This document shows positions 1 through 64,000 of a DNA stretch of 64,000 nt, piece by piece. The translations under genes were made by a program, and so were the position numbers. The stretch comes from Dictyostelium discoideum. Taxonomy: Eukaryota. The notes below the pieces were generated by a model. It was not told the origin of the DNA, ran no database searches, and was given only the letters and a program-made list of their open reading frames with translations. The stretch lies in the NCBI GenBank assembly GCA_000004695.1, contig CM000151.3, forward strand, positions 5,088,001-5,152,000. The letters are read 5' to 3'. The first letter of the stretch is position 1; the number at the start of each line of letters is the position of its first letter.

Positions 1-2
1 AT

Positions 3-290
3 CACCATCATCACCACCATCATCACCATCATCACCACCATCATGGTGGTAATCATATTAATCCAAATCAATGCCTTTTAAATCAAATTAAAGTTCCATC
101 TCAATTTCATGGTCATCTTTATTCAGAATTATTCGAAACTCTCATACATAAAAATATTTTACCACTTGGTTTATATAGGTGTAAAGAAATTACTGGTGCT
201 CCAAATTCTTACGTTTTCACTTGTCCTCCAGTTGATACAATTTTACATGAAAAAGATTTAGTTTATATTTTATATAGACAATCAAATTAA
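3..290 (+). CDS. 3'-terminal coding segment (5' end lies outside the window) of a Slo/BK-type K+ channel-like protein, with poly-His tract
   Basis: Frame 3 is open from the window edge to TAA at 288-290. Translation: HHHHHHHHHHHHHHGGNHINPNQCLLNQIKVPSQFHGHLYSELFETLIHKNILPLGLYRCKEITGAPNSYVFTCPPVDTILHEKDLVYILYRQSN. The LYRC..SYVFTCPP..DLV segment resembles the conserved extreme C-terminus of BK channels (IYRL..RYVITNPP..DLIFCL). Called from memory, not from a search. Confidence 0.45.
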   Translation, partial: HHHHHHHHHHHHHHGGNHINPNQCLLNQIKVPSQFHGHLYSELFETLIHKNILPLGLYRCKEITGAPNSYVFTCPPVDTILHEKDLVYILYRQSN

Positions 291-294
291 TAGG

Positions 295-341
<47 letters not shown>

Positions 342-351
342 TTAATATTAA

Positions 352-418
352 CACACTTACACACACATCACAAAAACCACAAGCACAATAGTGATGTGTG
401 TGTGTGTGTGTGTGTGTT
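352..418. repeat. (AC)n ... (GT)n inverted repeat able to form a hairpin (stem about 11 bp, acacacatcac / gtgatgtgtgt, 19-nt loop) followed by (GT)9, in the 3' flank of the K+ channel-like gene
   Basis: Direct inspection. 361-371 is the exact reverse complement of 391-401. Confidence 0.7.
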
Positions 419-1105
419 AAATTATTAATTTATTTATTTTTAAATACCAATCAATTATTATTATCATTATTATTATTATTTAATAAAAATTATAATTCTC
501 CCAATATCTCACGAGTATTTCAATCGAAACAATCAAAATTGTTGTCGTGTTTTTTTTTTTTTTTTTTTACATACTCAACTAACACAATCACAAAAAAAAT
601 TTATTTAATATTTATTTTTTATTCATCTTTGCTTATCGAAAATAAACCATAAAAAAAAAAAAAAAAGAAAAAAAAAAAAAATTAAAATACAAATTAAAAA
701 GTTTTATTTATTAAGTTCATATTTCCATAATATTAAAAATAGTTGTCAAAAAAAAAAGTTTTGATCAATGGAAAAATTATTTTAACCCTTTTTTCTATTC
801 AGTTTTTTTGTTTTTTAAAAAATTAACAGCCAATTTAAAAATAGTAGTACTAAATCATTAATGAAAAAAAAAAAAAATTAAAAACACATCATGGTACAGT
901 ACAAATTCACACTAAATTATATAAACACATTAAAAAAAAAATAATAATAATAAAATACTAAAAATATAATATTTCCAAATCCAACATTTTTTTATTTTTT
1001 TTTAATTTTTTTTTTTTTTTTCTGATGGTATGCAGTATTTGTATAAAATAATTAAAACACACTAAACACTCCAACACTCACCACACATCAAATTTCTATT
1101 TTATT

Positions 1106-1146
<41 letters not shown>

Positions 1147-1740
1147 TTTATTTTCTTTTTTTTTTTTTTTTTTTTTTTTTATTTATTTATTTTTTGGTTA
1201 TTCATTTTTTTTTTTTTTTAATTTTTTCTTTTATTAATTTTTTTTTATTTATTCAAAAATAAACATAAATAATTATCAACATCAAATTCATACAAAAAAA
1301 AAAAAATAAAATAAAAAAATAATATTTAAATAGTTAGTATATAAAAATAAAAATAAAAATAAAAATAAAAAAAAAAATAAAAAAATAAAAATAATTTTTA
1401 CCAATTGCAAAAAAAAAAAAAAAAAAAAAAATTTTCGATTGATCAAATCAAAACATTTTGACTAACACAAAAAAGGTAAGTGTGCTTTTGCTCACTAATA
1501 AGTGAATGGCAAAAACAATTGTTACCTTTTTTTTTTTTATTTTTTTATTTTTTTTTATTTTTTTTTTTTTCCAACTCCAAAATCATTTTGGTGGCAAAAC
1601 CCTCATTTTAAATGAAAATATTATAAAAAAAAAAAAAAAAAGCCCGTTGAAAAATAAAAATAAAAAAAAAAAAAAATTAAAAAAAAAAAAAATAAAAATA
1701 AAAAATTAATGTTTTTTTTTTTATTTTTTTTATTTATATC

Positions 1741-1771
<31 letters not shown>

Positions 1772-1987
1772 CCAAAATTTTTTTTTCAAGATATAAAATT
1801 ACAGACATTTAGCAATAAATATAAAAGTACCAGTACATTTACTTACAACCCTATTTAATAGTAGGGATAGTTAATAATATAAATATAAATAACAACAATA
1901 AGAACAATAAAAAAAAAAAAAAAGTAATCAAAAATAAAATTTAATATAAAAACACATACACACATATAAAAATTAAATAAATCAAAA

Positions 1988-2120
1988 ATGGGTTGTTTTA
2001 ATTCAAAAGAAGCTGGAGCAGGTAGACCAAAAACTACTACTCAACAACAACAACAAGCAACACCAGAACCAACTGTTACTACAGCTGAAGTTAGAGCAGA
2101 TGAAAAAATTTCAATGGATC
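1988..2120 (+). CDS. CaMK-like Ser/Thr protein kinase, exon 1 of 3 (MGCFNSKE.., phase-1 end)
   Basis: ATG at 1988. N-terminal MGC suggests myristoylation plus palmitoylation. GTATGT donor at 2121. Confidence 0.75.
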
Positions 2121-2489
2121 GTATGTATATTTGTATATATTTTTAAAAAAAAAAAAATAATCACATTATATCTCATATGACATCAAATTATGTTATCATT
2201 TTATATATATATATATATTTTTTTTTATTTTTTTTTATTTTTAGTTTTTTTTTTTTTTTTATTTTTATTTTCATAAAACAATATTCAAAAAAAAAAAATA
2301 AAAAAAAAAATAAAATTTTATTTTTTTGAATCTTTTTTTATTTTTGTTATATCTTTTTTTTATATTTTAATATCTCTTTTTTTTTTTTTTATTATTATTT
2401 TTATTATTTTTTTTATTTTTATTTTTAAAAAAACTAATTTACTAATTAATTTTTTTATTTTTTTTAAATAAAAAAAAAAACTTAAACAG

Positions 2490-2757
2490 AGGATATTTCA
2501 CAAGGTAATGTTGAAGATTTCTATGTAGTTGGTAAAGAATTAGGTAGAGGTGCATTCTCTGTTGTACGTGAAGGTACTAGAAAGACAACAAGTGATAAAG
2601 TTGCACTCAAATATATTGAAAAGAAATTTGTTAAAAAGAAGCATATTGAACAATTAAGAAGAGAAATTGATATCATGAAAAAAGTTAAACATGAAAATGT
2701 TTTATCATTAAAAGAAATCTTTGAAAGTGATTCACATCTTACTCTTGTTATGGAATT
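2490..2757 (+). CDS. CaMK-like protein kinase, exon 2 of 3
   Basis: Acceptor AG at 2488-2489. Encodes the glycine loop GRGAFSVV, the VAIK-like K (VALKYIEKK) and HENV..LTLVMEL. Donor GTATGT at 2758. Frame is continuous with exon 1 (c+ag=CAG) and exon 3 (tt+g=TTG). Confidence 0.8.
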
Positions 2758-2826
2758 GTATGTATTTAATATAAAAAAAAAAAAAAAAAAAAAAAAAAGA
2801 TAAAGAAGAATTATTAATTTACTAAA

Positions 2827-2857
<31 letters not shown>

Positions 2858-2876
2858 AATAATAATATAAAAAAAG

Positions 2877-3525
2877 GGTAACTGGTGGTGAATTATTTTA
2901 TAAAATTGTTGAAAGAGGTTCATTTACAGAAAAAGGTGCACGTAATGTTGTAAGACAAGTATGTGCTGGTGTTGAATATCTCCATTCACAAGGTATTGCT
3001 CATAGAGATTTGAAACCAGAGAATTTATTATGTAATGGTGAAGGTGAAGATATGACAATCAAAATTGCAGATTTTGGTCTTAGTAAAATATTTGGAACTG
3101 GTGAAGCATTGGAAACAAGTTGTGGTACACCAGATTATGTTGCACCAGAAGTTTTAACTGGTGGTTCATATGATAATGCAGTCGATATGTGGTCAATTGG
3201 TGTCATTACCTATATTTTATTATGTGGTTTCCCACCATTCTATGCTTCATCTCAAAACTTATTATTTGAAAAAATTTTAACCGCTGATTATGATTTCCCA
3301 GAACCAGAATGGACTCATGTCTCTGAACATGCCAAAGCTTTCATTAGAAACTTAATTGTCAAAGATCCAGATCAACGTCATACTGCCAAACAATGTCTTG
3401 ATGACCTTTGGCTCTCTGGTAGTGATCAATCAATTGGTTCTGCTGCTGATCTCCACTCTCATTTCGCTGAAAAGATGAAGAAATATAATGACCAAAGAAG
3501 AGGTGGTCAATCTTCAAATAATTAA
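2877..3525 (+). CDS. CaMK-like protein kinase, exon 3 of 3 (catalytic loop HRDLKPEN, DFG, APE; stop 3523-3525)
   Basis: Acceptor AG at 2875-2876. Translation VTGGELFYKIVERGSFTEKGARNVVRQV..HRDLKPENLL..DFGLSK..GTPDYVAPEVL. Same frame as track ORF 3010..3525. Confidence 0.85.
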
Positions 3526-3815
3526 ATTTAATAATAATAATAATAAAAAAAAAAAAAAAAATCAAAAAAAAAAAAGTAATAATAATAAAAAAAAAAAAAA
3601 AAAAATCTAAAAATAAATTAATGTAAACAATAGTAACATCAAAATAAATGGTTAAAATAATAATAAAATAAATAATCAAAAAAAAAAAAAAAAATAAAAT
3701 AAAATAAAAAATAAAAAAAATAATTTTTAAAAAAAAAAAAAACAAACAAATAATATATTTCTCTTTTTTTTTTTTTTTTTTTTTTTAAAAACATTTTTTT
3801 AATTTATTTTTTAAT

Positions 3816-4591
3816 TTATAATTGATCAGAAGTTGCTTTAATTATTTGTTTCTTTTTATTATCAGAATTAAAAATAACTTCAGCATTTCTCACTTGCCAT
3901 TTATCATCAGAAGCATAAAGATTGAATAAAATACTAGCATTACCTTTTGGACCTTTAATTGGAATGATGACATCAGAGGTTGATTCACCATAGATTAATG
4001 GAAAGATTCTGTTTTTATATGGTACTAATAATGGAAGGTATTGATTTGGAATCATTGAGATTTGTTGTGCAATTGAGTGTTGACTAAGTTCTTCATAGAT
4101 TGCATCCATAATACCAAGTTGTAAATGCTTCTTTTCTCTCTCTGATAATTTCTCTAAATCAATTGGTTGGTTACCATTACCAATACCAATCTTTTGTAAA
4201 AACCATTGATTATCATGGAATGTTGGTGCTTTGAAATCAATTGGTGCAATCTTTAAATTGAAATCTCTTTTCAATTCGATAATTGGTGATTTTGAATCTG
4301 ATGGTGGACTTTCAAATGAAACTGGTCCGCCCAATGTTGATACAACTCTTGGATCATTGGTTACCACTTGAAATACTGGATATAATATATCATTCCATGA
4401 GTCGGCAACAATGGTTTCTGTAGTTGCGTTTTGTCCCTTATAATATGCTAATCCTGTATTGGTTACGTCATATCCTAATTTTGAAATAATTGTAAATGCT
4501 AAAATTTTACCAAGAAGACTTGATCTCTTTTTTTGACTATCTGCTGCTATAACTTGTTCTTTTGAAATTGAAAATGATGAATAATTTCTAA
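3816..4591 (-). CDS. hypothetical protein (271 aa total), exon 2 of 2
   Basis: Open frame continuous from 4591 to TAA at 3816-3818 (FRNYSSFSISKEQVIAADSQKKRSSLLGKILAF...KATSDQL). The track ORF 3816..4367 is its 3' portion. No recognisable domain. Confidence 0.6.
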
Positions 4592-4670
4592 CTAAAAATA
4601 AATAAAAAAAATAAAAAATAAATATAAAATTAAAAAATAAAATTTTAATAATTATAAAAAAAAAACATAC

Positions 4671-4710
4671 AAAATTTATTATTAAAAATTCTTTTAAATG
4701 ATTGATTCAT
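4671..4710 (-). CDS. hypothetical protein, exon 1 of 2 (MNQSFKRIFNNKF + 1 nt), possible mitochondrial presequence
   Basis: ATG at 4710 on the minus strand. Classic GTATGT donor (plus-strand acatac, 4665-4670). A 78-nt A/T-rich intron runs to acceptor AG (plus-strand ct, 4592-4593). Joining restores the long open frame of exon 2, which has no internal ATG. Confidence 0.5.
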
Positions 4711-4784
4711 TTTTTTTTTTTTTTTTTTTGTTGGAATGAAAATGCAAAAATGAAAATATTAATTTTTTTTTTTATTGTCAAGTG

Positions 4785-4818
<34 letters not shown>

Positions 4819-4893
4819 AATAAAAAATGTTTTTTTTTGTATTTTTTGAAATTGTCCAAACAATCATTTTGTGTTTGATAAATATAGAAAACC

Positions 4894-4985
4894 ATGATTT
4901 TTGATTCACTCATATCATTGATTCCAATATCAATGATTATGGTTGGTTGTTGTAGTAATGTTATTTCTTTAGAATTAATTATGAA
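4894..4985 (+). CDS. SLC35B4-like nucleotide-sugar (UDP-GlcNAc/UDP-xylose) transporter, exon 1 of 4
   Basis: ATG at 4894. MIFDSLISLIPISMIMVGCCSNVISLELIMK matches the SLC35B4 N-terminus (..AGCCSNVIFLELL..). Donor GT at 4986. Confidence 0.75.
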
Positions 4986-5099
4986 GTATATATCAATAAT
5001 AAATAAATAAATAATCATTCTCTCCAATTTTATTTTATATTACACTAGTTATTAATTTTAATTTAATTTTTATTTTTACTTTTTTTTTTTTTTTTTCAG

Positions 5100-5481
5100 G
5101 CAATCACAATCACATGCTATATTAGTGACATTTTTTCAATTTGCAACGGTTGCATTTATATCATTTTTTGTTAATATAAGATGGAAACAAGTATTTAGTA
5201 TTTTTTGGATACCAATTGGATTAAGAGAGAGAAAGATACCTTTGAAAACTTATTTCTTAATGGTTTCAATTTTTTTCATTTTATCAGTTTTAAATAATAA
5301 AGCATTAGATTGTGATATACCAATACCATTTCATATGATTTTTAGATCAAGTTCTTTATTATCAACAATTGTAATTGGTTCAATCTTTTATAGAAAATCT
5401 TATTCAAAACAACAAATTCTAAGTTTAATCATGGTTACTTTAGGTATAATTTTTGCAACTTTTAGTTCAATGCCTGATAGT
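5100..5481 (+). CDS. SLC35B4-like transporter, exon 2 of 4
   Basis: Acceptor ttttcag at 5097-5099. Contains track ORF 5125..5493 (..PFHMIFRSSSLLSTIVIGSIF..). Donor GTAAGG at 5482. The intron is dominated by an (AAT)n repeat. Confidence 0.8.
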
Positions 5482-5508
5482 GTAAGGAGATAAAAATAAA
5501 TAAAATAA

Positions 5509-5510
<2 letters not shown>

Positions 5511-5594
<84 letters not shown>
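5511..5594. repeat. (AAT)n microsatellite, about 28 units, inside intron 2 of the SLC35B4-like gene
   Basis: Direct inspection of the sequence. Confidence 0.9.
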
Positions 5595-5595
<1 letters not shown>

Positions 5596-5621
5596 TGAAC
5601 TAATAATTTTATTATTTATAG

Positions 5622-5786
5622 AAAAAAGAAATTTCACTTGGACATGAACCAAATTTATTAAGATTTTCAATTGGTATGCTTATGCTAATTGCAGCAATGT
5701 TTTTATCATCAATTTTAGGTTTAATTCAAGAACATACTTATAAATTGTATGGAAAGGATCGTCATTATGAAACAATATTTTATTCT
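5622..5786 (+). CDS. SLC35B4-like transporter, exon 3 of 4
   Basis: Acceptor tatag at 5620-5621. KKEISLGHEPNLLRFSIGMLMLIAAMFLSSILGLIQEHTYKLYGKDRHYETIFYS. Donor GTAAGT at 5787. Confidence 0.75.
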
Positions 5787-5922
5787 GTAAGTTTTTTTTT
5801 TTTTTTTTTTTTTTTCTCCAAAATAATTTAAATAATAATAATAATAATAAAAATAAAATAGAATAATAATATATTAAGTTTAATATATATATCTAATATT
5901 ATTTATTATTTTAAAAAAATAG

Positions 5923-6339
5923 CATTTATTTTCATTACCGTTTTTTTTATTATTTAAAGATGATATTTTACACCATATACAATTAAATAATGATTCTGCA
6001 TTAATGGCATTACCATTTGGATTTGGATCATTTCCAACATTATGGGTATATTTAATTGTAAATGTTTTAACTCAATATGTATGCATTCAAGGTGTATTTA
6101 TTTTAACTGGTAAAACAAGTACCTTAACTTGTACACTAGTAATCAGTATAAGAAAGTTTTTAAGTATCATCATCTCTGTAATTTATTTCAATAACCATTT
6201 CACATCTTTATTATTCACTGGTACAATTTTGGTATTTTTAGGTACTTTTATGTATTCAACAAGTGGTAAAGTTATTGAAAAACCTTTACCACCAACTAAA
6301 CAAGTAAAAGAAATAGAAAAAGAAAAAAAATTAAATTAA
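5923..6339 (+). CDS. SLC35B4-like transporter, exon 4 of 4 (stop 6337-6339)
   Basis: Acceptor aaatag at 5921-5922. Contains track ORF 6004..6339. The motif LTQYVCIQGVFILTGKTSTLTCTLVISIRKF matches SLC35B4 ITQYVCIRGVFILTTECASLTVTLVVTLRKF. Confidence 0.85.
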   Translation, partial: HLFSLPFFLLFKDDILHHIQLNNDSALMALPFGFGSFPTLWVYLIVNVLTQYVCIQGVFILTGKTSTLTCTLVISIRKFLSIIISVIYFNNHFTSLLFTGTILVFLGTFMYSTSGKVIEKPLPPTKQVKEIEKEKKLN

Positions 6340-6506
6340 AATAATAATAATAATAATAATTAAATAATTAATAATCAAAATCAAGTTTTTTTTTTTTTTT
6401 TTTTCTTTATTTAATTTTTTTTTTCTTTATTTAATTTTTTTATTATTTTATTTATCCAAATATAAAAAATAAAAACATATTACATTACAAACAATAATAA
6501 AAGATT

Positions 6507-6570
<64 letters not shown>

Positions 6571-6578
6571 TTATAAAC

Positions 6579-7340
6579 TTAAAGAGATGATAATAATAAA
6601 CCAAAAATAATTAAAGCAATTGAGGCAAAAACTTTTGAAGAATGATTTGGGTCTTCATCTTCTGAAATTGGAGTACTGGTTTGAGATGGGGTTGGTGAAG
6701 ATGGTTTTGGTTGACTTTTTAATTTTGGAACAAATTTATAATAGATACCATCTGCAATATTACCGTCAAGATCACGACCTGGAACACATTGAGTACTATT
6801 TTTGTAAACATTTGGAATGGCATAACAGTTACCAATGAAACAAGTTGGTTCACTACAAATATAGCTTAGCATAGAATTTTCATCACAAGTTGAATAAGTC
6901 CAAGCCTCAGTGTCATTGACTTTAATTGGGCTACAAGTTCCTTTAAGAATGGAAGTGATAATATAATTCTCTTCACAACCTCCATTGAAAATCACTTCAT
7001 TACAAGAATCCATTGGAAGATCATTAATTGCATCTTGGTAAGTTAAATAATTGTAGGAAACCTTGATTTGGTTATCTTCATCACAGACATGAAGTGGTTC
7101 AGCATAAACGTTGGTCTTGGCATTTGAACATTTTGAGTCCATTTTTTCATTTGCGAAATAATAGGAAACATTCATTCCAACCAATTCTTGTCTGAAAACT
7201 AAATTACAATGTGAATGAAGAACAGTTTTATTTACACCTCCAGTACATCCTGGGGAATTATAAACATTGGTTTTAACTACCAAATCTGATTTTACAATTA
7301 TTAAATTTATTAATAATATAAATGTTAATAAAATTTTCAT
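6579..7340 (-). CDS. secreted Cys-rich cell-surface glycoprotein, probably GPI-anchored (signal peptide, about 20 Cys, Ser/Thr/Pro stalk, C-terminal hydrophobic tail)
   Basis: Single ORF of 253 aa. N-terminal MKILLTFILLINLIIVKS signal. PSSPTPSQTSTPIS stalk followed by the hydrophobic tail SSKVFASIALIIFGLLLSSL, typical of Dictyostelium GPI-anchored surface antigens. Confidence 0.65.
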   Translation of the reverse strand: MKILLTFILLINLIIVKSDLVVKTNVYNSPGCTGGVNKTVLHSHCNLVFRQELVGMNVSYYFANEKMDSKCSNAKTNVYAEPLHVCDEDNQIKVSYNYLTYQDAINDLPMDSCNEVIFNGGCEENYIITSILKGTCSPIKVNDTEAWTYSTCDENSMLSYICSEPTCFIGNCYAIPNVYKNSTQCVPGRDLDGNIADGIYYKFVPKLKSQPKPSSPTPSQTSTPISEDEDPNHSSKVFASIALIIFGLLLSSL

Positions 7341-7369
7341 TTTTTTTTTTTTTAATTATTTATTTGTTC

Positions 7370-7413
<44 letters not shown>

Positions 7414-7606
7414 ATTTTTTTTAAATTGAATTTTATATATAGATTAAGTAATAAAATTATGATATATTTTTAATTATTTTAGAAAATAAATAAATAACAA
7501 ATAATTTTAATGAATAAAATTAAATAAATAATGGAAAAAAAAAAAAATTTATTATTAAAAAAAAAAAAAATAAAAAAAAAAAAAAAAAAAAAAAAAAGGA
7601 TGTGTG

Positions 7607-7637
<31 letters not shown>

Positions 7638-8145
7638 TATCTAATATAATTTAAATTTTATGTAATTTTTTTAATTTTTTTTTTATTTTTTTTTTTTTTT
7701 CTGTGTTAATAATTATTATAATAAATTTTTTACGCATTACCTATAGTGCCTCTTGCATTGTTTGTACAATATTTTTTTCTTAAAATGTAACAAAAATATA
7801 ACCAAATATAATTATTATTATCATTAATAACAATATTTTTATCCCATCAATATTGTGTTTTTTTTTATCTGTTGAAGAACCACCAAAAAAAAAAATAAAA
7901 AAAAAATAAAAAATAAAAAAAAAAATAATAAAAAATAAATGTTAATATTTTGTTTTGGGGGTAATATTAATGATTAAAAATAGAATATTTCAGAGGATAA
8001 TAAAATAATATATAATAAAAAAAATTAATTTTTTTTTTCCAATCGATAAATGGATCACTATCTCTTAGGTTGAATATTTCACAAAGATTTTAATAAAATT
8101 AAAAAAAAAAAAAAAAAAAAAAGAAAAAAAAAACAATATTGTCAA

Positions 8146-8317
8146 AGTGTGTGGGTTAAAACACACAAACACAAATTCAAACACACACAGTATTAACACT
8201 TTATTCACAAAATTACTATTTTAAACTAGTATCAACTATTTTTATATCATATAAAAAGAAAATAAAATTAAAAAAACCTACAAAAAGAAAAAAAGAAAAG
8301 TGTGGGTGGGTGTGTTA
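8146..8317. promoter_or_regulatory. cluster of G-box / CA-element-like GT-rich motifs (agtgtgtgggtt 8146-8157; CA-rich mirror 8160-8190; gtgtgggtgggtgtgtt 8300-8317) about 0.8-1 kb upstream of the GPI-anchored surface-protein gene (minus strand, ATG at 7340)
   Basis: Sequence resembles Dictyostelium G-box-binding-factor target elements (G/T-rich TGGGTGTG-like half sites) known from post-aggregative and cell-type-specific promoters. Called by motif resemblance only. Confidence 0.3.
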
Positions 8318-8697
8318 ATTTTTGTATTCTACTATCAAATGATTATTTATTTTTTTTTTTTCTATTTTTAATTTAATTAAAAAAAAAATACAATACCGAT
8401 AATAAAAAAAGACAGTTGAATCTCAGTAAATATTAAGATTAAATAGAAATAAAATTATATCCAAAATATATAAATAAACTGACCAATCAATATTGGTTTT
8501 TTAATTTTAATTTTCTTGAACAAAAAAAATAAAAAAAATAAAATAAAATAAAACTGGAAAATTAATTATTTTTAAAGTTTTTCTTTTTTTAATTTAACAA
8601 TTTAATTAAATTATACATTTCGAATTTTATTTATTTACTATTATTACTACTACTATTTTATAAATATAAATGGGGTTTTTTTTTCTTTTTTTTTTTT

Positions 8698-11600
8698 TTA
8701 AGGCTTTAATAAATTAGTTGACTCGCCATTAGTTTCGTCATCTTCTTCGTCATCACTACTTTCATCTTCATCAAAATCGTCACTATCATCATAATAATTA
8801 TTATTTAATTCTTCAAAATTTGTTTTTGATTCTTCTTCTAAAATTTTTTCAATTTCTTTTACATTATTATTATTATTTTCATTATTTTCATTATTTTCAT
8901 TATTATTTTCAATATTATTTTCATTATTATTATTAATTTTTGATTTTTTTACAATTTTATCAGTTCTTGATTGTTTTTTATCTTTTTTTGAAAAAATTCC
9001 ACTATCTCTTGAGAAATCATCATCATTATAGATATGATCTTGATTATAGAGGAAATAAGAGTTTGAACCAAAGAGAGTAGTATTTGAATTCTTTCTACCT
9101 TTTTTACCTCTTGAAATGATGTAAAGGTAATGTTGAAGTGAATCAATGATTTGATAACGATAGTTTGAATAGAGGATATAGACAGCATGTAAAAAGAAGA
9201 TAATTGAACTTGAGATTACAATCCATTGTTCAATCGATTGATAGACTGTATTATCGAGATAAACACAACAAATAAAAAGAAGTGATAATGAAGTGAGCTC
9301 TAATCTATTATCAGAGATACGTTTAAATGGTTGATATTTAAGTTGAAGTAATACAGATACTAAACTGACCACTACCAATAGGAAAGATCTTGCTGCCGAT
9401 GTTGGATCCATAGTTGACATTAAAATGATTAACAATCTACGAAGTAATAAAATTACATCCCAAAAGTAAAATGAACTCTTATACTTTAATATAAATACAC
9501 CATAGGTACGTTGAGTGTGTGGGTCATCCAATGATTTACGATTTAAGAATAATAAAATCATAAGAATCAATGGGAAACCAATAATAACAATCAATAGACA
9601 ATAACTGACCATCAATGCTTTATGATATTGGTCAGTATAACAACTAACACCATTATTGGCAATTAACACATAAGCGGATACCCCAACATTTTCACAAAAG
9701 AATAATTCAAATGTTGCTTTACCAATTGGTGTATAAATATTAAGCATTAACTTTATAAATGCACCCAATTGTTGACTAAGGAATGTTTGATTACTTGGTA
9801 TAGCGGTTGCATTATCAATTAGAGTAACTTGTGAACTTAAACTACCAGAGATTGAGGTTTCGATTGATTTACCAAGTATTGAATGTTTTCCACCATCTGC
9901 AATTGTTGAATAACCATCACGAGATAAATCACCATCATTTGTAGTTGTATTAGTAGAATCAAAAGAATCATCATCATCATTTTCTAATAATGGTTGTTGT
10001 TGTTGTTGTTGTTTTCTTAATAAAGATTTTCTTTCTAAACTTTTTTGTAATGATGAATTATTGATTGTACCAGGATCTGATGTAACTATAATTGAAGAAT
10101 AATTTGAAATTGATTTACTTTTTTCAATATCTTCTTGTTCTTTAATGATTTTATTCTTTAATTTTTGAATTAATTTATATCTATAGACTATATAGAAAAA
10201 AACCGTTGAAATAAGTAATACAACAATTAACCATGGAGCTGAAAGTAAGGTGAAATAATGTTGTTGATAATAATCGAATGGACCAGGACAAATACCAAAA
10301 ATACTTGATGAGCCACCTGGTTGAAATTCAAGATTTAGTAAAGCCAAGAAATTGAATTTAACACCAGTTGAAAGTACCATAAGAGTTTGTGCGAAATAAA
10401 TGATAACTGTCATAAGACCAGATTCTGAATCAGAACTTTGTACCAATACGATCATACCAATAGATACTGCAACGATGGCAATGAATAGAATGGGCGATGT
10501 TTTATCACATCTTTTACAACCTTCACCCCAATCATAATAACCAGGATCACATTGAGCACATAATGGACCAAAACTATATGGGGCACACATATCAGATGTA
10601 TTACTACCAATACAATTTACATTTGGACATTCATATAAAACATAGGGTTTATCAGTTTGATTGACATCATACCACCAACCTTCGAATTGATTCACTTTAG
10701 CACCACCTGGACAATAGGCATGAATTGATGGACATTGAACACAGGTTTCACCATTGTAACCATAGGAACCAGTACGACATTCAGTACATTCAATCTTTGT
10801 AGTGGATGGAATTTGACCAGGACTGCATTTCAATACATTACTTACAGTTTGATTCACTGGTAAATTTGGGTTATTACTAAGGAATTCAACATCAACTGTT
10901 GTATTGATCGGACCATAGAGAGTTGTATTTGAAAAAATGGCAATACCATTATAGGTTGAGGTGGAATCAATTGTATTACCAGAAATTTGAAGGAAAATTT
11001 TCACTTCAAAACCAGATACGATTTGACCTTCTTCATCTTTGATATAGATTCTACCAGAGTATGTATCTTGACCTGATCTGAAACTTGAGGGGAAAGGATC
11101 CTCTACATCGATAAGAGCAGCATCGGTTGCAGTATTATTTCCATAGGAAGCAGTATTACCAGAGAAAATGGCATTATTCTTTATGGTTGGACCTGGTGTA
11201 CTACTATAGAAAATAACACCACCACCTCCACTTGCAGAATTATTCTGATAGATACCTCCATCTATGGTAATTAAATTACCAGCGATAGTGGTTGAGATCA
11301 CACCACCTTGTTTAGCGAAATTTCCAATGGCTGTACAATTATCCAATACCACTGAGGAGAATGTAAATATACAACCACCTAAAATACCTGGTGAACGATT
11401 ATTTTGAAAGAGAACATTTTTAAAAGTTGATGTACTACCTTCATATTGTGTAAGAATAGAATTTGTAGAGGTATTTGAAAAATTATCAATAAATTTGGAA
11501 TTGATAACGGTTAAATTCGATTGACTAAGTAAATTTATAATTGTATCTGTATTTGATGAGAAAACACTATTTTCAATTAAAACATTTGAAAGTGGACTAA

Positions 11601-13646
11601 TCATAAGGAATTGAGTGATTGAATTTTCAATTAATGAACCAACAATATGAATCTTTGAGAAAGAAGAATAGAAAAATCCATTTAGATTTGAAAATATTGA
11701 ATCTATAATCTCAACTTGACAATCTTGGAATACATGACTTCCAATGGAAATGTCATCAAATAGTGTCGAGGAAATACTAATTACAGTTTGAGTTGCATAG
11801 AATGAACCTTTAGAATTGGTGATATTTGAATCGAATAATTTAAAACTACCAAAGAATAAATAGATGGTATAATCATTACTTGTATTATAAATGGATGATT
11901 GTGATAATACTAAATCACTATCGGATGAAGAAATTAATGAATTTGTTATACCAATATTTCTTATGATAGTGTTGAAAATATTCACTTTTGATAATTCCAT
12001 AGCGAAAATTGCTGCACCAATATTACCATTTGAATCTTCAATAACTACATTTTGAATGGTAACACTTGAACCTTGACTAATATAAATATTACCACCTGGT
12101 CCACTTTTTAAATTATTTCCTTGGAAATTGGTATTGGAAATATTTGAAGTACTACTGATAATACATAATGCACCATTATTAATACCACCGATATCGCAAT
12201 TGTTAATGGTAGATGATTGTGTACGAGAAAGCATAATTGAGCATAAACTTGCCCCTTCAATTGGTTCAATACCTTGAATATTACTATCTTGCATATTAAA
12301 ATCACTAGTTTCATCCACTAATATATTATATAGATTCTCTGTCATTGTACAATTTACCAATGAAATGGTTGGTGAACCACCAAAACCCAACATTGATATT
12401 GCTGGTCCAAAACTTGCAACTTTAGAACATGAACAATTTTGTACCAAAGTATTCTCTAAAATTAATGCTGCATTACCTCTTGCTGAAATACTACCCCTAT
12501 TTTGACTATCTGCATTACTTGTAAATATACAATTTGAAAAACTTGCAACAACATTTCCCTCTATAAATAATGCTGCTCCACCTGGTGAATTATCTGATGA
12601 ATATGCATATCCAACTGTAATACCTTTAACATTTATATTAATACTTTTTGAATCTGGTGATGATGAACTATCACTACCACTTTCACTACCACTACTACTA
12701 CTACTACTACTACTATCACCACCACTACTACCACCACTACCACTAATTGATGAAGTTATTAAATTTGAAGAGATATCAAAGTAAGATTCCATTTGTCTAA
12801 ATCTTCCTCTTCTTGATGGTGATGTTAAAAATAAATCTTGTGGTTGATTTGAATAAGAAATTTTAAATAAATTTAATTGATATTCACCGGATAGAATACA
12901 TTTAGTTGGATCACCACTTTGTGAAATAATATTGATTGAACGTGAAATTGGTAAGTATGAAGCCAAATTACAATAAGTACCATCTGCTAAATAAATGGTT
13001 CCATTAAAATCCACTGAATTTAATGCTTGTTGAATTGTTGAGAATGGTGCAACTGAAGTACCATTACCATATTTATCGGAACCTTTTGCAACATCAACAT
13101 AAACTTCTTCTGGCATTGTAGCTGCTGGTTTTCTAATGATTACAGAACCAATTCTAAAACCACTTTGTGATGTACCACCACCACCACCACCACCACCTCC
13201 ATTATTAGTGTATGATGTTGTAAATGCGATATTCACTGTTGATGGTAAAAATGATTCCAACGGAACACGTTCAAGATCACCTAATAATAAATTACCATTG
13301 TAGGATGCAACGGGTCTATTATCGACATAAACATTCAATACTGGATTAATATTAGTTTCAAATTGACTACTAAGGAAATATTCTAAATAATATTGTTCAT
13401 TTGGTAGAATTGGTGGTAAACTAACTGTTTGCCATAATGTACTGGTTTGAGTATTTGGATCACTTTCGTTATATAAAAATTGAGCATAATAATAACCTGC
13501 TAATGAATAGGCTGATGAGCCACACATATCATCTGTACAAAAACTAACTGAACTAGTTGCTTTCCATGGTGATGTTGCACTAATATTTGGATGTGAACTT
13601 GCAATTACTGAAAATCCCCAATCACCAACAATTGGTTCTTCCATTT
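8698..13646 (-). CDS. large (about 1686 aa) secreted/multipass membrane glycoprotein: N-terminal globular region, Gly9 run, Ser-rich linker, many right-handed beta-helix (PbH1/pectin-lyase-like) repeats, Cys-rich EGF/laminin-like module, about 10 TM helices, acidic Asn/Glu-rich C-terminal tail
   Basis: One uninterrupted ORF of 1648 codons. Repeated N/S/T/I/G-rich segments of about 22 residues (..NCIFTSNADSQNRGSISARGNAALILENTLVQNCS..) are typical of parallel beta-helix. CTECRTGSYGYNGETCVQCPS...CAQCDPGYYDWGEGCKRC is a Cys-rich module. Hydrophobic helices: ILFIAIVAVSIGMIVLV, LMTVIIYFAQTLMVL, WLIVVLLISTVFFYIVY, ALMVSYCLLIVIIGFPLILMILLFL, SFLLVVVSLVSVLL, WIVISSSIIFFLHAVYILY and others. Confidence 0.8.
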
Positions 13647-13784
13647 CTAAATTTAATTTTTTAATTTTTTTAACATTAATAAATAAAATTAAAAATTAAA
13701 AATTAAAAATAGAAAATTAAAAATAGAAAATTAAAAAATAAAAAATAAAAAATAAAAAATAAAAAATAAAAAATTAAAAATTAC

Positions 13785-13896
13785 CTGAACAAGTATATTG
13801 TGGTTGTTGTGAAAAAACAACATTTTCATTTAGTAATAATACAATTAACAAAAACAATGTTGTTATAAATTTTGGGTTTAAATTTCTTAAAATCAT
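13785..13896 (-). CDS. large beta-helix/EGF/multipass membrane protein, exon 1 of 2 (signal peptide MILRNLNPKFITTLFLLIVLLLNENVVFSQQPQYTCS)
   Basis: ATG at 13896 on the minus strand. Hydrophobic signal peptide. Donor GTAA (plus-strand 13781-13784), 138-nt A-rich intron, acceptor AG (plus-strand ct, 13647-13648). Phase 1 joins in frame to the long ORF 8698..13644. Confidence 0.55.
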
Positions 13897-14095
13897 TTTT
13901 TTTTTTTTATTTTTTGATTTTTATTTTTTATTTTTTGTATATCCGGGAAAAAAAAAAAAAAAAAAATTAAAAATAATAAAAAAAATTAAATAATTATTTT
14001 ATTATTTTAAATATTGTAGTTTTTAAAACTACTAGAGATAGTTTTTTGGTCAACCTATTGTTTTAAATAGATATGTTTTAAAGTATTGTTTAATT

Positions 14096-14137
<42 letters not shown>

Positions 14138-14248
14138 GGTTGAGTTTTTCGCAATCAGAAAAAAAAAAAAATAAAATAAAAATAAAAAAAATAAAAATAA
14201 AAATAAAATGCTTATTAAATTTTCGAGTGAATACATTCACTTGGTCTC

Positions 14249-14296
<48 letters not shown>

Positions 14297-14750
14297 ACTA
14301 AATTTTAAAATTTTGGCAAATAATTATTTTAAAAATTGATGATTCTTATTTAAATCTAATAAATAAAATCATTGAAAAAGGGTTAACAAAAATAGAAATG
14401 AAATAAAAACAAAGGGTCACTATATTGAAACCGACCAAAAATGTGTTAATTCCAAGAAAATTCAATGTTATTTTAAAAAATTTTATTCAATTTTTTTTTT
14501 TTTTATTTTTAATTTTTTTTTTTTTTTTTTATTTTTTTTATTTTTTTTTTGAAAATATTTTCATTCAAAAATAACTCTTTTATATTTTTATTTATTAAAA
14601 TATACACACATACATATATAAACGGTTAAACAAATAATTTTATTTGTATTTTATTTGTAATATAAATTTTTATTTAATTTTTAATTTTATTTTTTTAAAT
14701 AGTAGTAGTAGCAAAAACAATAATAATAATAATAATAATAAAATAACAAA

Positions 14751-14826
14751 ATGTCTCAAAGGGAATGGACAACAGCATCTACAAGCGATTTAATGTCGAA
14801 TTTATTAAACAATCATAATTCAAATA

Positions 14827-14875
<49 letters not shown>

Positions 14876-14886
14876 TAACAATAATG

Positions 14887-14943
<57 letters not shown>

Positions 14944-16000
14944 GCAATAACCAACCATTATTAAGAAATGCAAGTACAAATATCTTTTTTGGTGACGACT
15001 GGACTAAACAGAATACAGTTGGTTTATTATTAGACCCGTTAAATAGAGGTACAAGTTTTTCAAATTTATTAAAATCACCAACAATATTAGGTGATACACA
15101 ACAATCACAACAACCACAATCTCAACACACCATGCAACAATTATTTGCAAATGACCCAACATATCAACAACATCAACAAGAACAAGAACAACAACATCAA
15201 ATGATGGGAAATACAACATCACCAAAATCATTTAACCCATATGTTGGTTTATCACAACCAATGATTGTAACTAATACTGGTAATTTTAATACAACAACAA
15301 CTACTACAACTACATCAAATAATAATAATAATAATAACAATAACAATAACAATAGTAATAATAACAACAATAATAATAGTATGAATATTAATGCAAATAC
15401 ATATGAAGATGGTGAAGATGAACCAAAAACACCACCAACACCATCAAATGAACCAATTAATTGGGATATGCCAAATTATAGACAAAATACAGCATCATTC
15501 CATGCAGATATTAATATTAACAACACTACAAATTCACACCCAACTACATTATCATCGATGATGAAGAATGAAATACCAACATATAGCGGTCAAGTATCAA
15601 ATGAATATGAACAACCAACTAAATTCCAAAGAATTTCAACCTACAACGAAGAATCATTAAATGATAGACTTAGAGGCGATAACACAGGTAGCATTAATTT
15701 CTTACAAGCTGAAACATCTAAACTCAGATCACGTCAATCCTCACAAGATGATCTCGAAAGAAATAGATCATTCCAAATGACTCATTACGACACTGGTTGT
15801 GTACCAATCAGTACAGATTATTATAATAGTCTATTAACACGTTACAATAATAGACCCGAATTCTTTGAGCGTGCAAAAGAAAATCAAATTCAAGTTATCA
15901 ATAATAATAATGTTCAATTAGCTATTGATCTTCAAAATATTTATACTTCAATGAAAAAAGATATTGATGAAGAAAATAATGAATTAAAAAATTTATTAAC
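14751..16000 (+). CDS. STAT-family transcription factor (Dictyostelium dst paralog, identity not resolved), exon 1 of 2
   Basis: ATG at 14751. Long poly-Asn and Gln-rich N-terminal region. GTATGT donor at 16001. The track ORF ends artefactually in the intron poly-A. Confidence 0.75.
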
Positions 16001-16003
16001 GTA

Positions 16004-16036
<33 letters not shown>

Positions 16037-16090
16037 AAATTAAATATTCAAATATTTATTATTATTATTTTTTATTTTTTTTATTTTTAG

Positions 16091-17276
16091 AATAAGAATT
16101 TTAGAACCATATGATTTAAGAAAGATTAGAGAATGTTTAGAAGGATTAAAATCACATCTTAGAATTGTTGATGTATTATATAATGAATTAAAATATGTTT
16201 TGAATAGAAAGAAACCAGAATGTTGTGCAGCATTGATTATAACACAACAACCCTATTCTCAAGTTATTTTTAGAGGAGGAAAAGGTATGGGAGAAATATT
16301 TAAGGTTCAAATGATATTTGGTGTACTTCAACCCGACAATATCTCACCAGTTTATGCAACCATAAACAAGAGTGAGAGCAATCCAAATTCAACAACCAAA
16401 AAGGAAAAACCAACTACTACACCAACATTAGAGAATGCAGAGGCAAGTTTAAACACTCAAACTTGGGAAGCCGAATTTAAGAATATCAAAGTGAACGTAT
16501 CAACTCGTATGACACCATCGAGTTTGAAATTTGTTGCAACCTACAAAGAGAAAACATCTGGTAAAACCGTTGAAAAGGATGTCGAAAGTGTGCCAGGTAG
16601 TCCGATCATTGTTATCACCAATGAGTCACAATGGGCAGAAGCAGCAGGTAAACTTTTAATAGCGGATGCATTTGCACATCGTGATGAAATCACATGGGAA
16701 ATGTTTGCAAATGTACTTCATAGTCACATTTTAACAGCAACTCATCAAACTTCAGAGATTAAAAGAAAACTTCATTCTTGGGAATTTGAATATATTCAAA
16801 AGAATTATTTCGATGGTAAGGTTACAGTTAGCAAATCAGAGTGTAAAACATTTTGGGATCGTTTTGGTCCAATCCTTCAAACTATTCATTTCAAAAGACA
16901 TATTGAACCATTATGGTATAGCGGTTTAATCTATGGTTTAATCACAAAGAGCGAATGTAATAGTTATTTAACAACACTCCCCGAGGGTTCTTTCCTCATT
17001 CGTTTTAGTGATAGTGTACCAGGTGCATTTGCTGTTGCTTATGTAACAAACGATGAAAGTGACCGTGTTAAACATTATCTAGTCAAACCTGATGATATTG
17101 GTGCAAATAAAACTTTACCAGACTTTCTTCGTGAACGTCATCAATTTAAAACACTTTATCAAGTTGATCCTTCAAAGAGATCTTTACATCCAAAATCAAA
17201 AGATGCAGAGTTAGAACCTTATTATTCAAAAAGACTTAAACAACAACAAACTAACCCTGGTTATGTTTCTTTATAA
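16091..17276 (+). CDS. STAT-family transcription factor, exon 2 of 2 (DNA-binding region, SH2 domain, C-terminal Tyr site; stop 17274-17276)
   Basis: Acceptor tttttag at 16089-16090. Phase-2 join (ac+a=ACA). SH2 domain WYSGLIYGLITKSECNSYLTTLPEGSFLIRFSDSVPGAFAVAYV with the conserved Arg. C-terminal ..LEPYYSKRLK.. is a candidate phosphotyrosine. Contains track ORF 16200..17276. Confidence 0.8.
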
Positions 17277-17557
17277 AAATAAAATAAAATAAAATAAATA
17301 AATAATTTTTTTTAAATAAATAAAAAATTATAATTATCAATAGAAAATTAATCTATCAAGTTTTAACAACAAATACTTCATTAATTTTAAGATATTTGTC
17401 TCTATCCATCATTCATAATATAAACACACACTTTTAATTGTTTATTTTTAAAAGTGAAAATATTTCAAGTCCCACACAAAAAATTTTCATTTTTCATTTT
17501 TCATTTTTCATTTTTTTTTTTTTTTTCTTTCAAATAAAAAAAAAAAAGTTTAATTAA

Positions 17558-17760
17558 ATGTCAGAAATAGATACAAATGATATAAAAAAAGAGATGGATA
17601 ATAAAAATTATAGGGATCCTACAGATAATAAGGAATTATTAAAATGGACTAAAAAAAAAAGAAAAAGATCAAATGATTCAATGCATATTAATAATTTTTA
17701 CAGATATAATCCACCAAATTTTAAATTATTAGCAAGTAAATACCCAACCTTTGATAAATA
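17558..17760 (+). CDS. METTL16-like (U6 snRNA/SAM-synthetase mRNA m6A) methyltransferase, exon 1 of 3
   Basis: MHINNFYRYNPPNFKLLASKYPTFDK matches the human METTL16 N-terminus MHARNRYKDKPPDFAYLASKYPDFKQ. Donor GTATGA at 17761. The track ORF stops at a TAG that spans the splice site. Confidence 0.7.
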
Positions 17761-17873
17761 GTATGATAAGTTTTTCAAATAGTCATTTTATAAAACCAAT
17801 TAGATCATCGCTCTTATTGTTAATTCATTTTTAATAATAATAATTATAATACTAATAAAAAAAATAAAAAAAG

Positions 17874-18119
17874 TATAATAAATAAAACGGAAAAAATTTA
17901 TAATATAGATTGGAAGGATTCAAATGCAACTAAAGAATTAACAAGAGTATTACTTGATCATGATTTTGGTTTAAGAATTGAATTACCTGATAATTATCTT
18001 TGCCCAACTTTAACTTTAAGAATTAATTATTTATATTGGATTTCTGATCAATTAAAAAATTTAAAAATAATATTAAATGATAATGATAATGATAATAAAA
18101 TAATAAAAGGAATTGATAT
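17874..18119 (+). CDS. METTL16-like methyltransferase, exon 2 of 3
   Basis: Acceptor aaaaaag at 17872-17873 (ta+t=TAT). YIINKTEKIYNIDWKDSNATKELTRVLLDHDFGLRIELPDNYLCPTLTLRINYLYWISD parallels METTL16 ..[42 protein letters not shown]. Donor GTATGT at 18120. Confidence 0.7.
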
Positions 18120-18232
18120 GTATGTATTTAATAAAATAGTAATAACATAACATTTTTATTTTATTTTATTTTATTTTATTTTATTTTATTTTATTTTATT
18201 TTATTTTATTTTAACTAATATAAATAAAAAAG

Positions 18233-18884
18233 AGGTACTGGTACTTCATGTATATTTCCACTATTAGGTGCAAAGTTATTTAATAATTGGTCATTCATTG
18301 GAATTGATATAGATGATAAAGTATTAGAATATGCTCAAAATAATATTACTATAAATTCTCTAAATTCAAAAATAACATTATTTAAAAATGAAAAGAATAG
18401 TGATATATTATTAAAATTATTAAATTATAAAGAGGGGAGTAATACTTTTAATTCTAGTAATGATGATCATCAAGATAATCATGATGATGATGATGATGAT
18501 GAGGAATACTTTGCAGATTTTTGTTTATGTAATCCACCATTTTTTAAAGATTTAAATGAAAATAATAATAATAAAAATAATAATCCAAAATCAAATTGTA
18601 CAGGATCAGTAAATGAAATGGTTACAGATGGCGGGGAATTTGAATTTGTAAAAAGAATAATTAAAGAATCATTTCAATTGAAATGTAAAATTCGATTTTA
18701 TACAACAATGATTGGTAGAAAAGTTAACCTAAATCCATTAATCAATATATTAATTAAACAATATTATTTACCAAAAAATCAAATACAAACTACTGAATTA
18801 GTTCAAGGTAATACATCAAGATGGGTATTATCTTGGTACTTTTTAAATAAATCTACAAATTTAGAAACTAAAGAAAATAATAAT

Positions 18885-18921
<37 letters not shown>

Positions 18922-19005
18922 TTAATAATAATAATCAATTTTTAACAAGAATGGAGAGAAGAAAATTATATAGAGAGGGGATAACATTGAATTTGGATAG
19001 TGATG

Positions 19006-19092
<87 letters not shown>

Positions 19093-19298
19093 TTGTAGAA
19101 ATTATAAAATTAATATTAGATAATAATGATATAATTTATAAAACAGATGAAAATAATATAAAATATGAATGCAAATATTTATTAAATAATGTTATAGTTG
19201 GTTCATCAATTAAATTGGATAGAGATATTGAATTTTTATTTACAATTTTTATAGATTTAACTACAAGATTGATATTGTTTAAACCAATTGACCCCAAA

Positions 19299-19393
<95 letters not shown>

Positions 19394-19490
19394 TAATAAT
19401 AATAGTTGTGATGGAGAAATTATTAATTCAAATTTATTTTTTATTTTAAAATTTTTGGAAAATATTAAAAATGAAATTAAATTAAAATAA
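18233..19490 (+). CDS. METTL16-like methyltransferase, exon 3 of 3 (stop 19488-19490)
   Basis: Acceptor AG at 18231-18232 (at+a=ATA). GTGTSCIFPLLGA (SAM-binding), FCLCNPPFF (NPPF catalytic motif), MVTDGGEFEFVKRII. Two long poly-Asn insertions. Contains track ORF 18618..19490. Confidence 0.8.
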
Positions 19491-19774
19491 ACAAATAAAT
19501 ATATAAATTATTTTTTTTTATAAATTACCTTTTTTATTATCATTTTTTTATTTTTTTCTTTATTTCTTTGGTTAAAATGTAAATAATAATAGAAAAATAA
19601 ATAATTATAATTATAACTATCACTATAATTTTGGACTTTTTTTTTTTTATTTTTTAGATTTTTTTTTTTTTTATTTTTTTTTTTTATTTTTTTTTTTTTT
19701 CTACCCACACCACAGATACACAATTATTCATAATTTTAAAGGAAAAATTAATTAATTGAAGATCTCTCAATAAA

Positions 19775-20935
19775 ATGGATAGACGTGATTATAGTAAGGA
19801 AAAATACAAATATGGAGATAATGATAAAGATAGGCGTTTTTCAAATGATAAAATAAGACATAATTTCGACGAATTTACGATGCCCTCGAATGATCGTAGA
19901 GATAGAGATAAAGACATAGATAGGTACAGAGATCGATATAGAGATAGAGATAGATATAGAGATAGAGATAGAGATAGAGATAGAGATAGAGATAGAGAAA
20001 GAGAAAGAGAAAGAGAAAGAGAAAGAGAAAGATCACGGTCACCAAATAGGAATTATAGTAGAAATAACAATAGTAGTAGTTATAATAGTAATAATAGTAG
20101 CAGTAGCTTTGATGACGGGTATAAATATAGAGATATGGATAGGGAAAGAGATAAATACAGAGAAAATAAAAGATTTGATAGTTCAAGAAATAATGAAGAT
20201 CATAGGTCATCGATTAGGCCGCTATCTTATGATGGATATGATGATGATGATTATGGACGTTCAAAGAGGAATAAAACTGAACAATATTTAAAAGAAATGG
20301 TAGCTTCAAATGGTAATCAAAAGAGAGAAAGATTAGAGGATAGTATACCTGATTTACCAGAGAATAGAGAGGCAAGAGAATTCTTAAGAAATGCTCCAAC
20401 TAAAGGTTTACATCAACCATTAGGAAAAGAAGTTAAAGTTATGCAATGTTGGAAATGTAAATTCTATGGTCATAGAGCAATAGAATGTACTCAAACTAAT
20501 CCAATTGCTGAATATGAAAAATTAAAAAGAGAAGATCCAATGATTCAATATAATGATCATGATGATTTTGGTTTTAATAATAATAAAAACAATAATATAA
20601 ATAATAATAATAATAATAATAATAATAATTTTATTCATAAAGATAGAATTAATAAAATAAATAATACTAATGATGAGAATAATGATAATAATAATAAAAT
20701 GAATAAAAGACAAAAAAAATTAAAACAGCTTCAAGAATTATTAGCAAGAGCAGAGGAAAATGAGAGAAAAAGGAAAGAGAAGAAAAGAAAAAGAAAAGAA
20801 AAGAAAAAAATCAAAGCCAGTAAAAAATCTCATCATCGTCATAGTAGCGATAGTGATAGTAGTGGTGGTGGTAGTAGTGATAGTGATAGTGATCTCAGCA
20901 AAGACGAGAGTTATTCAAGTAATGAAAGTGAATAA
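19775..20935 (+). CDS. CCHC zinc-knuckle protein with RD/RE/RS dipeptide repeats (splicing-factor-like, ZCCHC10-like)
   Basis: Single ORF of 386 aa. (RD)n(RE)n tract is encoded by (AGAGAT)n(AGAGAA)n at 19930-20040. One CX2CX4HX4C knuckle (CWKCKFYGHRAIEC). Lys/Arg-rich and Ser-rich C-terminus. Confidence 0.75.
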   Translation: MDRRDYSKEKYKYGDNDKDRRFSNDKIRHNFDEFTMPSNDRRDRDKDIDRYRDRYRDRDRYRDRDRDRDRDRDRERERERERERERSRSPNRNYSRNNNSSSYNSNNSSSSFDDGYKYRDMDRERDKYRENKRFDSSRNNEDHRSSIRPLSYDGYDDDDYGRSKRNKTEQYLKEMVASNGNQKRERLEDSIPDLPENREAREFLRNAPTKGLHQPLGKEVKVMQCWKCKFYGHRAIECTQTNPIAEYEKLKREDPMIQYNDHDDFGFNNNKNNNINNNNNNNNNNFIHKDRINKINNTNDENNDNNNKMNKRQKKLKQLQELLARAEENERKRKEKKRKRKEKKKIKASKKSHHRHSSDSDSSGGGSSDSDSDLSKDESYSSNESE

Positions 20936-20982
<47 letters not shown>

Positions 20983-21511
20983 CCTTTGACCAAAAAAAAA
21001 AAAAGTGAAAGCGAAAGTAAAAGTAAGAGTAAGATTTTAATTAATTGTTTTTTAATTTTTATTATTATTTTTTAATTTTTAATTTTTTTTTTTTTTGTAA
21101 TGGTTATATATTGGCCCTTTGCCTGGTATATTTTATTTTTTTTATTTTTTTATTTTTTTTTATATTTTTATATTTTTTATATTTTTGCATATTAAAAAAG
21201 TAAAATATAATAATTTTTTAAAATTTTTCCATGCTACTCACAGCATAATATCATGTTAATTTTTGTGATATTATTGACGTCAATAAAATTGATATTTTCA
21301 GATTCGCTTGATTAAAAATAAAAAAAATAAAAATAAAAAAAATAAAAATATTGGGATTTTTTTTTATGTTTCCCAACAGTTTTTTAAAAATTTTAAAGAC
21401 ACCACACCTTTTCCCAATAGAATTTTTGATTTTTTCCAAAAAAACAAAAAAAAAAAAAAAAAAAAAAACCAGTCATAACCCCTATTGTATGAATATTTGT
21501 GCTAGAATATG

Positions 21512-21550
<39 letters not shown>

Positions 21551-21824
21551 AAAACAAAAATAATTAATAAATAATTTGGTGAAGGGATTTTTGATAGGAA
21601 TTCGGTAGTTTCCAAAATGTTTTATCAAAAAAAAAATAAAATAAAATAAAAAAAAATTAATTAATTTCATTGGTTAGTAGTTTCTTCATTATTATTTTTT
21701 TTTTTTTTTTTTTTTTTTAATTGTTGGTAAAAAATTGATTCCCCAAAAAAAAAAAAAATTAAAAATAAAAAGTGTTAGGGAAATCTGTTTGTTTTATTTA
21801 GTTTAATAGTATGTATACAATGGG

Positions 21825-21884
<60 letters not shown>

Positions 21885-22510
21885 ATTTTATTTTATATTT
21901 TTTTTTTATTTTTTTTTTTTATTATTTTTTTTTTTATAAAAATTATATAACAACATATGTACTAGTTGTAAATTAAATTATTTGTTTAAAAATTAATTAA
22001 TTATTTATTTATTTATTTATTTATTAAAAGTTGTTTTTTTTATTTGTTCTTTTTATTTATTTTACATTTTCATTGCAAAAAATTCAAATCAAAACTTTTT
22101 TTTTTTTATAAGGTAAATAATTTTTTAAACAGTGTCAACTATTATTATTTTTTTTTCCACTTGTTCACTAAAATCTCCAAAAAAAAAAAAAAAAAAAAAA
22201 CACAAAGAGTAATTAAATCTCCAACTTACGTACGAAACATCAAAATCTTTTTTTTCATTTGTTCAAAATATTATTAAATAAAAAAAGAATAAAAAAATAA
22301 AAATTTTACTAAATTTCATTCAATATTTAAATTAGTAAATTTTTTTTCCAACTTCTGTTTTTTTTTCAAAAAAAAAAAAAAATTAAATTAATTATTTCCC
22401 AAACCTAATCTTTTTTTTTTTTTTTTCTATAATTTAAAACCAGACAAACTTTCTAAAAAAAAAAAATCCTTATTTAATAATAATAATAATTATAATAATA
22501 CTATTTCAAA

Positions 22511-22829
22511 ATGACATTTAATAATATTAAAGACGAAAATAACGATGATATTGCCATCATTGGTATGGGTTTCCGTTTTCCAGGTGGTGGTAATAATCCA
22601 GATCAATTTTGGAATCAATTATCAAATAAAATGGATGGTATTTCAAAGATTTCTCAAGAAAAATGGTCAAGATCTTTTTATGAACAAAAATATATAAATA
22701 ACGAATATGGTGGTGTCTTAAAAGATGAAGAATGGAAAAATTTTGATCCATTATTTTTTGGTATTTCACCAAAAGAAGCACCAACCATTGATCCACAACA
22801 ACGTCTTTTAATGACAACACTTTGGGAAG
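22511..22829 (+). CDS. type I iterative reducing polyketide synthase, copy A, exon 1 of 2 (KS N-terminus)
   Basis: [26 protein letters not shown]...[14 protein letters not shown] is the canonical KS start. Donor GTAAAT at 22830. Confidence 0.9.
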
Positions 22830-22912
22830 GTAAATAATAATAATAATTATAATTATAATAATAGTAGTATTTTTTTTTGTTAAAATTAAAAAGTTATTAA
22901 TATATATACATA

Positions 22913-22970
<58 letters not shown>

Positions 22971-22972
22971 AG

Positions 22973-25900
22973 CATTTGAAGATGCAAATATTAAACCATC
23001 AACATTACGTGGATCAGATACAGCAGTATTTATTGGTATGATGAATCTTGATTATCAAAGATGTCAATTCAGAGATATATCATATATTAATCCGTATACA
23101 GTTACTGGTAGTGCAGGATCATTTGTATCAAATCGTTTAAGTTTTAGTTTTGATTTACGTGGTCCATCAATGACACTTGATACAGCATGTTCATCATCAT
23201 TGAATGCAGTTTATCTTGGTTGTCAAGCTATTGCAACTGGTGATAGTAAGATGGCAATTGTTGGTGGTGTCAATGGTATTTTCGATCCAAGTATTTCAAT
23301 GACATTCTCTGGATTAAATATGTTGGGACACAAAGGTCAATGTAGATCATTCGATGCTGGTGCTGATGGTTACATCCGTAGTGAAGGTGGTGGTGTTTGT
23401 ATCCTAAAGAAATATTCAGATGCAATTAAAGATGGTGACCGTATTTATTGTGTTATCAAAGGTGGTAGTTCAAATGTTGATGGATACAATGCAAAGACCA
23501 ATATCACTCAACCATCAATGAAGGCTCAAGGTGAAAACATTGAAATTGCTTTAAAGAAATCTGGTGTAAATCCATCAGATATCTATTATATAGAAGCTCA
23601 TGGTACTGGTACACCAGTTGGTGATCCGATTGAAATTGAAGCAATATCAAGAATATTCAAAGATAATCATACACCCGATGCTCCATTGTACATTGGTTCA
23701 GTTAAAAGCAACATTGGTCATCTTGAAAGTGCTGCCGGTATTGCATCATTAATCAAAGTTGCACTCTCTTTAAAAAATCGTTCATTGGTTCCAAATATTC
23801 ATTTTGAAAAACCAAATCCATTAATCAAATTCGAAGATTGGAATATTCGTGTAGTCACTGATGAAATCCAGTTCCCAACCAATAAATTAATTAATATGGG
23901 TATTAATTGTTTTGGTCTATCTGGTTCAAATTGTCATATGATTCTAAGTGAAGCACCAATTAATTATGATGAATTATTGAAAACAACAAATAATAACTCT
24001 ACATCCTCTTCTTCAAATGATGATAAAAAAGAATATTTAATACCATTTTCAGCAAACTGTAATATTTCATTAGATAAATATATAGAGAAATTAATTTCAA
24101 ACCAATCTATTTATAAAGATACAATATTATTTAAAGATTTTGTAAAACATCAAACAATTTCAAAATCAAATTTAATAAAGAGAAAAGTTATAACCGCTTC
24201 CGATTGGGATGACTTTTTAAATAAAAGAAATGAAACTACATCAACTTCATCATTGACTTCAACAATTTCAGCACCAGCTTCATCAACTCCAGTCATTTAT
24301 GTTTTCACCGGTCAAGGCCCACAATGGAGAGATATGGGTAAAGCATTATATGAAACTGAATCAGTATTTAAAGATGCCATTGATCATTGTGATAAATTAC
24401 TTGCTAATTATTTTGGATATTCAATACTCCAAAAGTTACGTTCATTAGAAAGTGATGATTCACCAGAAATTCATCATCCAATTTTAGCACAACCAAGTAT
24501 TTTCTTAATTCAAGTTGGTTTAGTCGCACTTTATAAATCATTTGGTATTTCACCATCAATTGTAGTTGGTCATAGTTTTGGTGAAGTTTCATCCGCTTTA
24601 TTCTCTGGTGTCATCAGTTTAGAAACTGCTGTTAAAATCGTTTACTATAGAGGCTTAGCTCAAAATTTAACAATGGGAACTGGTAGATTATTATCAATTG
24701 GTATCGGTGCTGATGCTTATCTTGAAAAATGTGCTTTATTATATCCAGAAATTGAAATAGCTTGTTATAATGATCCAAATTCAATTGTTATTACTGGTTC
24801 TGAACAAGATTTGTTAGGTGCTAAATCAACACTATCAGCTGAAGGTGTTTTTTGTGCTTTCTTAGGTACACCATGTTCTTTCCACTCATCAAAACAAGAA
24901 ATGATTAAAGAAAAGATATTCAAAGATTTATCAGATTTACCAGAATCAAATGTACCATGTGTACCATTCTTTTCAACAATTACTGGTTCACAATTATCTC
25001 ATAAAGGTTTCTACAATGTTCAATACATTTATGATAATTTACGTATGCCTGTTGAATTCACCAAAGCCATTTCAAACATTTTCAATTTCATTGAAGAAAA
25101 TGAATCATACAAGAATGCAATCTTTTTAGAGATTGGTCCTCATCCAACTTTAGGTTTTTATATTCCAAAATGTAAACCATCAAATTCAACAATAACTTCA
25201 AAACCAATTATAGTATCACCATTACATAAAAAGAAAGAAGAATTAACACAATTTAAATTAGCAATTTCAACTCTATATTGTAATGGTGTTGAAATTGATT
25301 TTGCAAGTGGTCAACAATTATTACCAACTTCTTCTTCATCCGGAGGTGGCGATATATCATCATTTAAAGAGTCGACAAATAAATTACCAAGATACCAATG
25401 GGATTTTGAAGAATATTGGGATGAACCAAACCAAAGTAAAATGGTAAAACGTGGTCCATCAAATAATTTATTAGGTCATGATCAATTTGCAGGTAATACT
25501 TTAATGGAATTATTTATTGATATTAATAAATCTGCTCATCAATATCTAAAAGGTCATAAAATTAAAGGTAAATATCTTTTCCCAGGTTCTGGTTATATTG
25601 ATAATATTCTTCGTCAATTCAATGGTCAAGATATTACCATTTTCAATTTAGAATTTTCAAATCCATTCTTTTTGAAAGATGGTGTTCAACATCATTTACA
25701 AACTTCAATTACACCAACTACCAAGGGTGAATTTAAAGTTGAATTCTTTATAAAGGATAATAGAAACTCAACTAAATGGACTAAAACTTCAAATGGTCGT
25801 ATTGGATTATTCAAACATAATCCAAAGAATAATAAATTGGATATTGAAAAACTTAAAAGTCAATGTTCATTTACCACCCTTACAAAGTCTGAAGTTTACA

Positions 25901-28900
25901 ATAAGCTATTGTTATTAAGTTTACCATATGGTCCAACTTTCCAAAGAGTTGAATCATGTTCAATTGGTGATGGATGTTCATTCTTTAAACTTTCAATGTC
26001 ACCTTGTTCAGAGTTTGACAAAGATTTCTTAAATCCTTCAATTATTGATTGTGCATTCCATGGTTTATTAGTACTCAGTGAAGGTCCACAAGAGATTGTT
26101 TTCGATCGTTTACAAGATATGAAATTCTATTCTTCAAATGTACCTTCAACAAGACCTCAATTCATTTATGCCTTTGCTAAATTCGATAAAATTGTAGGAA
26201 ATTCAACTCATGGTTCTCTAGATATCATGTTAGAAGATGGTACATTATTAATTTCAATTAAAAATGTTAAATGTACATCATTAATACGTTTAAAGAAACA
26301 ATCAATTAAATATCCTTCACAAAATGTTTATTCACACCATTGGCAATCAAAAGATTCACCATTAACTTTAATTGAAAATCAATTAATTGAAGAGAAATCA
26401 TCAGAATCTAAAATTAATTTTGAAAAATTATTAAATGATAAATTATTTAATGATTATTTAATTAGATTATTAAACCAATCAATTAAATCTGAATTTATAG
26501 AATTCGATTATAAAACTTCAACAGTAGATACTTTAGAAATTGATTCAAATAATACAAAACTATTAGAAAAGATTCAATCAATTTTAAAAACAATTGATTC
26601 ATTAGATCAATCAATTGATTTAGCTAGTTTAAAACAAGTAATTATTGAAAAATCATCATCATTTAAAAAAGAAATTAATTTAATTGAAAAATCAATCAAA
26701 CGTATTGTTTCATTATTAAAAGGTGGTGAAAGTGAACATTTTTCACCAAGTAATCCAAGTTCACCAAATGACACACCAAGATATAATTCAAACAATTGTT
26801 CTTCAAAGAGTAATAATACCTCTAGTGGTGCTGATGATGATACTAACAATGAAGAAACAATTAATCAATTAAATAATGAACCATTTAATTTCTCAAATTC
26901 TCAATTCATTTCAAATCAAAATCAATTAATTTCAAAAACAATTGTAAATTCATTTGATAGATTAATTAATTCGATTGAAATTGGCGAAAAGAAATTAATT
27001 AAAATAATTGATTTATCAAGTATCTATCAAAATAATCAACTTTCAAAATTATTATTATTACAATTAAATCAATTACTAATTAATTTATCAAATAATAATA
27101 ATATTGAAATTGAATATACAATTCCATCAAATACCAAAAATATTGATTCAATTAAAGAAGAAACTAAATCGATTTCAAATTTATTAAATATTAAATATCG
27201 TAGTTTTGATTTACAAGATGATTTAGAAAGTAATGGTTATTTAAATTCAAATTATGATTTAATTATAACTTCTTTATTATTAGTTTCAACAAACTCAATT
27301 GATTCAAATGAAGTTTTATCAAAACTTTATAAATTATTATTACCAAAAGGTCAATTAATTTTAATGGAACCACCAAAGGATGTATTATCATTCAATCTTT
27401 TATTTGCAAATGATTTCAAACAATCATTAGAAATTAAAAGTGAACAAGAAATTAAATCATTAATTAGATATTGTGGTTTCACTAAAATTGAAACAAATAA
27501 TATTACCCAAGATGATGAAGAAGAACAACAACAACCACCATCAATTTTAATAGTTCAAACTGAAAAGAGAGATATTGAATCAATGTCATTGACTTTCTCA
27601 TCAGATCCAGAATCATTAAATTCTTCATATAGTAATTGTATATTCATAGTTTCAAAAGAACAAAAAGAAAATCCAACTTCATATATTCAAGAATATTTTG
27701 ATATTACTGAAGTATTCTGTGATAACACTACAATTATTGAAGCTGGTGATAGTGAATTATTAACAAAGACAATTGAATCAGGTATTGGTAAAAATGATAT
27801 TATTTTCTTTTTAGTTTCACTTGAAGAATTAACAATTGAAAATTATAAACAAGTTACAATGCAATATACATTAGTTAATCAAATACTTTTAAGAAATAAT
27901 CTTTCAACTAGATTTGCTTTATTAACTTACGATTCTCAAAATGGTGGTAAAAATTATTTAGGATCATCATTAATTGGTACTTTTAGATACTTTTTAGAAT
28001 TTCCATCATTGAATACCTTTTCAATTGATGTCGATAAAGATTCAATTGATAATCTTACATTATTCTTACGTTTAGTTGATCTATCTACAATTGGTGATAG
28101 AGAAACTATTGTTAGAAATAATAAAATTTTTGTTCAAAAGATTTTCAAAGAGCCAAAATTGTTATCACCATCAAATAATTACGAAAAGGATACAAATAAT
28201 TTATATTTGAATACAAATAGTAATTTAGATTTTTCATTCCAATGCAAAGAGAAATTACCACATGGTTCCGTCGAAATTAAAGTTATGTCAACTGGTATCA
28301 ACTATAAAGATAATCTTTTCTATAGAGGTTTATTACCACAAGAAATCTTTACAAAAGGTGATATTTATTCTCCACCATTCGGTTTAGAATGTGCTGGTTA
28401 TATTACACGTGTTGCACCAAGTGGCGTTACTCGTTTCAAAGTTGGTGATCAAGTTGTTGGTTTTGCAAGCCATTCTTTAAGTTCACTAGCTATTACTCAT
28501 CAAGATAAAATTGTATTAAAACCTGAAAATATTTCATTCAATGAAGCTGCTGCCGTTTGTGTAGTTTATGCAACAAGTTATTATTCAATTTTCCATATTG
28601 GTGCATTTATGGCCGATAAAGAATCAATCCTAGTTCATTCTGCAACTGGTGGTGTTGGTTTAGCAACTTTAAATCTTTTAAAATGGAAGAGAAATCAATT
28701 GAAAAAACATGGCAACTCTGAAATTAGTAATGATGCTTCAATTTATGCTACAGTGGGTTCTAAAGAAAAAGTCGATTATTTACAAGAGAAATATGGTGAT
28801 TTAATAACTGCAATTTACAATAGTAGAGATACTGAATATTGCGATGAAATTAAACAACAATCAGCACAAGGAGGTGTAGATTTAATTTTAAATACACTCT

Positions 28901-30465
28901 CTGGTGATTATTTATCTGCAAATTTCCGTTCACTTTCCCAAGTTGGTAGAATTATGGATTTATCAGTCACTCAATTGGTTGAAAATGATTCATTAGATTT
29001 TTCAAACTTTAAGTATCATGTTACTTACAGTACAATCGATTTAGAAAGAGCTACAACATATAATTCAAAAATCGTTAGAGATATCCTCACAGAAGTATTT
29101 GATGCAATTTCTGATGGTAGTCTTGAAAATATTCCAGTTAAAGTTTTCCCAGCAACTCAAGTTAAAACTGCGATTGAATATATTAATGAACGTGTTCATA
29201 TTGGTAAAATTGTAGTTGATTTTGAAAACTTTGAACAAGATATTCTTAAACCAGCTTTACAAGAGAAAGAAAATCCAATTCAATTGAATAAAGTTAAAAA
29301 ATTGGAACATACTTGTGATACTTTAAATAATACAATTTTAATCACTGGTCAAACTGGTATTGCTGTTCATATTTTAAAATGGATTATTTCTGGTTCTGTT
29401 TTAAATTCAAATAAATCACAACAACAAGTAACAGATTTCATAATTTTATCAAGATCATCATTAAAATGGGAACTTGAAAATTTAATTAATCAAACTAAAC
29501 ATAAATATGGTGATAGATTTAGATTCCATTATAAATCTGTAAATATTGCAGATTTAAATTCAACTCGTACTGCAATTGATCAAGTTTATTCAAGTTGTAA
29601 AAATGTTTCACCAATTAAATCAGTATTACATTTTGCAACAGTTTATGAATACATTTTACCAGAAGATATCACTCAAACCGTAATTGATAATACTCATAAT
29701 CCAAAAGCAGTCGGTGCAATTAATTTACATAATCTTTCAATTGAAAAAGATTGGAAATTAGAAAACTTTATTCTCTTTTCATCAATTGGTGCTATCATTG
29801 GTGGTTCAAAACAATGTGCATATAGTAGTGCTAATTTAGTATTGGATTCATTATCAAACTATAGAAAGAGTATTGGTCTTGCTTCAACTTCAATTAATTG
29901 GGGTGGTTTGGATGCTGGTGGTGTTGCCGCCACTGATAAATCAGTCGCAAGTTTCTTAGAGGGTCAAGGTATTTTATTGGTTTCTTTATCAAAGATTTTA
30001 GGTTGTCTTGATTCAGTTTTCCAACCATCTAATTCCCATTTATCAAACTTTATGCTTTCAAGTTTCAATATTGATAATCTTTTATCTTCTGCACCTCAAA
30101 TGAAGAGAAAAATGGGTCACCACCTAACAAATTATAAAACTTCATCTGCTAGCTCTGATGATTCATTGGGTGATTCTAGTTCTACTCAAGCAAAAGTCAT
30201 TTCTACAATCTCTGAATTATTATCAATTCATCCATCAAAATTAAATTTAGATACAAGATTAAAAGACTATGGTATTGATTCTTTATTAACAGTACAATTA
30301 AAGAATTGGATAGATAAAGAATTTACAAAGAATTTATTCACTCATTTACAATTATCATCAAGTAGTATTAATAGTATCATTCAGAGAATTAGTTCAAAAT
30401 CAACTTCAACATCTACTCCCAATCCAACTAACACCACAAAACAAACCGCAACAACAAAAACATAA
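22973..30465 (+). CDS. polyketide synthase copy A, exon 2 of 2 (about 2603 aa total): KS-AT-DH-(degenerate MT-like)-ER-KR-ACP, no C-terminal release domain
   Basis: Acceptor AG at 22971-22972. KS active-site [85 protein letters not shown] plus [19 protein letters not shown]. Contains track ORF 23038..30465. Confidence 0.9.
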
Positions 30466-30779
30466 GTAGTTCAAACAACTCCAACTACATTTGACACTTC
30501 TATGTTTATTCCATATTTAAAAAATTAAAAAAAAAAAATTAATAAAAAAAATTAAAAATATCTTTTAATATTAATACTTAAAAATTCTTGAACTATATTT
30601 ATTAAAAAAAAAAATTACCTTTAACCAATTTAAAAAAAAAACAAAAAAATAATAATAGTGTACAAATAAAAGAAATAATTAAAAAAAAAACAAAAAAAAT
30701 AATATTAATATTAAAGAAATGGAAAAAAAAAAAAAAAAGTGTTTAGCAAAGTTTTTTTTTTTTTTTTTTATTTGGCAAT

Positions 30780-31372
30780 GATTTTACCGAATAACGATAC
30801 GATGTTGAGTGGTAACATTATTACCAAGTTTTTCGAGATAGGTTTGGTTGTTTTTCTAAAATTTATTTAACATCTGATGTAAAACCTGCTTGTTTTTCAA
30901 CTGCTGCTTTAACAATTGCTGATACCTCTTTATCTTTGTTTTAATACTAATAAATATTCCTCTTTTTTTTTTATTGTTTAAAATAATGGTTAGTTTTTAT
31001 TAAAAAAAATTTAAAAATTTAAAACTTACTTTGATGTGTTTTAACTTGGCATGCTAATGAATAAATTTCAATACCATTGGTATTTTTCAAGAGATTATCT
31101 ATTATGATTTGAGCCAATCCATAGAATTAACTTGTTTAACCAAGAATTTTTTACCATTCTGGTACTTTTTTCAATGGTGCCATAACTTCTGGTTTATTTT
31201 GATGAACAAGGTATGCATTAACATGTGCTATTCAAGTGGCAATGTATGGTTTATTTTGATAAACTTGATCTTCCTTCTTAAAAATTTAATATTGTTAATT
31301 CTTATTAATATCATTGTGGAAATCCATTTGATCTTCAAGATATTTACTATGTTGACTAGAGATGGATTTTGA
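30780..31372 (-). pseudogene. decayed inverted partial copy of the NAA15 3' end (exon 7-like 30780-30960 and exon 6-like 31081-31372), pseudogene relic inside the duplicated PKS arm
   Basis: Reverse complement of 31081-31372 aligns to NAA15 exon 6 (45113-45539) with substitutions and a roughly 90-nt deletion. Reverse complement of 30780-30960 aligns to NAA15 exon 7 (45720-45905). No intact frame. Track ORF 31109..31372 is its antisense read-through, which explains its similarity to track ORF 45197..45436. Confidence 0.65.
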
Positions 31373-31567
31373 GAAAGATCACGGTCACCAAATAGGAATT
31401 AAAATTTTAATTTTCTGGTCGTTTGTTGTGTTTTTAATTTGTTTTTGATTTTTTTTTTTTTTTAATTTTTTTTTTTTTTTTTTTTTTTTTTTGACACTTT
31501 GGTGTTTTTGATTTTTTTTTGATTTTTTTTTTTATATTTTATTTAATTTTAAATTTTTTGAAACACA

Positions 31568-31888
31568 ATGAACAAATTTTGGGAAACTGGTAGAAAGATT
31601 GTTGCAGTAGGAAGAAATTATGCACAACATGCTAAAGAATTAGGAAATGAAATTCCATCAGAACCATTCTTTTTTTTAAAACCAACTTCAAGTTATTTAC
31701 TTCAAGGAACTGGTCCAATTGAAATCCCATTAGAATCATCAGATATTCACCATGAAGTTGAATTAGGTATTGTCATTGGTAAAAAAGGTAGAGATATTGA
31801 TTTAAAATCTGCAATGGATTATGTTAGTGGTTATACATTAGCTTTAGATATGACTTCAAGAGATCAACAATCAATTGCCAAAGCTAAA
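31568..31888 (+). CDS. FAHD1-like fumarylacetoacetate-hydrolase-domain protein (acylpyruvase/oxaloacetate decarboxylase), exon 1 of 2
   Basis: MNKFWETGRKIVAVGRNYAQHAKELGNEIPSEPFFFLKPTSS. Donor GTAAGT at 31889. Confidence 0.85.
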
Positions 31889-31995
31889 GTAAGTTTTTTT
31901 TTTTTTTTTTTTTTCAAATAAAAAAAAAACTTAAAATTATCTATACTAATTTTCATTATTATTATTATTATTATTATTGACTAATAATAATAAAG

Positions 31996-32331
31996 TCATT
32001 ACCATGGACAGTTTCAAAAGGTTATGATACATTTTGTCCAATTTCTGGATTTATACCAAAAGATAAAATTAAAGATTTAAATAATGTTGAATTATGGTGT
32101 AGTGTCGATGGTCAAATCAAACAAAAAGGTAATACCAACCAAATGATTTTCGATGTTCCACATTTAATTCAATATATTAGTTCAATTATGACATTAGAAT
32201 CTGGCGATTTAATTTTAACTGGTACACCTTCTGGTGTTGGTCCAGTAAAACCTGGACAAGTAATTAAATGTGGTATCACTGGTTTAGATACTGACATGCA
32301 ATTCGATATCATTTTAAGAAAGAGAAATTAA
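31996..32331 (+). CDS. FAHD1-like protein, exon 2 of 2 (stop 32329-32331)
   Basis: Acceptor aaag at 31994-31995. ..MIFDVPHLIQYISSIMTLESGDLILTGTPSGVGPVKPGQ.. is the FAH-fold signature. Contains track ORF 32143..32331. Confidence 0.85.
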   Translation, partial: SLPWTVSKGYDTFCPISGFIPKDKIKDLNNVELWCSVDGQIKQKGNTNQMIFDVPHLIQYISSIMTLESGDLILTGTPSGVGPVKPGQVIKCGITGLDTDMQFDIILRKRN

Positions 32332-32433
32332 AATCCTTTTAAAATTATAAATTATAAATAAAAAAAAAAAAAATTAAAAAAGAAAAAATATTTTAAAAAA
32401 AAAAATCAAGATTAATCAATTTATTATAATTTT

Positions 32434-33567
<1,134 letters not shown>

Positions 33568-33606
33568 CTTTTATGAACCAATTGGAATAAATGGGTTATT
33601 ATTAAT

Positions 33607-33637
<31 letters not shown>

Positions 33638-33677
33638 CTTTCAAAAAAAAATTTTTATATAAATATTATATACATAC

Positions 33678-33995
33678 ATCCAAACCTTCAAACATTACAG
33701 AATTTCTAAATGCTTGTTGATCAGAGACAACCCTTGTTGTTTGAGGGAAACCATGACAATGTTCTCCTTTATAAACTGTACTATTTTGATTGGTATCACC
33801 AATTCTCTCAACCTGTTTTCTGACATTACAACCTTGAAATGTACATTTATAATAGTGTCTTGGATGTAAACTTCCCTTTACATTCTTTTGACCATATTTT
33901 CTCCATTGATAACCATCAGATACAATATTAGAAATATTATTACTATTATTACTATTATTACTATTATTACTATTAGTATTACTATTTTGAGGCGA

Positions 33996-34029
<34 letters not shown>

Positions 34030-34445
34030 TGAGTTGAGTTATTTTCTTCATCTTCTTCATTATTGATATTATTAATACTATAATTGTTATTGTTATTGTT
34101 ATTGTTATTGTTATTGTTATTGTTATTGTTATTGTTATTGTTATTGTTATTGTTATTATTTATATTGTTATTATTTATATTGTTATTAGTTTTATTTTTC
34201 TTTTGTTTCTTTAAAGGTGTTGGTGTAGTAGTTGTTGTTGTTGTTGTGGTTGTTGCAGGTGATTGTTTTTGAGGAGATATTTGAACTGGTGAAAATGGTG
34301 GTTGTTGATCTGATAAATTACTTTTAGGTGAAGTTGGTACAACATTGGAAGATTTCTTTGAATAATAAGGTGATGATGAAATCATTGGTGGAATGATCTT
34401 TAAATTTGATAGAAATCCTTCTCCATTTGGTTTGTTATTTCTATA

Positions 34446-34523
<78 letters not shown>

Positions 34524-34667
34524 TTCATTATTTTTACCAAATGCAGTTTCATTATCACGTTTAAATGGATTAGTTGGAATAGGTGGGAAATAATCATTTG
34601 GTTTTTGTTCCTCTTTCTTATTGGTATTAATTATTTTTTCAGTTTGCTCTTTGTCGACTTGCATTTC

Positions 34668-34716
<49 letters not shown>

Positions 34717-34718
34717 GG

Positions 34719-34751
<33 letters not shown>

Positions 34752-35273
34752 TTCACCATGTTCTTGTTGGATTTGGTGATAATTTTCTTCTTTAATTTGT
34801 AGTTTTTGAATTTTTGAATTGGTACGAGATTGGTTTTTATTGAGAAGAGAATTATCAAATTCAGAATGAGACGTTAATTGTTGCTTTGGATTTGATTGGT
34901 TTTTATCATGATTCAATTTTTTTTGTTTAAATATCTCTGACTCTGAGAATGAATCACTTTCATCATTATTATTTTTATTTTTACTTTTATTACTAATGTT
35001 GTTTTTTTTATAATTATTGTTATTATTACCCTCAAAATATTCATCATCATCGTCATCATATTTTTCATCATCATCATCATCATCATCAATATATTCATCA
35101 CTTGCATCATATTCATCTTCATTATCACTTTTTGTTAAAAAAGTTATTTGTTGTTTTACATTATGTGTTGTAGTTTTATTTTTTTTTTGTTTAGTGGTTT
35201 TATTTACAGAGTTTTTTACAATTGGTTGTAATTTATTATTATTATTATTATTTATATTTTCTATAGCATCCTT

Positions 35274-35339
<66 letters not shown>

Positions 35340-35604
35340 TTGTTGTTGTTTTTGTTCTTGTTCTTGTTCTAGTTGTTTTTGTTGTAATGCCAATAATTTC
35401 TTTGCCATATATTTACTAATTTTACCATTTTGTTGTGGTGAATTACCGCCATTAGTATCATTAAGATTGGATTTGAGTTTTGGTTTTTGTAATTTAGCCG
35501 ATTTGTTTGGTTTATCAACAAATGTTGGTTCATTATTTTCAATGGTGTCATCATCACCATAATCATCTTCATCATCTTCATTATTATTGTTGTTGTTGTT
35601 GTTG

Positions 35605-35647
<43 letters not shown>

Positions 35648-36263
35648 TATTATTTGTGGTTGTAGTTGTAGTTGTAGTTGTGGTGGTTGATGAACCATTT
35701 ACACCAACTTTGTTATTTTCATTATTATTATTATTGTTGTTATTATTATTATTTACATTAATTTCATTGATATTGGTAAGAAATGATTTATCTGGTGATA
35801 TGGATAGAATTGAAGAATTTCTTAATTCCTCAATTGAAAATGATTGATTCTCTTTCAATGATTGATGAAGTTTGTGGAATAATACTAACTCTTTTTCACC
35901 TGGTTTAATTTGATTTGCTGATTTGATCATATTTTGAATAAAATCTCTATCACTATTATTATTATTACTATTACTATTATTGGGTATGTTGGTGTCTTTA
36001 TTTGTATTATTTATAAGACTTTCAAAATAATTGGAATATTTATTTATTCCATTATTATTATTATTATTATTGCTATTGCTATTGCTATTGCCATTGTTTT
36101 TATTATTGTTATTGTTATTGTTATTGTTATTGTTATTGTTATTGTTATTGTTATTGTTATTGTTATTGTTATTGTTATTGTTATTGTTATTGTTATTGTA
36201 ATTGTTATTGTTATTGTTATTGTTATTGTTATTATTTAAATTTTCATTACCAGAAATAGTGTG

Positions 36264-36327
<64 letters not shown>

Positions 36328-36359
36328 TTATTTAATTCGGTGGAATATTGAGCTCCCAT
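33678..36359 (-). CDS. wrky1: WRKY transcription factor, exon 1 of 2 (894 aa; extreme poly-Asn/poly-Gln/acidic low complexity; N-terminal WRKY domain at its 3' end)
   Basis: ATG at 36359 (MGAQYST..). WRKYGQK plus C-X4-C...H-X-H zinc finger ([41 protein letters not shown]). GTATGT donor immediately after GAT (plus-strand acatac, 33672-33677). Confidence 0.85.
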
Positions 36360-36589
36360 CTTTTTATATAATTATTAAGTATATTATTTTTATTTTAATT
36401 TGTGATTTTTTCCAAAATGAAAATAAAAAATAAGAATTCTTCCGAAAAAAAAAAAAAAAAATTAAAAAAATTAAAGTTGTATTCAAAAAAATAAAAAAAA
36501 AAAGAATCAATTAATTAATTCTGTATTTTTGTATCCTATAATTAATTTATTATAAAGAAAAATAAAAAAAATATATGTCGTATTAGTAA

Positions 36590-36632
<43 letters not shown>

Positions 36633-36807
36633 GATTTATAAAGAGGCACACGCAAATCTGTTATTTAATTAAATTTAGTGATCAAAAAAAATAATAATAA
36701 TAATAATAATAATAGTAATAAAAAAATAATAAAATAATAAAAAATATAAAATATAAAATATAAAGTGATAAATCTTTTAAAAGATTTTTTTTATTTTATT
36801 TTTGTGT

Positions 36808-36855
<48 letters not shown>

Positions 36856-37225
36856 AAAAAATAAAAACTGGCAAAAATCGATTTTTATATTTAATGTTAA
36901 TAAAAAAAAAAAATTAAATAAATAAAAATTATTGGTGCTGGGTTGTAATTTATTTGTTGTTTATTTGTTTTTTTTTTTTTTGTTTTATTGGTAATGATGA
37001 CAAAGGATTTTTTTTTTTTTTTTTTTTTTTTTAAATAAAAAAAAAAAAAAAAAATTATAATATTATTAATTATTAAATTGAATTATAATACCCCTCCAGA
37101 CATCATTAATATGAATAAAATTATAGATAAAAATGGTACAATTTTAAAATAAAAATTATTTTTATTTTTTTTTTTTAAAAAAAAAAGGAACACATTCATA
37201 TTTCTTGTGTAAAATAATTATGAGC

Positions 37226-37478
37226 AAGTGTGTGTTGGTGTTGAGTGTGAGTTTGTGATTTAAATTTCTTTTTTTTTTTTCTTTTTTTTATTTTATTTTA
37301 TTTTTATTTTTTTAGTTCATGACATATTTGTAGAACAAAATAGAGAACAAATAAAAATTAAAAAGTAAAAATAACAAAATAAAAACTAAAAATAAAAAAA
37401 ATAAAAAAAACTCTTTCTCTATTTAAATAAATGTGTTGTAATTTTATTGTGTTTGTGCGTGGGGGTGGTGTGTGTTGA
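37226..37478. promoter_or_regulatory. GT-rich G-box-like elements (37226-37258, 37449-37478; a further one at 38298-38333) in the 2.1 kb divergent intergenic region between wrky1 (ATG 36359, -) and the KAS gene (ATG 38494, +)
   Basis: gcaagtgtgtgttggtgttgagtgtgagtttgtg; gtgtttgtgcgtgggggtggtgtgtgttga; tgtgtgtttgtgtgtttgtgtgtgtgtt. These are islands of mixed composition within poly-A/T DNA. Confidence 0.3.
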
Positions 37479-38493
37479 TGAAACCAAAAAATTGAAAAAT
37501 AATTGAAAATACATTGTATTTGATGAAATAATAACAATCATAAAGATTGAAGATAATGAATGTGCATATTACTCTTAAAAACAATGGGTAACACACACTC
37601 TTGTGTGGTTTTTTTTTTTATTTATTTATTTTTTTAATTTTTTTTTTATTTAATTTTGTTTATTTTTTTTTTTTTCCATAATCTATTTTTTCTTTTTTTT
37701 TTTTGGTTTTTTTTTTTATTTTTTTTTTGTGACTTACCTTTTTATAATCAATTTTTGCCCTGATGTAAATTCTTAGTTATTTGCGAAAAAGTTTCTTTTT
37801 TTGGAGAATGTGGTTTTTTTTTTTTTTTTTTAAATATTGCAATCCTAAATGAAATAGTGATTTATTTATTTATTTTTCCCTTTTTATTGCTAAAAAAAAT
37901 TATAAAATACAAAACAATTAAAATAATGTATTAAAAAAAAAAAAAAATAAAAAAATAAAAAAATAAATGAAAAAAAAAAAAATAAAAAATAAAAAAAAAC
38001 AAAAAAAGAAACTTTATAAATAAACAAATTTGGGTGATGGAATTTATATAAACAGTTTCATTTGACGTCAATTATTGTTATTTTTGTTTGAGTATCTATT
38101 GTTTGTTTGTTTTTTTGTTGTTGTTGTTATTGTTATTGTTGTGCCCTTTTTATAAATTTAAAAGAAGAAAAAAAAAATAAAAAAAAGTTCTTCTTTTGAT
38201 TATCTATAAATTTTTATAATTATTGTTATTATTATTATTTATTTGGTACCACACATAAACATAAGGTTTTTTTTTGTTTTTTTTTGTTTTTTTTTTTGTG
38301 TGTTTGTGTGTTTGTGTGTGTGTTATCTGTCCTTAAAATAAAATAAAAACACAAAAAAAAAAATGAAAATTAAAAAAAAAATTAAAAAAAAAAAAATAAA
38401 ATAAAATTTTCATTTTTTTTTCTTCATTTCCCAAACAAAATGCCACTTTAATTTGAAAAATAGTTAAAAAGGTGCCAAAATTTAAAAAATCGA

Positions 38494-39807
38494 ATGTTAA
38501 AAACCAATATAAATAAAATAATTGTGGGAGAATCTTCAAGATTTTTACGCGCACAAAATTCTTCTCTTACTAATGGTTTTCTAAAAATCCAACACACCAC
38601 CACCACTAAAAGAAGTTTCTGTAATTTTACTACCACCCCACAAATAAATAACAACACAAATAATAATAATAATAATAATAGTAATAATAACAGTTTAAAT
38701 GACAATTTTATTAATAACAATATAAAAAATAATGAATATTTAAAATTAAAAAGAGTTGTTGTAACTGGGATGGGTATTGTATCTCCATTAGGTGTAGGAA
38801 TAAAATATAATTGGGATAAATTAATAAATGGTGAGAGTGGAATTAAAAGATTTGAAGGATTTGAAGATAGTAGAATTGATTGCCCATCAAAAGTTGTAGC
38901 AAGAGTACCAAAAGGTGAAGGTATAGGTGAGTTTAATTCAAATACTATGATACCATCACAAGTGAAATTGGCAAGCTCTGATTTCATAAAATATGCAATC
39001 GTTGCAACTGATGAAGCTATTAAAGATTCAAAACTAGATAAATTCATTGAATCAAATGAAAAACTTCAAGAAAGAATTGGAGTATGTATTGGTTCTGGTA
39101 CAGGTTCAATGGAAGAAATTATCTCAGCAAATGAAAAGATTTCAAATAAATTAAATAACAATAACAATAACAGTGATAGTGGTAGTGGTAGTGGTAGTGG
39201 TGGTGGTGGTGGTAAAGTTTCAGCATATTTTATACCAAAAATTTTAATTAATGAAGCATCTGGTATAATTAGTATTTTACATAAAGCGAAAGGACCTAAT
39301 ATGTCAATTGTTAGTGCATGTGCAACTGGGTCTCATTGTATTGGCGAATCATTTAGAAAGATAAAATATGGTGAAGTGGACGCAATGATATGTGGTGGTA
39401 CTGAAGCGAGTATAAATTCAGTTTCAATGATTGGTTTCTCACGTATGAAAGCATTATCAACCAAATATAATAATCATATTAATCCATCATCAAGTAGTAG
39501 ACCATTCGATGAAGGTAGGGATGGATTTGTAATGGGTGAAGGCTCTGGAATATTAATATTGGAAGAGTATGAACATGCTTTAAAAAGAGGTGCAAATATT
39601 TATTGTGAAATCACTGGTTATGGTTCAACTGGCGATGCCCATCATATTTCAGCTCCAAATTCTGATGGAAACGGTCCGTTAAGGTCAATGAATTTAGCAT
39701 TACTAGAATCTGGTTTACCAAATTCCTCTCATATCGATTATATAAATGCTCATGCAACTTCAACGCCATTAGGTGATGGTATTGAATGTACTGCTGTTAA
39801 AAACTTT

Positions 39808-39858
<51 letters not shown>

Positions 39859-40119
39859 GAAATTATAATGAGCTCAAATAAAGGTTCAATTGGTCATTTG
39901 TTGGGTGCTGCTGGAAGTGTTGAATCAATATTTTCAATTTTATCATTATATAATAATATTATACCACCAACTTTAAATTTAGAAAATCCATCAAAAGATT
40001 GTCAGGGTATAAATTTAGTACAATTTAAATCTCAATCAAAACCAATTAGAAATGTTTTAAAAAATTCATTTGGATTTGGTGGAACAAATTGTTCTTTAAT
40101 TTTTTCAAAAATAAATTAA
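38494..40119 (+). CDS. mitochondrial-type 3-oxoacyl-[acyl-carrier-protein] synthase (KAS II / OXSM homolog)
   Basis: Single ORF of 541 aa. N-terminal presequence-like MLKTNINKIIVGESSRFLRAQNS. KS catalytic triad context SACATGSHCIG, HATSTPLGD, GHLLGAAG. Dictyostelium-style poly-Asn and poly-GSG insertions. Confidence 0.85.
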
Positions 40120-40178
40120 ATAAATTAAATTTTGGAAAAAGGAAAAAGGAAAAAAAAAACGAACAGGATATTTTTTTT

Positions 40179-40219
<41 letters not shown>

Positions 40220-40280
40220 AAAAAAACGAAATCAACGACCGAGTAATTTTTTTTTTTTTTTTTTAATTTTTTAATTTTTG

Positions 40281-40311
<31 letters not shown>

Positions 40312-40410
40312 ATTTCTCTTCTCTATCTCACTTTCCCAAAAAACTTAACCTTTTTAAATTATTTTATAAATATTTATTATAAAATAATAAAAAAAAGAAA
40401 AAAAAAAAGA

Positions 40411-42120
40411 ATGATTTCATCAATTCAATGGGTACCAAGAGGTGCATCAAATCCATTCCCAAAGAAATTTGACCCAAATGGTGAAGATATGGAAGAATTA
40501 AATGAAGAAGAAATTAAAGCAATGCAAGAAGAGGAAGAAGAAGATAGAATAATTGAAAAGAAATTTGAAAAGGGTGTACCAAGTGTTATGAATGACAAAG
40601 AAAAAGATTTTTATAAGAGATATAATTTTGATGATTATGATAGTGATGAAGGTGAACAAGATGAAGAGGAAAGAGATGAAAATGATCATAGTCGTAAAAC
40701 AGAAGAAGTTGGATTAAAATTCATTAATAGAGCAATGAAGGGTTTAATGTTTTATAAAGATACAGATTCAGATCCATACTTAACCAATAAGGAAGAAGAG
40801 GATATTGAAGATATAGAGGATGTTATTATTAGACCAACCGATTCAATATTGGTATCAGCAATTGTCACTGGTGAAGATGATTATTCGCATTTAGATATTA
40901 TGGTCTATGAAGAGGAATGCGATAATCTATACGTTCATCATGATATTATCCTCTCATCATATCCATTGGCATTGGCATGGATGGATCAAAACCCAATAAA
41001 TCCACAAGAGAAAGGTTCGTTCATGGCCGTTGGTACTTTCGAGCCATCCATCGAAATTTGGGATTTGGATGTTGTAGATAATTTAATTCCAACCGTTATA
41101 TTGGGTGGTAAAGAAGAGGATAGCGCCGATCCAATGAAAAAGCCATCCGCTAAAAAACGTGGTGGTAAACATAATAAATTCAAGGAAGGTAGTCATAGAG
41201 ATGGTGTTATGTCTCTCTCTTGGAATAGTCATCAACGTAATGTTTTAGCAAGTGGTAGCAGTGATAATACCGTCAAGGTTTGGGATATCACAACTCAACA
41301 ATGTCTCAACACCTTTACTCATCATAAGGATAAAGTATCTTGTTTACATTGGAATTCTCATGAGAAAACTGCACTTTTAATTGGTTCTCATGATAAACAT
41401 GTTAGTATTCTCGATGTTCGTGCACCAGATTCCGCATATAAATGGTCCGTAAAAGGTGAGGTTGAATCTTTATCTTGGAATCCACATAATCCAAAAGAGT
41501 TCATCGTTGGTACTGATGATGGTAGATTACTTTGTTATGATGCTACACTTGGTACTGCCGCTGCTCCAGTTTGGTCTGTTCAAGCCTCTCAAAAAGGTAG
41601 CGTCTCTTGTTTCTCCTATTGTCCTGGTCAAGTTGGTTTCTTTGCAACTGGTTCCTCTGATCATACTGTTAAACTTTGGAATTTAGAAACCTCCTCAAAT
41701 AAACCAACCCTCATTGAATCTAAAAATTTAGGTCAAGAAATTTTCACACTTTCATTCTTTGAAAATTCACCTTTCCTCTTAGCAGTTGGTTCTGAAACTC
41801 AAAGACCAAATGTAATTGACACTAAAAGATTTATCTCTGTACAAAATAGTTTTGGTATCGCTAGACCTGAAAATTCAAAAGAACCAGTTTTCATTACAAA
41901 TAATAAAAATAAAAATAATACTGAAGAAGAAGAAGAAGAAATTGAAGAAGATACTGATAGTGATCATAATGATGATGAAATTGAAGAAGAACAAGAAGAA
42001 GAAGAACAAGAAAAAGAAATTACACCTCCACCAAAACAAACTAAAAAATTAAATAATACAAAAAATAATAAAAAAGATGTTAAAAATAGAAAGAAAGTTG
42101 GTGATTCAGATGAAGAATAA
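40411..42120 (+). CDS. pwp1: periodic tryptophan protein 1 homolog (PWP1, WD40 ribosome-biogenesis factor)
   Basis: Single ORF of 569 aa. MISSIQWVPRGAS.. and ..LYVHHDIILSSYPLALAWMD..IEIWDLDVVDNLIP.. match PWP1 (FYVHHDILLSAYPL..IEVWDLDIVDSLEP). WD repeats. Acidic tails. Confidence 0.85.
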   Translation: MISSIQWVPRGASNPFPKKFDPNGEDMEELNEEEIKAMQEEEEEDRIIEKKFEKGVPSVMNDKEKDFYKRYNFDDYDSDEGEQDEEERDENDHSRKTEEVGLKFINRAMKGLMFYKDTDSDPYLTNKEEEDIEDIEDVIIRPTDSILVSAIVTGEDDYSHLDIMVYEEECDNLYVHHDIILSSYPLALAWMDQNPINPQEKGSFMAVGTFEPSIEIWDLDVVDNLIPTVILGGKEEDSADPMKKPSAKKRGGKHNKFKEGSHRDGVMSLSWNSHQRNVLASGSSDNTVKVWDITTQQCLNTFTHHKDKVSCLHWNSHEKTALLIGSHDKHVSILDVRAPDSAYKWSVKGEVESLSWNPHNPKEFIVGTDDGRLLCYDATLGTAAAPVWSVQASQKGSVSCFSYCPGQVGFFATGSSDHTVKLWNLETSSNKPTLIESKNLGQEIFTLSFFENSPFLLAVGSETQRPNVIDTKRFISVQNSFGIARPENSKEPVFITNNKNKNNTEEEEEEIEEDTDSDHNDDEIEEEQEEEEQEKEITPPPKQTKKLNNTKNNKKDVKNRKKVGDSDEE

Positions 42121-42211
42121 AATAAAATTAAATAATAAAATTAAATAAAAAAAAAAAAAGATTTTAAAAATATAATTAATTTTTTTTTTTTTTTCCAAGG
42201 ATAGGATCTTC

Positions 42212-42243
42212 AAAAGATACAAAGGGATTTCTTTGTATCTTTT
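42212..42243. other. perfect 13-bp inverted repeat (aaaagatacaaag - ggattt - ctttgtatctttt) about 90 nt downstream of the pwp1 stop codon; candidate 3'-UTR hairpin or protein-binding palindrome
   Basis: Direct inspection. Stem 42212-42224 pairs perfectly with 42231-42243. Mixed base composition, which is unusual in this A/T background. Confidence 0.5.
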
Positions 42244-42441
42244 CTAGATGTGTTTTAAAATGTATTTTATTTAAAGTTAAAATTTATATTATTTTTTTTT
42301 TCATATTATTAATTTTTTTTTTTTTTTAAACTTCTTATATATTGGAACTGGGAGGAGGTAATGGATTTATTGGTCACATCTTTGATTTTTAGTAGAAAGT
42401 TTTTTGATGGTGGCTATTATCGAGTTTTCCTATTCTTTATT

Positions 42442-42496
<55 letters not shown>

Positions 42497-42842
42497 AAGC
42501 AAATAAATAATTAAAAATAAATTATCTAAACACTATTAAATTATTCAATTTTTACCTTTTTCCTAAATTAAAATTTGAAAAAATACCATGGAACATTTAT
42601 TATCCTATATAAATAATAACCTTAAGTTTGTTTCGATTGTTTTATTGGTGTCAAAATTAATGATTTGTTTTTTTTGGTGTGTGATTTGAAAATGATTGGG
42701 TTTTTTTTTTTTAAAATTTAATTCACCCACAAAATTACTTGTAAAAGTAAAATTAAAATTAAACCTTTTTTTTTTATTCCCTGCGTCTTGGTAAATTTGG
42801 ATTTGTCATTGGGATATTACTGATTTTTTACACATAAAAAAA

Positions 42843-42880
<38 letters not shown>

Positions 42881-42986
42881 TTTATTTTTTTTTTTTTTTC
42901 ATTTTTTTTTTGATCGTTCGAATCAACTCTTGTTGTTTGTTTGAAAATCAAATCAATTTCCTTTAAAGATAGTTTTTTAAAGAAAA

Positions 42987-43046
42987 ATGGCACCACCAAC
43001 AAAAGAATTAACAAATAAAGAGATTACAGCAATCAAGGGTATTTCA
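42987..43046 (+). CDS. N-alpha-acetyltransferase 15 (NatA auxiliary subunit, TPR protein), exon 1 of 7
   Basis: MAPPTKELTNKEITAIKGIS. Donor GTAAGT at 43047. Confidence 0.7.
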
Positions 43047-43156
43047 GTAAGTTTTTAATTACTATTTTTTTTTTTTTTTTTATAAATATATCCTCATTTC
43101 TAATTTTTTCACTATCTACTATTTTATTATTATTTTTTTGTTTTTTCTTAAAATAG

Positions 43157-43498
43157 AAATTATTTGATGATAAGAAATACAGTAAAGGTTTAAAAGAGTG
43201 TAATGCAATTTTAAAGAATCATCCAGAAAATCCAGATGCATCATGTTTTAAGAGTTTGATTTTATACAATTTAGAACAACAATATGAAGCACGTGAAAAT
43301 GCAATCAAAACCACCAAAACCTTACCAACCAACTCAATGGCATGGCATACATTAGGTTACATTTATAAATTGGATAAGAACTATCTCGATGCAACTACAG
43401 CCTTTAAAAATGCTTCAAAATTCAATAAAGAAAGTTCACAAATCTTAAAAGAATTAGCACCACTTCAATTATATTCAAGAGATTTAGAAGGTTTAAAG
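43157..43498 (+). CDS. NAA15, exon 2 of 7
   Basis: Acceptor aaatag at 43155-43156. KLFDDKKYSKGLKECNAILKNHPEN..LQLYSRDLEGLK parallels NAA15 [45 protein letters not shown]. Donor GTAAGA at 43499. Confidence 0.8.
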
Positions 43499-43545
43499 GT
43501 AAGAATTTTTTGTTTTTTTTTTTTTTTTATTTTTAATTTTCTACT

Positions 43546-43634
<89 letters not shown>

Positions 43635-43676
43635 TTAATAATAATTAATAATTTTTTATTTTTTTAATTTTTTAAG

Positions 43677-44091
43677 GAAACGTATGCAACATTATTAAAA
43701 TTACAACCAACTCATAAACCACATTGGACAGGATTAGTGACTACATATCAATTAATGGGACAAACTAAATCAGCATTATCAGTATTTGAAAGATATTTAG
43801 ATACACTCGAAGAGAAAGATTTAGTTGGTGTTAAAAAGACTGAATCACTTCTCTACAGAGTTATGCTTAACTTTGAATTGGAAGAATATGATCAAGCTCT
43901 TGATATTTTAGTAAAGAATGAAAAAACAATAATAGATAAACTTTGGGCAATGTCAAAACATGGTGATATTCTCTTAAAGAAGGGTGAACTCTCTGCAGCT
44001 GAAGCTAAATTTAAAGATTTAATTAAATTAAATCAAGATGATTTAAATGTTCACAAAAAACTTTGGGAATCAAAAAATATTAGATCTTTAG
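43677..44091 (+). CDS. NAA15, exon 3 of 7
   Basis: Acceptor AG at 43675-43676. ETYATLLKLQPTHKPHWTGLVTTYQLMGQ... Donor GTAATT at 44092. Phase-1 end. Confidence 0.75.
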
Positions 44092-44178
44092 GTAATTTAT
44101 TATTTATATATATATAATAATTTTAATTATATTTATATAATTAACACATTTTAATTTATATAAATACTATATATATAG

Positions 44179-44636
44179 ATAATTTAAGTGATGAAGAAAT
44201 TTCAACATTAGATTCATTATATAAAGAATTAAGTTCATTATATCCAAAGAGTTTATTAATTCAAAAGATACCATTATTATTTTTAAAGGATAAACAACAA
44301 TTTAGAGAACATGCAGTATTATACACAAAGAATTTCCTTAGCAAAGGTATTCCATCATTATTCAACAATCTCAAATGTTTATACAATAATAAAGAGAAAG
44401 TTGAAATTTTATCTCAATTATTTTTAGATCAATTAAATTCACTCAAAGAGAAACAACAATTATTAGGTTCCGATGAAAAAGAATCACCATCAACTGTCTT
44501 ATGGTGTCTTTATTATTTAGCTCAACATTTCGATAGAATTAATGATTATTCAACTTCTTTATCTTATATTAATCAAGCAATTGAACATACTCCAACTTGT
44601 TTAGATTTATATGTTGTTAAAGCTAAATTATATAAA
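44179..44636 (+). CDS. NAA15, exon 4 of 7
   Basis: Acceptor atatag at 44177-44178. ..VLWCLYYLAQHFDRINDYSTSLSYINQAIEHTPTCLDLYVVKAKLYK matches NAA15 LLWVQYYLAQHYDK..TPTLIELFLVKAKIYK. Donor GTAAGT at 44637. Confidence 0.8.
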
Positions 44637-44727
44637 GTAAGTAATCAATTAATTAATAATCATTATAAACACAGTGTGGTGATATATTAATATAATTTTT
44701 TATATTTATTTATTTATTTATTTTTAG

Positions 44728-45009
44728 CATCAAGGTGATTTACAAAAAGCTTATGAAGAATATGATAGAGCTCGTAATTTAGATTTAGCAGATAGATATT
44801 TAAATACTAAATGTGCATTATATGCCCTTAGAAATAATGATCCAGATACAGCTGAAGCAATCTTTTCATTGATTAAGGATGAAACTCAAACACTTTTATT
44901 CAACATTCAAGAATTCCAATGTATTTGGTATGAAAGAGAATTGGGTAAAACTTATTTAAGAGCTGGTGATAATGCTAGAGCAATTAAATTATTCAATTTT
45001 GTTGATAAA
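44728..45009 (+). CDS. NAA15, exon 5 of 7
   Basis: Acceptor tttttag at 44726-44727. HQGDLQKAYEEYDRARNLDLADRYLNTKCALYALRNN.. matches NAA15 [37 protein letters not shown]. Donor GTATGT at 45010. Confidence 0.8.
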
Positions 45010-45112
45010 GTATGTACATTAATTAATCAATCAATTTTTTTTTTTTTTTTTTTTTTGTTTTTATTTTTATTTTTATACTAATTTTTTTTTTTTTTTTTTT
45101 TTATTATTTTAG

Positions 45113-45539
45113 AATCATCTTGAATACCTTGAAGATCAAATGGATTTCCATAATCATATTAATAAGAAATTAACAATGAGATCATATATTGAATTTTTAA
45201 GATGGGAAGATCAAGTTTATCAAAATAAACCATACATTGCCACTGGAAAAGCACATGTTAAAGCATACCTTAATCATCAAAATAAACCAGAAGTTATGGC
45301 ACCATTGAAAAAAGTACCAGCAATTAAGAAACCAGCACCAAAACCATCTCAATTGGAACCAAAGAAAGATCCAAACACTGGTCTCACCATTCCAGAGGAT
45401 GACGATTTGAATGGTAAAAAGTTCTTGGTTAAACAAGTTAATCTCATGGATTCAGCTCAACTCATTTTAGATAATCTCTTGAAAAATACAAATGATATTG
45501 AAATTTATTCATTAGCTTGCCAAGTTAATACACATCAAA
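45113..45539 (+). CDS. NAA15, exon 6 of 7
   Basis: Acceptor AG at 45111-45112. ..MRSYIEFLRWEDQVYQNKPYIATGKAHV.. Donor GTAAGT at 45540. Phase-1 end. Contains track ORF 45140..45571. Confidence 0.8.
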
Positions 45540-45644
45540 GTAAGTTTAAATTTTTAAAATATTTTTTTTAAATATTTTTATTTTTTTACATATATATATA
45601 AACTAACCTTTATTATTTTTTAACAATAAAAAAAAAAAATATAG

Positions 45645-46105
45645 AGAAATATTTATTAGTATTAAAATCATTGGTTAAAATTAAATCAATTAATGAAAAT
45701 AGTCCATGTTATTATGAAAATTTAGTTGATTTAATGATTAAAGTATCAGAAGATAAAGAGGTATCAGCAATTGTTAAAGCAGCAGTTGAAAAACAAGCAG
45801 GTTTTTCATCAGATGTTGAATCAATTTTAGCAAACAACCAAACTTATCTCGAAAAACTTGGTGACAATGTTACCGCTCAACATCGTTTCGTTGTTGGTAA
45901 AATCATTGCCAAACTTTCACCATCATCACTTGATAAAGCATCAGAATTGATTTTGAATGTTCAAGGTGAAACAAGTTGGAAACAATGCGCTGACAACCTT
46001 CAATCTCTTTCTCTTGTATCTTCCGAACTCACTTCTAAATACAGAGAAAAATTACACGAACATTTCCCAATTGCTAACTATTTCCAACCAAAAGTTGAAA
46101 ATTAA
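45645..46105 (+). CDS. NAA15, exon 7 of 7 (stop 46103-46105)
   Basis: Acceptor AG at 45643-45644 (a+ag=AAG). Contains track ORF 45671..46105. Confidence 0.75.
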
Positions 46106-46434
46106 TTCAAAATAAAAAAAATAATAATAATGAATAATAAATAATAATCAATTTAAAAATAAACTAATCAATAAATAAATTTAACAAAAAAAAAAAAAAA
46201 ACTTTTCTAAACACTTTTTTTTAATTATTTCTTTTATTTGTACATTATTATTATTTTTTTGTTTTGTAAATTTGGTTAAAGGTAATTTATTTTTTAATCA
46301 AATAATTGAGTTAAAGAATCCAAATGAGATTTTAATTTTTAAGTATTAATATTAAAAGATAATTTTTTTTTTTTTTTTTTTTTTAATTTTTAAAAGATGG
46401 AATAGTCAAGTATAGTTGGAGTTATTTGAACTAC

Positions 46435-49400
46435 TTATGTTTTTTTTGTTGCGGTTTGTTTTGAGGTGTTAGTTGGATTGGGAGTAGATGTTGAAGTTGA
46501 TTTTGAACTAATTCTCTGAATGATACTATTAATACTACTTGATGATAATTGTAAATGAGTGAATAAATTCTTTGTAAATTCTTTATCTATCCAATTCTTT
46601 AATTGTACTGTTAATAAAGAATCAATACCATAGTCTTTTAATCTTGTATCTAAATTTAATTTTGATGGATGAATTGATAATAATTCAGAGATTGTAGAAA
46701 TGACTTTTGCTTGAGTAGAACCAGAATCACCCAATGAATCATCAGAACTAGCAGATGAAGTTTTATAATTTGTTAGGTGGTGATCCATTTTTCTCTTCAT
46801 TTGAGGTGCAGAAGATAAAAGATTATCAATATTGAAACTTGAAAGCATAAAGTTTGATAAATGGGAATTAGATGGTTGGAAAACTGAATCAAGACAACCT
46901 AAAATCTTTGATAAAGAAACCAATAAAATACCTTGACCCTCTAAGAAACTTGCGACTGATTTATCAGTGGCGGCAACACCACCAGCATCCAAACCACCCC
47001 AATTAATTGAAGTTGAAGCAAGACCAATACTCTTTCTATAGTTTGATAATGAATCCAATACTAAATTAGCACTACTATATGCACATTGTTTTGAACCACC
47101 AATGATGGCACCAATTGATGAAAAGAGAATAAAGTTTTCTAATTTCCAATCTTTTTCAATTGAAAGATTATGTAAATTAATTGCACCGACTGCTTTTGGA
47201 TTATGAGTATTATCAATTACGGTTTGAGTGATATTTTCTGGTAAAATGTATTCATAAACTGTTGCAAAATGTAATACTGATTTAATTGGTGAAACATTTT
47301 TACAACTTGAATAAACTTGATCAATTGCAGTACGAGTTGAATTTAAATCTGCAATATTTACAGATTTATAATGGAATCTAAATCTATCACCATATTTATG
47401 TTTAGTTTGATTAATTAAATTTTCAAGTTCCCATTTTAATGATGATCTTGATAAAATTATGAAATCTGTTACTTGTTGTTGTGATTTATTTGAATTTAAA
47501 ACAGAACCAGAAATAATCCATTTTAAAATATGAACAGCAATACCAGTTTGACCAGTGATTAAAATTGTATTATTTAAAGTATCACAAGTATGTTCCAATT
47601 TTTTAACTTTATTCAATTGAATTGGATTTTCTTTCTCTTGTAAAGCTGGTTTAAGAATATCTTGTTCAAAGTTTTCAAAATCAACTACAATTTTACCAAT
47701 ATGAACACGTTCATTAATATATTCAATCGCAGTTTTAACTTGAATTGCTGGGAAAACTTTAACTGGAATATTTTCAAGACTACCATCAGAAATTGCATCA
47801 AATACTTCTGTGAGGATATCTCTAATAATTTTTGAATTATATTTCGTAGCTCTATCTAAATCTATTGTATTGTAGCCAACATGATACTTAAAGTTTGAAA
47901 AATCTAATGAATCATTTTCAACCAATTGAGTGACTGATAAATCCATAATTCTACCAACTTGGGAAAGTGAACGGAAATTTGAAGATAAATAATCACCAGA
48001 GAGTGTATTTAAAATTAAATCTACACCTCCTTGTGCTGATTGTTGTTTAATTTCATCGCAATATTCAGTATCTCTACTATTGTAAATTGCAGTTATTAAA
48101 TCACCATATTTCTCTTGTAAATAATCGATTTTTTCTTTGGAACCCACTGTAGCATAAATTGAAGCATCATTACTAATTTCAGAGTTGCCATGTTTTTTCA
48201 ATTGATTTCTCTTCCATTTTAAAAGATTTAAACTTGCTAAACCAACACCACCAGTTGCAGAATGAACTAGGATTGATTCTTTATCGGCAATAAAAGCACC
48301 AATATGGAAAATTGAATAATAACTTGTTGCATAAACTACACAAACGGCAGCAGCTTCATTGAATGAAATATTTTCAGGTTTTAATACAATTTTATTTTGA
48401 TGAGTTGTAACATGTGAACTTAAAGAATGGCTTGCAAAACCAACAACTTGATCACCAACTTTGAAACGAGTAACGCCACTTGGTGCAACACGTGTAATAT
48501 AACCAGCACATTCTAAACCGAATGGTGGAGAATAAATATCACCTTTTGAAAAGACTTCTTGTGGTAATAAACCTCTATAGAAAAGACTATCTTTATAATT
48601 GATACCAGTTGACATAACTTTAATTTCGACGCAACCATGCAGTAATTTCTCTTTGCTTTGGAATGAAAAATCTAAATTACTATTTGAATACAAGAATAAA
48701 TTATTTGTATTCTTTTCATAATTATTTGATGGTGATAACAATTTTGGCTCTTTGAAAATCTTTTGAACAAAAATTTTATTATTTCTAACAATAGTTTCTC
48801 TATCACCAATTGTAGATAGATCAACTAAACGTAAGAATAATGTAAGATTATCAATTGAATCTTTATCTACATCAATTGAAAAGATATTCAATGACCGAAA
48901 TTCTAAAAAGTATCTAAAAGTACCAATTAATGATGATCCTAAATAATTTTTACCACCATTTTGAGAATCGTAAGTTAATAAAGCAAATCTAGTTGAAAGA
49001 TTATTTCTTAAAAGTATTTGATTAACTAATGTATATTGCATTGTAACTTGTTTATAATTTTCAATTGTTAATTCTTCAAGTGAAACTAAAAAGAAAATAA
49101 TATCATTTTTACCAACACCTGATTCAATTGTCTTTGTTAATAATTCACTATCATCAGCTTCAATAATTGTTGCATTTTGACAGAAAAATTCAGTAATATC
49201 AAAATATTCTTGAATATATGAAGTTGGATTTTCTTTTTGTTCTTTTGAAACTATGAATATACAATTACTATATGATGAATTTAATGATTTTGGATCAGAT
49301 GAGAAAGTTAATGACATTGATTCAATATCTCTCTTTTCAGCTTGAACTATTAAAATTGATGGAGGAGGTGGTTGTTGTTGTTCTTCATCATCTTTAGTAT

Positions 49401-52400
49401 TAAGATTTGTTTCAATTTTAGTGAAACCACAATATATAATTAATGATTTAATTTCTTGTTCACTTTTAATTTCTAATGATTGTTTGAAATCATTTGCAAA
49501 TAAAAGATTGAATGATAATACACCCTTTGGTGGTTCCATTAAAATTAATTGACCTTTTGGTAATAATAATTTATAAAGTTTTGATAAAACTTCATTTGAA
49601 TCAATTGAGTTTGTTGAAACTAATAATAAAGAAGTTATAATTAAATCATAATTTGAATTTAAATAACCATTACTCTCTAAATCATCTTGTAAATCAAAAC
49701 TACGATATTTAATATTTAATACATTTGAAATCGATTTAGTTTCTTCTGTAATTGAATCAATATTTTTGGTATTTGATGGAATTGTATATTCAATTTCAAT
49801 ATTATTATTATTTGATAAATTAATTAGTAATTGATTTAATTGTAATAATAATAATTTTGAAAGTTGATAATTTTGATAGATACTTGATAAATCAATTATT
49901 TTAATTAATTTCTTTTCGCCAATTTCAATTGAATTAATTAATCTATCAAATGAATTTACAATTGTTTTTGAAATTAATTGATTTTGATTTGAAATGAATT
50001 GAGAATTTGAGAAATTAAATGGTTCATTATTTAATTGATTAATTGTTTCTTCATTATTAGTATCATCATCAGCATCGTCAGAAGAGGCAGCATTATTCTT
50101 TGAAGAACAATTGTTTGAATTATTTCTTGGTGTATCATTTGGTGAACTTGGGTTACTTGGTGAAAAATGTTCACTTTCACCACCTTTTAATAATGAAACA
50201 ATACGTTTGATTGATTTTTCAACTAATTTAATTTCATTTTTAAATGATGATTTTACAATAATTGCTTGTTTTAAACTAGTTATATCAATTGATTGATCTA
50301 ATGAGTCTATTGGGTTTAAAATTGATTGAATCTTTTCTAATAGTTTTGCATTTTTTGAACCAATATCTAAAGTATCTACTGTTGAAGTTTTATAATCGAA
50401 TTCTATAAATTCAGATTTTATTGATTGGTTTAATAATCTAATTAAATAATAATTAAATAATTTATCATTTAATAATTTTTCAAAATTAATTTTAGATTCT
50501 GATGATTTCTCTTCAATTAATTGATTTTCAATTAAAGTTAATGGTGAATCTTTTGATTGCCAATGGTGTGAATAAACATTTTGTGAAGGATATTTAATTG
50601 ATTGTTTCTTTAAACGTATTAATGATGTACATTTAACATTTTTAATTGAAATTAATAATGTACCATCTTCTAATATGATATTAAGAGAACCATGAGTAGA
50701 ATTACCTTCAATTTTATCGAATTTAGCAAAGGCATAAATGAATTGAGGTCTTGTTGAAGGTACATTTGAAGAATAGAATTTCATATCTTGTAAACGATCG
50801 AAAACAATCTCTTGTGGACCTTCACTGAGTACTAATAAACCATGGAATGCACAATCAATAATTGAAGGATTTAAGAAATCTTTGTCAAACTCTGAACAAG
50901 GTGACATTGAAAGTTTAAAGAATGAACATCCATCACCAATTGAACATGATTCAACTCTTTGGAAAGTTGGACCATATGGTAAACTTAATAACAATAGCTT
51001 ATTGTAAACTTCAGACTTTGTAAGGGTGGTAAATGAACATTGACTTTTAAGTTTTTCAATATCCAATTTATTATTCTTTGGATTATGTTTGAATAATCCA
51101 ATACGACCATTTGAAGTTTTAGTCCATTTAGTTGAGTTTCTATTATCCTTTATAAAGAATTCAACTTTAAATTCACCCTTGGTAGTTGGTGTAATTGAAG
51201 TTTGTAAATGATGTTGAACACCATCTTTCAAAAAGAATGGATTTGAAAATTCTAAATTGAAAATGGTAATATCTTGACCATTGAATTGACGAAGAATATT
51301 ATCAATATAACCAGAACCCGGGAAAAGATATTTACCTTTAATTTTATGACCTTTTAGATATTGATGAGCAGATTTATCAATATCAATAAATAATTCCATT
51401 AAAGTATTACCTGCAAATTGATCATGACCTAATAAATTATTTGATGGACCACGTTTTACCATTTTACTTTGGTTTGGTTCATCCCAATATTCCTCAAAAT
51501 CCCATTGGTATCTTGGTAATTTATTTGTTGATTCTTTAAATGATGATATATCGCCACCTCCGGATGAAGAAGAAGTTGGTAATAATTGTTGACCACTTGC
51601 AAAATCAATTTCAACACCATTACAATATAGAGTTGAAATTGCTAATTTAAATTGTGTTAATTCTTCTTTCTTTTTATGTAATGGTGATACTATAATTGGT
51701 TTTGAAGTTATTGTTGAATTTGATGGTTTACATTTTGGAATGTAAAAACCTAAAGTTGGATGAGGACCAATCTCTAAAAAGATTGCATTCTTGTATGATT
51801 CATTTTCTTCAATGAAATTGAAAATGTTTGAAATGGCTTTGGTGAATTCAACAGGCATACGTAAATTATCATAAATGTATTGAACATTGTAGAAACCTTT
51901 ATGAGATAATTGTGAACCAGTAATTGTTGAAAAGAATGGTACACATGGTACATTTGATTCTGGTAAATCTGATAAATCTTTGAATATCTTTTCTTTAATC
52001 ATTTCTTGTTTTGATGAGTGGAAAGAACATGGTGTACCTAAGAAAGCACAAAAAACACCTTCAGCTGATAGTGTCGATTTAGCACCTAGCAAATCTTGTT
52101 CAGAACCAGTAATAACAATTGAATTTGGATCATTATAACAAGCTATTTCAATTTCTGGATATAATAAAGCACATTTTTCAAGATAAGCATCAGCACCGAT
52201 ACCAATTGATAATAATCTACCAGTTCCCATTGTTAAATTTTGAGCTAAGCCTCTATAGTAAACGATTTTAACAGCAGTTTCTAAACTGATGACATCAGAG
52301 AATAAAGCGGATGGAATTTCACCAAAACTATGACCAACTACAATTGATGGTGAAATACCAAATGATTTATAAAGTGCGACTAAACCAACTTGAATTAAGA

Positions 52401-53930
52401 AAATACTTGGTTGTGCTAAAATTGGATGATGAATTTCTGGTGAATCTTCACTTTCTAATGAAAGTAACTTTTGGAGTATAGAATATCCAAAATAATTAGC
52501 AAGTAATTTATCACAATGATCAATGGCATCTTTAAATACTGATTCAGTTTCATATAATGCTTTACCCATATCTCTCCATTGTGGGCCTTGACCAGTGAAA
52601 ACATAAATGACTGGAGTTGATGAAGCTGGTGCTGAAATTGTTGAAGTCAATGATGAAGTTGATGTAGTTTCATTTCTTTTATTTAAAAAGTCATCCCAAT
52701 CGGAAGCTGTTATAACTTTTCTCTTTATTAAATTTGATTTTGAAATTGTTTGATGTTTTACAAAATCTTTAAATAATATTGTATCTTTATAAATAGATTG
52801 GTTTGAAATTAATTTCTCTATATATTTATCTAATGAAATATTACAATTTGCTGAAAATGGTATTAAATATTCTTTTTTATCATCATTTGAAGAAGAGGAT
52901 GTAGAGTTATTATTTGTTGTTTTCAATAATTCATCATAATTAATTGGTGCTTCACTTAGAATCATATGACAATTTGAACCAGATAGACCAAAACAATTAA
53001 TACCCATATTAATTAATTTATTGATTGGGAACTGGATTTCATCAGTGACTACACGAATATTCCAATCTTCGAATTTGATTAATGGATTTGGTTTTTCAAA
53101 ATGAATATTTGGAACTAATGAACGATTTTTTAAAGAGAGTGCAACTTTGATTAATGATGCAATACCGGCAGCACTTTCAAGATGACCAATGTTGCTTTTA
53201 ACTGAACCAATGTACAATGGAGCATCGGGTGTATGATTATCTTTGAATATTCTTGATATTGCTTCAATTTCAATCGGATCACCAACTGGTGTACCAGTAC
53301 CATGAGCTTCTATATAATAGATATCTGATGGGTTTACACCAGATTTCTTTAAAGCAATTTCAATGTTTTCACCTTGAGCCTTCATTGATGGTTGAATGAT
53401 ATTGGTCTTTGCATTGTATCCATCAACATTTGAACTACCACCTTTGATAACACAATAAATACGGTCACCATCTTTAATTGCATCTGAATATTTCTTTAGG
53501 ATACAAACACCACCACCTTCACTACGAATGTAACCATCAGCACCAGCATCGAATGATCTACATTGACCTTTATGTCCTAACATATTTAATCCAGAGAATG
53601 TCATTGAAAAACATGGATCGAAAATACCATTGACACCACCAACAATTGCCATCTTACTATCACCATTTGCAATGGCTTGGCAACCAAGATAAACTGCGTT
53701 CAATGATGATGAACATGCTGTATCAAGTGTCATTGATGGGCCACGTAAATCAAAACTAAAACTTAAACGATTTGATATAAATGATCCTGCAGTACCAGGA
53801 GTTATATAAGGATTCACATATGATATATCTCTGAATTGACATCTTTGATAATCAGTATTCATCATACCAATAAATACTGCTGTATCTGATCCACGAAATG
53901 TTGATGGTTTAATATTTGCATCTTCAAATG
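46435..53930 (-). CDS. polyketide synthase copy B, exon 2 of 2 (about 2604 aa total), near-identical inverted paralog of copy A
   Basis: Track ORF 46435..53865 extended to acceptor AG (plus-strand ct, 53931-53932). Same KS-AT-DH-MT-like-ER-KR-ACP order. About 95-97% aa identity to copy A, with differences such as [15 protein letters not shown] versus [15 protein letters not shown] and a 1-aa indel. Confidence 0.9.
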
Positions 53931-53938
53931 CTTTTTTT

Positions 53939-53978
<40 letters not shown>

Positions 53979-54036
53979 CTTTTTAATTTATAATATTTAA
54001 TTATTATTATTATTATTATTTATAATTATTATATAC

Positions 54037-54355
54037 CTTCCCAAAGTGTTGTCATTAAAAGACGTTGTTGTGGATCAATAATTGGTGCTTCTTTTGGTGA
54101 AATACCAAAAAATAATGGATCAAAATTTTTCCATTCTTCATCTTTTAAGACACCACCATATTCGTTATTTATATATTTTTGTTCATAAAAAGATCTTGAC
54201 CACTTTTCTGTAGGAATCTTTGAAATACCATCCATTTTGTTTGATAATTGATTCCAAAATTGATACGGATTATTTCCACCACCTGGAAAACGGAAACCCA
54301 TACCAATAATGGCAATATCATCATTATTTTCATCTTTAATATTATTAAATGTCAT
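54037..54355 (-). CDS. polyketide synthase copy B, exon 1 of 2
   Basis: Track ORF 54029..54355 ([26 protein letters not shown]..). Donor GTATAT (plus-strand 54031-54036) after TGG GAA G, mirroring copy A. Confidence 0.9.
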
Positions 54356-54610
54356 TTTTAAATAGTTATAAACTATTATTATTATCTAAGGATTTTTTTT
54401 TAAAAAATTTGACTGGTTTAAAATTAAATTTAATATAGAAAAAAAAAAAAAAAAGGAATTTGATTTTTTTTATAAACTAAAAACAAAAGTTGGAAAAAAT
54501 AAATTTACTAATTTAAATATTGAATGAAATTTAGTATAATTTTTATTTTTTTATTTAATTTATAATATTTTGAAAAAAAAAAAATTTTGATGGAGATTTG
54601 TGTTATTAGT

Positions 54611-54660
<50 letters not shown>

Positions 54661-55835
54661 CTCCTTTGGGGAGATTTTTATAAACAAATAGAGAGAAAAA
54701 TAATAATAGTTGACAATGCGACATCAATTTTGGGTGACAAAAGTGTTATGTTTTTTAAAGGTATTTCATATCGTATTGGTTGTTGAGGCTGATTTCACTA
54801 AAATTAGTTGACTTTATGTTGGAGTTGATAACTAGGCGAAGATTGTGGTGATTGTGGTGGGATTACTTTAATATTTAATTATTAATAAAAATCTTTTAGT
54901 AATTAAAATATATAAACATAAGTTTATAAAATGGTGCCCCTAAAGAAATTTAATTTAATTTGAAAATAATTAAAAATAATAATTTGCAGACAAACTCCAT
55001 TTTACAATATATTAAATAAATTGGTAAAATCCTATTTAATACATTAATATTTATTAAAATAAACTATAAGTTAAATTTAATACAAAAAAAATTAAGTTAA
55101 TAAACTGTACTTTTTAAAAATAAATAATTATACATATGGAACAAAATGATATATTGAATTAATTTTATTTATCAATGTGTTTAAGAAATGAATTATTATA
55201 TTTTTTTAGTTAATATAATTAATAAATTTAATAAGTTAATAGTATAAATAGTGTTTTATAAATAAATAATTGTAACTAAACAATTCAATTAATTATTAAT
55301 TGTTTTTACTTTAAAAATAAAATAAAAATTATTTTATACATAAATAAAAAGAACAAAATAAAAATAACTTTTAAATAAATTATTAACTTTAAATTTACAA
55401 TAGGAGAATATGTTGTTATAATTTTTATAAAAATAAAATAATAAAATTGAAAATAAAAAAAAAAATGTTATTTATTATTTTTTATTTTTTTTTTTAATTT
55501 CCCATATATACTAAACAAAAAAAATAGATGCAAAAAAATAAAAAAATATAATAAAAAAATAAAAGAATAAAAAAAATAAAATATACCTGGCAAACGGACA
55601 ATATAACCATTATAAAAAAAACCTTTATTATTATTTTTTTTTTATTGATATTATTATAAAAAAAAAAAAAAAAAAACAGTTTTAAAATAAATTATTTTTT
55701 ACATTTATTTATATACATTTTTACTTGTTTTTTGGTAGTAAATATTTGGATTGTGAATTTTAATGGAAGAAATTTAAATATATAGAATAAAGGAAAACAT
55801 TTAAAAAAATAGTAAAGATGAAAATGGACTACAGA

Positions 55836-56717
55836 TTATTTTTTTGGTTTATTCCAAAAAGTTTTTTTGGTGGGAGAAGAAGGTGCCGGAATTGAAGAAT
55901 TTGAATTTGAAGTTAAAGAAGAAGATGTTGGAATATCTAAAGATTTGGGAGAGGTACTTGGTGATTTTTCAAAAACTAAAGTTTCTTGGGCAAAGGAAAG
56001 TTTTGCTTCCATACGTGGGTTTTGAAGAAATTGAGAAGTTGGTGGTTGTTTAGTTGATGATGATGACGATGAGGGTTGGTGAACCAAATTACTTTGTTGT
56101 GAACTAAATCTTGTGAGTTCTTCAAACTTTTTAATGATTGCTTTAGTTGAATTTTTAATATCCAAACTTCTTGACCTTCTGTGGGAAACAGTATCACCAC
56201 CACCATCATTGGTTTCTGATTTATTTTCATCCTCATCTTTTGGAGTTGTAATTTTAATCTGTTCTATATTTTGATTAGTACTGGTTGGAGTGGTAGGAGA
56301 GGATTTAATTGTTGTTGAGGTTGCTGTTGTAGGTGTTGTTGCTGTAGTTGCTGCAACTGTCACTGATTCATTTGATTTGTGTAATGGTTGTATTTGTTTA
56401 TTTACTGGAGTTGTAACTTTTTGAGGTGCATTTATAAGAGTAGTTGGTTGAGTGGTTGTTTTATTTTGATTTACTATAGTTGAGGATGGTTTTACGATAT
56501 CATTAAAATTATTATTTGAATTTGAAATGACCACAGTGGGTTTTGGAGGGTTTGAATTTGATCTTGATTTTGGTTGAGCAGTGGCAGTTGATGTTACAAT
56601 TCTTGAAGGTATTGTTATTACCCTCTGGCTTGTTGATGGATTAATTGTTGTTGGAACTTTATAGGTTGATTGTGGTGGTTTCCCAATTGATGATAATGAT
56701 GATGAAGATGTTGTTGC

Positions 56718-56748
<31 letters not shown>

Positions 56749-57555
56749 GGTAGAGATGTTGAATTCGTAGTTACTTTTGAATTGGTGGACGATGAAGATG
56801 TTGTTGTTGCTGTTGCTGTTGTTGTAGTAGTTGTTGTTGTTAAAGGTGTAGGATTTGTAATTACTTTTGCAGTTGATTTAAAACTTAAATTTGAATCTGA
56901 ATCTGGATTATATGGTCTTGGGAAACTATATTTTGGATCTTCTAATAAAGATTTTTCATTATTATTATTATTTTTATTATTATTATTTTCTTCACTTTCA
57001 GGATTCCAAGGTCTTGGGAAAGATAAAAGTTCAGTTTCATTAAAGGAAATGATTTTACTTGATTGATAAGGTCTTGGGAAAGAAAATTTAGAATAGTTTA
57101 ATTGAGATTTCAATTGTTTCATTTCATCCTCTTCATTATCATCGCCACCTTCTAAATCATGTTCAAGTTGATCCTTTTGAGATACTACTAATGGTTCCTC
57201 TTCACCTCTATCATTTAAAATTACAACAGATGTTTGGTGTGGTCTTGGGAATGAAAAGTGTGAATCATTGTTGTTATTACTATTATTATTATTGTTATTT
57301 ACACAACCATTAATATTTGATTGTCCTGGTTGATATGGTCTTGGGAATGAAAAGTGAGATTCATCATTACTATTGTTATTATTTACACCACCATTAATAT
57401 TTGATTGTCCTGGTTGATATGGTCTTGGGAATGAAAAATGTGAATCATCATTACCATTGTTATTTATATTATCAACGGCAGAATCATCAGGTTGATATGG
57501 TCTTGGAAATGAAAAATCATCATATATATTACCACTATTTCCAAGATTATTATTA

Positions 57556-57587
<32 letters not shown>

Positions 57588-58034
57588 GTTATTGTTATTG
57601 TTATTATTATTATTATTGTTATTATTATTATTATTATTGTTATTATTATTATTATTATTTTTATTATTATTATTTTTTTCATTTAATGGTAAATGTAATT
57701 CAGGTGGTTTAAAACTTCTAAGTGGTGGTTCGTAATCACCTCCAGAATTTACAATTAATTCACTTTCCAGTATGTATTCTAATAAACCAAGGATATTTGA
57801 AGCAGATGGTCTACCTGATGGTGCAACTTTACAACATTCGGATACTAAACGTAATAATTCCTTTGGACAATCTGCTGGTACTTTTGAAAGGAAAAACTTT
57901 TGATCAACACCTAAATCTTCATTCCTAATTCTTGGTGTTAAATTCTCTCTTGTAATTAATTCAATTAAAACCATACCAAATGAAAACACATCACAAGATG
58001 CATCATATTCTTCACCTATTAATACTTCAGGTGC
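55836..58034 (-). CDS. TKL-group protein kinase, exon 3 of 3 (C-lobe APEVL.., then a roughly 600-aa low-complexity tail with 7 tandem FSFPRPYQP-type repeats; stop 55836-55838)
   Basis: Acceptor tatag (plus-strand ct, 58035-58036). APEVLIGEEYDASCDVFSFGMVLIELITREN. Contains track ORF 55836..57989. Confidence 0.8.
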
Positions 58035-58116
58035 CTATAATAATAATTAATTTTATATAAAATATGTGAATATGTGGACAAAAAGAGTTTTTTTTAAAAA
58101 AAAAAAAAAATCTTAC

Positions 58117-58453
58117 CATCCAATCATCAGTACCACAAATTGTCATTTTTGATTTTTCAGATTTATCCATTTTTCTAGCTAAACCCATATCGCATACTTT
58201 AATAACCCAATTCTCAGCAACTAATAGATTGGTTGATTTTAAATCCCTATGAATAACGCCATTCTCGTGTAAATATGCCATTGATGCTGCTATATCTCTT
58301 GCAATCTTTACCTTTAATTTCCATGTAATATCAATACTTTTATTTTTTATATACCAATGTAAATCACCACCTGATACTAACTCTGTTAATAAAAATAATG
58401 ATCTCTCTTTTTCTGCTATTCCATAGAATTTAATTACATTTGGATGTGATAAC
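58117..58453 (-). CDS. TKL-group protein kinase, exon 2 of 3 (HRDLKSTN catalytic loop, DMG variant of DFG)
   Basis: Acceptor acag (plus-strand ct, 58454-58455). LSHPNVIKFYGIAEKERSLFLLTELVSGGDLHWYI..AYLHENGVIHRDLKSTNLLVAENWVIKVCDMGLAR..GTDDWM. GTAAGA donor after ATG (plus-strand 58111-58116). Includes track ORF 58027..58281. Confidence 0.75.
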
Positions 58454-58551
58454 CTGTATTTGTTTTATTTACAATATTATTAATAATCTAAAACTTTTTA
58501 TATTCATTTTTTTTTTTTTTTTTTTTTTATAAATTGAATTTGAAAACAAAC

Positions 58552-58781
58552 ATTTTTAAAGTATAAATTTCTCTTTCTAAAAATTTAAGTAATATATCTC
58601 TGTTTGGGTCATTATCAGAGATTGTAATCTTTTTGATTCCAATCTCTTTTCCATTTAAAACACCTTGATATACTTTTCCAAAACCGCCACTCCCTATAAT
58701 TGATAAAGGATCAAATTTAATTTCATCATAGTCAACAATCCTTGACATTCTCTTATTAGAGTCTTGAAAAAGTTTAGACAT
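58552..58781 (-). CDS. TKL-group protein kinase, exon 1 of 3 (glycine loop GSGGFGKVYQG, VAIK-type Lys)
   Basis: ATG at 58781. MSKLFQDSNKRMSRIVDYDEIKFDPLSIIGSGGFGKVYQGVLNGKEIGIKKI... Proposed non-canonical GTTTGT donor (plus-strand 58546-58551). Phase-2 end. The exact donor is uncertain. Confidence 0.6.
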
Positions 58782-59274
58782 TTTTTTTTTTTCTTTCTTT
58801 GTTTTTTTTTCTATATGAATCTGTGTAATATCTAAAACTTTATTTTTTTTTTTTTTTTATATGAACCTGATTTTTTTATTTTTATTTTTATTATTTTTTT
58901 TTTTTATTAGTTTAAAATTACAACGTTGTTATTTACAAAGGGAAAAAAAAAAAGAAAAAATAAAATAAAATAAAAAAAAAAAAAAAGAAAAGAAAAGAAA
59001 AAAAAAAAAAATATGGTGGTTGAAATTAAATTTAAAAATAAAAAATTAAAAATAAAAATTAAAAAAAAAAAAAAAAAAATTAAAAAAAAACAAACCCCTA
59101 CCACACAATCAAAATCAGATGTAACTCGAGATCTATTTTTATTTTATTTTCAAATTAAAAAAGAAAAAAAAGCTGTGGTAAAAAAAAAAAAAACAACAAC
59201 AACAAAAATAAAACCAAATCGTATAATTCAATATTTTAACCCATTTATTTGATTTCTATGAAAACAATAATTTT

Positions 59275-59307
<33 letters not shown>

Positions 59308-59675
59308 CAAAGCAGGATTTTTTTTCCATTACCAAAAATTAATAAAAAAAAAAAAATCTAAAAAAATTAATTACAAAGTAGTTGGTTGTAAATATAATTA
59401 TTAATTTATATTTTTAAAATTAAAAAAAAAAAATTATCGCCCAGTTTGAATTTTAAAACCAATTTTATTGAACAAAAAGATATTTTACATCATATATTTT
59501 AAAATATTTATAATTGGGTGGTAATTTTGATCATCGGATATTGGGAGAAATAAATAAAAAAAAAAAAAAAAAAAAAATAATGTAATTTTGAATATATTAT
59601 TTAAATAAAATTTTTTTTTTATTATTTACAAGTTTTTTTTAATATTATTTTTATAATTATTTAAAATTATGGGTA

Positions 59676-60224
59676 TTAATTAATATTTATTTTAAAAGAA
59701 GAATTTGATAGATCAGATTTCTTATTGATTGTGATTATTAATAGACCATTTTCAAAATTTGATTTAATAGTTGATAAATCTAATTGATATAAAATACTAG
59801 TTAAATCCAAACATCTTTTAAAATTACCAAATGATCTCTCTGATAAATATTTTCTAAATTCTTTTTTATTCTCTTCTATTAAAGGTAGCTCATTGTTTGT
59901 TTTGGTTTTATCTGAGTGTTGTTGTTGTTGTTGTTTGTAATTATTATTGATTTTCTTTTCACCTTGAATGGTTAGAATCGAATCTTTAATATCGATTTCG
60001 ATATTATCTTTTGAAATACCTGCTAATTCAGTTTCAATTATTATGTTGTTATCTGTGATTGTAACATCCATTGATGGTATAATATCAATTCTTTTAATGC
60101 TGTTATTTCTAAAATTATTATTATTATTATTATTATTTGATTTTAGTCTTTTACATGAATAATAATTTGAATGGTTATTATTTTTATTATTAATTGAATT
60201 TAAAATATCGAAAATTGTTGCCAT
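59676..60224 (-). CDS. small heat-shock protein (HSP20/alpha-crystallin domain)
   Basis: 182 aa. ..[68 protein letters not shown] is an ACD-like beta-sandwich pattern. Dictyostelium has a large sHSP family. Confidence 0.75.
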
Positions 60225-60479
60225 TTTTTTTTATTTTATTTTATTTTAATTTATTTTAATTTATTTTATTTTATTTTATTTGTTATTATTTTGTTTTGTT
60301 ATGGTTGTATTAAAAAAAAAAAAAAAAAAAAAAGTATTTATACTTTAAAAAAAAAAAAAAAACAAATTCTTTTTTTCAAAGAAACTAAGAGAGATTCATT
60401 GTTTATGTTTATGAAATTCCTTTTGTTTTGTGTGTGAAAAAATTTGAAATTTAAATGAAAAAAAAATGAAAAAGCTCAT

Positions 60480-60516
<37 letters not shown>

Positions 60517-60648
60517 ATTGGTAAAACTAAAAATCTATTAATAAATTTTGTAATTTTTTTTATTTCTTTTTATTTTTTTTATTTTTTTATTTAATTCTTT
60601 GTCATGATTATTTTTGTCTATTTTTGGATGTGTGTAAGTTTGAAATTT

Positions 60649-60702
<54 letters not shown>

Positions 60703-60705
60703 ATG

Positions 60706-60748
<43 letters not shown>

Positions 60749-60813
60749 TTTATCTTTTTATTAAATAGAAATATTTAAACTATCAACACCACCACTATAA
60801 TTATAAAAAAAAA

Positions 60814-61239
60814 ATGTCAAAAAATGGAGAAGCATTTATTTTAGATGATCGTGCAAGAGCACTTGCAAATTATCCACATATGAGAAAAGCAGGTGACTTT
60901 TTATTTGTATCAGGTATTTCATCACGTAGACCAGATAATACTTATGAAGGTGTTCATGTCGATGAAAATGGTAAAGTTACACTCAACATTGAACAACAAA
61001 CTAGAGCAGTCATTGAAAACATTAGAACCATCTTAAAATCAGCAGGAGCTGATCTCGAAAATATCATTGATCTCACTGTTTTCTTAGTAGATATGAAAGA
61101 TTACAATGGTTTCAATTTAGCATACAATGATTATTTCAAAATTGAAACTGGTCCAACTAGAACCACCGTTGCTGTTCATCAATTACCAAATCCAAATCTT
61201 TTAATTGAAATTAAAGCAACTGCATTATGTAATAAATAA
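60814..61239 (+). CDS. RidA/YjgF/UK114-family reactive-intermediate deaminase
   Basis: 141 aa. ..YPHMRKAGDFLFVSGISS..TRAVIENIRTILKSAGADLENIIDLTVFLVDMKDYNGFNLAYNDYFK..PTRTTVAVHQLPNPNLLIEIKATA is the RidA-fold signature. Confidence 0.85.
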   Translation: MSKNGEAFILDDRARALANYPHMRKAGDFLFVSGISSRRPDNTYEGVHVDENGKVTLNIEQQTRAVIENIRTILKSAGADLENIIDLTVFLVDMKDYNGFNLAYNDYFKIETGPTRTTVAVHQLPNPNLLIEIKATALCNK

Positions 61240-61605
61240 AATAGAAAATAAAATAAAATAAAATAAATAAAAAAAAAAAATAATATAAAATTATAAAAAA
61301 AAAATAAAAAAAAAATAAAAAAAAAATAAATAAAAAAAATAAAAAAATAGTTGTATGTGGATATTTATGTTTGTGTGTGTGTAAAATTAATATTAATAGT
61401 CCGTTTTTTTTTTTTTTTTTTTTTTTGTTTTTTTTTAATTCGTATTGAAATACCGTTTTTAATTATTAAAAACTAAAGGTGGTTATATATTTTTTTATTA
61501 TTTTTTTTATATGTAACCAGGGTTTGCAATGTTTTGAAATTTATGATTACATTTATATATTTATTTATTTTACCATTTTACTTAAAAATTTATATACCCC
61601 CTCAC

Positions 61606-61704
61606 CACACACTACCCCCCTTTATTAACTGTTTATTATTTTACTAACCATTGAAAAAAATTTTATAAAAACACCACACAAACACCATACAAACCCACAC
61701 ATAA
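61606..61704. promoter_or_regulatory. C/CA-rich elements (ccccctcaccacacactacccccc; acaccacacaaacaccatacaaacccacacataac), the reverse complement of G-box-like motifs, 300-400 bp upstream of the PRT-domain gene
   Basis: Direct inspection. Same motif class as above on the opposite strand. Confidence 0.25.
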
Positions 61705-62000
61705 CTTAATTATTTGAAATAATTATTTGATTCTTGAAAATTTACGTTTTCTTGATACTATTATTAGCAAATCATTTAAACTTAAAGTTTGTAATTGTTA
61801 AATAATAAAGAAAAAAAATTAAAAAAATTAAAAAAATTATAAATAGATATATTTTTAAAAAAAAAGCCCATTCAAATAAAATCCAATTTCCAATTAAAAC
61901 CCATACAAAAAATATTACAATATTTAAAATTCTAAAAACCCAATAAAAATAAAAAAACCAAAAATAAAAAAAATAAAATTAAAATAAAAATAAAAAAAAA

Positions 62001-62302
62001 ATGATTTATACTTGTTTTTCATATAACCATAATTCAAAAGGAAAAGAAAATCTAGAAATTGATAATTATAATAAATTATTAATATTAAAAGGTTATTCTA
62101 ATATTAAAACTACTATTGAAAAACGAAATAAAGCAATTTCTACAATAAAATCGTTATTTGAAGAAAAATTAAAAGAAATTGAATCAATAAATGGAAACAT
62201 TGATTACATATTAGTATTACCAGGTCATCGTATTGGTTATTCAACTTTTCAATATAGTATAAATAAATTCTATCAAAACGATATCGAACAACAACAACAA
62301 CC

Positions 62303-62339
<37 letters not shown>

Positions 62340-62633
62340 GTACCAGAAATTAAAAAAAAGTTTTTATATGTTAAAAGAATTAAACAAACTGAACAACAAA
62401 AGAAAGAAGGATTTCGTTCGAAATTATCAGATAAAGAAGAGATAAAGTCTGTTTTATTACCAATCGAATTAAATAATAAATTCAATTTAGAAGGTAAATC
62501 AATTTTACTATTGGATGATGCAACAACAACTGGTAGAACTTTAAAAATATATGAAAAAAATTTAAAAAAATTATGTAAAAATAATAATATTAATGTTAAA
62601 ATTATAAAATTAGCAATTACAAAAACAATTTAA
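62001..62633 (+). CDS. small protein with C-terminal type-I phosphoribosyltransferase (PRT) motif, ComF/GntX-like
   Basis: 210 aa. PRT nucleotide-binding motif SILLLDDATTTGRTLK (hydrophobic stretch, DD, TTG, T) near the C-terminus. Internal poly-Gln. No other recognisable domain. Confidence 0.55.
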
Positions 62634-62711
62634 ATCGAAAATCCATATAAAAAAAAAAAAAAAATCATTATTATTATAAAGGTACACGATAAATAATAAA
62701 AAAAATAAAAA

Positions 62712-62851
62712 TTATTCCGAATTTATTGAAATTACATTATCCCCTGATTTAATAGCTTCTAATTTAATATAATCACTATTTGTTTTCTTTGAAATTATAT
62801 TTTTTAGTAAATTAATACCACCACCACTACCACCACTAGTTGTTTTTGTTG

Positions 62852-62882
<31 letters not shown>

Positions 62883-63775
62883 TGATTTTGATAAATTTAC
62901 AGTTTTATATAATCTATACTTATTATAAAGTTTATAAGTTGCTGTTATGACTATAATGATTGAGAATGAGATTGTTATTGATAGGATAATTAGATTTTCT
63001 TTATATTCTGAATTACTATTTTTATGTTGTTGTTTATTATTATTATTATTATTGTTGTTGTTGTTGTTGTCATTTTTGTTATTATTATTATTAACAATAT
63101 CTATAGATTGATTAATTTTATATTGACATGGGTAACATGAATTTAAATTATTTGGATCTAAAGTGAAATTTGAAAAATTAATTTCAATAGTACTATCTTT
63201 ACCAATTATTGGTTTATATGATGGGATACTACAATCTGAAAATTTTACATTACTATTTGTAAAATTGAAAAATGCAGTTTCTTGAATTATAATTTCGTTA
63301 TCATCATGATATTCATCATCATCATCAGTATGATGATAGTCACTACCATCATTAATTGTATTATTATTTAATATTATTTCAATATTATTAAATAATAAAT
63401 TTTTAATATTTACAATATTAAATAATGTTGGCCTTATTTTAGTTGAAGATGGTAATGAAAAGTTTAAGTTTCTTTTAAATGTTAAATTTGTAAAATTAAA
63501 TTTATTATTATTATTATTATTGTTATTATTAATTGTTGATTCTGTTGTTGTTGTTACATTTGTTTTTATAATATTTATGAAACTATCTTGAAAATCTGTT
63601 ATATCAATTATAGTTGATTCTAAACCACCATTAATTGAAAATGATAAATTTTCATTAACAATTTCTAATTTACTTGTTGGTTTATATTCTTTATTATTAA
63701 GTTTATTATTATTTAATATTTCAATTTCAATTATTGAATTGTTTTTTTGACTAACTAAACTTTTTAATTTTTCAA
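62712..63775 (-). CDS. type I membrane protein (extracellular N-glycosylation-sequon-rich domain, one TM helix LIILSITISFSIIIVITAT, short cytoplasmic tail), last exon; stop 62712-62714
   Basis: I translated codon-by-codon from 63236 to the stop with no interruption (..SDCSIPSYKPIIGKDSTIEINFSNFTLDPNNLNSCYPCQYKINQSIDIV..KENLIILSITISFSIIIVITATYKLYNKYRLYK..ISINSE). Not present in the supplied ORF track. Acceptor AG (plus-strand ct, 63776-63777). Confidence 0.55.
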
Positions 63776-63887
63776 CTAAATGTTTTCAATAATAAAAAAT
63801 TAGTAAATTTACTATTGTAAATATATTACTAATTATATATATATATATATATATATATTGTATATATATATATATATATATACGTAC

Positions 63888-64000
63888 AAGCATCGTTTAA
63901 ATTTACACATGGAGTATTAATTGAATCCCCACAGTTTGTTCCTTCATATGTCTTTGGGTTTAAATTTGAAACATAGATGGTTGTAGTTGAAGTAGTTGTA
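63888..64000 (-). CDS. same membrane-protein gene, upstream exon; continues beyond the window end
   Basis: TTTSTTTIYVSNLNPKTYEGTNCGDSINTPCVNLNDA open to the window edge. Putative GTACGT donor. The 112-nt intron carries a (TA)n microsatellite. Phase-1 join gives T+TT=TTT. Confidence 0.4.

Follow-up and report, generated by a model that had tools for sequence, protein, structure and literature searches.

In the 64,000-nucleotide window of Dictyostelium discoideum DNA analysed here (contig CM000151.3, positions 5,088,001 to 5,152,000), a minus-strand open reading frame at 8698..13644 specifies 1648 aa beginning MEEPIVGDWGF. As the first-pass annotation had observed, this product lacks a signal peptide, which raises the question of how the gene begins and what kind of protein it encodes. 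The locus is the two-exon gene for Q86I19, one of the cysteine repeat modular proteins (CRMPs), and we consider it quite probable that this protein is a receptor whose ectodomain would bind a ligand and whose nine-helix core would signal.

The start of the gene lies upstream of the open reading frame (Table 1). The signal-peptide exon proposed there joins exon 2 in frame (G|AA = Glu38), and the spliced product of 1686 aa agrees at 1686/1686 positions with D. discoideum AX4 XP_643780.1 / Q86I19, for which the reference annotation reads "transmembrane protein". An in-frame TAA stands directly past the donor of intron 1. Two details of the original description require amendment: at 112 nt, exon 1 should be called a short first exon, not a micro-exon, and the intron has the stated length, but its coding strand is rich in T (91 T, 42 A) and it reads as A-rich on the plus strand only. 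At the orthologous locus of D. citrinum, exon 1 is retained with in-frame indels only and the donor and acceptor positions match, with intron 1 measuring 227 nt versus 138 nt in D. discoideum. A tblastn search found no second copy of the gene within the window.

Table 1. Features of the Q86I19 gene and its product, in window coordinates
Feature	Residues (aa)	Position	Strand	Remarks
Exon 1, with start codon		13785..13896	-	112 nt; N-terminus identical to annotated Q86I19
Signal peptide	1-29	13810-13896	-	followed in exon 1 by QQPQYTCS and base 1 of codon 38
Intron 1		13647..13784	-	138 nt, GT..AG (GTAA...TTTAG), 96% A+T
Exon 2		8698..13646	-	remaining coding sequence; stop codon 8698-8700
Predicted all-beta jelly-roll domain, CBM/MAM-like	~40-212	13123..13641	-	AF2 strands and Foldseek
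Gly9 loop	187-195	13174-13200	-	low-confidence loop within jelly-roll domain (AF2)
Predicted right-handed parallel beta-helix	~218-880	11119..13107	-	~24 coils
Disordered Ser/Gly-rich insert in beta-helix	305-369	12652-12846	-	
Predicted Ig-like beta-sandwich	~881-975	10834..11118	-	between beta-helix and Cys-rich stalk; AF2 strands local 851-946
Cys-rich stalk	978-1087	10498..10827	-	ephrin-receptor/TNFR-like cysteine-rich domain and DUF7630-like membrane-proximal module
TM1-TM3	1089-1108, 1115-1129, ~1170-1195	10174..10497	-	hydropathy, AF2, invariant columns
Cytoplasmic low-complexity loop	~1196-1322	9793..10173	-	pLDDT <50
TM4-TM9	1323-1351, 1376-1405, 1433-1448, 1455-1475, 1481-1501, 1507-1548	9115..9792	-	AF2 pLDDT 80-96
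Cytoplasmic Asn/Asp/Glu-rich tail	~1549-1686	8701..9114	-	composition

Profile comparisons place the protein in a known family. Alignment of the family core profile A6 with the core of Toxoplasma TgCRMPA by hhalign gave a probability of 99.8% (E 4.9e-28, 348 columns, beginning in the Cys-rich module), and alignment with TgCRMPB gave 98.4% (E 6.3e-15). In hmmsearch the TgCRMPA and TgCRMPB cores scored 163.6 and 87.7 bits, respectively, and a phmmer search with the Q86I19 core alone recovered TgCRMPA at 40 bits. On these alignments Q86I19 is a member of the CRMP family, and its Cys-rich stalk and nine helices are the conserved CRMP core, homologous to that of Toxoplasma CRMPA/CRMPB. Singer et al. 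(2023) had named Q86I19 as a CRMP homologue with a similar predicted nine-TM region (PMC9815656). As a genome-scan finding the locus is ordinary: its gene model coincides with the reference annotation, an accession for the protein is public and the CRMP kinship has been published. The first-pass annotation had missed both the reference gene and the published homologue. Some value remains in describing, domain by domain, a receptor-like Dictyostelium protein that had not been characterised.

Like the apicomplexan and ciliate CRMPs (Toxoplasma CRMPA/CRMPB, Plasmodium CRMP1-4, Tetrahymena CRMP1/2), Q86I19 opens with a signal peptide and has a large ectodomain of modular build, a membrane-proximal Cys-rich module (EGF-like / DUF7630 in CRMPs, DUF7630-like but sub-threshold in Q86I19) that runs straight into the nine-helix core, and a predicted cytoplasmic C-terminus. 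Its ectodomain differs from theirs: a CBM-like jelly roll is combined with a long beta-helix and an Ig-like domain, and Kringle, MAR and C-type lectin modules are absent. Q86I19 also differs from these proteins in its long low-complexity cytoplasmic loop, and alignment gaps mark the absence of this loop from orthologue P0003. A D. discoideum paralogue, DDB_G0284913 (Q54NY8), was also found. For DDB_G0284913, DUF7630, PTHR11319, CRMP cryo-EM or CRMP channel activity, literature searches returned nothing beyond PMC9670195 and PMC9815656.

A polytopic membrane domain of about ten hydrophobic helices had been proposed; the domain is there, but the AF2 model (pLDDT 76.9, pTM 0.71) contains nine membrane-length helices. 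Hydropathy analysis (19-residue window, threshold 1.6) flagged 7/9 of these, missing TM4 and TM8. Within TM1-TM3, Gln1124 is invariant and the extracellular loop bears Cys1157, and the TM4-TM9 segment carries the motifs YG...Y...W(D/E)V..L.RR and QPF...DN.LE of the family together with an extracellular hairpin that contains Cys1355/Cys1373. Loops rich in K/R follow TM3, TM5, TM7 and TM9. A predicted N-out, C-in topology fits the positive-inside rule, the signal peptide and the odd number of helices. Both cytoplasmic parts, the loop and the tail, are disordered; the tail is Asn-rich and as acidic as first described, with 36 D/E versus 19 K/R.

The helix count bears directly on whether Q86I19 is a divergent adhesion-type GPCR, as the PANTHER-based annotation of TgCRMPA and PfCRMP1 would have it. 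Sparvoli et al. reported a GPCR-like PANTHER prediction for CRMPa and drew the analogy with adhesion GPCRs (PMC9670195), and Q86I19 does resemble those receptors in joining a large adhesive ectodomain to a polytopic signalling domain, with a cytoplasmic tail besides. However, adhesion GPCRs have seven helices, not the nine modelled here; no 7TM Pfam family or structural match to Q86I19 was found, a GAIN domain was undetected in it, and the two groups share no sequence or structural similarity. This interpretation, already disfavoured, appears highly improbable.

The nine-helix core might instead conduct ions itself. The protein would then be a channel of the fungal Flc/Pkd2 "TRP-like" type, permeable to calcium and gated by ligand or force, rather than a scaffold receptor. 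PF06011, the Pfam family of those proteins, was the sole polytopic-membrane family to recur in relatives of Q86I19 (4/26, 3/14 and 15/39 at E ≤ 1e-3, best 7e-13); in the tally of 65 relatives, 19/65 matched at E ≤ 1e-3, some over the curated cut-off of 28.5 bits, as in Ostreobium P0006 (49.8 bits). Q86I19 itself scored 18.9 bits (E 7e-4) over TM6-TM8, profile positions 271-354, which falls under that cut-off, and the cores of TgCRMPA and TgCRMPB gave no PF06011 match at E ≤ 1. Fission-yeast Pkd2 has the same layout, running from a signal peptide through an ectodomain and nine TM helices to a disordered cytoplasmic tail (10.1101/2022.08.11.503631), and passes calcium under membrane stretch (PMC9727806), although the reconstitution data behind PF06011 channel activity are limited. 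No motif for a pore or for ion selectivity was recognised. More generally, the fungal PF06011 proteins (S. pombe Pkd2, Trp663 and Trp1322; S. cerevisiae Flc1-3) share with Q86I19 a signal peptide, an extracellular N-terminal domain, nine TM helices and a disordered cytoplasmic tail, but their ectodomain is small, an Ig-like/ML-like lipid-binding domain, and lacks a Cys-rich stalk. Homology between Q86I19 and these proteins is probable at the superfamily level only, as judged by Pfam profile. On balance we regard a channel as unlikely. It is similarly doubtful that the CRMP core is an ancient pan-eukaryotic relative of the calcium-permeable, mechanosensitive Flc/Pkd2 proteins in which ligand binding to, or pulling on, the ectodomain would give a calcium signal directly. 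If true, this would close the gap that separates contact with the host from rhoptry or mucocyst exocytosis in alveolates, and Dictyostelium would become a tractable model for that step. The tie to Pkd2/Flc is testable and could bear on CRMP signalling in apicomplexan invasion.

Returning to the receptor interpretation, the stalk that precedes TM1 contains 13 conserved Cys within aa 978-1084. The first-pass annotation was correct in calling this cassette Cys-rich, but not in assigning it to EGF/laminin, since the laminin-EGF profile PF00053 reached only 9.9 bits versus a cut-off of 21. The cassette appears closer to ephrin-receptor or TNFR-type domains together with the DUF7630 (PF24633) module of CRMPs. 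DUF7630 is sub-threshold in Q86I19 (15.3 bits versus a cut-off of 27), scores 64.6 bits in TgCRMPA and matches 8/14 family cores.

The remaining parts of the ectodomain, which as a whole carries 21 N-glycosylation sequons, are described from structural models; neither the ectodomain nor the core profile gave a meaningful match in PDB sequence searches. The N-terminal jelly roll, whose IVGDWGF motif is kept in paralogues, matched TmCBM61 (target-normalised TM-score 0.59), CBM32 and MAM domains in Foldseek. The Gly9 run, thought to follow this globular region, is present but is modelled as a loop inside the beta-sandwich. Beyond it, a beta-helix fold had been predicted with about 35 repeats; the fold is upheld by AF2 and by Pfam Beta_helix (PF13229), which scores above its curated cut-off, with three strands per coil in a parallel arrangement, whereas the count falls to approximately 24 coils, some 3 before the Ser-rich insert and 21 after it. 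This count rests on the structure model rather than on sequence periodicity because the period-24 signal in the hydrophobic autocorrelation is weak (0.088). The Ig-like sandwich that follows gave a weak MG4 match (E 0.005).

The first-pass annotation had noted that such repeats are also seen in bacterial polymorphic membrane proteins, but the Chlamydia Pmp repeat PF02415 (GGA(I/L/V) / FxxN) found no match in Q86I19 at E ≤ 1. The same profile reached 12 bits in orthologue P0003 versus a cut-off of 20.6, and more distant relatives do match. Bacterial beta-helix adhesins (the autotransporter passengers Vag8, pertactin, UpaB and Hap, and Chlamydia Pmp) are anchored by a beta-barrel, whereas Q86I19 has an alpha-helical nine-TM core, belongs to the eukaryotic secretory pathway, carries N-glycosylation sequons and has no detectable PF02415.

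Structurally, the beta-helix resembles both adhesin passengers and glycan-processing enzymes, which raises the prospect of a membrane-tethered carbohydrate-active enzyme. The helix would then work as a glycoside hydrolase or polysaccharide lyase on polysaccharide of bacteria, cell walls or matrix, and the membrane domain would be no more than an anchor. We consider this improbable. Sequence identity to such enzymes is 8-15%, the generic Beta_helix family alone matches, with no GH or PL Pfam family, such as would mark pectate lyase, GH28, GH87 or PL6 enzymes, at E ≤ 1, and relatives exchange the helix for non-enzymatic binding modules. In addition, an anchor would need far less than the conserved core, with its nine helices and invariant polar residues.

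The likeliest role, by analogy with CRMPs, is that of a ligand-binding surface receptor, the ligand probably being glycans, that signals via the nine-helix core. The N-termini of CRMPs face the cell exterior, and the triggering of rhoptry or mucocyst exocytosis depends on CRMPs (PMC9670195, PMC9815656), a role known only in Toxoplasma and Tetrahymena (PMC9815656, PMC9670195). Following these precedents, Q86I19 would reside in the plasma membrane or a secretory-compartment membrane, and its variable ectodomain would bind a ligand outside the cell, for which a glycan of prey, matrix or other cells is the likeliest candidate. Ligand binding is favoured by the likeness of the beta-helix to adhesin passengers and glycan-processing enzymes and by the 21 sequons of the ectodomain. 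The core may pair with a paralogue such as DDB_G0284913 and relay a signal to the cytoplasm, possibly triggering a secretory or calcium response. In contrast to the hosts of the apicomplexan and ciliate CRMPs, Dictyostelium is a free-living amoeba that, to our knowledge, has neither rhoptries nor mucocysts. No ligand-binding residues were identified in Q86I19, and the searched literature held no localisation, expression or mutant data for its gene. The original suggestion of a cell-surface sensor or carbohydrate-binding receptor fits published proposals for CRMPs (PMC9670195, PMC9815656) and the modelled CBM61/CBM32/MAM-like domain.

Finally, a beta-helix ectodomain fused to a polytopic membrane domain had been described as an uncommon architecture, a view at odds with the distribution of the core. 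At E ≤ 1e-3, the profile of the Cys-rich stalk and membrane core had 14,785 matches among representative protein clusters, spread across eukaryotes, and at E ≤ 1e-30 it still had 224. Searches for homologues by word index, run with family alignments, gave 2 and 1 matches only; taxonomy was taken from exact cluster look-ups because low-complexity and hydrophobic words had probably saturated the word-indexed candidate list. Relatives sharing the core display Beta_helix, PMP, ephrin-receptor-like, Kelch, filamin or TIG ectodomains, with Beta_helix or Chlam_PMP frequent among them. As read from these profile matches, ectodomains are interchangeable on a conserved core. The architecture does exist, but it is not rare and not novel; the comparison is of value in showing how widespread a CRMP-type core with swappable ectodomains is in eukaryotes. 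Parallel beta-helix repeats also occur in some apicomplexan CRMPs (Fig. 1 legend, PMC9815656).

Splicing the main open reading frame (ORF) to a 112-nt upstream exon restores the frame at the G/AA junction of exons 1 and 2 and gives a 1686-aa product identical at 1686/1686 residues to D. discoideum AX4 XP_643780.1 (EAL69813.1, UniProt Q86I19), a chromosome 2 entry labelled "transmembrane protein". The first-pass annotation, which proposed this exon and an in-frame splice across a 138-nt intron, had therefore re-derived the reference gene model. Comparison with the D. citrinum orthologue locus lends further sequence-level support: exon 1 indels are only +3 and +6 nt, donor and acceptor positions are unchanged, and the intron measures 227 versus 138 nt, a difference that is no multiple of three. 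Exon 1 also encodes the anticipated signal peptide, predicted from the classical order of charged, hydrophobic and small (V-x-S) residues, and hydrophobic leaders likewise begin paralogues in other dictyostelids. The G+C content of 17-31% and the poly-Asn coding tracts in the window are usual for Dictyostelium. The intergenic region 13897-14750, which separates the CRMP-like gene (-) from a divergently oriented poly-Asn-rich ORF at 14751-16043 (+, 430 aa), holds very long homopolymers, with ~50 T (minus-strand read) near 14250-14295 and further long T runs on the minus strand.

Features of the Q86I19 locus and its product (nt, window coordinates; aa, spliced product)
Feature	Position	Strand	Details
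Main ORF	8698..13644	minus	1648 aa, start MEEPIVGDWGF, without signal peptide
Exon 1	ATG at 13896, 112 nt	minus	encodes MILRNLNPKFITTLFLLIVLLLNENVVFS then QQPQYTCS, up to GTAA donor
Intron 1	138 nt, TTTAG acceptor at 13647	minus	coding strand 91 T, 42 A, 3 G, 2 C
All-beta domain	aa ~40-212		AlphaFold2
Gly9 run	aa 187-195		low-confidence loop preceding last strand of all-beta domain (AlphaFold2)
Helix with three strands per turn	aa ~218 to ~880		AlphaFold2
Ser/Gly-rich insert breaking beta-helix	12652-12846, aa 305-369		predicted disordered, pLDDT below 50
Ig-like sandwich	aa ~881-975		AlphaFold2
Cys-rich stalk, beginning only	C-terminal end of aa 30-985 model		AlphaFold2
TM1-TM3	aa 1089-1108, 1115-1129, ~1170-1195		AlphaFold2
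Low-complexity cytoplasmic loop	9793-10173, aa 1196-1322		predicted disordered, pLDDT below 50
TM4-TM6	aa 1323-1351, 1376-1405, 1433-1448		AlphaFold2
TM7-TM9	aa 1455-1475, 1481-1501, 1507-1548		AlphaFold2

The product is a homologue of the cysteine repeat modular proteins (CRMPs), annotated and noted before: Q86I19 and two more D. discoideum proteins were named CRMP homologues by Singer et al. 2023, their predicted nine-TM regions resembling PfCRMP2 and TgCRMPA/B (PMC9815656). As an independent test, the TgCRMPA and TgCRMPB core sequences from S2 Table of PMC9815656 were compared with A6, a loop-trimmed profile of the family core. Against TgCRMPA, hhalign returned a probability of 99.8% (E 4.9e-28 over 348 columns) and against TgCRMPB one of 98.4% (E 6.3e-15); the hmmsearch scores were 163.6 and 87.7 bits, respectively. 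Pfam DUF7630 (PF24633), the membrane-proximal Cys-rich module of CRMPs, reaches 64.6 bits in the TgCRMPA core, stays under threshold in the window protein, and matches 8/14 family cores (E<=0.01) and 12/39 further relatives (E<=0.001); DUF7631 was seen once. Toxoplasma CRMPA and CRMPB, in complex with MIC15 and TSP1, present extracellular N-termini and are needed to trigger rhoptry discharge, and mucocyst exocytosis in Tetrahymena requires CRMP1/2 (PMC9815656, PMC9670195). D. discoideum also has a paralogue, DDB_G0284913 (Q54NY8, 1468 aa). Of low interest as a discovery, Q86I19 offers an uncharacterised model-organism way into CRMP biology, of modest interest.

The ectodomain was modelled with AlphaFold2 from 17 homologues (aa 30-985; mean pLDDT 81.8, pTM 0.73). 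Both this model and an above-threshold Pfam match (Beta_helix PF13229, 34.5 bits) bear out the beta-helix expected at first pass, but its supposed ~35 repeats reduce to ~24 coils, counted from strand triplets and length (~508 residues with one coil per ~24, and some three more coils ahead of the insert). The Gly9 run, earlier placed after the N-terminal domain, instead lies within it. The insert is lineage-specific. An enzymatic beta-helix is possible, although no GH or PL profile supports it.

An AlphaFold2 model of the core (aa 978-1556, 23-sequence alignment; pLDDT 76.9, pTM 0.71) contains nine membrane-length helices, in agreement with hydropathy; the polytopic domain proposed earlier thus stands, though not its count of about ten. 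An extracellular beta-hairpin bearing two invariant Cys links TM4 and TM5, and the family YG motif sits in a short amphipathic helix. K/R-rich stretches after TM3, TM5, TM7 and TM9 fit a topology in which the N-terminus faces out and the C-terminus in, so that the tail and the 127-residue low-complexity loop would be cytoplasmic. The tail is Asn-rich and acidic, as described at first pass (D/E 36 vs K/R 19). The loop is lineage-specific, missing altogether from the orthologue P0003. Conservation marks invariant polar or helix-breaking residues as candidate functional sites: Gln1124 (TM2), Pro1396 (TM5), Trp1433 and Arg1440 (TM6), and Pro1477, Asn1484 and Glu1487 past TM7. A GPCR reading suggested in the literature is disfavoured, as the model has nine helices and nothing similar to a 7TM protein turned up; no solved structures resembling the core were found.

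A profile of stalk plus core (A2), searched against 1.84 billion representative proteins, returned 14,785 matches at E<=1e-3, of which 5,337 reach E<=1e-10 and 224 reach E<=1e-30. Among the top 150 of 14,785, almost every match spans the whole profile; the weakest may align through the Cys-rich stretch alone, which would leave fewer than 14,785 full-core members. Exact look-ups placed relatives in dictyostelids (Tieghemostelium, Heterostelium, Cavenderia, Polysphondylium, Synstelium, D. purpureum) and in Gefionella (malawimonad), Mantamonas, Anaeramoeba, Muranothrix (ciliate) and Ostreobium (green alga). Scanned with Pfam, 26 full-length relatives and 39 shorter ones revealed one common core beneath diverse ectodomains: Beta_helix (11/26 and 2/39), Chlam_PMP (4/26 and 6/39), Ephrin_rec_like (3/26 and 10/39), and Kelch, filamin, TIG and NCD3G. 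Among protists, then, it is common for a beta-helix to be joined to a polytopic domain, contrary to the uncommon architecture first supposed.

With anatomy and CRMP membership established, the window protein may be a surface receptor whose exchangeable ectodomain takes an external ligand, probably a glycan because of its CBM-like domain and beta-helix. Its conserved core would associate with a paralogue and relay the signal inward. The first-pass observation is borne out with small corrections and its interpretation holds in part: the proposed cell-surface sensor or carbohydrate-binding receptor is plausible as a receptor-like, possibly glycan-binding protein.

PF06011 ("TRP", fungal Flc/Pkd2 type) was the only polytopic-membrane Pfam family found repeatedly among relatives, in 19/65 at E<=1e-3 (best 7e-13). 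It exceeds the cut-off in the Ostreobium relative P0006 (49.8 bits) and falls under it in the window protein (18.9 bits, E 7e-4, TM6-TM8). The window protein's overall layout recurs in fission-yeast Pkd2, where a signal peptide and an ectodomain precede nine TM helices and a disordered tail (10.1101/2022.08.11.503631), and reconstituted Pkd2 passes calcium upon membrane stretch (PMC9727806). Since the Pfam scan found no PF06011 in the TgCRMP cores, a superfamily-level link is plausible and a channel function speculative.

Three Heterostelium album CRMP-like paralogues, P0009, P0010 and P0013 (EFA78123, EFA78115, EFA78121), share one 2.26-Mb contig; accession numbers within nine of one another suggest a tandem cluster. 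PIN/NOB1 domains are additionally present in P0013, and P0010 bears the name "Pol"; these gene models appear to be fused or mis-called.

Elsewhere in the window, two type I highly reducing polyketide synthase ORFs (KS-AT-DH-ER-KR-ACP), at 23038-30465 (+, 2475 aa) and 46435-53865 (-, 2476 aa), are 96% identical and inverted, ~16 kb apart. Since both start within the KS domain, at about position 140 of the 252-position profile, an upstream exon is required for each.

Follow-up and report, generated by a model that had tools for sequence, protein, structure and literature searches.

The structure of the pks16-pks17 locus of Dictyostelium discoideum is very probably explained as a whole by a tandem duplication of about 11.4 kb, which left a neutrally decaying fragment of the NAA15 gene at its junction and was followed by gene conversion between the duplicated polyketide synthase (PKS) genes and by a later inversion. 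The window, that is the whole stretch of 64,000 nucleotides analysed here, is a part of AX4 chromosome 2, and its two PKS genes, PKS-A and PKS-B, are pks16 and pks17, respectively. The pks16 product matches XP_643784.1 ("Probable polyketide synthase 16") exactly, and its Pfam domains are arranged in the order KS-AT-DH-ER-KR-ACP. Pks16 and Pks17 are 96% identical but expressed differently: according to published work, pks16 encodes the essential fatty acid synthase of vegetative growth, while pks17 is a late-development paralogue expressed in late culmination (PMC12828403, PMC12625978). The window was compared with the corresponding loci of D. citrinum (L001), D. firmibasis (L002), two wild D. 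discoideum isolates (L003 and L005) and the cryptic sister D. cf. discoideum (L004). The features discussed below are listed in Table 1.

Table 1. Features of the duplicated and inverted segments, in window coordinates.
Feature	Position	Strand	Remarks
Upstream gene, 386 aa, no Pfam family	19775..20935	+	Left edge of duplication unit lies inside, ~19930
Arm A: pks16 (DDB_G0275069) and flanks	22130..30770	+	CDS 22511-22829 + 22973-30465, 2603 aa, intact
NAA15 relic, whole	30771-31352	-	Part of exon 7, with intron 6 and exon 6; unprocessed, disabled
Exon-7 relic, 5' two-thirds of the exon	30771..30959	-	Alignment to 45645-45913
Intron-6 relic	30960..31027	-	Alignment to 45540-45644, including GTAAGT donor and AG acceptor context
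Exon-6 relic	31028..31352	-	Alignment to 45119-45539
Upstream-gene fragment, start of second tandem unit	31353..31411	+	Junction at ~31352/31353, adjoins the relic
Left inversion breakpoint	31411/31412	.	AX4 (NC4-derived) lineage, ~24 kb inversion
Parent: intact NAA15 exon 6 (45113-45539) and exon 7 (45645-46105)	45113..46105	+	Translation, Pfam PF12569
Arm B: pks17 (DDB_G0275077) and flanks	46106..54718	-	CDS 54355-54037 + 53930-46435, 2604 aa, intact
Rest of the decayed upstream-region copy, moved by the inversion	55389..55676	-	Right breakpoint at ~55676/55677, in an A-run

Results

Identification of an NAA15 relic downstream of pks16

The original prediction placed broken copies of NAA15 exons 7 and 6 on the minus strand downstream of PKS copy A. 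Self-BLAST detected three minus-strand matches to the intact gene, 30771-30936 to 45913-45750 (92.8% identity, E=4e-63), 30939-31159 to 45667-45409 (79% with gaps, E=2e-59) and 31159-31344 to 45320-45123 (88.9%, E=5e-68), in agreement with this assignment. The local alignment score between the relic and NAA15 was 774.5, as compared with 40.4 +/- 5.3 for 200 dinucleotide shuffles (z=138), indicating that the similarity is not the noise expected of A/T-rich DNA. The parent exon 6 is recognized by the Pfam family PF12569 (NatA_aux_su, E=2.6e-15), and the NAA15 orthologues in all five other genomes carry the NatA_aux_su annotation. With respect to the borders, the position proposed for exon 7 (30780-30960) was close, but that for exon 6 (31081-31372) started about 50 nt late and ended 20 nt too far, and the tail of the proposed span, 31353-31404, belongs to another gene.

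Toward the 5' end of NAA15, the homology breaks off about 10 nt or less from the start of exon 6; exons 1-5 and the promoter are absent from the relic. On the other side, the 3' UTR and the intergenic DNA as far as the PKS gene are co-linear between both arms. Because the intron is kept, the relic is a DNA-level copy and not a retrocopy; a processed pseudogene was rejected on this ground and also in view of the direct continuity of the relic with the 3' flank of the PKS gene that was duplicated along with it. NAA15 encodes the auxiliary subunit of N-terminal acetyltransferase A, and the segment, judged by its homology and exon-intron structure, is a fragment of this gene surviving as an unprocessed pseudogene. 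Two open reading frames (ORFs), 31109..31372 and 45197..45436, give similar peptides (..FWYFFQWCHNFWFILMNKVCINMC.. and ..CWYFFQWCHNFWFILMIKVCFNMC.., respectively); they had been interpreted as antisense reads of NAA15 exon 6 and its relic, and their translations confirm this interpretation.

Damage and decay of the relic

By affine-gap pairwise alignment, the relic differs from its parent by 34 mismatches in 572 aligned bases (5.9%) and by 16 gap events, the exon-7 and exon-6 parts contributing 11 mismatches in 187 and 20 in 318 aligned bases, respectively. This value is used throughout, as a MAFFT global alignment of the arms misplaced the A/T-rich 3' UTR and raised the relic mismatch to 8-11%. 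The exon-7 relic carries an internal deletion of 79 nt and is devoid of the last 192 nt of the CDS (64 codons) and the stop codon, owing to a deletion of ~266 nt that also removed part of the 3' UTR. In the exon-6 relic, 89 nt are deleted (45321-45409 in arm B), together with a further 10-nt deletion and 1-nt indels. Three substitutions are nonsense, one in exon 7 (TCA>TAA) and two in exon 6, and with several frameshifts no open frame is left. The many substitutions, the absence of an open frame and a deletion of roughly 90 nt had all been predicted correctly; the 79-nt, ~266-nt and 10-nt deletions were not part of that prediction.

Both the 89-nt and the 79-nt deletions, as well as 11 substitutions, are common to the relics of AX4, L003 and L005. 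In addition, every lineage carries further deletions of its own, and the relic of D. cf. discoideum is almost wholly lost. Private substitutions number 10 in the AX4 relic versus roughly 19-24 in the wild relics, a mild and unexplained difference in rate; for shared and private substitutions only the sites with a clear ancestral state were counted. The multiple alignment of relics inflated the distances at ragged ends, and the counts were limited to exonic columns. The substitutions in the relic fall on codon positions 1, 2 and 3 at 15, 6 and 10, and comprise 20 missense, 3 nonsense and 8 synonymous changes. Among the changes that could be assigned to a lineage, 57 occurred on the relic versus 7 on NAA15. 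This pattern points to neutral decay of the relic. The few private substitutions in AX4 may also reflect a limited amount of conversion in the relic, predating the separation of the strains.

The duplication junction and its distribution among genomes

The short segment next to the relic matches the upstream gene, with 31371-31401 identical to 20025-20055 at 31/31 bases; intron 5 or exon 5 of NAA15, considered as its source, was rejected on account of this match. The source of the fragment sits inside the orthologous gene in both D. citrinum and D. firmibasis. The junction between the relic and the upstream-gene fragment is common to AX4, L003, L005 and L004, in agreement with the proposal that the relic marks the duplication boundary. 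Instead of the two passengers originally counted, however, the duplication carried three, since the upstream-gene fragment abuts the relic.

In D. citrinum and D. firmibasis, a single PKS gene is present in the order PKS(+)-GST(+)-NAA15(-)-PWP1(-)-KAS(-), with the left flank as in the window. No second PKS gene or relic was found within these 28-kb loci, and the 90%-cluster hit list contains, for each of these species, a single PKS cluster reaching 85% identity. The order PKS(+)-PKS(+)-NAA15(-), with the PKS genes in tandem, is found in GCA_054859385.1, GCA_054859355.1 and D. cf. discoideum GCA_054859205.1. A search for the relic in other strains and sister species had been suggested as a check; it is present after PKS copy 1 in L005 (8099-8600) and L003 (8443-9002), only its end remains in L004 (9486-9601), and it is absent at the D. 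citrinum and D. firmibasis loci. Degeneration of PKS copy 2 is evident in two of the three tandem genomes, with loss of the C-terminal part of the KS or of the ER region. Among the five duplication-carrying genomes, no variation in copy number through unequal crossing-over was seen.

Divergence and gene conversion of the PKS pair

The two arms are 95.4% identical over 8.6 kb, forming a mosaic. Between the coding sequences of pks16 and pks17 there are 168 differences in ~7800 sites (2.15%) plus three in-frame 3-nt indels, corresponding to ~98% nucleotide and 96% protein identity, while the identity of the 5' flank is ~80-83%. Divergence per 200-nt window ranges from 0% to ~7%, and pS in the first 100 codons is 0.14. 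The co-duplication of the PKS gene is supported, but "almost identical" somewhat overstates the likeness of the copies. The divergence of the relic (5.9%) exceeds that of the whole PKS coding sequence (2.15%; Fisher p=7e-7), but it is only 1.5-fold that of PKS synonymous sites (3.9%; p=0.045), and the contrast in decay between the passengers is weaker than had been proposed. The unconverted parts of the PKS genes have diverged as much as the relic. Conversion from a third PKS paralogue was rejected as the origin of the diverged patches, since the nearest further PKS in the genus shows less than 50% identity.

The synonymous divergence between the paralogues (dS=0.040) is lower than that between orthologues (0.10-0.14). 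The distance between AX4 pks16 and pks17 (0.026) is smaller than those of pks16 to the orthologous copy 1 (0.036-0.039) and of pks17 to copy 2 (0.051-0.056); likewise, the two copies of D. cf. discoideum are 0.039 apart as compared with 0.049-0.075 to their orthologues. Among the PKS quartet sites, 145 are concerted, 42 orthologous and 7 crossed, and the orthologous sites occur only in 22400-23600 and 27200-27800. In contrast, the quartet sites in the relic are 0 concerted and 23 orthologous (relic versus PKS, Fisher p=8e-14). The differences between pks16 and pks17 are clustered (dispersion 4.3 versus 1.06 expected), also when synonymous sites alone are considered (p=0.002), and the longest identical run is 610 nt, compared with no more than 583 nt in 2000 permutations. 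The PKS tracts of 0% divergence (400-1600 nt) are located differently in different strains. By these site patterns, gene conversion homogenises the PKS copies and stops short of the relic. The evidence for conversion comes from the other genomes and from the mosaic pattern, and not from the contrast within the window, which had been taken as direct evidence for selection and/or conversion acting on the PKS portion only; the claim itself is borne out. As a relative clock for the duplication, the relic is a rough one.

In the 5' coding region classed as unconverted, the paralogue dS is 0.095 (17.5 differences), with a wide confidence interval, and does not exceed the orthologue dS of 0.10-0.14. 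A strict conversion model requires a paralogue dS above the orthologue dS in this region.

The mode of selection was estimated from the same alignments. Compared with their orthologues, the PKS genes show an omega of about 0.12-0.15 (0.12 for pks16 versus D. citrinum). When the changes are polarised, pks16 has 24 synonymous and 16 non-synonymous ones, and pks17 has 23 and 57, respectively. Purifying selection is therefore strong on pks16, whereas it is relaxed on pks17. The direction of conversion was probably for the most part from pks16 to pks17.

Inversion in the NC4-derived lineage

In wild strains, the sequence 30904-31411 is followed by the spacer that precedes PKS copy 2 (L005 8099-8600), while the sequence from 31405 onwards, the FAHD promoter, adjoins window position 55666 (L007 5862-5871). 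In the wild-strain loci L006 and L007, FAHD(-) lies directly beside the kinase gene; a single-exon RidA-like ORF (60814-61239) was used as the query for the protein look-up in place of the spliced FAHD. The missing part of the upstream-region copy was found at the other end of the block: 55389..55676 follows the same order as L005 8600-9008, read in reverse, and 55533-55621 matches 21178-21089 at 90% identity. The tandem state was not seen in any NC4-lineage genome among the genomes compared.

Recombination between the PKS repeats was rejected as the cause of the inversion, because the repeats were direct beforehand and both breakpoints lie outside them. The two breakpoints have nothing in common but short palindromic motifs rich in A/T, TTAAAATTTTAA and TTTTAAAA, and such motifs carry no significance in this genome.

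Alternative explanations

The two PKS copies had been described as the arms of an inverted duplication, and a single event of fold-back or template switching, by which pks17 and the 3' end of NAA15 were copied directly to arm A, would indeed be expected to give the ~9-kb inverted repeats around a ~14-kb spacer seen in the window. We consider this origin very unlikely. The inverted orientation is not common to the duplication carriers, three of the five being tandem with the same junction and the same relic deletions, and the NAA15-PWP1-KAS segment of the sister species is oriented, relative to the left flank, as in the wild strains. A single inversion with two breaks, both of them outside the repeats, fully accounts for the difference between the AX4 and wild orders, and from a single-copy ancestor the AX4 state needs at least two events in any scenario; the state in AX4 is better read as a later inversion of a tandem pair. 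Nor is it at all probable that the AX4 order is a misassembly, even though 9-kb repeats of 95-100% identity are hard for Sanger assembly. Both breakpoints are in unique sequence outside the repeats, and an independent assembly (L008, GCA_054883475.1), which covers only the right-hand junction of the inverted arrangement, has the same pks17(-)-kinase junction, with 99.6% identity over 13 kb. L008 is a part of a Nanopore and Illumina assembly set, from the description of which it is probably AX2 (AX2-214) (PMC12745789).

Retention of the relic for a function, as an antisense or regulatory RNA for NAA15, a part of the pks16 terminator or FAHD promoter, or a new small ORF (31109-31372), might be suggested by its persistence in three D. 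discoideum genomes, by its location in AX4, where it is flanked by the 3' end of pks16 and by the FAHD promoter, and by the 87-aa ORF on the plus strand. Such retention is improbable in view of the neutral pattern of its substitutions, the lineage-specific deletions and the near-complete loss in D. cf. discoideum. In addition, the plus-strand ORF is merely the antisense of exon 6 and exists opposite the intact NAA15 as well, and the neighbour of the relic varies by strain, being the FAHD promoter in AX4 and the pks17 upstream spacer elsewhere. For the PKS genes, low divergence by purifying selection alone, with no conversion, agrees with the constraint on their coding sequences relative to the orthologues and with the small excess of the relic over the gene-wide synonymous divergence. 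It is, however, hardly conceivable when the paralogue dS is far under the dS of orthologues that split after the duplication, when far more sites group the copies by genome than by copy, and when synonymous differences are clustered between identical stretches of 400-1600 nt whose positions vary by strain.

Discussion

The order of events that we propose, by parsimony with the five other genomes, starts after D. citrinum had branched off, when about 11.4 kb would have been duplicated head to tail in an ancestral member of the D. discoideum clade. The unit extends from ~19930, within the upstream gene, through the fatty-acid-synthase-like PKS gene to the first bases of NAA15 exon 6, giving the order upstream gene, pks16, NAA15 exon 7-6 fragment, 5'-truncated upstream-gene fragment, pks17 and intact NAA15. 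The two promoterless junction fragments may then have decayed neutrally by deletions and A/T-biased substitutions. The whole PKS genes stayed intact, exchanging sequence non-reciprocally, repeatedly and independently in each lineage over most of their length; this conversion has spared the promoters, the 5' ends, an island at ~27.2-27.8 kb and everything past the 3' UTR, including the relic. Finally, a block of ~24 kb, from the pks17 upstream spacer to the FAHD promoter, would have been flipped in the NC4-derived lineage (AX4 and L008), turning the direct repeats into inverted arms and splitting the upstream-gene fragment in two.

No new mechanism comes to light, and the locus follows the ordinary mode of evolution of duplicated DNA. 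As one duplication with three passengers, of which the two truncated ones decay and the whole gene is kept and homogenised, it is a clean textbook case, in which the relic serves as an internal neutral yardstick beyond the reach of conversion. The exchange of sequence between pks16 and pks17, but not between their promoters, bears on the design of knock-outs and on the assignment of peptides and reads. The inversion in the AX4/AX2 lineage spans NAA15, PWP1, a mitochondrial-type ketoacyl synthase, WRKY and FAHD, and bears on the use of AX4 as a synteny reference.

We may tentatively go one step further, though the following is doubtful: pks17 could have remained intact in the laboratory lineage mainly through being overwritten repeatedly by the essential pks16, with selection or a barrier shielding only the promoter, the 5' end and one internal island, and the inversion could have removed the risk of deletion by unequal crossing-over of the 9-kb repeats while still allowing conversion. 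The shielded internal island corresponds to about residues 1560-1700, a pseudo-methyltransferase/structural region. If this were true, the reference strain of the field would hold, at an essential fatty-acid-synthase locus, a structural variant that is missing in tropical wild isolates, and conversion from pks17 could complicate the editing of pks16.

In the papers surveyed on pks16/pks17 and on Dictyostelium PKS conversion, no relic, tandem origin, inversion in the laboratory lineage or explicit conversion test is described. Near-identical PKS gene clusters in D. discoideum, whose promoters have diverged more than their coding regions, were reportedly noted by Zucko et al. in 2007, and pks16/pks17 is one such near-identical pair.

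The human RCCX module is a tandem duplication of STK19/RP, C4, CYP21 and TNX in the MHC. The edges of its unit lie inside the two flanking genes, so that truncated TNXA and RP2/STK19P abut, while C4 and CYP21 are whole and exchange sequence by conversion. By analogy, the NAA15 relic and the upstream-gene fragment resemble TNXA and RP2, and pks16 and pks17 resemble the internal genes. Apart from the organism and the genes, the Dictyostelium locus differs in that both internal copies are intact in AX4, that one allele class is secondarily inverted and that no copy-number variation is found in five genomes.

Young paralogues with conversion tracts ending at the gene ends are also known in the human gamma-globin genes HBG1/HBG2 and in the arms of Y-chromosome palindromes. 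As in these systems, pks16 and pks17 form a mosaic of near-identical tracts and older patches from which promoters and flanks escape, and paralogues within a genome are closer than orthologues between lineages. In contrast to these systems, the pks pair is asymmetric, with pks17 holding most of the non-synonymous change and standing nearer to copy 1 than to copy 2 of other strains, and it keeps a copy-specific internal island that persists across strains.

A decayed NAA15 fragment beside pks16

With a short 5' exon added to each, the two polyketide synthase (PKS) genes of the window (G+C ~22%) match exactly XP_643784.1 (DDB_G0275069, 'Probable polyketide synthase 16', 2603 aa; pks16) and XP_643790.1 (DDB_G0275077, 'Probable polyketide synthase 17', 2604 aa; pks17), both on the 8.48-Mb AX4 chromosome 2 record. 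In the protein search, their orthologues in other dictyostelids carry the annotation putative fatty acid synthase. Pks16 and Pks17 are reported to share 96% identity, Pks16 being the essential fatty acid synthase of vegetative cells and Pks17 acting late in development (PMC12828403; PMC12625978).

In self-BLAST, 22130-30688 matched 54718-46215 in inverted orientation as a single long hit (95.4% over 8.6 kb) joining the two genes. Just past its end begin three shorter inverted matches, 30771-31344 to 45913-45123 (E 4e-63 to 5e-68), between a broken copy and the intact NAA15 gene. Local alignment of this relic with the NAA15 3' region scored 774.5, against 40 +/- 5 for 200 dinucleotide shuffles (z=138). 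The decayed NAA15 3' end proposed beside pks16 was thus borne out, and its similarity is better than that of A/T-rich noise. Its exons had been recognised correctly, but their extents (30780-30960 and 31081-31372) were revised as listed below. The ORFs 31109..31372 and 45197..45436 are indeed antisense reads of exon 6 in the relic and in NAA15. Exon 6 is the Pfam PF12569 (NatA_aux_su) match of NAA15, and the same family was found in the orthologous genes of five other genomes. Strong self-BLAST matches, meaningless and numbering dozens, were also given by AAT/ATT (poly-Asn coding) tracts at 14800-14950, 19290-19430, 32540-33190, 36100-36340 and 57330-57690, which have no relation to the duplication.

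Positions of the NAA15 exons, the relic and the second PKS copy
Feature	Sequence	Position	Placement
NAA15 parent exon 6	window	45113-45539	translation-based
NAA15 parent exon 7	window	45645-46105	translation-based
Relic exon 7 part	window	30771-30959	affine-gap alignment
Relic intron 6	window	30960-31027	affine-gap alignment
Relic exon 6	window	31028-31352	affine-gap alignment
pks17	window	46435-54355	
Damaged copy 2	wild D. discoideum, L003	10001-17455	
Damaged copy 2	D. cf. discoideum, L004	10001-16808	

Over 572 aligned bases the relic and NAA15 mismatch at 34 (5.9%), and the alignment has 16 gaps, among them deletions of 89, 79, 10 and ~266 nt; the ~266-nt deletion took away 64 codons together with the stop codon and some of the 3' UTR. 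Since intron 6 is kept, the relic was copied from DNA and not from mRNA. The 31 exonic substitutions (codon positions 1/2/3, 15/6/10) comprise 20 missense, 3 nonsense and 8 synonymous changes. Short direct repeats (CAAACTTT / AAAACTTTTC) flank the ~266-nt deletion (45907-45920 and 46196-46215 versus 30760-30775), suggesting an origin by microhomology or replication slippage.

Mosaic divergence of pks16 and pks17

Between the pks16 and pks17 coding sequences there are 168 differing sites (2.15%) and three in-frame 3-nt indels (pS=0.039, pN=0.017, dN/dS=0.42; Nei-Gojobori). The original description of the PKS ORFs as almost identical is somewhat overstated, and the average conceals a mosaic, in which long stretches of 99.5-100% identity (for instance 25170-26169 and 29164-29563) are separated by patches of 5-7% divergence; pS reaches 0.14 in the first 100 codons, and the 5' flanks are only ~80-83% identical. 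The differences are strongly clustered (dispersion index 4.3 versus 1.06 expected), also when synonymous differences are taken alone (p=0.002); the longest stretch without a difference measures 610 nt, where 2000 permutations reached 583 nt at most. Thus the window by itself suggests gene conversion but falls short of proof. The sharp contrast in decay claimed between relic and PKS is 2.7-fold against the whole PKS CDS (p=7e-7) but shrinks to 1.5-fold at synonymous sites (p=0.045).

Tandem duplication and a later inversion

The same locus was found in five further genomes by protein search and contig comparison; except for D. firmibasis, the compared genomes appear to come from the long-read set of PMC12745789. 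A single PKS is present in D. citrinum and D. firmibasis, where the gene order is STAT-like gene, two genes, PKS(+), GST(+), NAA15(-), PWP1-like(-) and ketoacyl synthase(-), with a left flank matching that of the window. Two wild D. discoideum (GCA_054859385.1 and GCA_054859355.1) and D. cf. discoideum (GCA_054859205.1) have two tandem PKS copies followed by NAA15(-), PWP1(-) and KAS(-). The relic sits between the tandem copies in both wild assemblies (L005, 8099-8600; L003, 8443-9002) and is reduced to its end in D. cf. discoideum (L004, 9486-9601). All three relics of D. discoideum share 11 substitutions, the deletions of 89 and 79 nt and several of 1 nt, besides having private changes of their own, and so represent a single old pseudogene fragment inherited by these lineages.

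Homology to NAA15 gives out no more than ~10 nt into exon 6. For the 59 nt beyond (31353-31411), origin from an NAA15 intron was considered, which is ruled out by their match to the upstream gene: 31371-31401 equals 20025-20055 at 31/31 bases, within the 386-aa ORF upstream of pks16 (gene 19775-20935), and the surrounding (GATAGA/GAAAGA)n context agrees too. This fragment is a third passenger beside the two originally proposed, NAA15 relic and PKS. The joining of the NAA15 end to the upstream-gene fragment, at the same junction in all three tandem genomes, points to an ancestral head-to-tail duplication of ~19930-31352 (roughly 11.4 kb). Its edges cut the upstream gene at one end and NAA15 at the other, leaving two promoterless fragments back to back, of which the upstream-gene fragment has since been mostly deleted. 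Decayed pieces of the downstream region of that gene persist at 55389-55676 (for instance 55533-55621 versus 21178-21089, 90%). The second junction relic thus consists of 31353-31411 and 55389-55676, divided in two by inversion.

In the wild strains, window 30904-31411 continues into the spacer upstream of PKS copy 2, which is colinear with window 55389 down to 46300, reversed. At the other end (wild-strain FAHD/kinase loci L006 and L007), the kinase-gene 3' flank (window from 55666) is directly next to the FAHD promoter (window from 31405, reversed). From these adjacencies, exactly one inversion separates AX4 from the wild strains; it spans ~24 kb and breaks at 31411/31412 and, within an A-run, at ~55676/55677. 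The inverted segment (31412-55676) contains FAHD, WRKY, ketoacyl synthase, the PWP1-like gene, NAA15 and pks17. AX4 is inverted relative to the two wild D. discoideum isolates, D. cf. discoideum, D. citrinum and D. firmibasis, and since the sister species show the wild orientation, the AX4 state is derived. The inverted arms, by implication taken originally as the product of duplication, are therefore secondary.

Misassembly of AX4 is an unlikely source of this arrangement, because the independent assembly GCA_054883475.1 (L008; probably AX2-214, as judged from PMC12745789) has the same pks17(-)-kinase junction, the one junction seen there, with 99.6% identity to the window and identical Pks16 and Pks17 proteins. 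Recombination between the PKS repeats is ruled out as the cause of the inversion, since the repeats were then direct and both breakpoints lie outside them.

The window and L008 both contain a ~1-kb stretch (59509-60492) with a 182-aa HSP20-family gene (59676-60224) that the two wild D. discoideum isolates (L006 and L007) lack; this is a gene presence/absence polymorphism. A 207-aa GST gene lies between PKS and NAA15 in D. citrinum (L001, 18503-19213) and D. firmibasis (L002, 18311-18934). No GST gene or remnant was found at any D. discoideum-clade locus, at either copy (compared with window 30466-30770 and 46106-46434), and so its loss probably preceded the PKS duplication.

Gene conversion between pks16 and pks17

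The single junction common to AX4, the two wild isolates and D. cf. discoideum indicates that the duplication predates their split. Without exchange, the paralogues should therefore be at least as distant as the orthologues, and the reverse was observed. In AX4, pks16 and pks17 are 0.026 apart, while pks16 is 0.036-0.039 from wild copy 1 and pks17 is 0.051-0.056 from wild copy 2; the D. cf. discoideum copies are 0.039 apart, against 0.049-0.075 to their own orthologues. The AX4 paralogues have a dS of 0.040, compared with 0.10-0.14 between orthologues.

In a quartet of both AX4 and both wild copies, 145 informative PKS sites grouped by genome, 42 by copy and 7 crossed, with the same picture for the other two genomes. 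For relic and NAA15 the same test counted 23 sites by copy and none by genome (19 and 1 when the other strain was used), differing from the PKS counts at p=8e-14. Tracts of 0% divergence lie at different places among strains, such as a 1.6-kb tract (28136-29711) in GCA_054859385.1, so conversion recurred independently. The proposal that selection or conversion acted on the PKS portion only is upheld as far as the relic is concerned, but parts of the PKS were also spared: sites grouping by copy occur only at 22400-23600, which holds the promoter, exon 1 and the beginning of exon 2, and in an island at 27200-27800. Conversion spans most of the PKS and left the relic and the 5' end with the promoter untouched.

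The island (pks16 residues ~1560-1700; pks17 ~49700-49100) carries copy-specific differences in all four duplication-carrying genomes, with conversion on either side. It falls within the Anamorsin_N-like / pseudo-methyltransferase region of the DH-ER interval, and may represent functional divergence or a conversion barrier.

Selection on the two copies

Comparison of pks16 with D. citrinum gave omega=0.12. The AX4 paralogue differences, polarised with outgroups, comprise 24 synonymous and 16 non-synonymous changes in pks16 and 23 and 57 in pks17; measured from D. citrinum over the unconverted 5' CDS, dN comes to 0.003 in pks16 and 0.029 in pks17. In GCA_054859385.1 the KS C-terminal region of copy 2 is missing, and in D. 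cf. discoideum copy 2 carries a 1077-nt deletion and a 2-nt frameshift. These observations indicate that purifying selection acts mainly on pks16, pks17 being relaxed. Overall, pks17 is nearer to wild-strain copy 1 than to copy 2, so the net flow of conversion appears to be from pks16 to pks17. The differing promoters are consistent with the reported differing expression of the two genes.

Relative age of the duplication

The relic is 5.9-7.2% from NAA15, nearly all of the change being in the relic lineage. The unconverted PKS parts are of similar divergence (~4-9% in 5' windows; dS=0.095 in the 5' CDS), which fits a single event. About half of the relic substitutions are shared (11 common to the three D. 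discoideum relics versus 10 private to AX4), which puts the age of the duplication at roughly double that of the split between these strains, with private relic changes varying ~two-fold among lineages. It is younger than the D. citrinum split (dS 0.34; D. citrinum single copy). The relative clock originally proposed is only rough. The private count in AX4 is about half of the roughly 19-24 in the two wild-isolate relics, which could be due to chance, differing generation numbers or misalignment at ragged deletion edges.

Comparison with known systems

The original observation is confirmed and its interpretation partly supported: the essentials were right, the contrast was overstated and the origin of the arms was by implication wrong. 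The close similarity and different expression of pks16 and pks17 were already published; in the literature searched, with dictyBase outside the search, the relic, the tandem origin and the laboratory-lineage inversion went undescribed, and no formal conversion test was found. These results are of modest interest for general readers and of somewhat more for the Dictyostelium community.

The locus is of no new kind: a tandem segmental duplication cut two genes at its edges, its internal paralogues evolve in concert, and an inversion followed. Its closest known analogue is the human RCCX module, where truncated TNXA and RP2 fragments lie at the junction and conversion takes place between the CYP21 copies. 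By analogy, the NAA15 relic and the upstream-gene fragment may be likened to these junction gene fragments, and pks16 and pks17 to the converting internal paralogues.

What the first reader, a model, noticed from the sequence alone, without database searches (positions are those of the whole stretch)
31371..31404. 31-nt filler at the duplication breakpoint identical to a segment of the CCHC/RD-repeat gene 11 kb away
Homology between the two arms ends at about 31355, inside the NAA15 exon-6 relic. Immediately after it comes gagaaagatcacggtcaccaaataggaatta (31371-31401). This is identical over 31 nt to 20026-20056, the end of the (RE)n tract and the SRSPNRNY codons of the gene at 19775-20935. 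The sequence is G/C-containing and non-repetitive. A chance match of this length in 64 kb is negligible. This looks like templated filler DNA inserted at a double-strand-break repair junction by microhomology-mediated template switching. That gives a mechanistic signature for how the inverted duplication was formed.
Basis: seen in the sequence. Interest (0 to 1): 0.5.

Follow-up and report, generated by a model that had tools for sequence, protein, structure and literature searches.

The report
Decayed gene fragment, not repair filler
The 31-base exact match is real, but it is the best-preserved piece of a decayed partial gene copy left at the edge of an old tandem duplication of a Dictyostelium fatty-acid/polyketide synthase gene, which a later inversion in the AX4 lineage turned into the inverted repeat seen here; it is an ordinary relic, not repair filler.

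Summary
None is expected by chance, and it starts 27 nt after arm homology ends at 31344.

The interpretation does not hold. The window is Dictyostelium discoideum AX4 chromosome 2 (pks16, pks17). Two outgroups, D. citrinum and D. firmibasis, have one PKS in the order CCHC-PKS-(GST)-NAA15. Two non-AX4 D. discoideum / cf. discoideum assemblies carry two PKS units in tandem. At their head-to-tail junction they carry the same NAA15 relic, followed by an orthologous but more decayed copy of this very sequence.

The sequence left of the 31-mer also derives from the CCHC gene. All blocks are collinear and on the same strand as the parent. So the 31-mer is the remnant of a truncated CCHC copy: the tandem unit began inside CCHC, about codon 33, and joined to an NAA15 exon at a 3-nt microhomology. 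Most of the copy was later deleted.

The inverted arrangement arose afterwards, by a two-break inversion of window 31412-55657. One break lies 10 nt 3' of the 31-mer. The other lies in the poly-T of the ancestral intergenic region upstream of FAHD. Interest is low; this is a tidy locus history.

The parts
19775..20935 (+). Intact CCHC/RD-repeat gene (386 aa), the parent of the junction fragment
   Evidence: ORF. Exact product found in GCA_054883475.1. Orthologues lie just upstream of the PKS in D. citrinum and D. firmibasis.
19873..19910 (+). Source of the first decayed block of the junction fragment (TTTACGATGCCCTCGAATGATCGTAGAGATAGAGAT). The tandem-duplication boundary 'c' lies at about 19873, about codon 33.
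   Evidence: The ACTFIY junction shares an 18-nt exact run with this stretch of its own CCHC gene, reached by 0 of 500 shuffles. Sequences.
20025..20055 (+). Source copy of the 31-mer (codons ERSRSPNRN)
   Evidence: Identical in the ACTFIW CCHC gene and with 1 synonymous change in ACTFIY.
21089..30689 (+). Left arm: the ancestral upstream tandem unit R2 (pks16 upstream region plus pks16, DDB_G0275069)
   Evidence: Self-blastn. Outer end of homology at 21089 <-> 55621. Pfam PKS domains. Protein identity with XP_643784.1.
30690..31344 (-). Relic of the 3' part of NAA15 (NatA auxiliary subunit), ending at duplication boundary 'b' inside an exon
   Evidence: The intact gene at about 43256-46105 carries the NatA_aux_su domain. 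Ancestral exon sequence CTTCAAGATATT|CAAGATG.
31345..31370 (+).
   Evidence: Orthologous to ACTFIW TACCATGTAGCCAATCGTAGAGACAGAGATGGATTTT and ACTFIY TTCTATGTACCCGATCGTAGAGATAGAG, both of which match CCHC. AX4 alone is not significant (237 of 500 shuffles reach its score).
31371..31401 (+). The 31-mer: the best-preserved block of the truncated CCHC copy
   Evidence: The orthologous copy has 5 mismatches in ACTFIW (L008 8560, L011 18648). A diverged copy is present in ACTFIY.
31402..31411 (+). Tail AAATTTTAAT, shared with the tandem junction of ACTFIW. Inversion breakpoint 1 falls after 31411, ambiguous within TTTTAAT (31405-31411).
   Evidence: Alignment with L008 runs to 31411 and then diverges. 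The ancestral FAHD-upstream sequence resumes at TTTCTGGTCG.
31412..45122 (.). Single-copy segment S (FAHD, two WRKY ORFs called as a single gene in other assemblies, KS, WD40, 5' part of NAA15), inverted in AX4 together with the right arm
   Evidence: Pfam. Same gene order next to FAHD in all other assemblies.
45123..55621 (-). Right arm: the ancestral downstream tandem unit R1 (3' part of the intact NAA15, pks17 DDB_G0275077, and its upstream region)
55622..55657 (-). The rest of the ancestral tandem-junction/intergenic sequence (reverse complement ATAATAATATCAATAAAAAAAAAATAATAATAAAGG), separated from the 31-mer by the inversion
   Evidence: Matches ACTFIW sequence directly 3' of its 31-mer copy, and ACTFIY's CCHC-downstream intergenic region.
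55658..59500 (-). Gene W (about 900-940 aa) with its 3' intergenic region. It is the ancestral upstream neighbour of FAHD, here inverted and moved to the far side. A19 at 55658-55676 is the other half of the broken poly-T (inversion breakpoint 2).
   Evidence: blastn against L002 and L004-L007 on the minus strand, 80-95% identity. Sequences.

Best explanation
The 31-mer is the least-decayed block of a truncated, non-functional copy of the CCHC gene.

Step 1 (shown). After the split from D. citrinum and D. firmibasis, a segment of about 11.5 kb duplicated head-to-tail. It ran from inside the CCHC gene (about window 19873), through the CCHC-PKS intergenic region and the PKS, to an exon in the 3' part of NAA15.

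Step 2 (shown). The junction reads NAA15 ...CTTCAAGATATT | TAC.ATG... CCHC. It has a 3-nt microhomology (ATT) inside an 8/10 similar patch.

Step 3 (inferred). The partial CCHC copy upstream of the second PKS decayed by deletions. It lost most of its (AGAGAT)n repeat and about 1 kb between the end of the 31-mer and the intergenic region. That left about 60-90 nt of collinear blocks.

Step 4 (shown). In the AX4 lineage a two-break inversion of window 31412-55657 (24.2 kb) turned the tandem pair pks16/pks17 into an inverted pair. One break lies 10 nt 3' of the 31-mer. The other lies in the poly-T tract about 160 nt upstream of the FAHD start codon. Gene W moved to the far side, and the relic came to lie in front of FAHD.
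For: - Single-copy outgroups have the order CCHC-PKS-GST-NAA15 and no second 31-mer-like sequence at up to 7 mismatches.
- Two PKS genes are annotated in all four non-AX4 D. discoideum / cf. discoideum assemblies. The tandem arrangement itself was seen in the two that could be fetched: in ACTFIW with the NAA15 relic plus an orthologous junction aligned through window 31411, and in ACTFIY with a diverged copy.
- The left block is CCHC-derived: an 18-nt exact run in ACTFIY, reached by 0 of 500 shuffles.
- The sequence 3' of the 31-mer is collinear with the CCHC-downstream intergenic region.
- Inversion: W lies on the minus strand to the right of the R arm. The W-FAHD adjacency is ancestral, being present in D. 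citrinum and four other assemblies. The two halves of both broken sequences are recovered at J1 and J2.
- The junction is identical in a second AX4-type assembly.
- Perfect 31/31 identity is compatible with the relic's substitution rate: P = 0.14.
Against: - The roughly 1-kb gap between the 31-mer and the intergenic region is present in all three junctions available. A post-duplication deletion is therefore inferred, not seen in an intermediate.
- AX4's own left block is too decayed to be recognised alone (237 of 500 shuffles reach its score).
- The ACTFIW and ACTFIY copies share CACGG->CATAG, whereas AX4 equals the source. This needs either parallel mutation or a conversion event in AX4.
- Junctions of ACTFIR and ACTFIZ could not be fetched because the look-ups were exhausted.
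- A whole-genome count of the 31-mer in D. discoideum was not possible.
Confidence: 0.8

Rival explanations
1. Templated filler at the older tandem-duplication junction. During the duplication, the repair or replication end switched templates several times: NAA15 exon, then CCHC about 19873-19910, then about 19935-19950, then 20025-20055, then the intergenic region at about 21065. The CCHC pieces were never part of a continuous duplicated unit.
For: All three available junctions share the same gaps on both sides of the 31-mer. No intermediate with a longer CCHC copy was seen. The template lies about 1 kb outside the continuously duplicated part. There is microhomology at the NAA15|CCHC joint.
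Against: It needs three or four successive jumps that all happen to be collinear, on the same strand, and in exactly the position a head-to-tail unit starting inside CCHC would give. The region demonstrably keeps losing DNA: a 12-nt AX4-specific deletion, ACTFIY-specific deletions, and about 600 nt lost upstream of pks17 in AX4. Two of the gaps lie in or next to slippage-prone (AGAGAT)n and AAT-rich tracts.
Confidence: 0.12
2. One reading: a 31-nt templated filler inserted when the inverted duplication formed, as a signature of microhomology-mediated template switching at that event.
For: In AX4 the 31-mer lies between the end of arm homology (31344) and the start of FAHD-upstream sequence (31412). 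It is absent upstream of FAHD in all non-inverted assemblies.
Against: The orthologous sequence is already present at the tandem junction in strains without the inversion. The inverted arrangement is explained by one inversion whose two junctions contain only the two halves of pre-existing sequences. The flanking 26 nt are also CCHC-derived.
Confidence: 0.02
3. An add-on to the best explanation: AX4's perfect 31/31 identity was restored by a short ectopic gene-conversion patch from the CCHC gene about 11 kb away, rather than by chance preservation.
For: The ACTFIW and ACTFIY junction copies share CACGG->CATAG, while AX4 matches the source at all 31 positions. Shared derived states in the adjacent relic (ATTGT) group AX4 with ACTFIW, so CATAG may be ancestral to all three copies. 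The AX4 sequence immediately to the left is badly decayed.
Against: P(31/31) by chance is about 0.14 at the relic's substitution rate. The match was selected for being exact. Both shared changes are GC->AT at one CpG in a strongly AT-biased genome, so parallel hits are plausible. Only 31 nt of homology would be available to seed conversion.
Confidence: 0.2
4. The 31-mer is part of a dispersed repeat or mobile element present at many genomic sites.
For: None found.
Against: There are only two copies in the 64-kb window at up to 3 mismatches. In about 250 kb of related loci it occurs only in the CCHC gene and at the junction. There are no exact matches in the metagenome contig collection. No tRNA gene is nearby; by established knowledge, Dictyostelium TRE elements target tRNA genes. 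It is in-frame conserved coding sequence in the source.
Confidence: 0.01

Closest known systems
Truncated gene copies (pseudogene fragments) at the boundaries of tandem segmental duplications
   Same: The fragment starts where the duplicated unit starts. It lies at the head-to-tail junction and is collinear and co-oriented with its parent. It is absent from single-copy relatives. It decays by point changes, an in-frame stop (TAG in ACTFIW) and deletions.
   Different: About 1 kb of the fragment is missing in every junction sampled, so continuity with the rest of the unit is inferred. In AX4 the junction has since been split by an inversion.
Templated insertions at repair junctions (polymerase-theta end joining, FoSTeS/MMBIR template switching)
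   Same: A short stretch at a rearrangement junction is identical to nearby sequence, and microhomology is present at the NAA15|CCHC joint.
   Different: There are several collinear, same-strand blocks flanked by decayed homologous sequence. The stretch predates the rearrangement it was attributed to, and the inversion junctions themselves have no insert.
Inversions flanked by inverted duplications from staggered breaks (Ranz et al. 2007, Drosophila; recalled from memory, not read here)
   Same: The final structure has an inverted segment with an inverted repeat at its ends. I considered this model in mid-analysis.
   Different: Here the repeat existed beforehand as a tandem duplication in non-inverted strains. 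A plain two-break inversion suffices, and no new duplication accompanied it.

Membership tests
Templated filler insertion at a double-strand-break or template-switch junction | The insert arose together with the rearrangement whose junction it occupies (absent from the pre-rearrangement state) | tested here: not met
   For the inversion and inverted arrangement, the orthologous sequence is present in non-inverted tandem strains (L008/L011, L012). For the older tandem duplication it is absent from single-copy outgroups, which both models predict.
Templated filler insertion at a double-strand-break or template-switch junction | A discrete copied block whose flanks are unrelated to the flanks of the template | tested here: not met
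   The flanks are also derived from the template's neighbourhood, in collinear order and on the same strand.
Templated filler insertion at a double-strand-break or template-switch junction | Microhomology between the primer end and the template at each switch point | tested here: inconclusive
   A 3-nt ATT microhomology sits at the NAA15|CCHC joint. The other block boundaries lie in repeats or are too decayed to read.
Truncated gene copy at a tandem segmental-duplication boundary | Lies at the head-to-tail junction of the two units in genomes that keep the tandem arrangement | tested here: met
   L008 8514-8600, L011 18600-18690 and L012 18100-18190 lie between the PKS#2/NAA15 relic and the second PKS.
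Truncated gene copy at a tandem segmental-duplication boundary | Collinear and co-oriented with the parent gene relative to the duplicated neighbour | tested here: met
   The blocks from CCHC about 19873-19910, about 19935-19950 and 20025-20055, then the intergenic region from about 21065, all lie on the + strand in that order.
Truncated gene copy at a tandem segmental-duplication boundary | Absent from relatives with a single-copy unit; parent sequence conserved there | tested here: met
   D. citrinum L009 and D. firmibasis L010 have one PKS, CCHC with SPNRNY codons, and no second copy.
Truncated gene copy at a tandem segmental-duplication boundary | Uninterrupted homology from the fragment into the rest of the duplicated unit | tested here: not met
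   About 1 kb (source about 20056-21065) is missing in all three junctions, so a deletion has to be assumed.
Dispersed repeat / mobile element | Many copies at unrelated sites | tested here: not met
   Two copies in the window. Only the CCHC gene and the junction carry it in the related loci. None in metagenome contigs. A whole-genome count in D. discoideum is not testable with these tools.
Inversion with staggered-break inverted duplication | The duplication is created by the inversion event itself | tested here: not met
   Both PKS units pre-exist in tandem in non-inverted strains.

The most novel reading that the evidence does not exclude
There are two unexcluded readings. (1) The collinear CCHC blocks were laid down by serial template switching during the tandem duplication, which would make this a multi-jump replicative junction. 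(2) AX4's flawless 31-mer was refreshed by ectopic gene conversion seeded on only about 31 nt of homology. If the second were true, it would be an unusually short conversion substrate, now placed about 170 nt upstream of the FAHD start codon, where it could matter for regulation.
Probability: 0.15. Interest if true: 0.4.

Novelty: new member of a known kind. Interest (0 to 1): 0.2.

Why it matters
- It corrects a tempting mechanistic inference. An exact short match beside a repeat boundary looked like repair filler, but comparison with related genomes shows a decayed duplicated gene edge.
- It gives a base-level history of the pks16/pks17 pair. Pks16 is thought to be the main fatty-acid synthase of D. 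discoideum (PMC12828403). The history is tandem duplication in the D. discoideum group, then a 24-kb inversion in the AX4 reference lineage.
- The inversion is absent from the other sequenced D. discoideum / cf. discoideum strains, so it is a structural difference to bear in mind when the reference is used.
- The inversion replaced everything beyond about 160 nt upstream of FAHD.
- It left 9.5-kb inverted repeats that could now flip the 13.7-kb spacer by homologous recombination.

Tried and rejected
- Whole-window repeat finder and an unfiltered blastn gave unusable volumes of low-complexity hits. I replaced them with filtered blastn.
- Exact look-ups of the FAHD exon-1 ORF and of the WRKY ORF found nothing.
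- I first modelled the locus as an inverted copy inserted between CCHC and FAHD. I then modelled it as an inversion with staggered-break duplication (notes). Both were dropped when L008 showed a pre-existing tandem pair.
- The 11-nt ATATTTACTAT shared with the ancestral W-FAHD intergenic region looked like a second template. It is better explained as CCHC GAATTTACGATG.
- A possible continuation of NAA15 homology (AGATGGATT versus AGATGATT) after a 15-nt insertion, and a possible 40-nt local inversion near 21060, were both abandoned. The ACTFIY and D. citrinum sequences explain these stretches collinearly.
- MAFFT misplaced the left block because of the (AGAGAT)n repeat. Long-gap pairwise alignment was used instead.
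- The tRNA scan was negative, and the metagenome scan for the 31-mer was empty.
- Two literature searches found nothing on this junction or inversion.

Full report
**Observation**

The 31-mer GAGAAAGATCACGGTCACCAAATAGGAATTA is present at 31371-31401 and at 20025-20055, both on the + strand. No further match exists at up to 3 mismatches, and none is expected in shuffles. The bases on either side differ, so the exact match is 31 nt. In the source it lies in frame in a 386-aa single-exon ORF (19775-20935) and encodes ...RERSRSPNRNY....

Self-blastn defines the inverted arms as L 22179-30688 plus patches to 31344, and R 54651-46215 plus patches to 45123. The outer ends were later extended to L 21089 / R 55621. 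The 31-mer therefore begins 27 nt past the inner end of the left arm.

**Gene map**

Pfam scans give the following:
- A Methyltransf_10 C-terminal fragment at 18618-19490.
- The CCHC ORF.
- A PKS on + at 22511-30465 (left arm).
- A 3' relic of NAA15 on the minus strand, ending at 31344.
- An FAA-hydrolase gene (FAHD), two exons, starting at 31568.
- Two WRKY ORFs.
- A ketoacyl synthase.
- A WD40 gene.
- An intact NAA15 at about 43256-46105.
- The second PKS on the minus strand (right arm).
- A minus-strand gene at 55836-57989.

The proteins identify the window as Dictyostelium discoideum AX4 chromosome 2. FAHD is XP_643785.1, the left PKS is pks16 (DDB_G0275069) and the right PKS is pks17 (DDB_G0275077).

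**Comparison with other genomes**

The FAHD protein was used to fetch its neighbourhood from seven assemblies.
- Only one other assembly, GCA_054883475.1, has a PKS upstream of FAHD as the window does. Its junction is identical base for base (L003).
- Five assemblies instead have a 900-940-aa gene, which I call W, on the + strand upstream of FAHD. They are ACTFIY (GCA_054859205.1), ACTFIR (GCA_054859385.1), ACTFIW (GCA_054859355.1), ACTFIZ (GCA_054859235.1) and D. citrinum (GCA_054859325.1). None of them has the 31-mer there.
- In the window, W and its 3' intergenic region lie on the minus strand to the right of the right arm, at 55658 to about 59500, with 80-95% identity.

The segment containing FAHD is therefore inverted in AX4 relative to all the others, including the outgroup.

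**The duplication was tandem**

The PKS was used to fetch its neighbourhood.
- D. citrinum and D. firmibasis have a single PKS in the order STAT, methyltransferase-like, CCHC, PKS, GST, NAA15 (minus), WD40, KS.
- All four non-AX4 D. discoideum / cf. discoideum assemblies have two annotated PKS genes.
- In the two assemblies I could read, the pair is head-to-tail: CCHC, PKS#2, a junction, then the PKS, then intact NAA15 (L008/L011 for ACTFIW, L012 for ACTFIY).
- In ACTFIW, PKS#2 is followed by the same NAA15 relic. The alignment with the window then runs straight through 31345-31411 (84% over 521 nt). It includes the copy GTGTAAGATCATAGTCACGAAATAGGAATTA, which has 5 mismatches and now contains a stop codon.
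- ACTFIW then continues with AATAATAAAAATAATAATAAAGATTTTTTTTTATAATGGTATATTGTCC. In AX4 that sequence is found, reverse-complemented, at 55657 downwards.
- ACTFIW's own CCHC gene carries the exact 31-mer.

The sequence therefore predates the inversion and belongs to the tandem junction.

**It is more than 31 nt**

ACTFIY's junction reads ...AAATCCATTTGATCTTAAAGATATTTTCTATGTACCCGATCGTAGAGATAGAGAAAGATCATAGGAAACCAAATTGGAATTATAATAATCATAATTGTCC. The stretch CGATCGTAGAGATAGAGA is an 18-nt exact match to the CCHC gene about 130 nt upstream of the 31-mer. No shuffle out of 500 reaches that score.

The orthologous stretches are TACCATGTAGCCAATCGTAGAGACAGAGATGGATTTT in ACTFIW and TACTATGTTGACTAGAGATGGATTTT in AX4. 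These are progressively more decayed versions of CCHC TTTACGATGCCCTCGAATGATCGTAGAGAT...ACAGAGATCGATAT. AX4's version is undetectable on its own (237 of 500 shuffles reach its score), which is why only the 31-mer caught the eye.

To the right of the 31-mer, the R1-side sequence AATATAATAATATCAATAAAAAAAAAATAATAATAAAGG(T)8ATAATGG matches the CCHC-downstream intergenic region. That region is best kept in ACTFIY: TTTTTTTAATAATATTAATAATAATAATAATAAAGAT(T)nGTAATGG. From there homology continues at 90% (21089 <-> 55621).

All blocks are on the same strand and in the parental order. That is what a head-to-tail unit beginning inside CCHC predicts. Independent template jumps would achieve it only by coincidence.

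**The duplication joint**

- The ancestral NAA15 exon, read antisense, is CTTCAAGATATT|CAAGATGATTC in ACTFIY, D. citrinum and D. firmibasis.
- CCHC is GACGAATT|TACGATGCCC.
- The junction is CTTCAAGATATT|TAC(T)ATG.

This gives a 3-nt microhomology (ATT) within an 8/10 similar patch.

**The inversion**

The two pre-inversion sequences, with the break marked ^, were:
- the tandem junction ...GGAATTAAAATTTTAAT^(A)ATAATAA...
- the W-FAHD intergenic region ...TTATTTTAAAACTG(T)n^(AATT)TTCTGGTCG...

AX4's J1 is ...AAAATTTTAAT|TTTCTGGTCG (31411|31412). J2, read in reverse complement, is ...AAAACTG(T)19|ATAATAATATC (55658|55657). The exchange is reciprocal, without filler and without appreciable loss. 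The breakpoints are ambiguous within a few A/T bases. The inverted segment is 31412-55657, 24.2 kb.

**Is the perfect identity remarkable?**

Relic versus intact NAA15 shows 93.9% substitution identity. That gives P = 0.14 for 31 of 31, before allowing for the fact that the match was noticed because it is exact.

One oddity remains. The ACTFIW and ACTFIY copies share CACGG->CATAG, while AX4 equals the source. Shared changes in the adjacent relic group AX4 with ACTFIW. Either there were parallel GC->AT changes at one CpG, or a short conversion from CCHC occurred in AX4. I cannot decide between these.

**Other checks**

- No tRNA genes occur in the window.
- The 31-mer is absent from the metagenome contig collection.
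- The literature describes Pks16 and Pks17 as 96% identical. Pks16 is thought to be the primary fatty-acid synthase, the only one of the pair transcribed in vegetative cells, and Pks17 acts late in culmination (PMC12828403). I found nothing on this junction or the inversion.

**Verdict**

What is there is an ordinary decayed gene fragment plus a lineage-specific inversion. Interest is low; the reconstruction is useful mainly as a record of the locus history.

Noticed in passing
window 31412-55657: The 24.2-kb segment from FAHD to pks17 is inverted in AX4 and in GCA_054883475.1, relative to four other D. discoideum / cf. discoideum assemblies and D. citrinum. This is a structural difference between the reference lineage and other strains.
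   Followed up: yes
L009 18503-19213; L010 18311-18934; compare window 30466-30700 and 46106-46434: D. citrinum and D. firmibasis have a 207-aa GST gene between the PKS and NAA15. In D. discoideum only about 240-330 nt separate these genes, so the GST appears to have been lost, or was gained in the other lineage.
   Followed up: no
L012 18579-25386: In ACTFIY the pks17 orthologue is called at only 2155 aa. blastn shows about 1 kb missing (window equivalent 27948-29025), and its upstream region is heavily deleted. The downstream PKS copy may be degenerating in that strain.
   Followed up: partly
window 45127 (G) versus relic 31340 (A): The intact NAA15 of AX4 and ACTFIW has CAAGGTATT where ACTFIY, D. 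citrinum, D. firmibasis and all relics have CAAGATATT. At this site the relic preserves the ancestral base and the functional gene carries the derived one.
   Followed up: partly
window about 21200-21800 versus 55500-55560: The region upstream of pks17 in AX4 lacks about 600 nt that are present upstream of pks16. The two paralogues, which are expressed at different stages according to PMC12828403, have different 5' flanks.
   Followed up: no
window 57282-57464: There is an internal direct repeat (57282-57380 versus 57366-57464, 92%) inside gene W. The length of W varies from 898 to 941 aa among strains.
   Followed up: no
window 34433-34469 and 60101-60137: A 37-nt direct match at 97% identity links the large WRKY ORF to a site 25 kb away (self-blastn). 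It was not examined and may be low-complexity coding repeat.
   Followed up: no
window 31412-31567: After the inversion, only about 160 nt of the ancestral FAHD upstream region remain attached to FAHD. Everything further upstream is now the CCHC relic, the NAA15 relic and the 3' end of pks16, so FAHD regulation could differ between strains.
   Followed up: no
window 32434-33354 and 33666-36359: The two WRKY-domain ORFs are called as a single gene of 1114-1271 aa in the other assemblies. They are probably one intron-containing gene.
   Followed up: no

Follow-up and report, generated by a model that had tools for sequence, protein, structure and literature searches.

What would a protein kinase do with seven near-copies of one short peptide in its tail? 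The question arises at a locus of Dictyostelium discoideum chromosome 2, within the window (the whole 64,000-nucleotide stretch of DNA analysed here), where a minus-strand kinase gene encodes SFPRP plus an aromatic residue seven times over. An earlier reading of the window, made from its letters alone (hereafter, the sequence-only reading), had taken these copies for a multivalent docking array of the SH3/WW-like or phospho-Tyr kind, carried on a kinase and distinct from simple low complexity. The question resolves into steps: whether the tail is part of the kinase, whether the copies have been kept by selection, and what sort of partner they would suit.

The gene comprises three exons between window positions 55836 and 58781 on the minus strand, and its product has 921 aa. 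Exon 1 (58552..58781, minus strand) begins with the ATG at 58781, encodes the GSGGFGKV glycine loop and the lysine of IGIK, and ends ...AAAAAT before a GTTTGT donor. Exon 2 (58117..58453, minus strand) encodes the HRDLKSTN catalytic loop and the DMG motif, its 3′ end encoding ...DDWM before a GTAAGA donor; introns 1 and 2 measure 98 nt and 82 nt, respectively. Exon 3 (55836..58034, minus strand, stop codon included) holds APE, the kinase C-lobe, and the entire tail of 631 aa in a single ORF. The ORF 55836..57989 runs uninterrupted through the APE motif, the C-lobe, and all of the tail, so that the tail's connection to the kinase requires no splice. By composition, the tail is 17.6% Asn, 14.3% Ser, and 12.4% Thr.

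Paper supplements settle the identity of the gene, in that the published span, the splice-junction peptides, and the residue numbering all agree with the gene model: it is D. discoideum DDB_G0275165 (protein DDB0229851). The span from ATG to stop, 58781-55836 (2946 nt), equals the dictyBase span on chromosome 2, 5143836-5146781, under which the supplement of Nichols et al. (2019; PMC6397043) enters DDB_G0275165 as ‘LISK family protein kinase, TKL group’. The peptides across the exon 1/2 junction (EIYTLKMLSHPNVIKFYG, conserved in orthologues) and the exon 2/3 junction (CGTDDWMAPEVLIGEEYD) both occur in the kinome sequence as published. In the table of sequences in PMC1420674 the junctions fall within EIYTLKM/LSHPNVIKFYG and CGTDDWM/APEVLIGEEYD, and in the orthologues the same two points are spanned by TLKMLSHPNVI and DDWMAPEV. 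Because the junction peptides match the published sequence and the orthologues, the GTTTGT donor of intron 1, though unusual, is consistent with the curated model. On the architecture of the gene, then, the sequence-only reading was right. Its three exons with GSGGFGKV, HRDLKSTN, DMG, and APE are upheld by the gene model and Pfam, its Asn/Thr/Ser-rich tail of about 600 aa is the tail described above, and its GTTTGT donor agrees with the span, numbering, and junction peptides of the curated gene. The attachment of the tail, on which it had staked its interpretation, is likewise confirmed, with tail and kinase joined in one ORF of a model that is the curated gene.

The protein kinase domain occupies aa 26-271 (57789..58706, minus strand, an interval within which both introns lie) and matches Pfam Pkinase at 2.6e-58 and PK_Tyr_Ser-Thr at 3.1e-52. 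Its closest solved structures in the PDB are LIMK1 (1e-44) and LIMK2 (7.6e-43), ahead of MLK, CTR1, and BRAF. The orthologues carry the name ‘LISK family protein kinase’, and the kinome table of PMC1420674 classes the protein, with its IGIK, HRDLKSTN, and DMG, as TKL / LISK / LISK-DD1. PDB similarity and published class thus both place it in the LISK (LIMK/TESK) family. Membership of the LIMK subfamily proper was rejected for want of N-terminal LIM and PDZ domains: Pfam reports only kinase-type domains, and the kinase begins at residue 26. The catalytic residues are all present (GSGGFG, K50 of IGIK, E71, HRD at 145-147, N152, D165, and APE), with D165 sitting in DMG instead of DFG; the orthologues have DFG or DMG. 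By these intact residues, DDB_G0275165 is predicted to be an active kinase.

The seven copies of SFPRP plus an aromatic residue lie in exon 3 at window positions 56904-57515, minus strand, with SFPRP at residues 364, 390, 418, 450, 507, 527, and 559 of the product. Five copies read FSFPRP, one LSFPRPW, and one YSFPRPYNP. Units 1, 2, and 3 are each FSFPRPYQP (57489..57515, aa 363-371; 57411..57437, aa 389-397; and 57327..57353, aa 417-425); unit 4, FSFPRPHQT (57231..57257, aa 449-457), has His in the aromatic position; and units 5, 6, and 7 read FSFPRPYQS (57060..57086, aa 506-514), LSFPRPWNP (57000..57026, aa 526-534), and YSFPRPYNP (56904..56930, aa 558-566), all on the minus strand. Tail composition predicts 0.0007 copies of SFPRP, against the seven observed, and in a six-frame translation of the window the pattern [STD]FP[RK]P is matched by the seven array copies and by one TFPKP in a short antisense frame after a stop codon. 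Across the 64-kb window the coding core TTYCCAAGACCW has exactly seven occurrences, each within the array (0.01 expected).

All seven peptide copies that the sequence-only reading had reported in the tail are therefore present; some of its details need amending. The plus-strand 17-mer GGTCTTGGGAAWGAAAA, which it counted seven times, reaches seven matches at up to three mismatches (0.62 expected; 0 of 100 shuffles reach seven) and only six at up to two (0.07 expected). The spacing of the units, put at 75-110 nt, covers a wider range (78, 84, 96, 171, 60, and 96 nt). Finally, an extension ending ...PGQS, ascribed to all seven copies, is limited to units 2 and 3, the products of a recent 84-nt tandem duplication.

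This duplication (57282..57464, minus strand; TRF 2.2 copies, 91% matches) is the source of units 2 and 3 and of part of unit 4. Units 2 and 3 are identical at 91 of 99 nt, or 94% over a 54-nt stretch, and the other units have only a core of about 17 nt in common at the DNA level, with 43-72% identity over 54 nt. Given that the tail also contains (AAT)43 and a 90-nt duplication, the whole array might be put down to neutral low-complexity sequence generated by replication slippage, like the neighboring poly-Asn and poly-Thr tracts. The comparison with other species speaks directly to this explanation. The poly-Asn tract itself, encoded by (AAT)n between kinase and array (57546..57674, minus strand; TRF period 3 x 43 copies), is absent from the aligned orthologues. 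The array, in contrast, is present in all of them.

Our orthologue set comes from a search with the full protein, in which six proteins align well past the kinase domain: those of Polysphondylium violaceum, a close JGI relative, Acytostelium subglobosum, Tieghemostelium lacteum, and Heterostelium album, and one EukProt sequence. For D. purpureum, D. citrinum, and D. firmibasis this search returned no orthologue, only paralogues. In all six orthologues the corresponding part of the tail contains 5-7 copies of the motif. Over 44 units, Phe+1, Pro+2, and Pro+4 are invariant and Arg+3 is found in 42. Position 0 is S in 39 units, T in two, D in two, and A in one; the aromatic position is Y in 33, W in seven, F in two, and H in two, and in most species W is conserved in the last copy. 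Q or N predominates at position +6 and P, G, or S at position +7, and the consensus reads [S/T]-F-P-R-P-[Y/W/F]-x-[P/G/S], with flanks that are usually acidic or polar. Majority identity is 84% in motif columns versus 50% in the other alignable columns of the tail.

The flanks of the units allow their history to be traced. Those of unit 6 best match the penultimate unit of the other species (..SELLSFPRP..), a unit that takes the form ...SELLSFPRP(Y/W/F)(Q/N)P(D/E) in all species, and F520, E524, L525, L526, F528, P529, R530, P531, and P534 are invariant in the orthologue alignment. Those of unit 7 best match the last unit (..PDYSFPRPW..), in the form ...PDYSFPRPW(N/S)P(D/E), with L552, Y558, S559, F560, P561, R562, P563, and P566 invariant. 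Judged by this alignment, units 6 and 7 are old and have positional orthologues in all species. For the middle copies the history differs: in D. discoideum units 2 and 3 resemble each other (identical at 16 of 19 flanking residues), and a separate set of three or four ESKFSFPRPYQGSTNNLGNS units, nearly identical to one another, is found in the Polysphondylium-type proteins, a pattern which argues that middle copies were amplified independently in the two lineages. Separate amplifications, together with positional orthology, imply that copy number has been repeatedly maintained or raised.

Conservation in six dictyostelid orthologues, with 5-7 copies in each, thus supports selection on the array, and in rejecting simple low complexity the sequence-only reading has the comparison between species on its side. 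As DNA, only units 2 and 3, and partly unit 4, form a tandem repeat, and the array as a whole does not behave as a microsatellite. Moreover, tails that are otherwise only about 35-43% identical to that in the window have kept the motif, its copy number, and the placement of the last two units. Neutral slippage is already refuted by this conservation, and we leave it next to no probability.

The array is restricted to the DDB_G0275165 orthogroup. In an exhaustive profile search, the six aligned tails, kinase domain excluded, were compared with 1.84 billion (1.84e9) cluster representatives; the search recovered the orthologue representatives at 7e-64 to 7e-47 and, outside the dictyostelids, no protein with a comparable tail or array. 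Two weak extra matches (P0121 and P0122) were rejected as homologues, being translations of satellite-like tandem DNA. One such satellite-translation match drew 43.7 bits from five ..DFPRPHQP.. copies, and the search is therefore able to see bare core arrays. Among 122 proteins compared, FP[RK]P[YWF] occurs only in the six orthologues; a paralogue (P0006) has two SFPRPA copies, and its Acytostelium counterpart is without them. The tail matches nothing in Pfam and nothing in the PDB. A synthetic three-unit alignment run against a word-indexed database gave 0 matches and missed the orthologues as well, and is uninformative on distribution. Both the gene and its place in the LISK family are already on record (PMC1420674). 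The literature searched contains no description of the motif array, and in the main text of the searchable literature the motif peptide strings and gene identifiers led to no relevant paper.

To what extent the array is structured was considered by AF2. A first, full-length run with a 7-sequence alignment modelled even the kinase poorly, and the prediction was repeated with 64 sequences. In the 64-sequence model the kinase domain has pLDDT >90, and the motif blocks show no secondary structure and no contact to the kinase; in both runs the block-mean pLDDT is about 30-45 for every block that holds a motif. The array region is accordingly modelled as disordered and is predicted not to be docked on the kinase. 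Absence of motif structure or contact in AF2 is negative evidence only. Within aa 358-572, the motif cores and the residues next to them account for 19 of 22 aromatic residues, seven of eight Arg, and 19 of 21 Pro, so that compact hydrophobic/Arg/Pro knots alternate with polar spacers along the region. Such clustering of aromatic residues and Arg in a polar spacer would also be expected of a self-associating ‘sticker’.

Conservation in the tail extends to two segments outside the array. A post-kinase segment, PPLRSFKPPELH (PPLRSFKPPEL; 57693..57728, minus strand, aa 292-303), has P292, L294, and R295 invariant in the orthologue alignment, and the AF2 means of the 10-residue blocks over aa 281-310 are 76, 90, and 77, unlike the rest of the tail. 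A distal module, SHRRSRSLDIKNSTKAIIKKFEELTRF (56103..56186, minus strand, aa 806-833), contains a basophilic phospho-site, seen in vivo as pSer812, and a predicted helix; it is conserved in orthologues P0001 and P0004 and partly in P0003 and P0005. The helix, at 815-831 and adjoining Ser812, is the sole ordered element of the tail in the full-length AF2 run and the only tail block there whose mean pLDDT reaches 67. The PMC6397043 supplement gives a phosphosite at residue 812 with the window SHRRSRSLDIKNS, the central Ser of which is residue 812 in our gene model.

With conservation, predicted disorder, and a tail joined to the kinase, a multivalent docking array is the most reasonable reading of the seven copies. 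To this extent the proposal of the sequence-only reading stands, although the reader classes it named, SH3, WW, and phospho-Tyr, do not fit. In the form that we favor, to which we give a probability of about 0.55, the array would be a phosphorylation-independent, multivalent linear-motif docking array for a folded partner domain. Fixed residue order, two invariant prolines, predicted disorder, polar or acidic flanks, a copy number that is kept, and re-amplification all fit a multivalent array of short linear motifs. Each copy would be an independent docking site for which phosphorylation is not needed, and the same folded partner domain would read all copies, probably in an extended or polyproline-II-like conformation. 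On a flexible chain, 5-7 copies could provide avidity, or could bind several partner molecules, or an oligomeric partner, together. Partner binding might then localize or regulate the kinase, or bring substrates to it. Protein binding, phospho-independence, and the consequence for the kinase are steps that we infer from these features.

The readings that compete with such an array differ in what they take to recognize the motif. Every canonical proline-motif pattern tested is failed by the array units, and the reader domain is thus hypothetical. SH3 class I ([RK]xxPxxP) is matched by 0 of 44 units and class II (PxxPx[RK]) by two; WW group I (PPxY/LPxY) by none, the motif reading P-R-P-Y; EVH1 ([FYWL]P..P) by none, position 5 being Y, W, F, or H; and Homer (PP..F), CIN85 (P...PR), and amphiphysin (P.RP.R) again by none. 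A canonical SH3, WW, or EVH1 ligand, or a phospho-Tyr SH2 site, would account for units that are rich in proline and aromatic residues, repeated, and disordered, 27 of the 44 having the generic P..P. Ena/VASP EVH1 ligands have an F-P-x-phi start, with acidic flanks in ActA and zyxin, and the first four positions of the motif, F-P-R-P, fit that start within acidic flanks of their own. With the specific patterns at 0-2 of 44, we nevertheless judge a ligand of these classes unlikely, and place most of what weight it has on a non-canonical variant. Phospho-Tyr docking is disfavored for a further reason: because W, F, or H replaces Tyr in 11 of 44 units and W is conserved in the last one, obligatory recognition of phospho-Tyr is unlikely on sequence grounds. 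The Crk-type pattern Y..P, found in only eight of 44 units, was rejected. In the searchable, incomplete text of one phosphoproteome, pS812 is the only site listed for the protein and no peptide of the array occurs, pTyr peptides included; the Asn-rich tryptic peptides are long. Another Dictyostelium phosphoproteomics paper gave no hit. We also rejected tankyrase RxxxxG (two of 44 units), the TRAF2 minor site PxQxxD (three of 44), and a PY-NLS (13 of 44, with W/F variants breaking the pattern). Two further candidates were rejected by reasoning, Pex14 FxxxW, because the helix it requires is incompatible with two prolines, and ELLSFP read as a clathrin box or DxxLL, which concerns a single unit and has neither the terminal acidic residue nor the strict Asp.

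Another possible reader is an ERK. Under this explanation the copies form a DEF/F-site docking array for active ErkA/ErkB, and the kinase is an ERK substrate or a KSR-like scaffold. KSR1 carries an FSFP F-site, and that of ELK1 reads FQFP. Five of the seven copies in D. discoideum likewise read F-S-F-P, fitting F.[FY]P, as do 23 of 44 units overall (30 of 44 under the relaxed [FYW].[FYW]P). Three of the six positional classes (QSFP, NSFP/DSFP, and LSFP), however, do not conserve the first Phe, which is thus dispensable in half of them, and the R-P-aromatic that is invariant here is left unexplained by a DEF site; we know of no arrangement of 5-7 DEF sites in an array. Nor do the units have the expected S/T-P acceptor some 6-20 residues N-terminal of FxFP: an S/T-P within 20 residues upstream accompanies four of the 23 FxFP units and none of the five in D. 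discoideum, and of the five S/T-P sites lying upstream of such units, three are at -4, closer than usual, and the other two at -5 and -19. That active ERK2 binds F-sites is established (PMC4459106), and ErkB targets in Dictyostelium are [S/T]PR sites (PMC6397043), but S812, the only phosphosite listed for this protein in the PMC6397043 supplement, is not of the [S/T]PR type and is unresponsive to chemoattractant. We regard ERK docking as improbable. The units could also do without any folded partner, as homotypic stickers of a sticker-and-spacer chain whose self-association or condensation would cluster the kinase and lead to trans-activation. The concentration of aromatic residues and Arg in the cores, the polar and disordered spacers, a copy number held at 5-7, and independent amplification in two lineages would all suit this. 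Sticker function, however, usually constrains composition and not order, whereas the order S-F-P-R-P-aromatic is fixed in 44 units from deeply diverged species, and a fixed order that includes both prolines is the signature of stereospecific recognition, leaving stickers in our estimation an outside chance. Last, every orthologue has the motif tethered to its kinase, and the units might act within the molecule, by binding its own kinase domain (as pseudosubstrate or docking site, with autoinhibition) or as a set of autophosphorylation sites. TESK-type kinases are dual-specificity and are regulated through their C-terminal tails, and the residue before Phe is S/T, with two D substitutions. A 1:1 contact, though, does not need multiple copies; in the 64-sequence AF2 model the kinase stands at >90 and the motif blocks at about 35-45 without touching it, and the searchable phosphoproteome text offers no array phosphopeptide to match autophosphorylation. 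An intramolecular role therefore seems to us very unlikely.

For the favored reading, a docking array for a folded partner, the C-terminal tail of TESK1 would be the closest functional analogy. TESK1 and TESK2, the metazoan LISK kinases, share with DDB_G0275165 an N-terminal LISK-type kinase domain, the absence of LIM and PDZ domains, and a long non-catalytic tail. The TESK tail, rich in proline, is a platform to which regulators bind, alpha-parvin among them; for DDB_G0275165 neither cofilin-kinase activity nor a partner of the tail is known to us. A review states that alpha-parvin binds TESK1 and inhibits it, and cites papers on 14-3-3beta and Sprouty-4 by title (PMC2792345). Unlike TESK1 and TESK2, the Dictyostelium LISK kinases form a subfamily of their own, LISK-DD1 (PMC1420674). 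By sequence, the nearest named ligand class is the F-P-x-P-P EVH1 ligand with acidic flanks found in zyxin and ActA, but the units lack its defining fifth proline. The Ena/VASP EVH1 arrays (FPPPP of ActA and zyxin) are likewise multi-copy and disordered; they share the Phe-Pro start, the acidic flanks, and a proline at position 4, and F-x-F-P is seen in some ActA units as well. The array here, for its part, belongs to an actin-related kinase family. It differs in that Y/W/F/H replaces the fifth proline (0 of 44 match) and position 3 is nearly always Arg (42 of 44). More generally, the array resembles the multivalent arrays of Pex5 (WxxxF/Y), Eps15 (DPF), and dynein LC8 (TQT) ligands in that several motif copies, separated by variable spacers, sit on a disordered chain and change in number through local duplication; the motif sequence differs.

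It is conceivable, though we hold the idea only tentatively and think it rather less probable than its converse, that S-F-P-R-P-aromatic is a previously unrecognised linear-motif class with its own reader domain in social amoebae. Candidate readers may be a divergent EVH1- or SH3-type domain of an actin regulator, or ERK by way of an extended F-site. The scope of the array is lineage-specific, and its wider impact would be modest unless the reader were a conserved domain with an unrecognised specificity. The array is a case of copy number maintained by independent local duplication. For the nine LISK-DD1 kinases of Dictyostelium, which have barely been studied, a conserved motif of six residues is a tractable experimental handle. 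Knowing the reader would assign this orphan LIMK/TESK-like kinase to a pathway, which would probably be cytoskeletal or MAPK-related, and if the motif does have a reader of its own, this LISK kinase would be a multivalent scaffold coupling that reader to LIMK/TESK-like signaling.

The kinase encoded by DDB_G0275165, a LISK-family member, carries a DMG magnesium-binding motif rather than DFG (aa 165–167, within exon 2 at 58117–58453, minus strand), and its remaining catalytic residues are all intact. DMG is also found in the P. violaceum and T. lacteum proteins; Acytostelium, Heterostelium and P0008, a further database protein, have DFG.

Tandem repeats also lie in the tail. The (AAT)43 tract at 57546–57674, between the kinase and the SFPRP array, codes for about 43 Asn residues and is missing from all of the orthologues, the six dictyostelid proteins that align beyond the kinase domain. 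Near it, a tandem duplication (90 nt × 1.9; 56701–56869) codes for a poly-Thr/Ser stretch. Six of the seven array units (56904–57515, minus strand) encode the Phe of S-F-P with TTC, and these six account for 6/8 of all TTC codons in the gene, where TTT occurs 24 times. Either a shared ancestry of the units or an influence of local context could lie behind this preference.

Outside the orthologues, P0006 (EukProt, 827 aa) is a distinct LISK-type paralogue with two SFPRPA copies, at residues 351–356 (..SSFPRPASS..) and 388–393 (..QSFPRPAST..), and it ends C-terminally in CCSCWVM. Its Acytostelium counterpart, P0007, has zero SFPRPA copies. Two other proteins, P0121 and P0122, matched the profile built from the orthologue tails, and we rejected both: they are annotation artefacts of the public collection, satellite-type tandem repeats in translation (for example, a 72-aa unit containing LDFPRPHQP, in five copies).

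The upstream neighbours of DDB_G0275165 encode an Hsp20/alpha-crystallin small heat-shock protein (59676–60224, minus strand) and a RidA/L-PSP family protein (60814–61239, plus strand). Elsewhere in the window are a large, Pfam-confirmed polyketide synthase gene (KS-AT-DH-ER-KR-ACP; 46435–54355, minus strand), a 2475-aa ORF nearly equal to it in size (23038–30465, plus strand) and genes for a separate beta-ketoacyl synthase (38494–40119, plus strand), a WRKY-domain protein (33666–36359, minus strand) and a WD40 protein (40411–42120, plus strand).

A short way C-terminal of the kinase domain, the segment (Y/E)PPLRSFKPPEL (aa 292–303; 57693–57728, minus strand) is kept in all orthologues. The AlphaFold 10-residue blocks that hold it have mean pLDDT values of 76, 90 and 77, and on this basis the segment may form a C-terminal extension packed against the kinase. 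Far downstream of the array, the same tail contains a second conserved module, SHRRSRSLDIKNSTKAIIKKFEELTRF (aa 806–833; 56103–56186, minus strand). The PMC6397043 supplement lists Ser812, in the basophilic context RRSRSL, as an in vivo phosphosite (localisation probability 0.99996) that shows no chemoattractant response. Just after this serine, residues 815–831 are predicted to form an amphipathic helix. The Ser812 module resembles the 14-3-3 site of TESK1.
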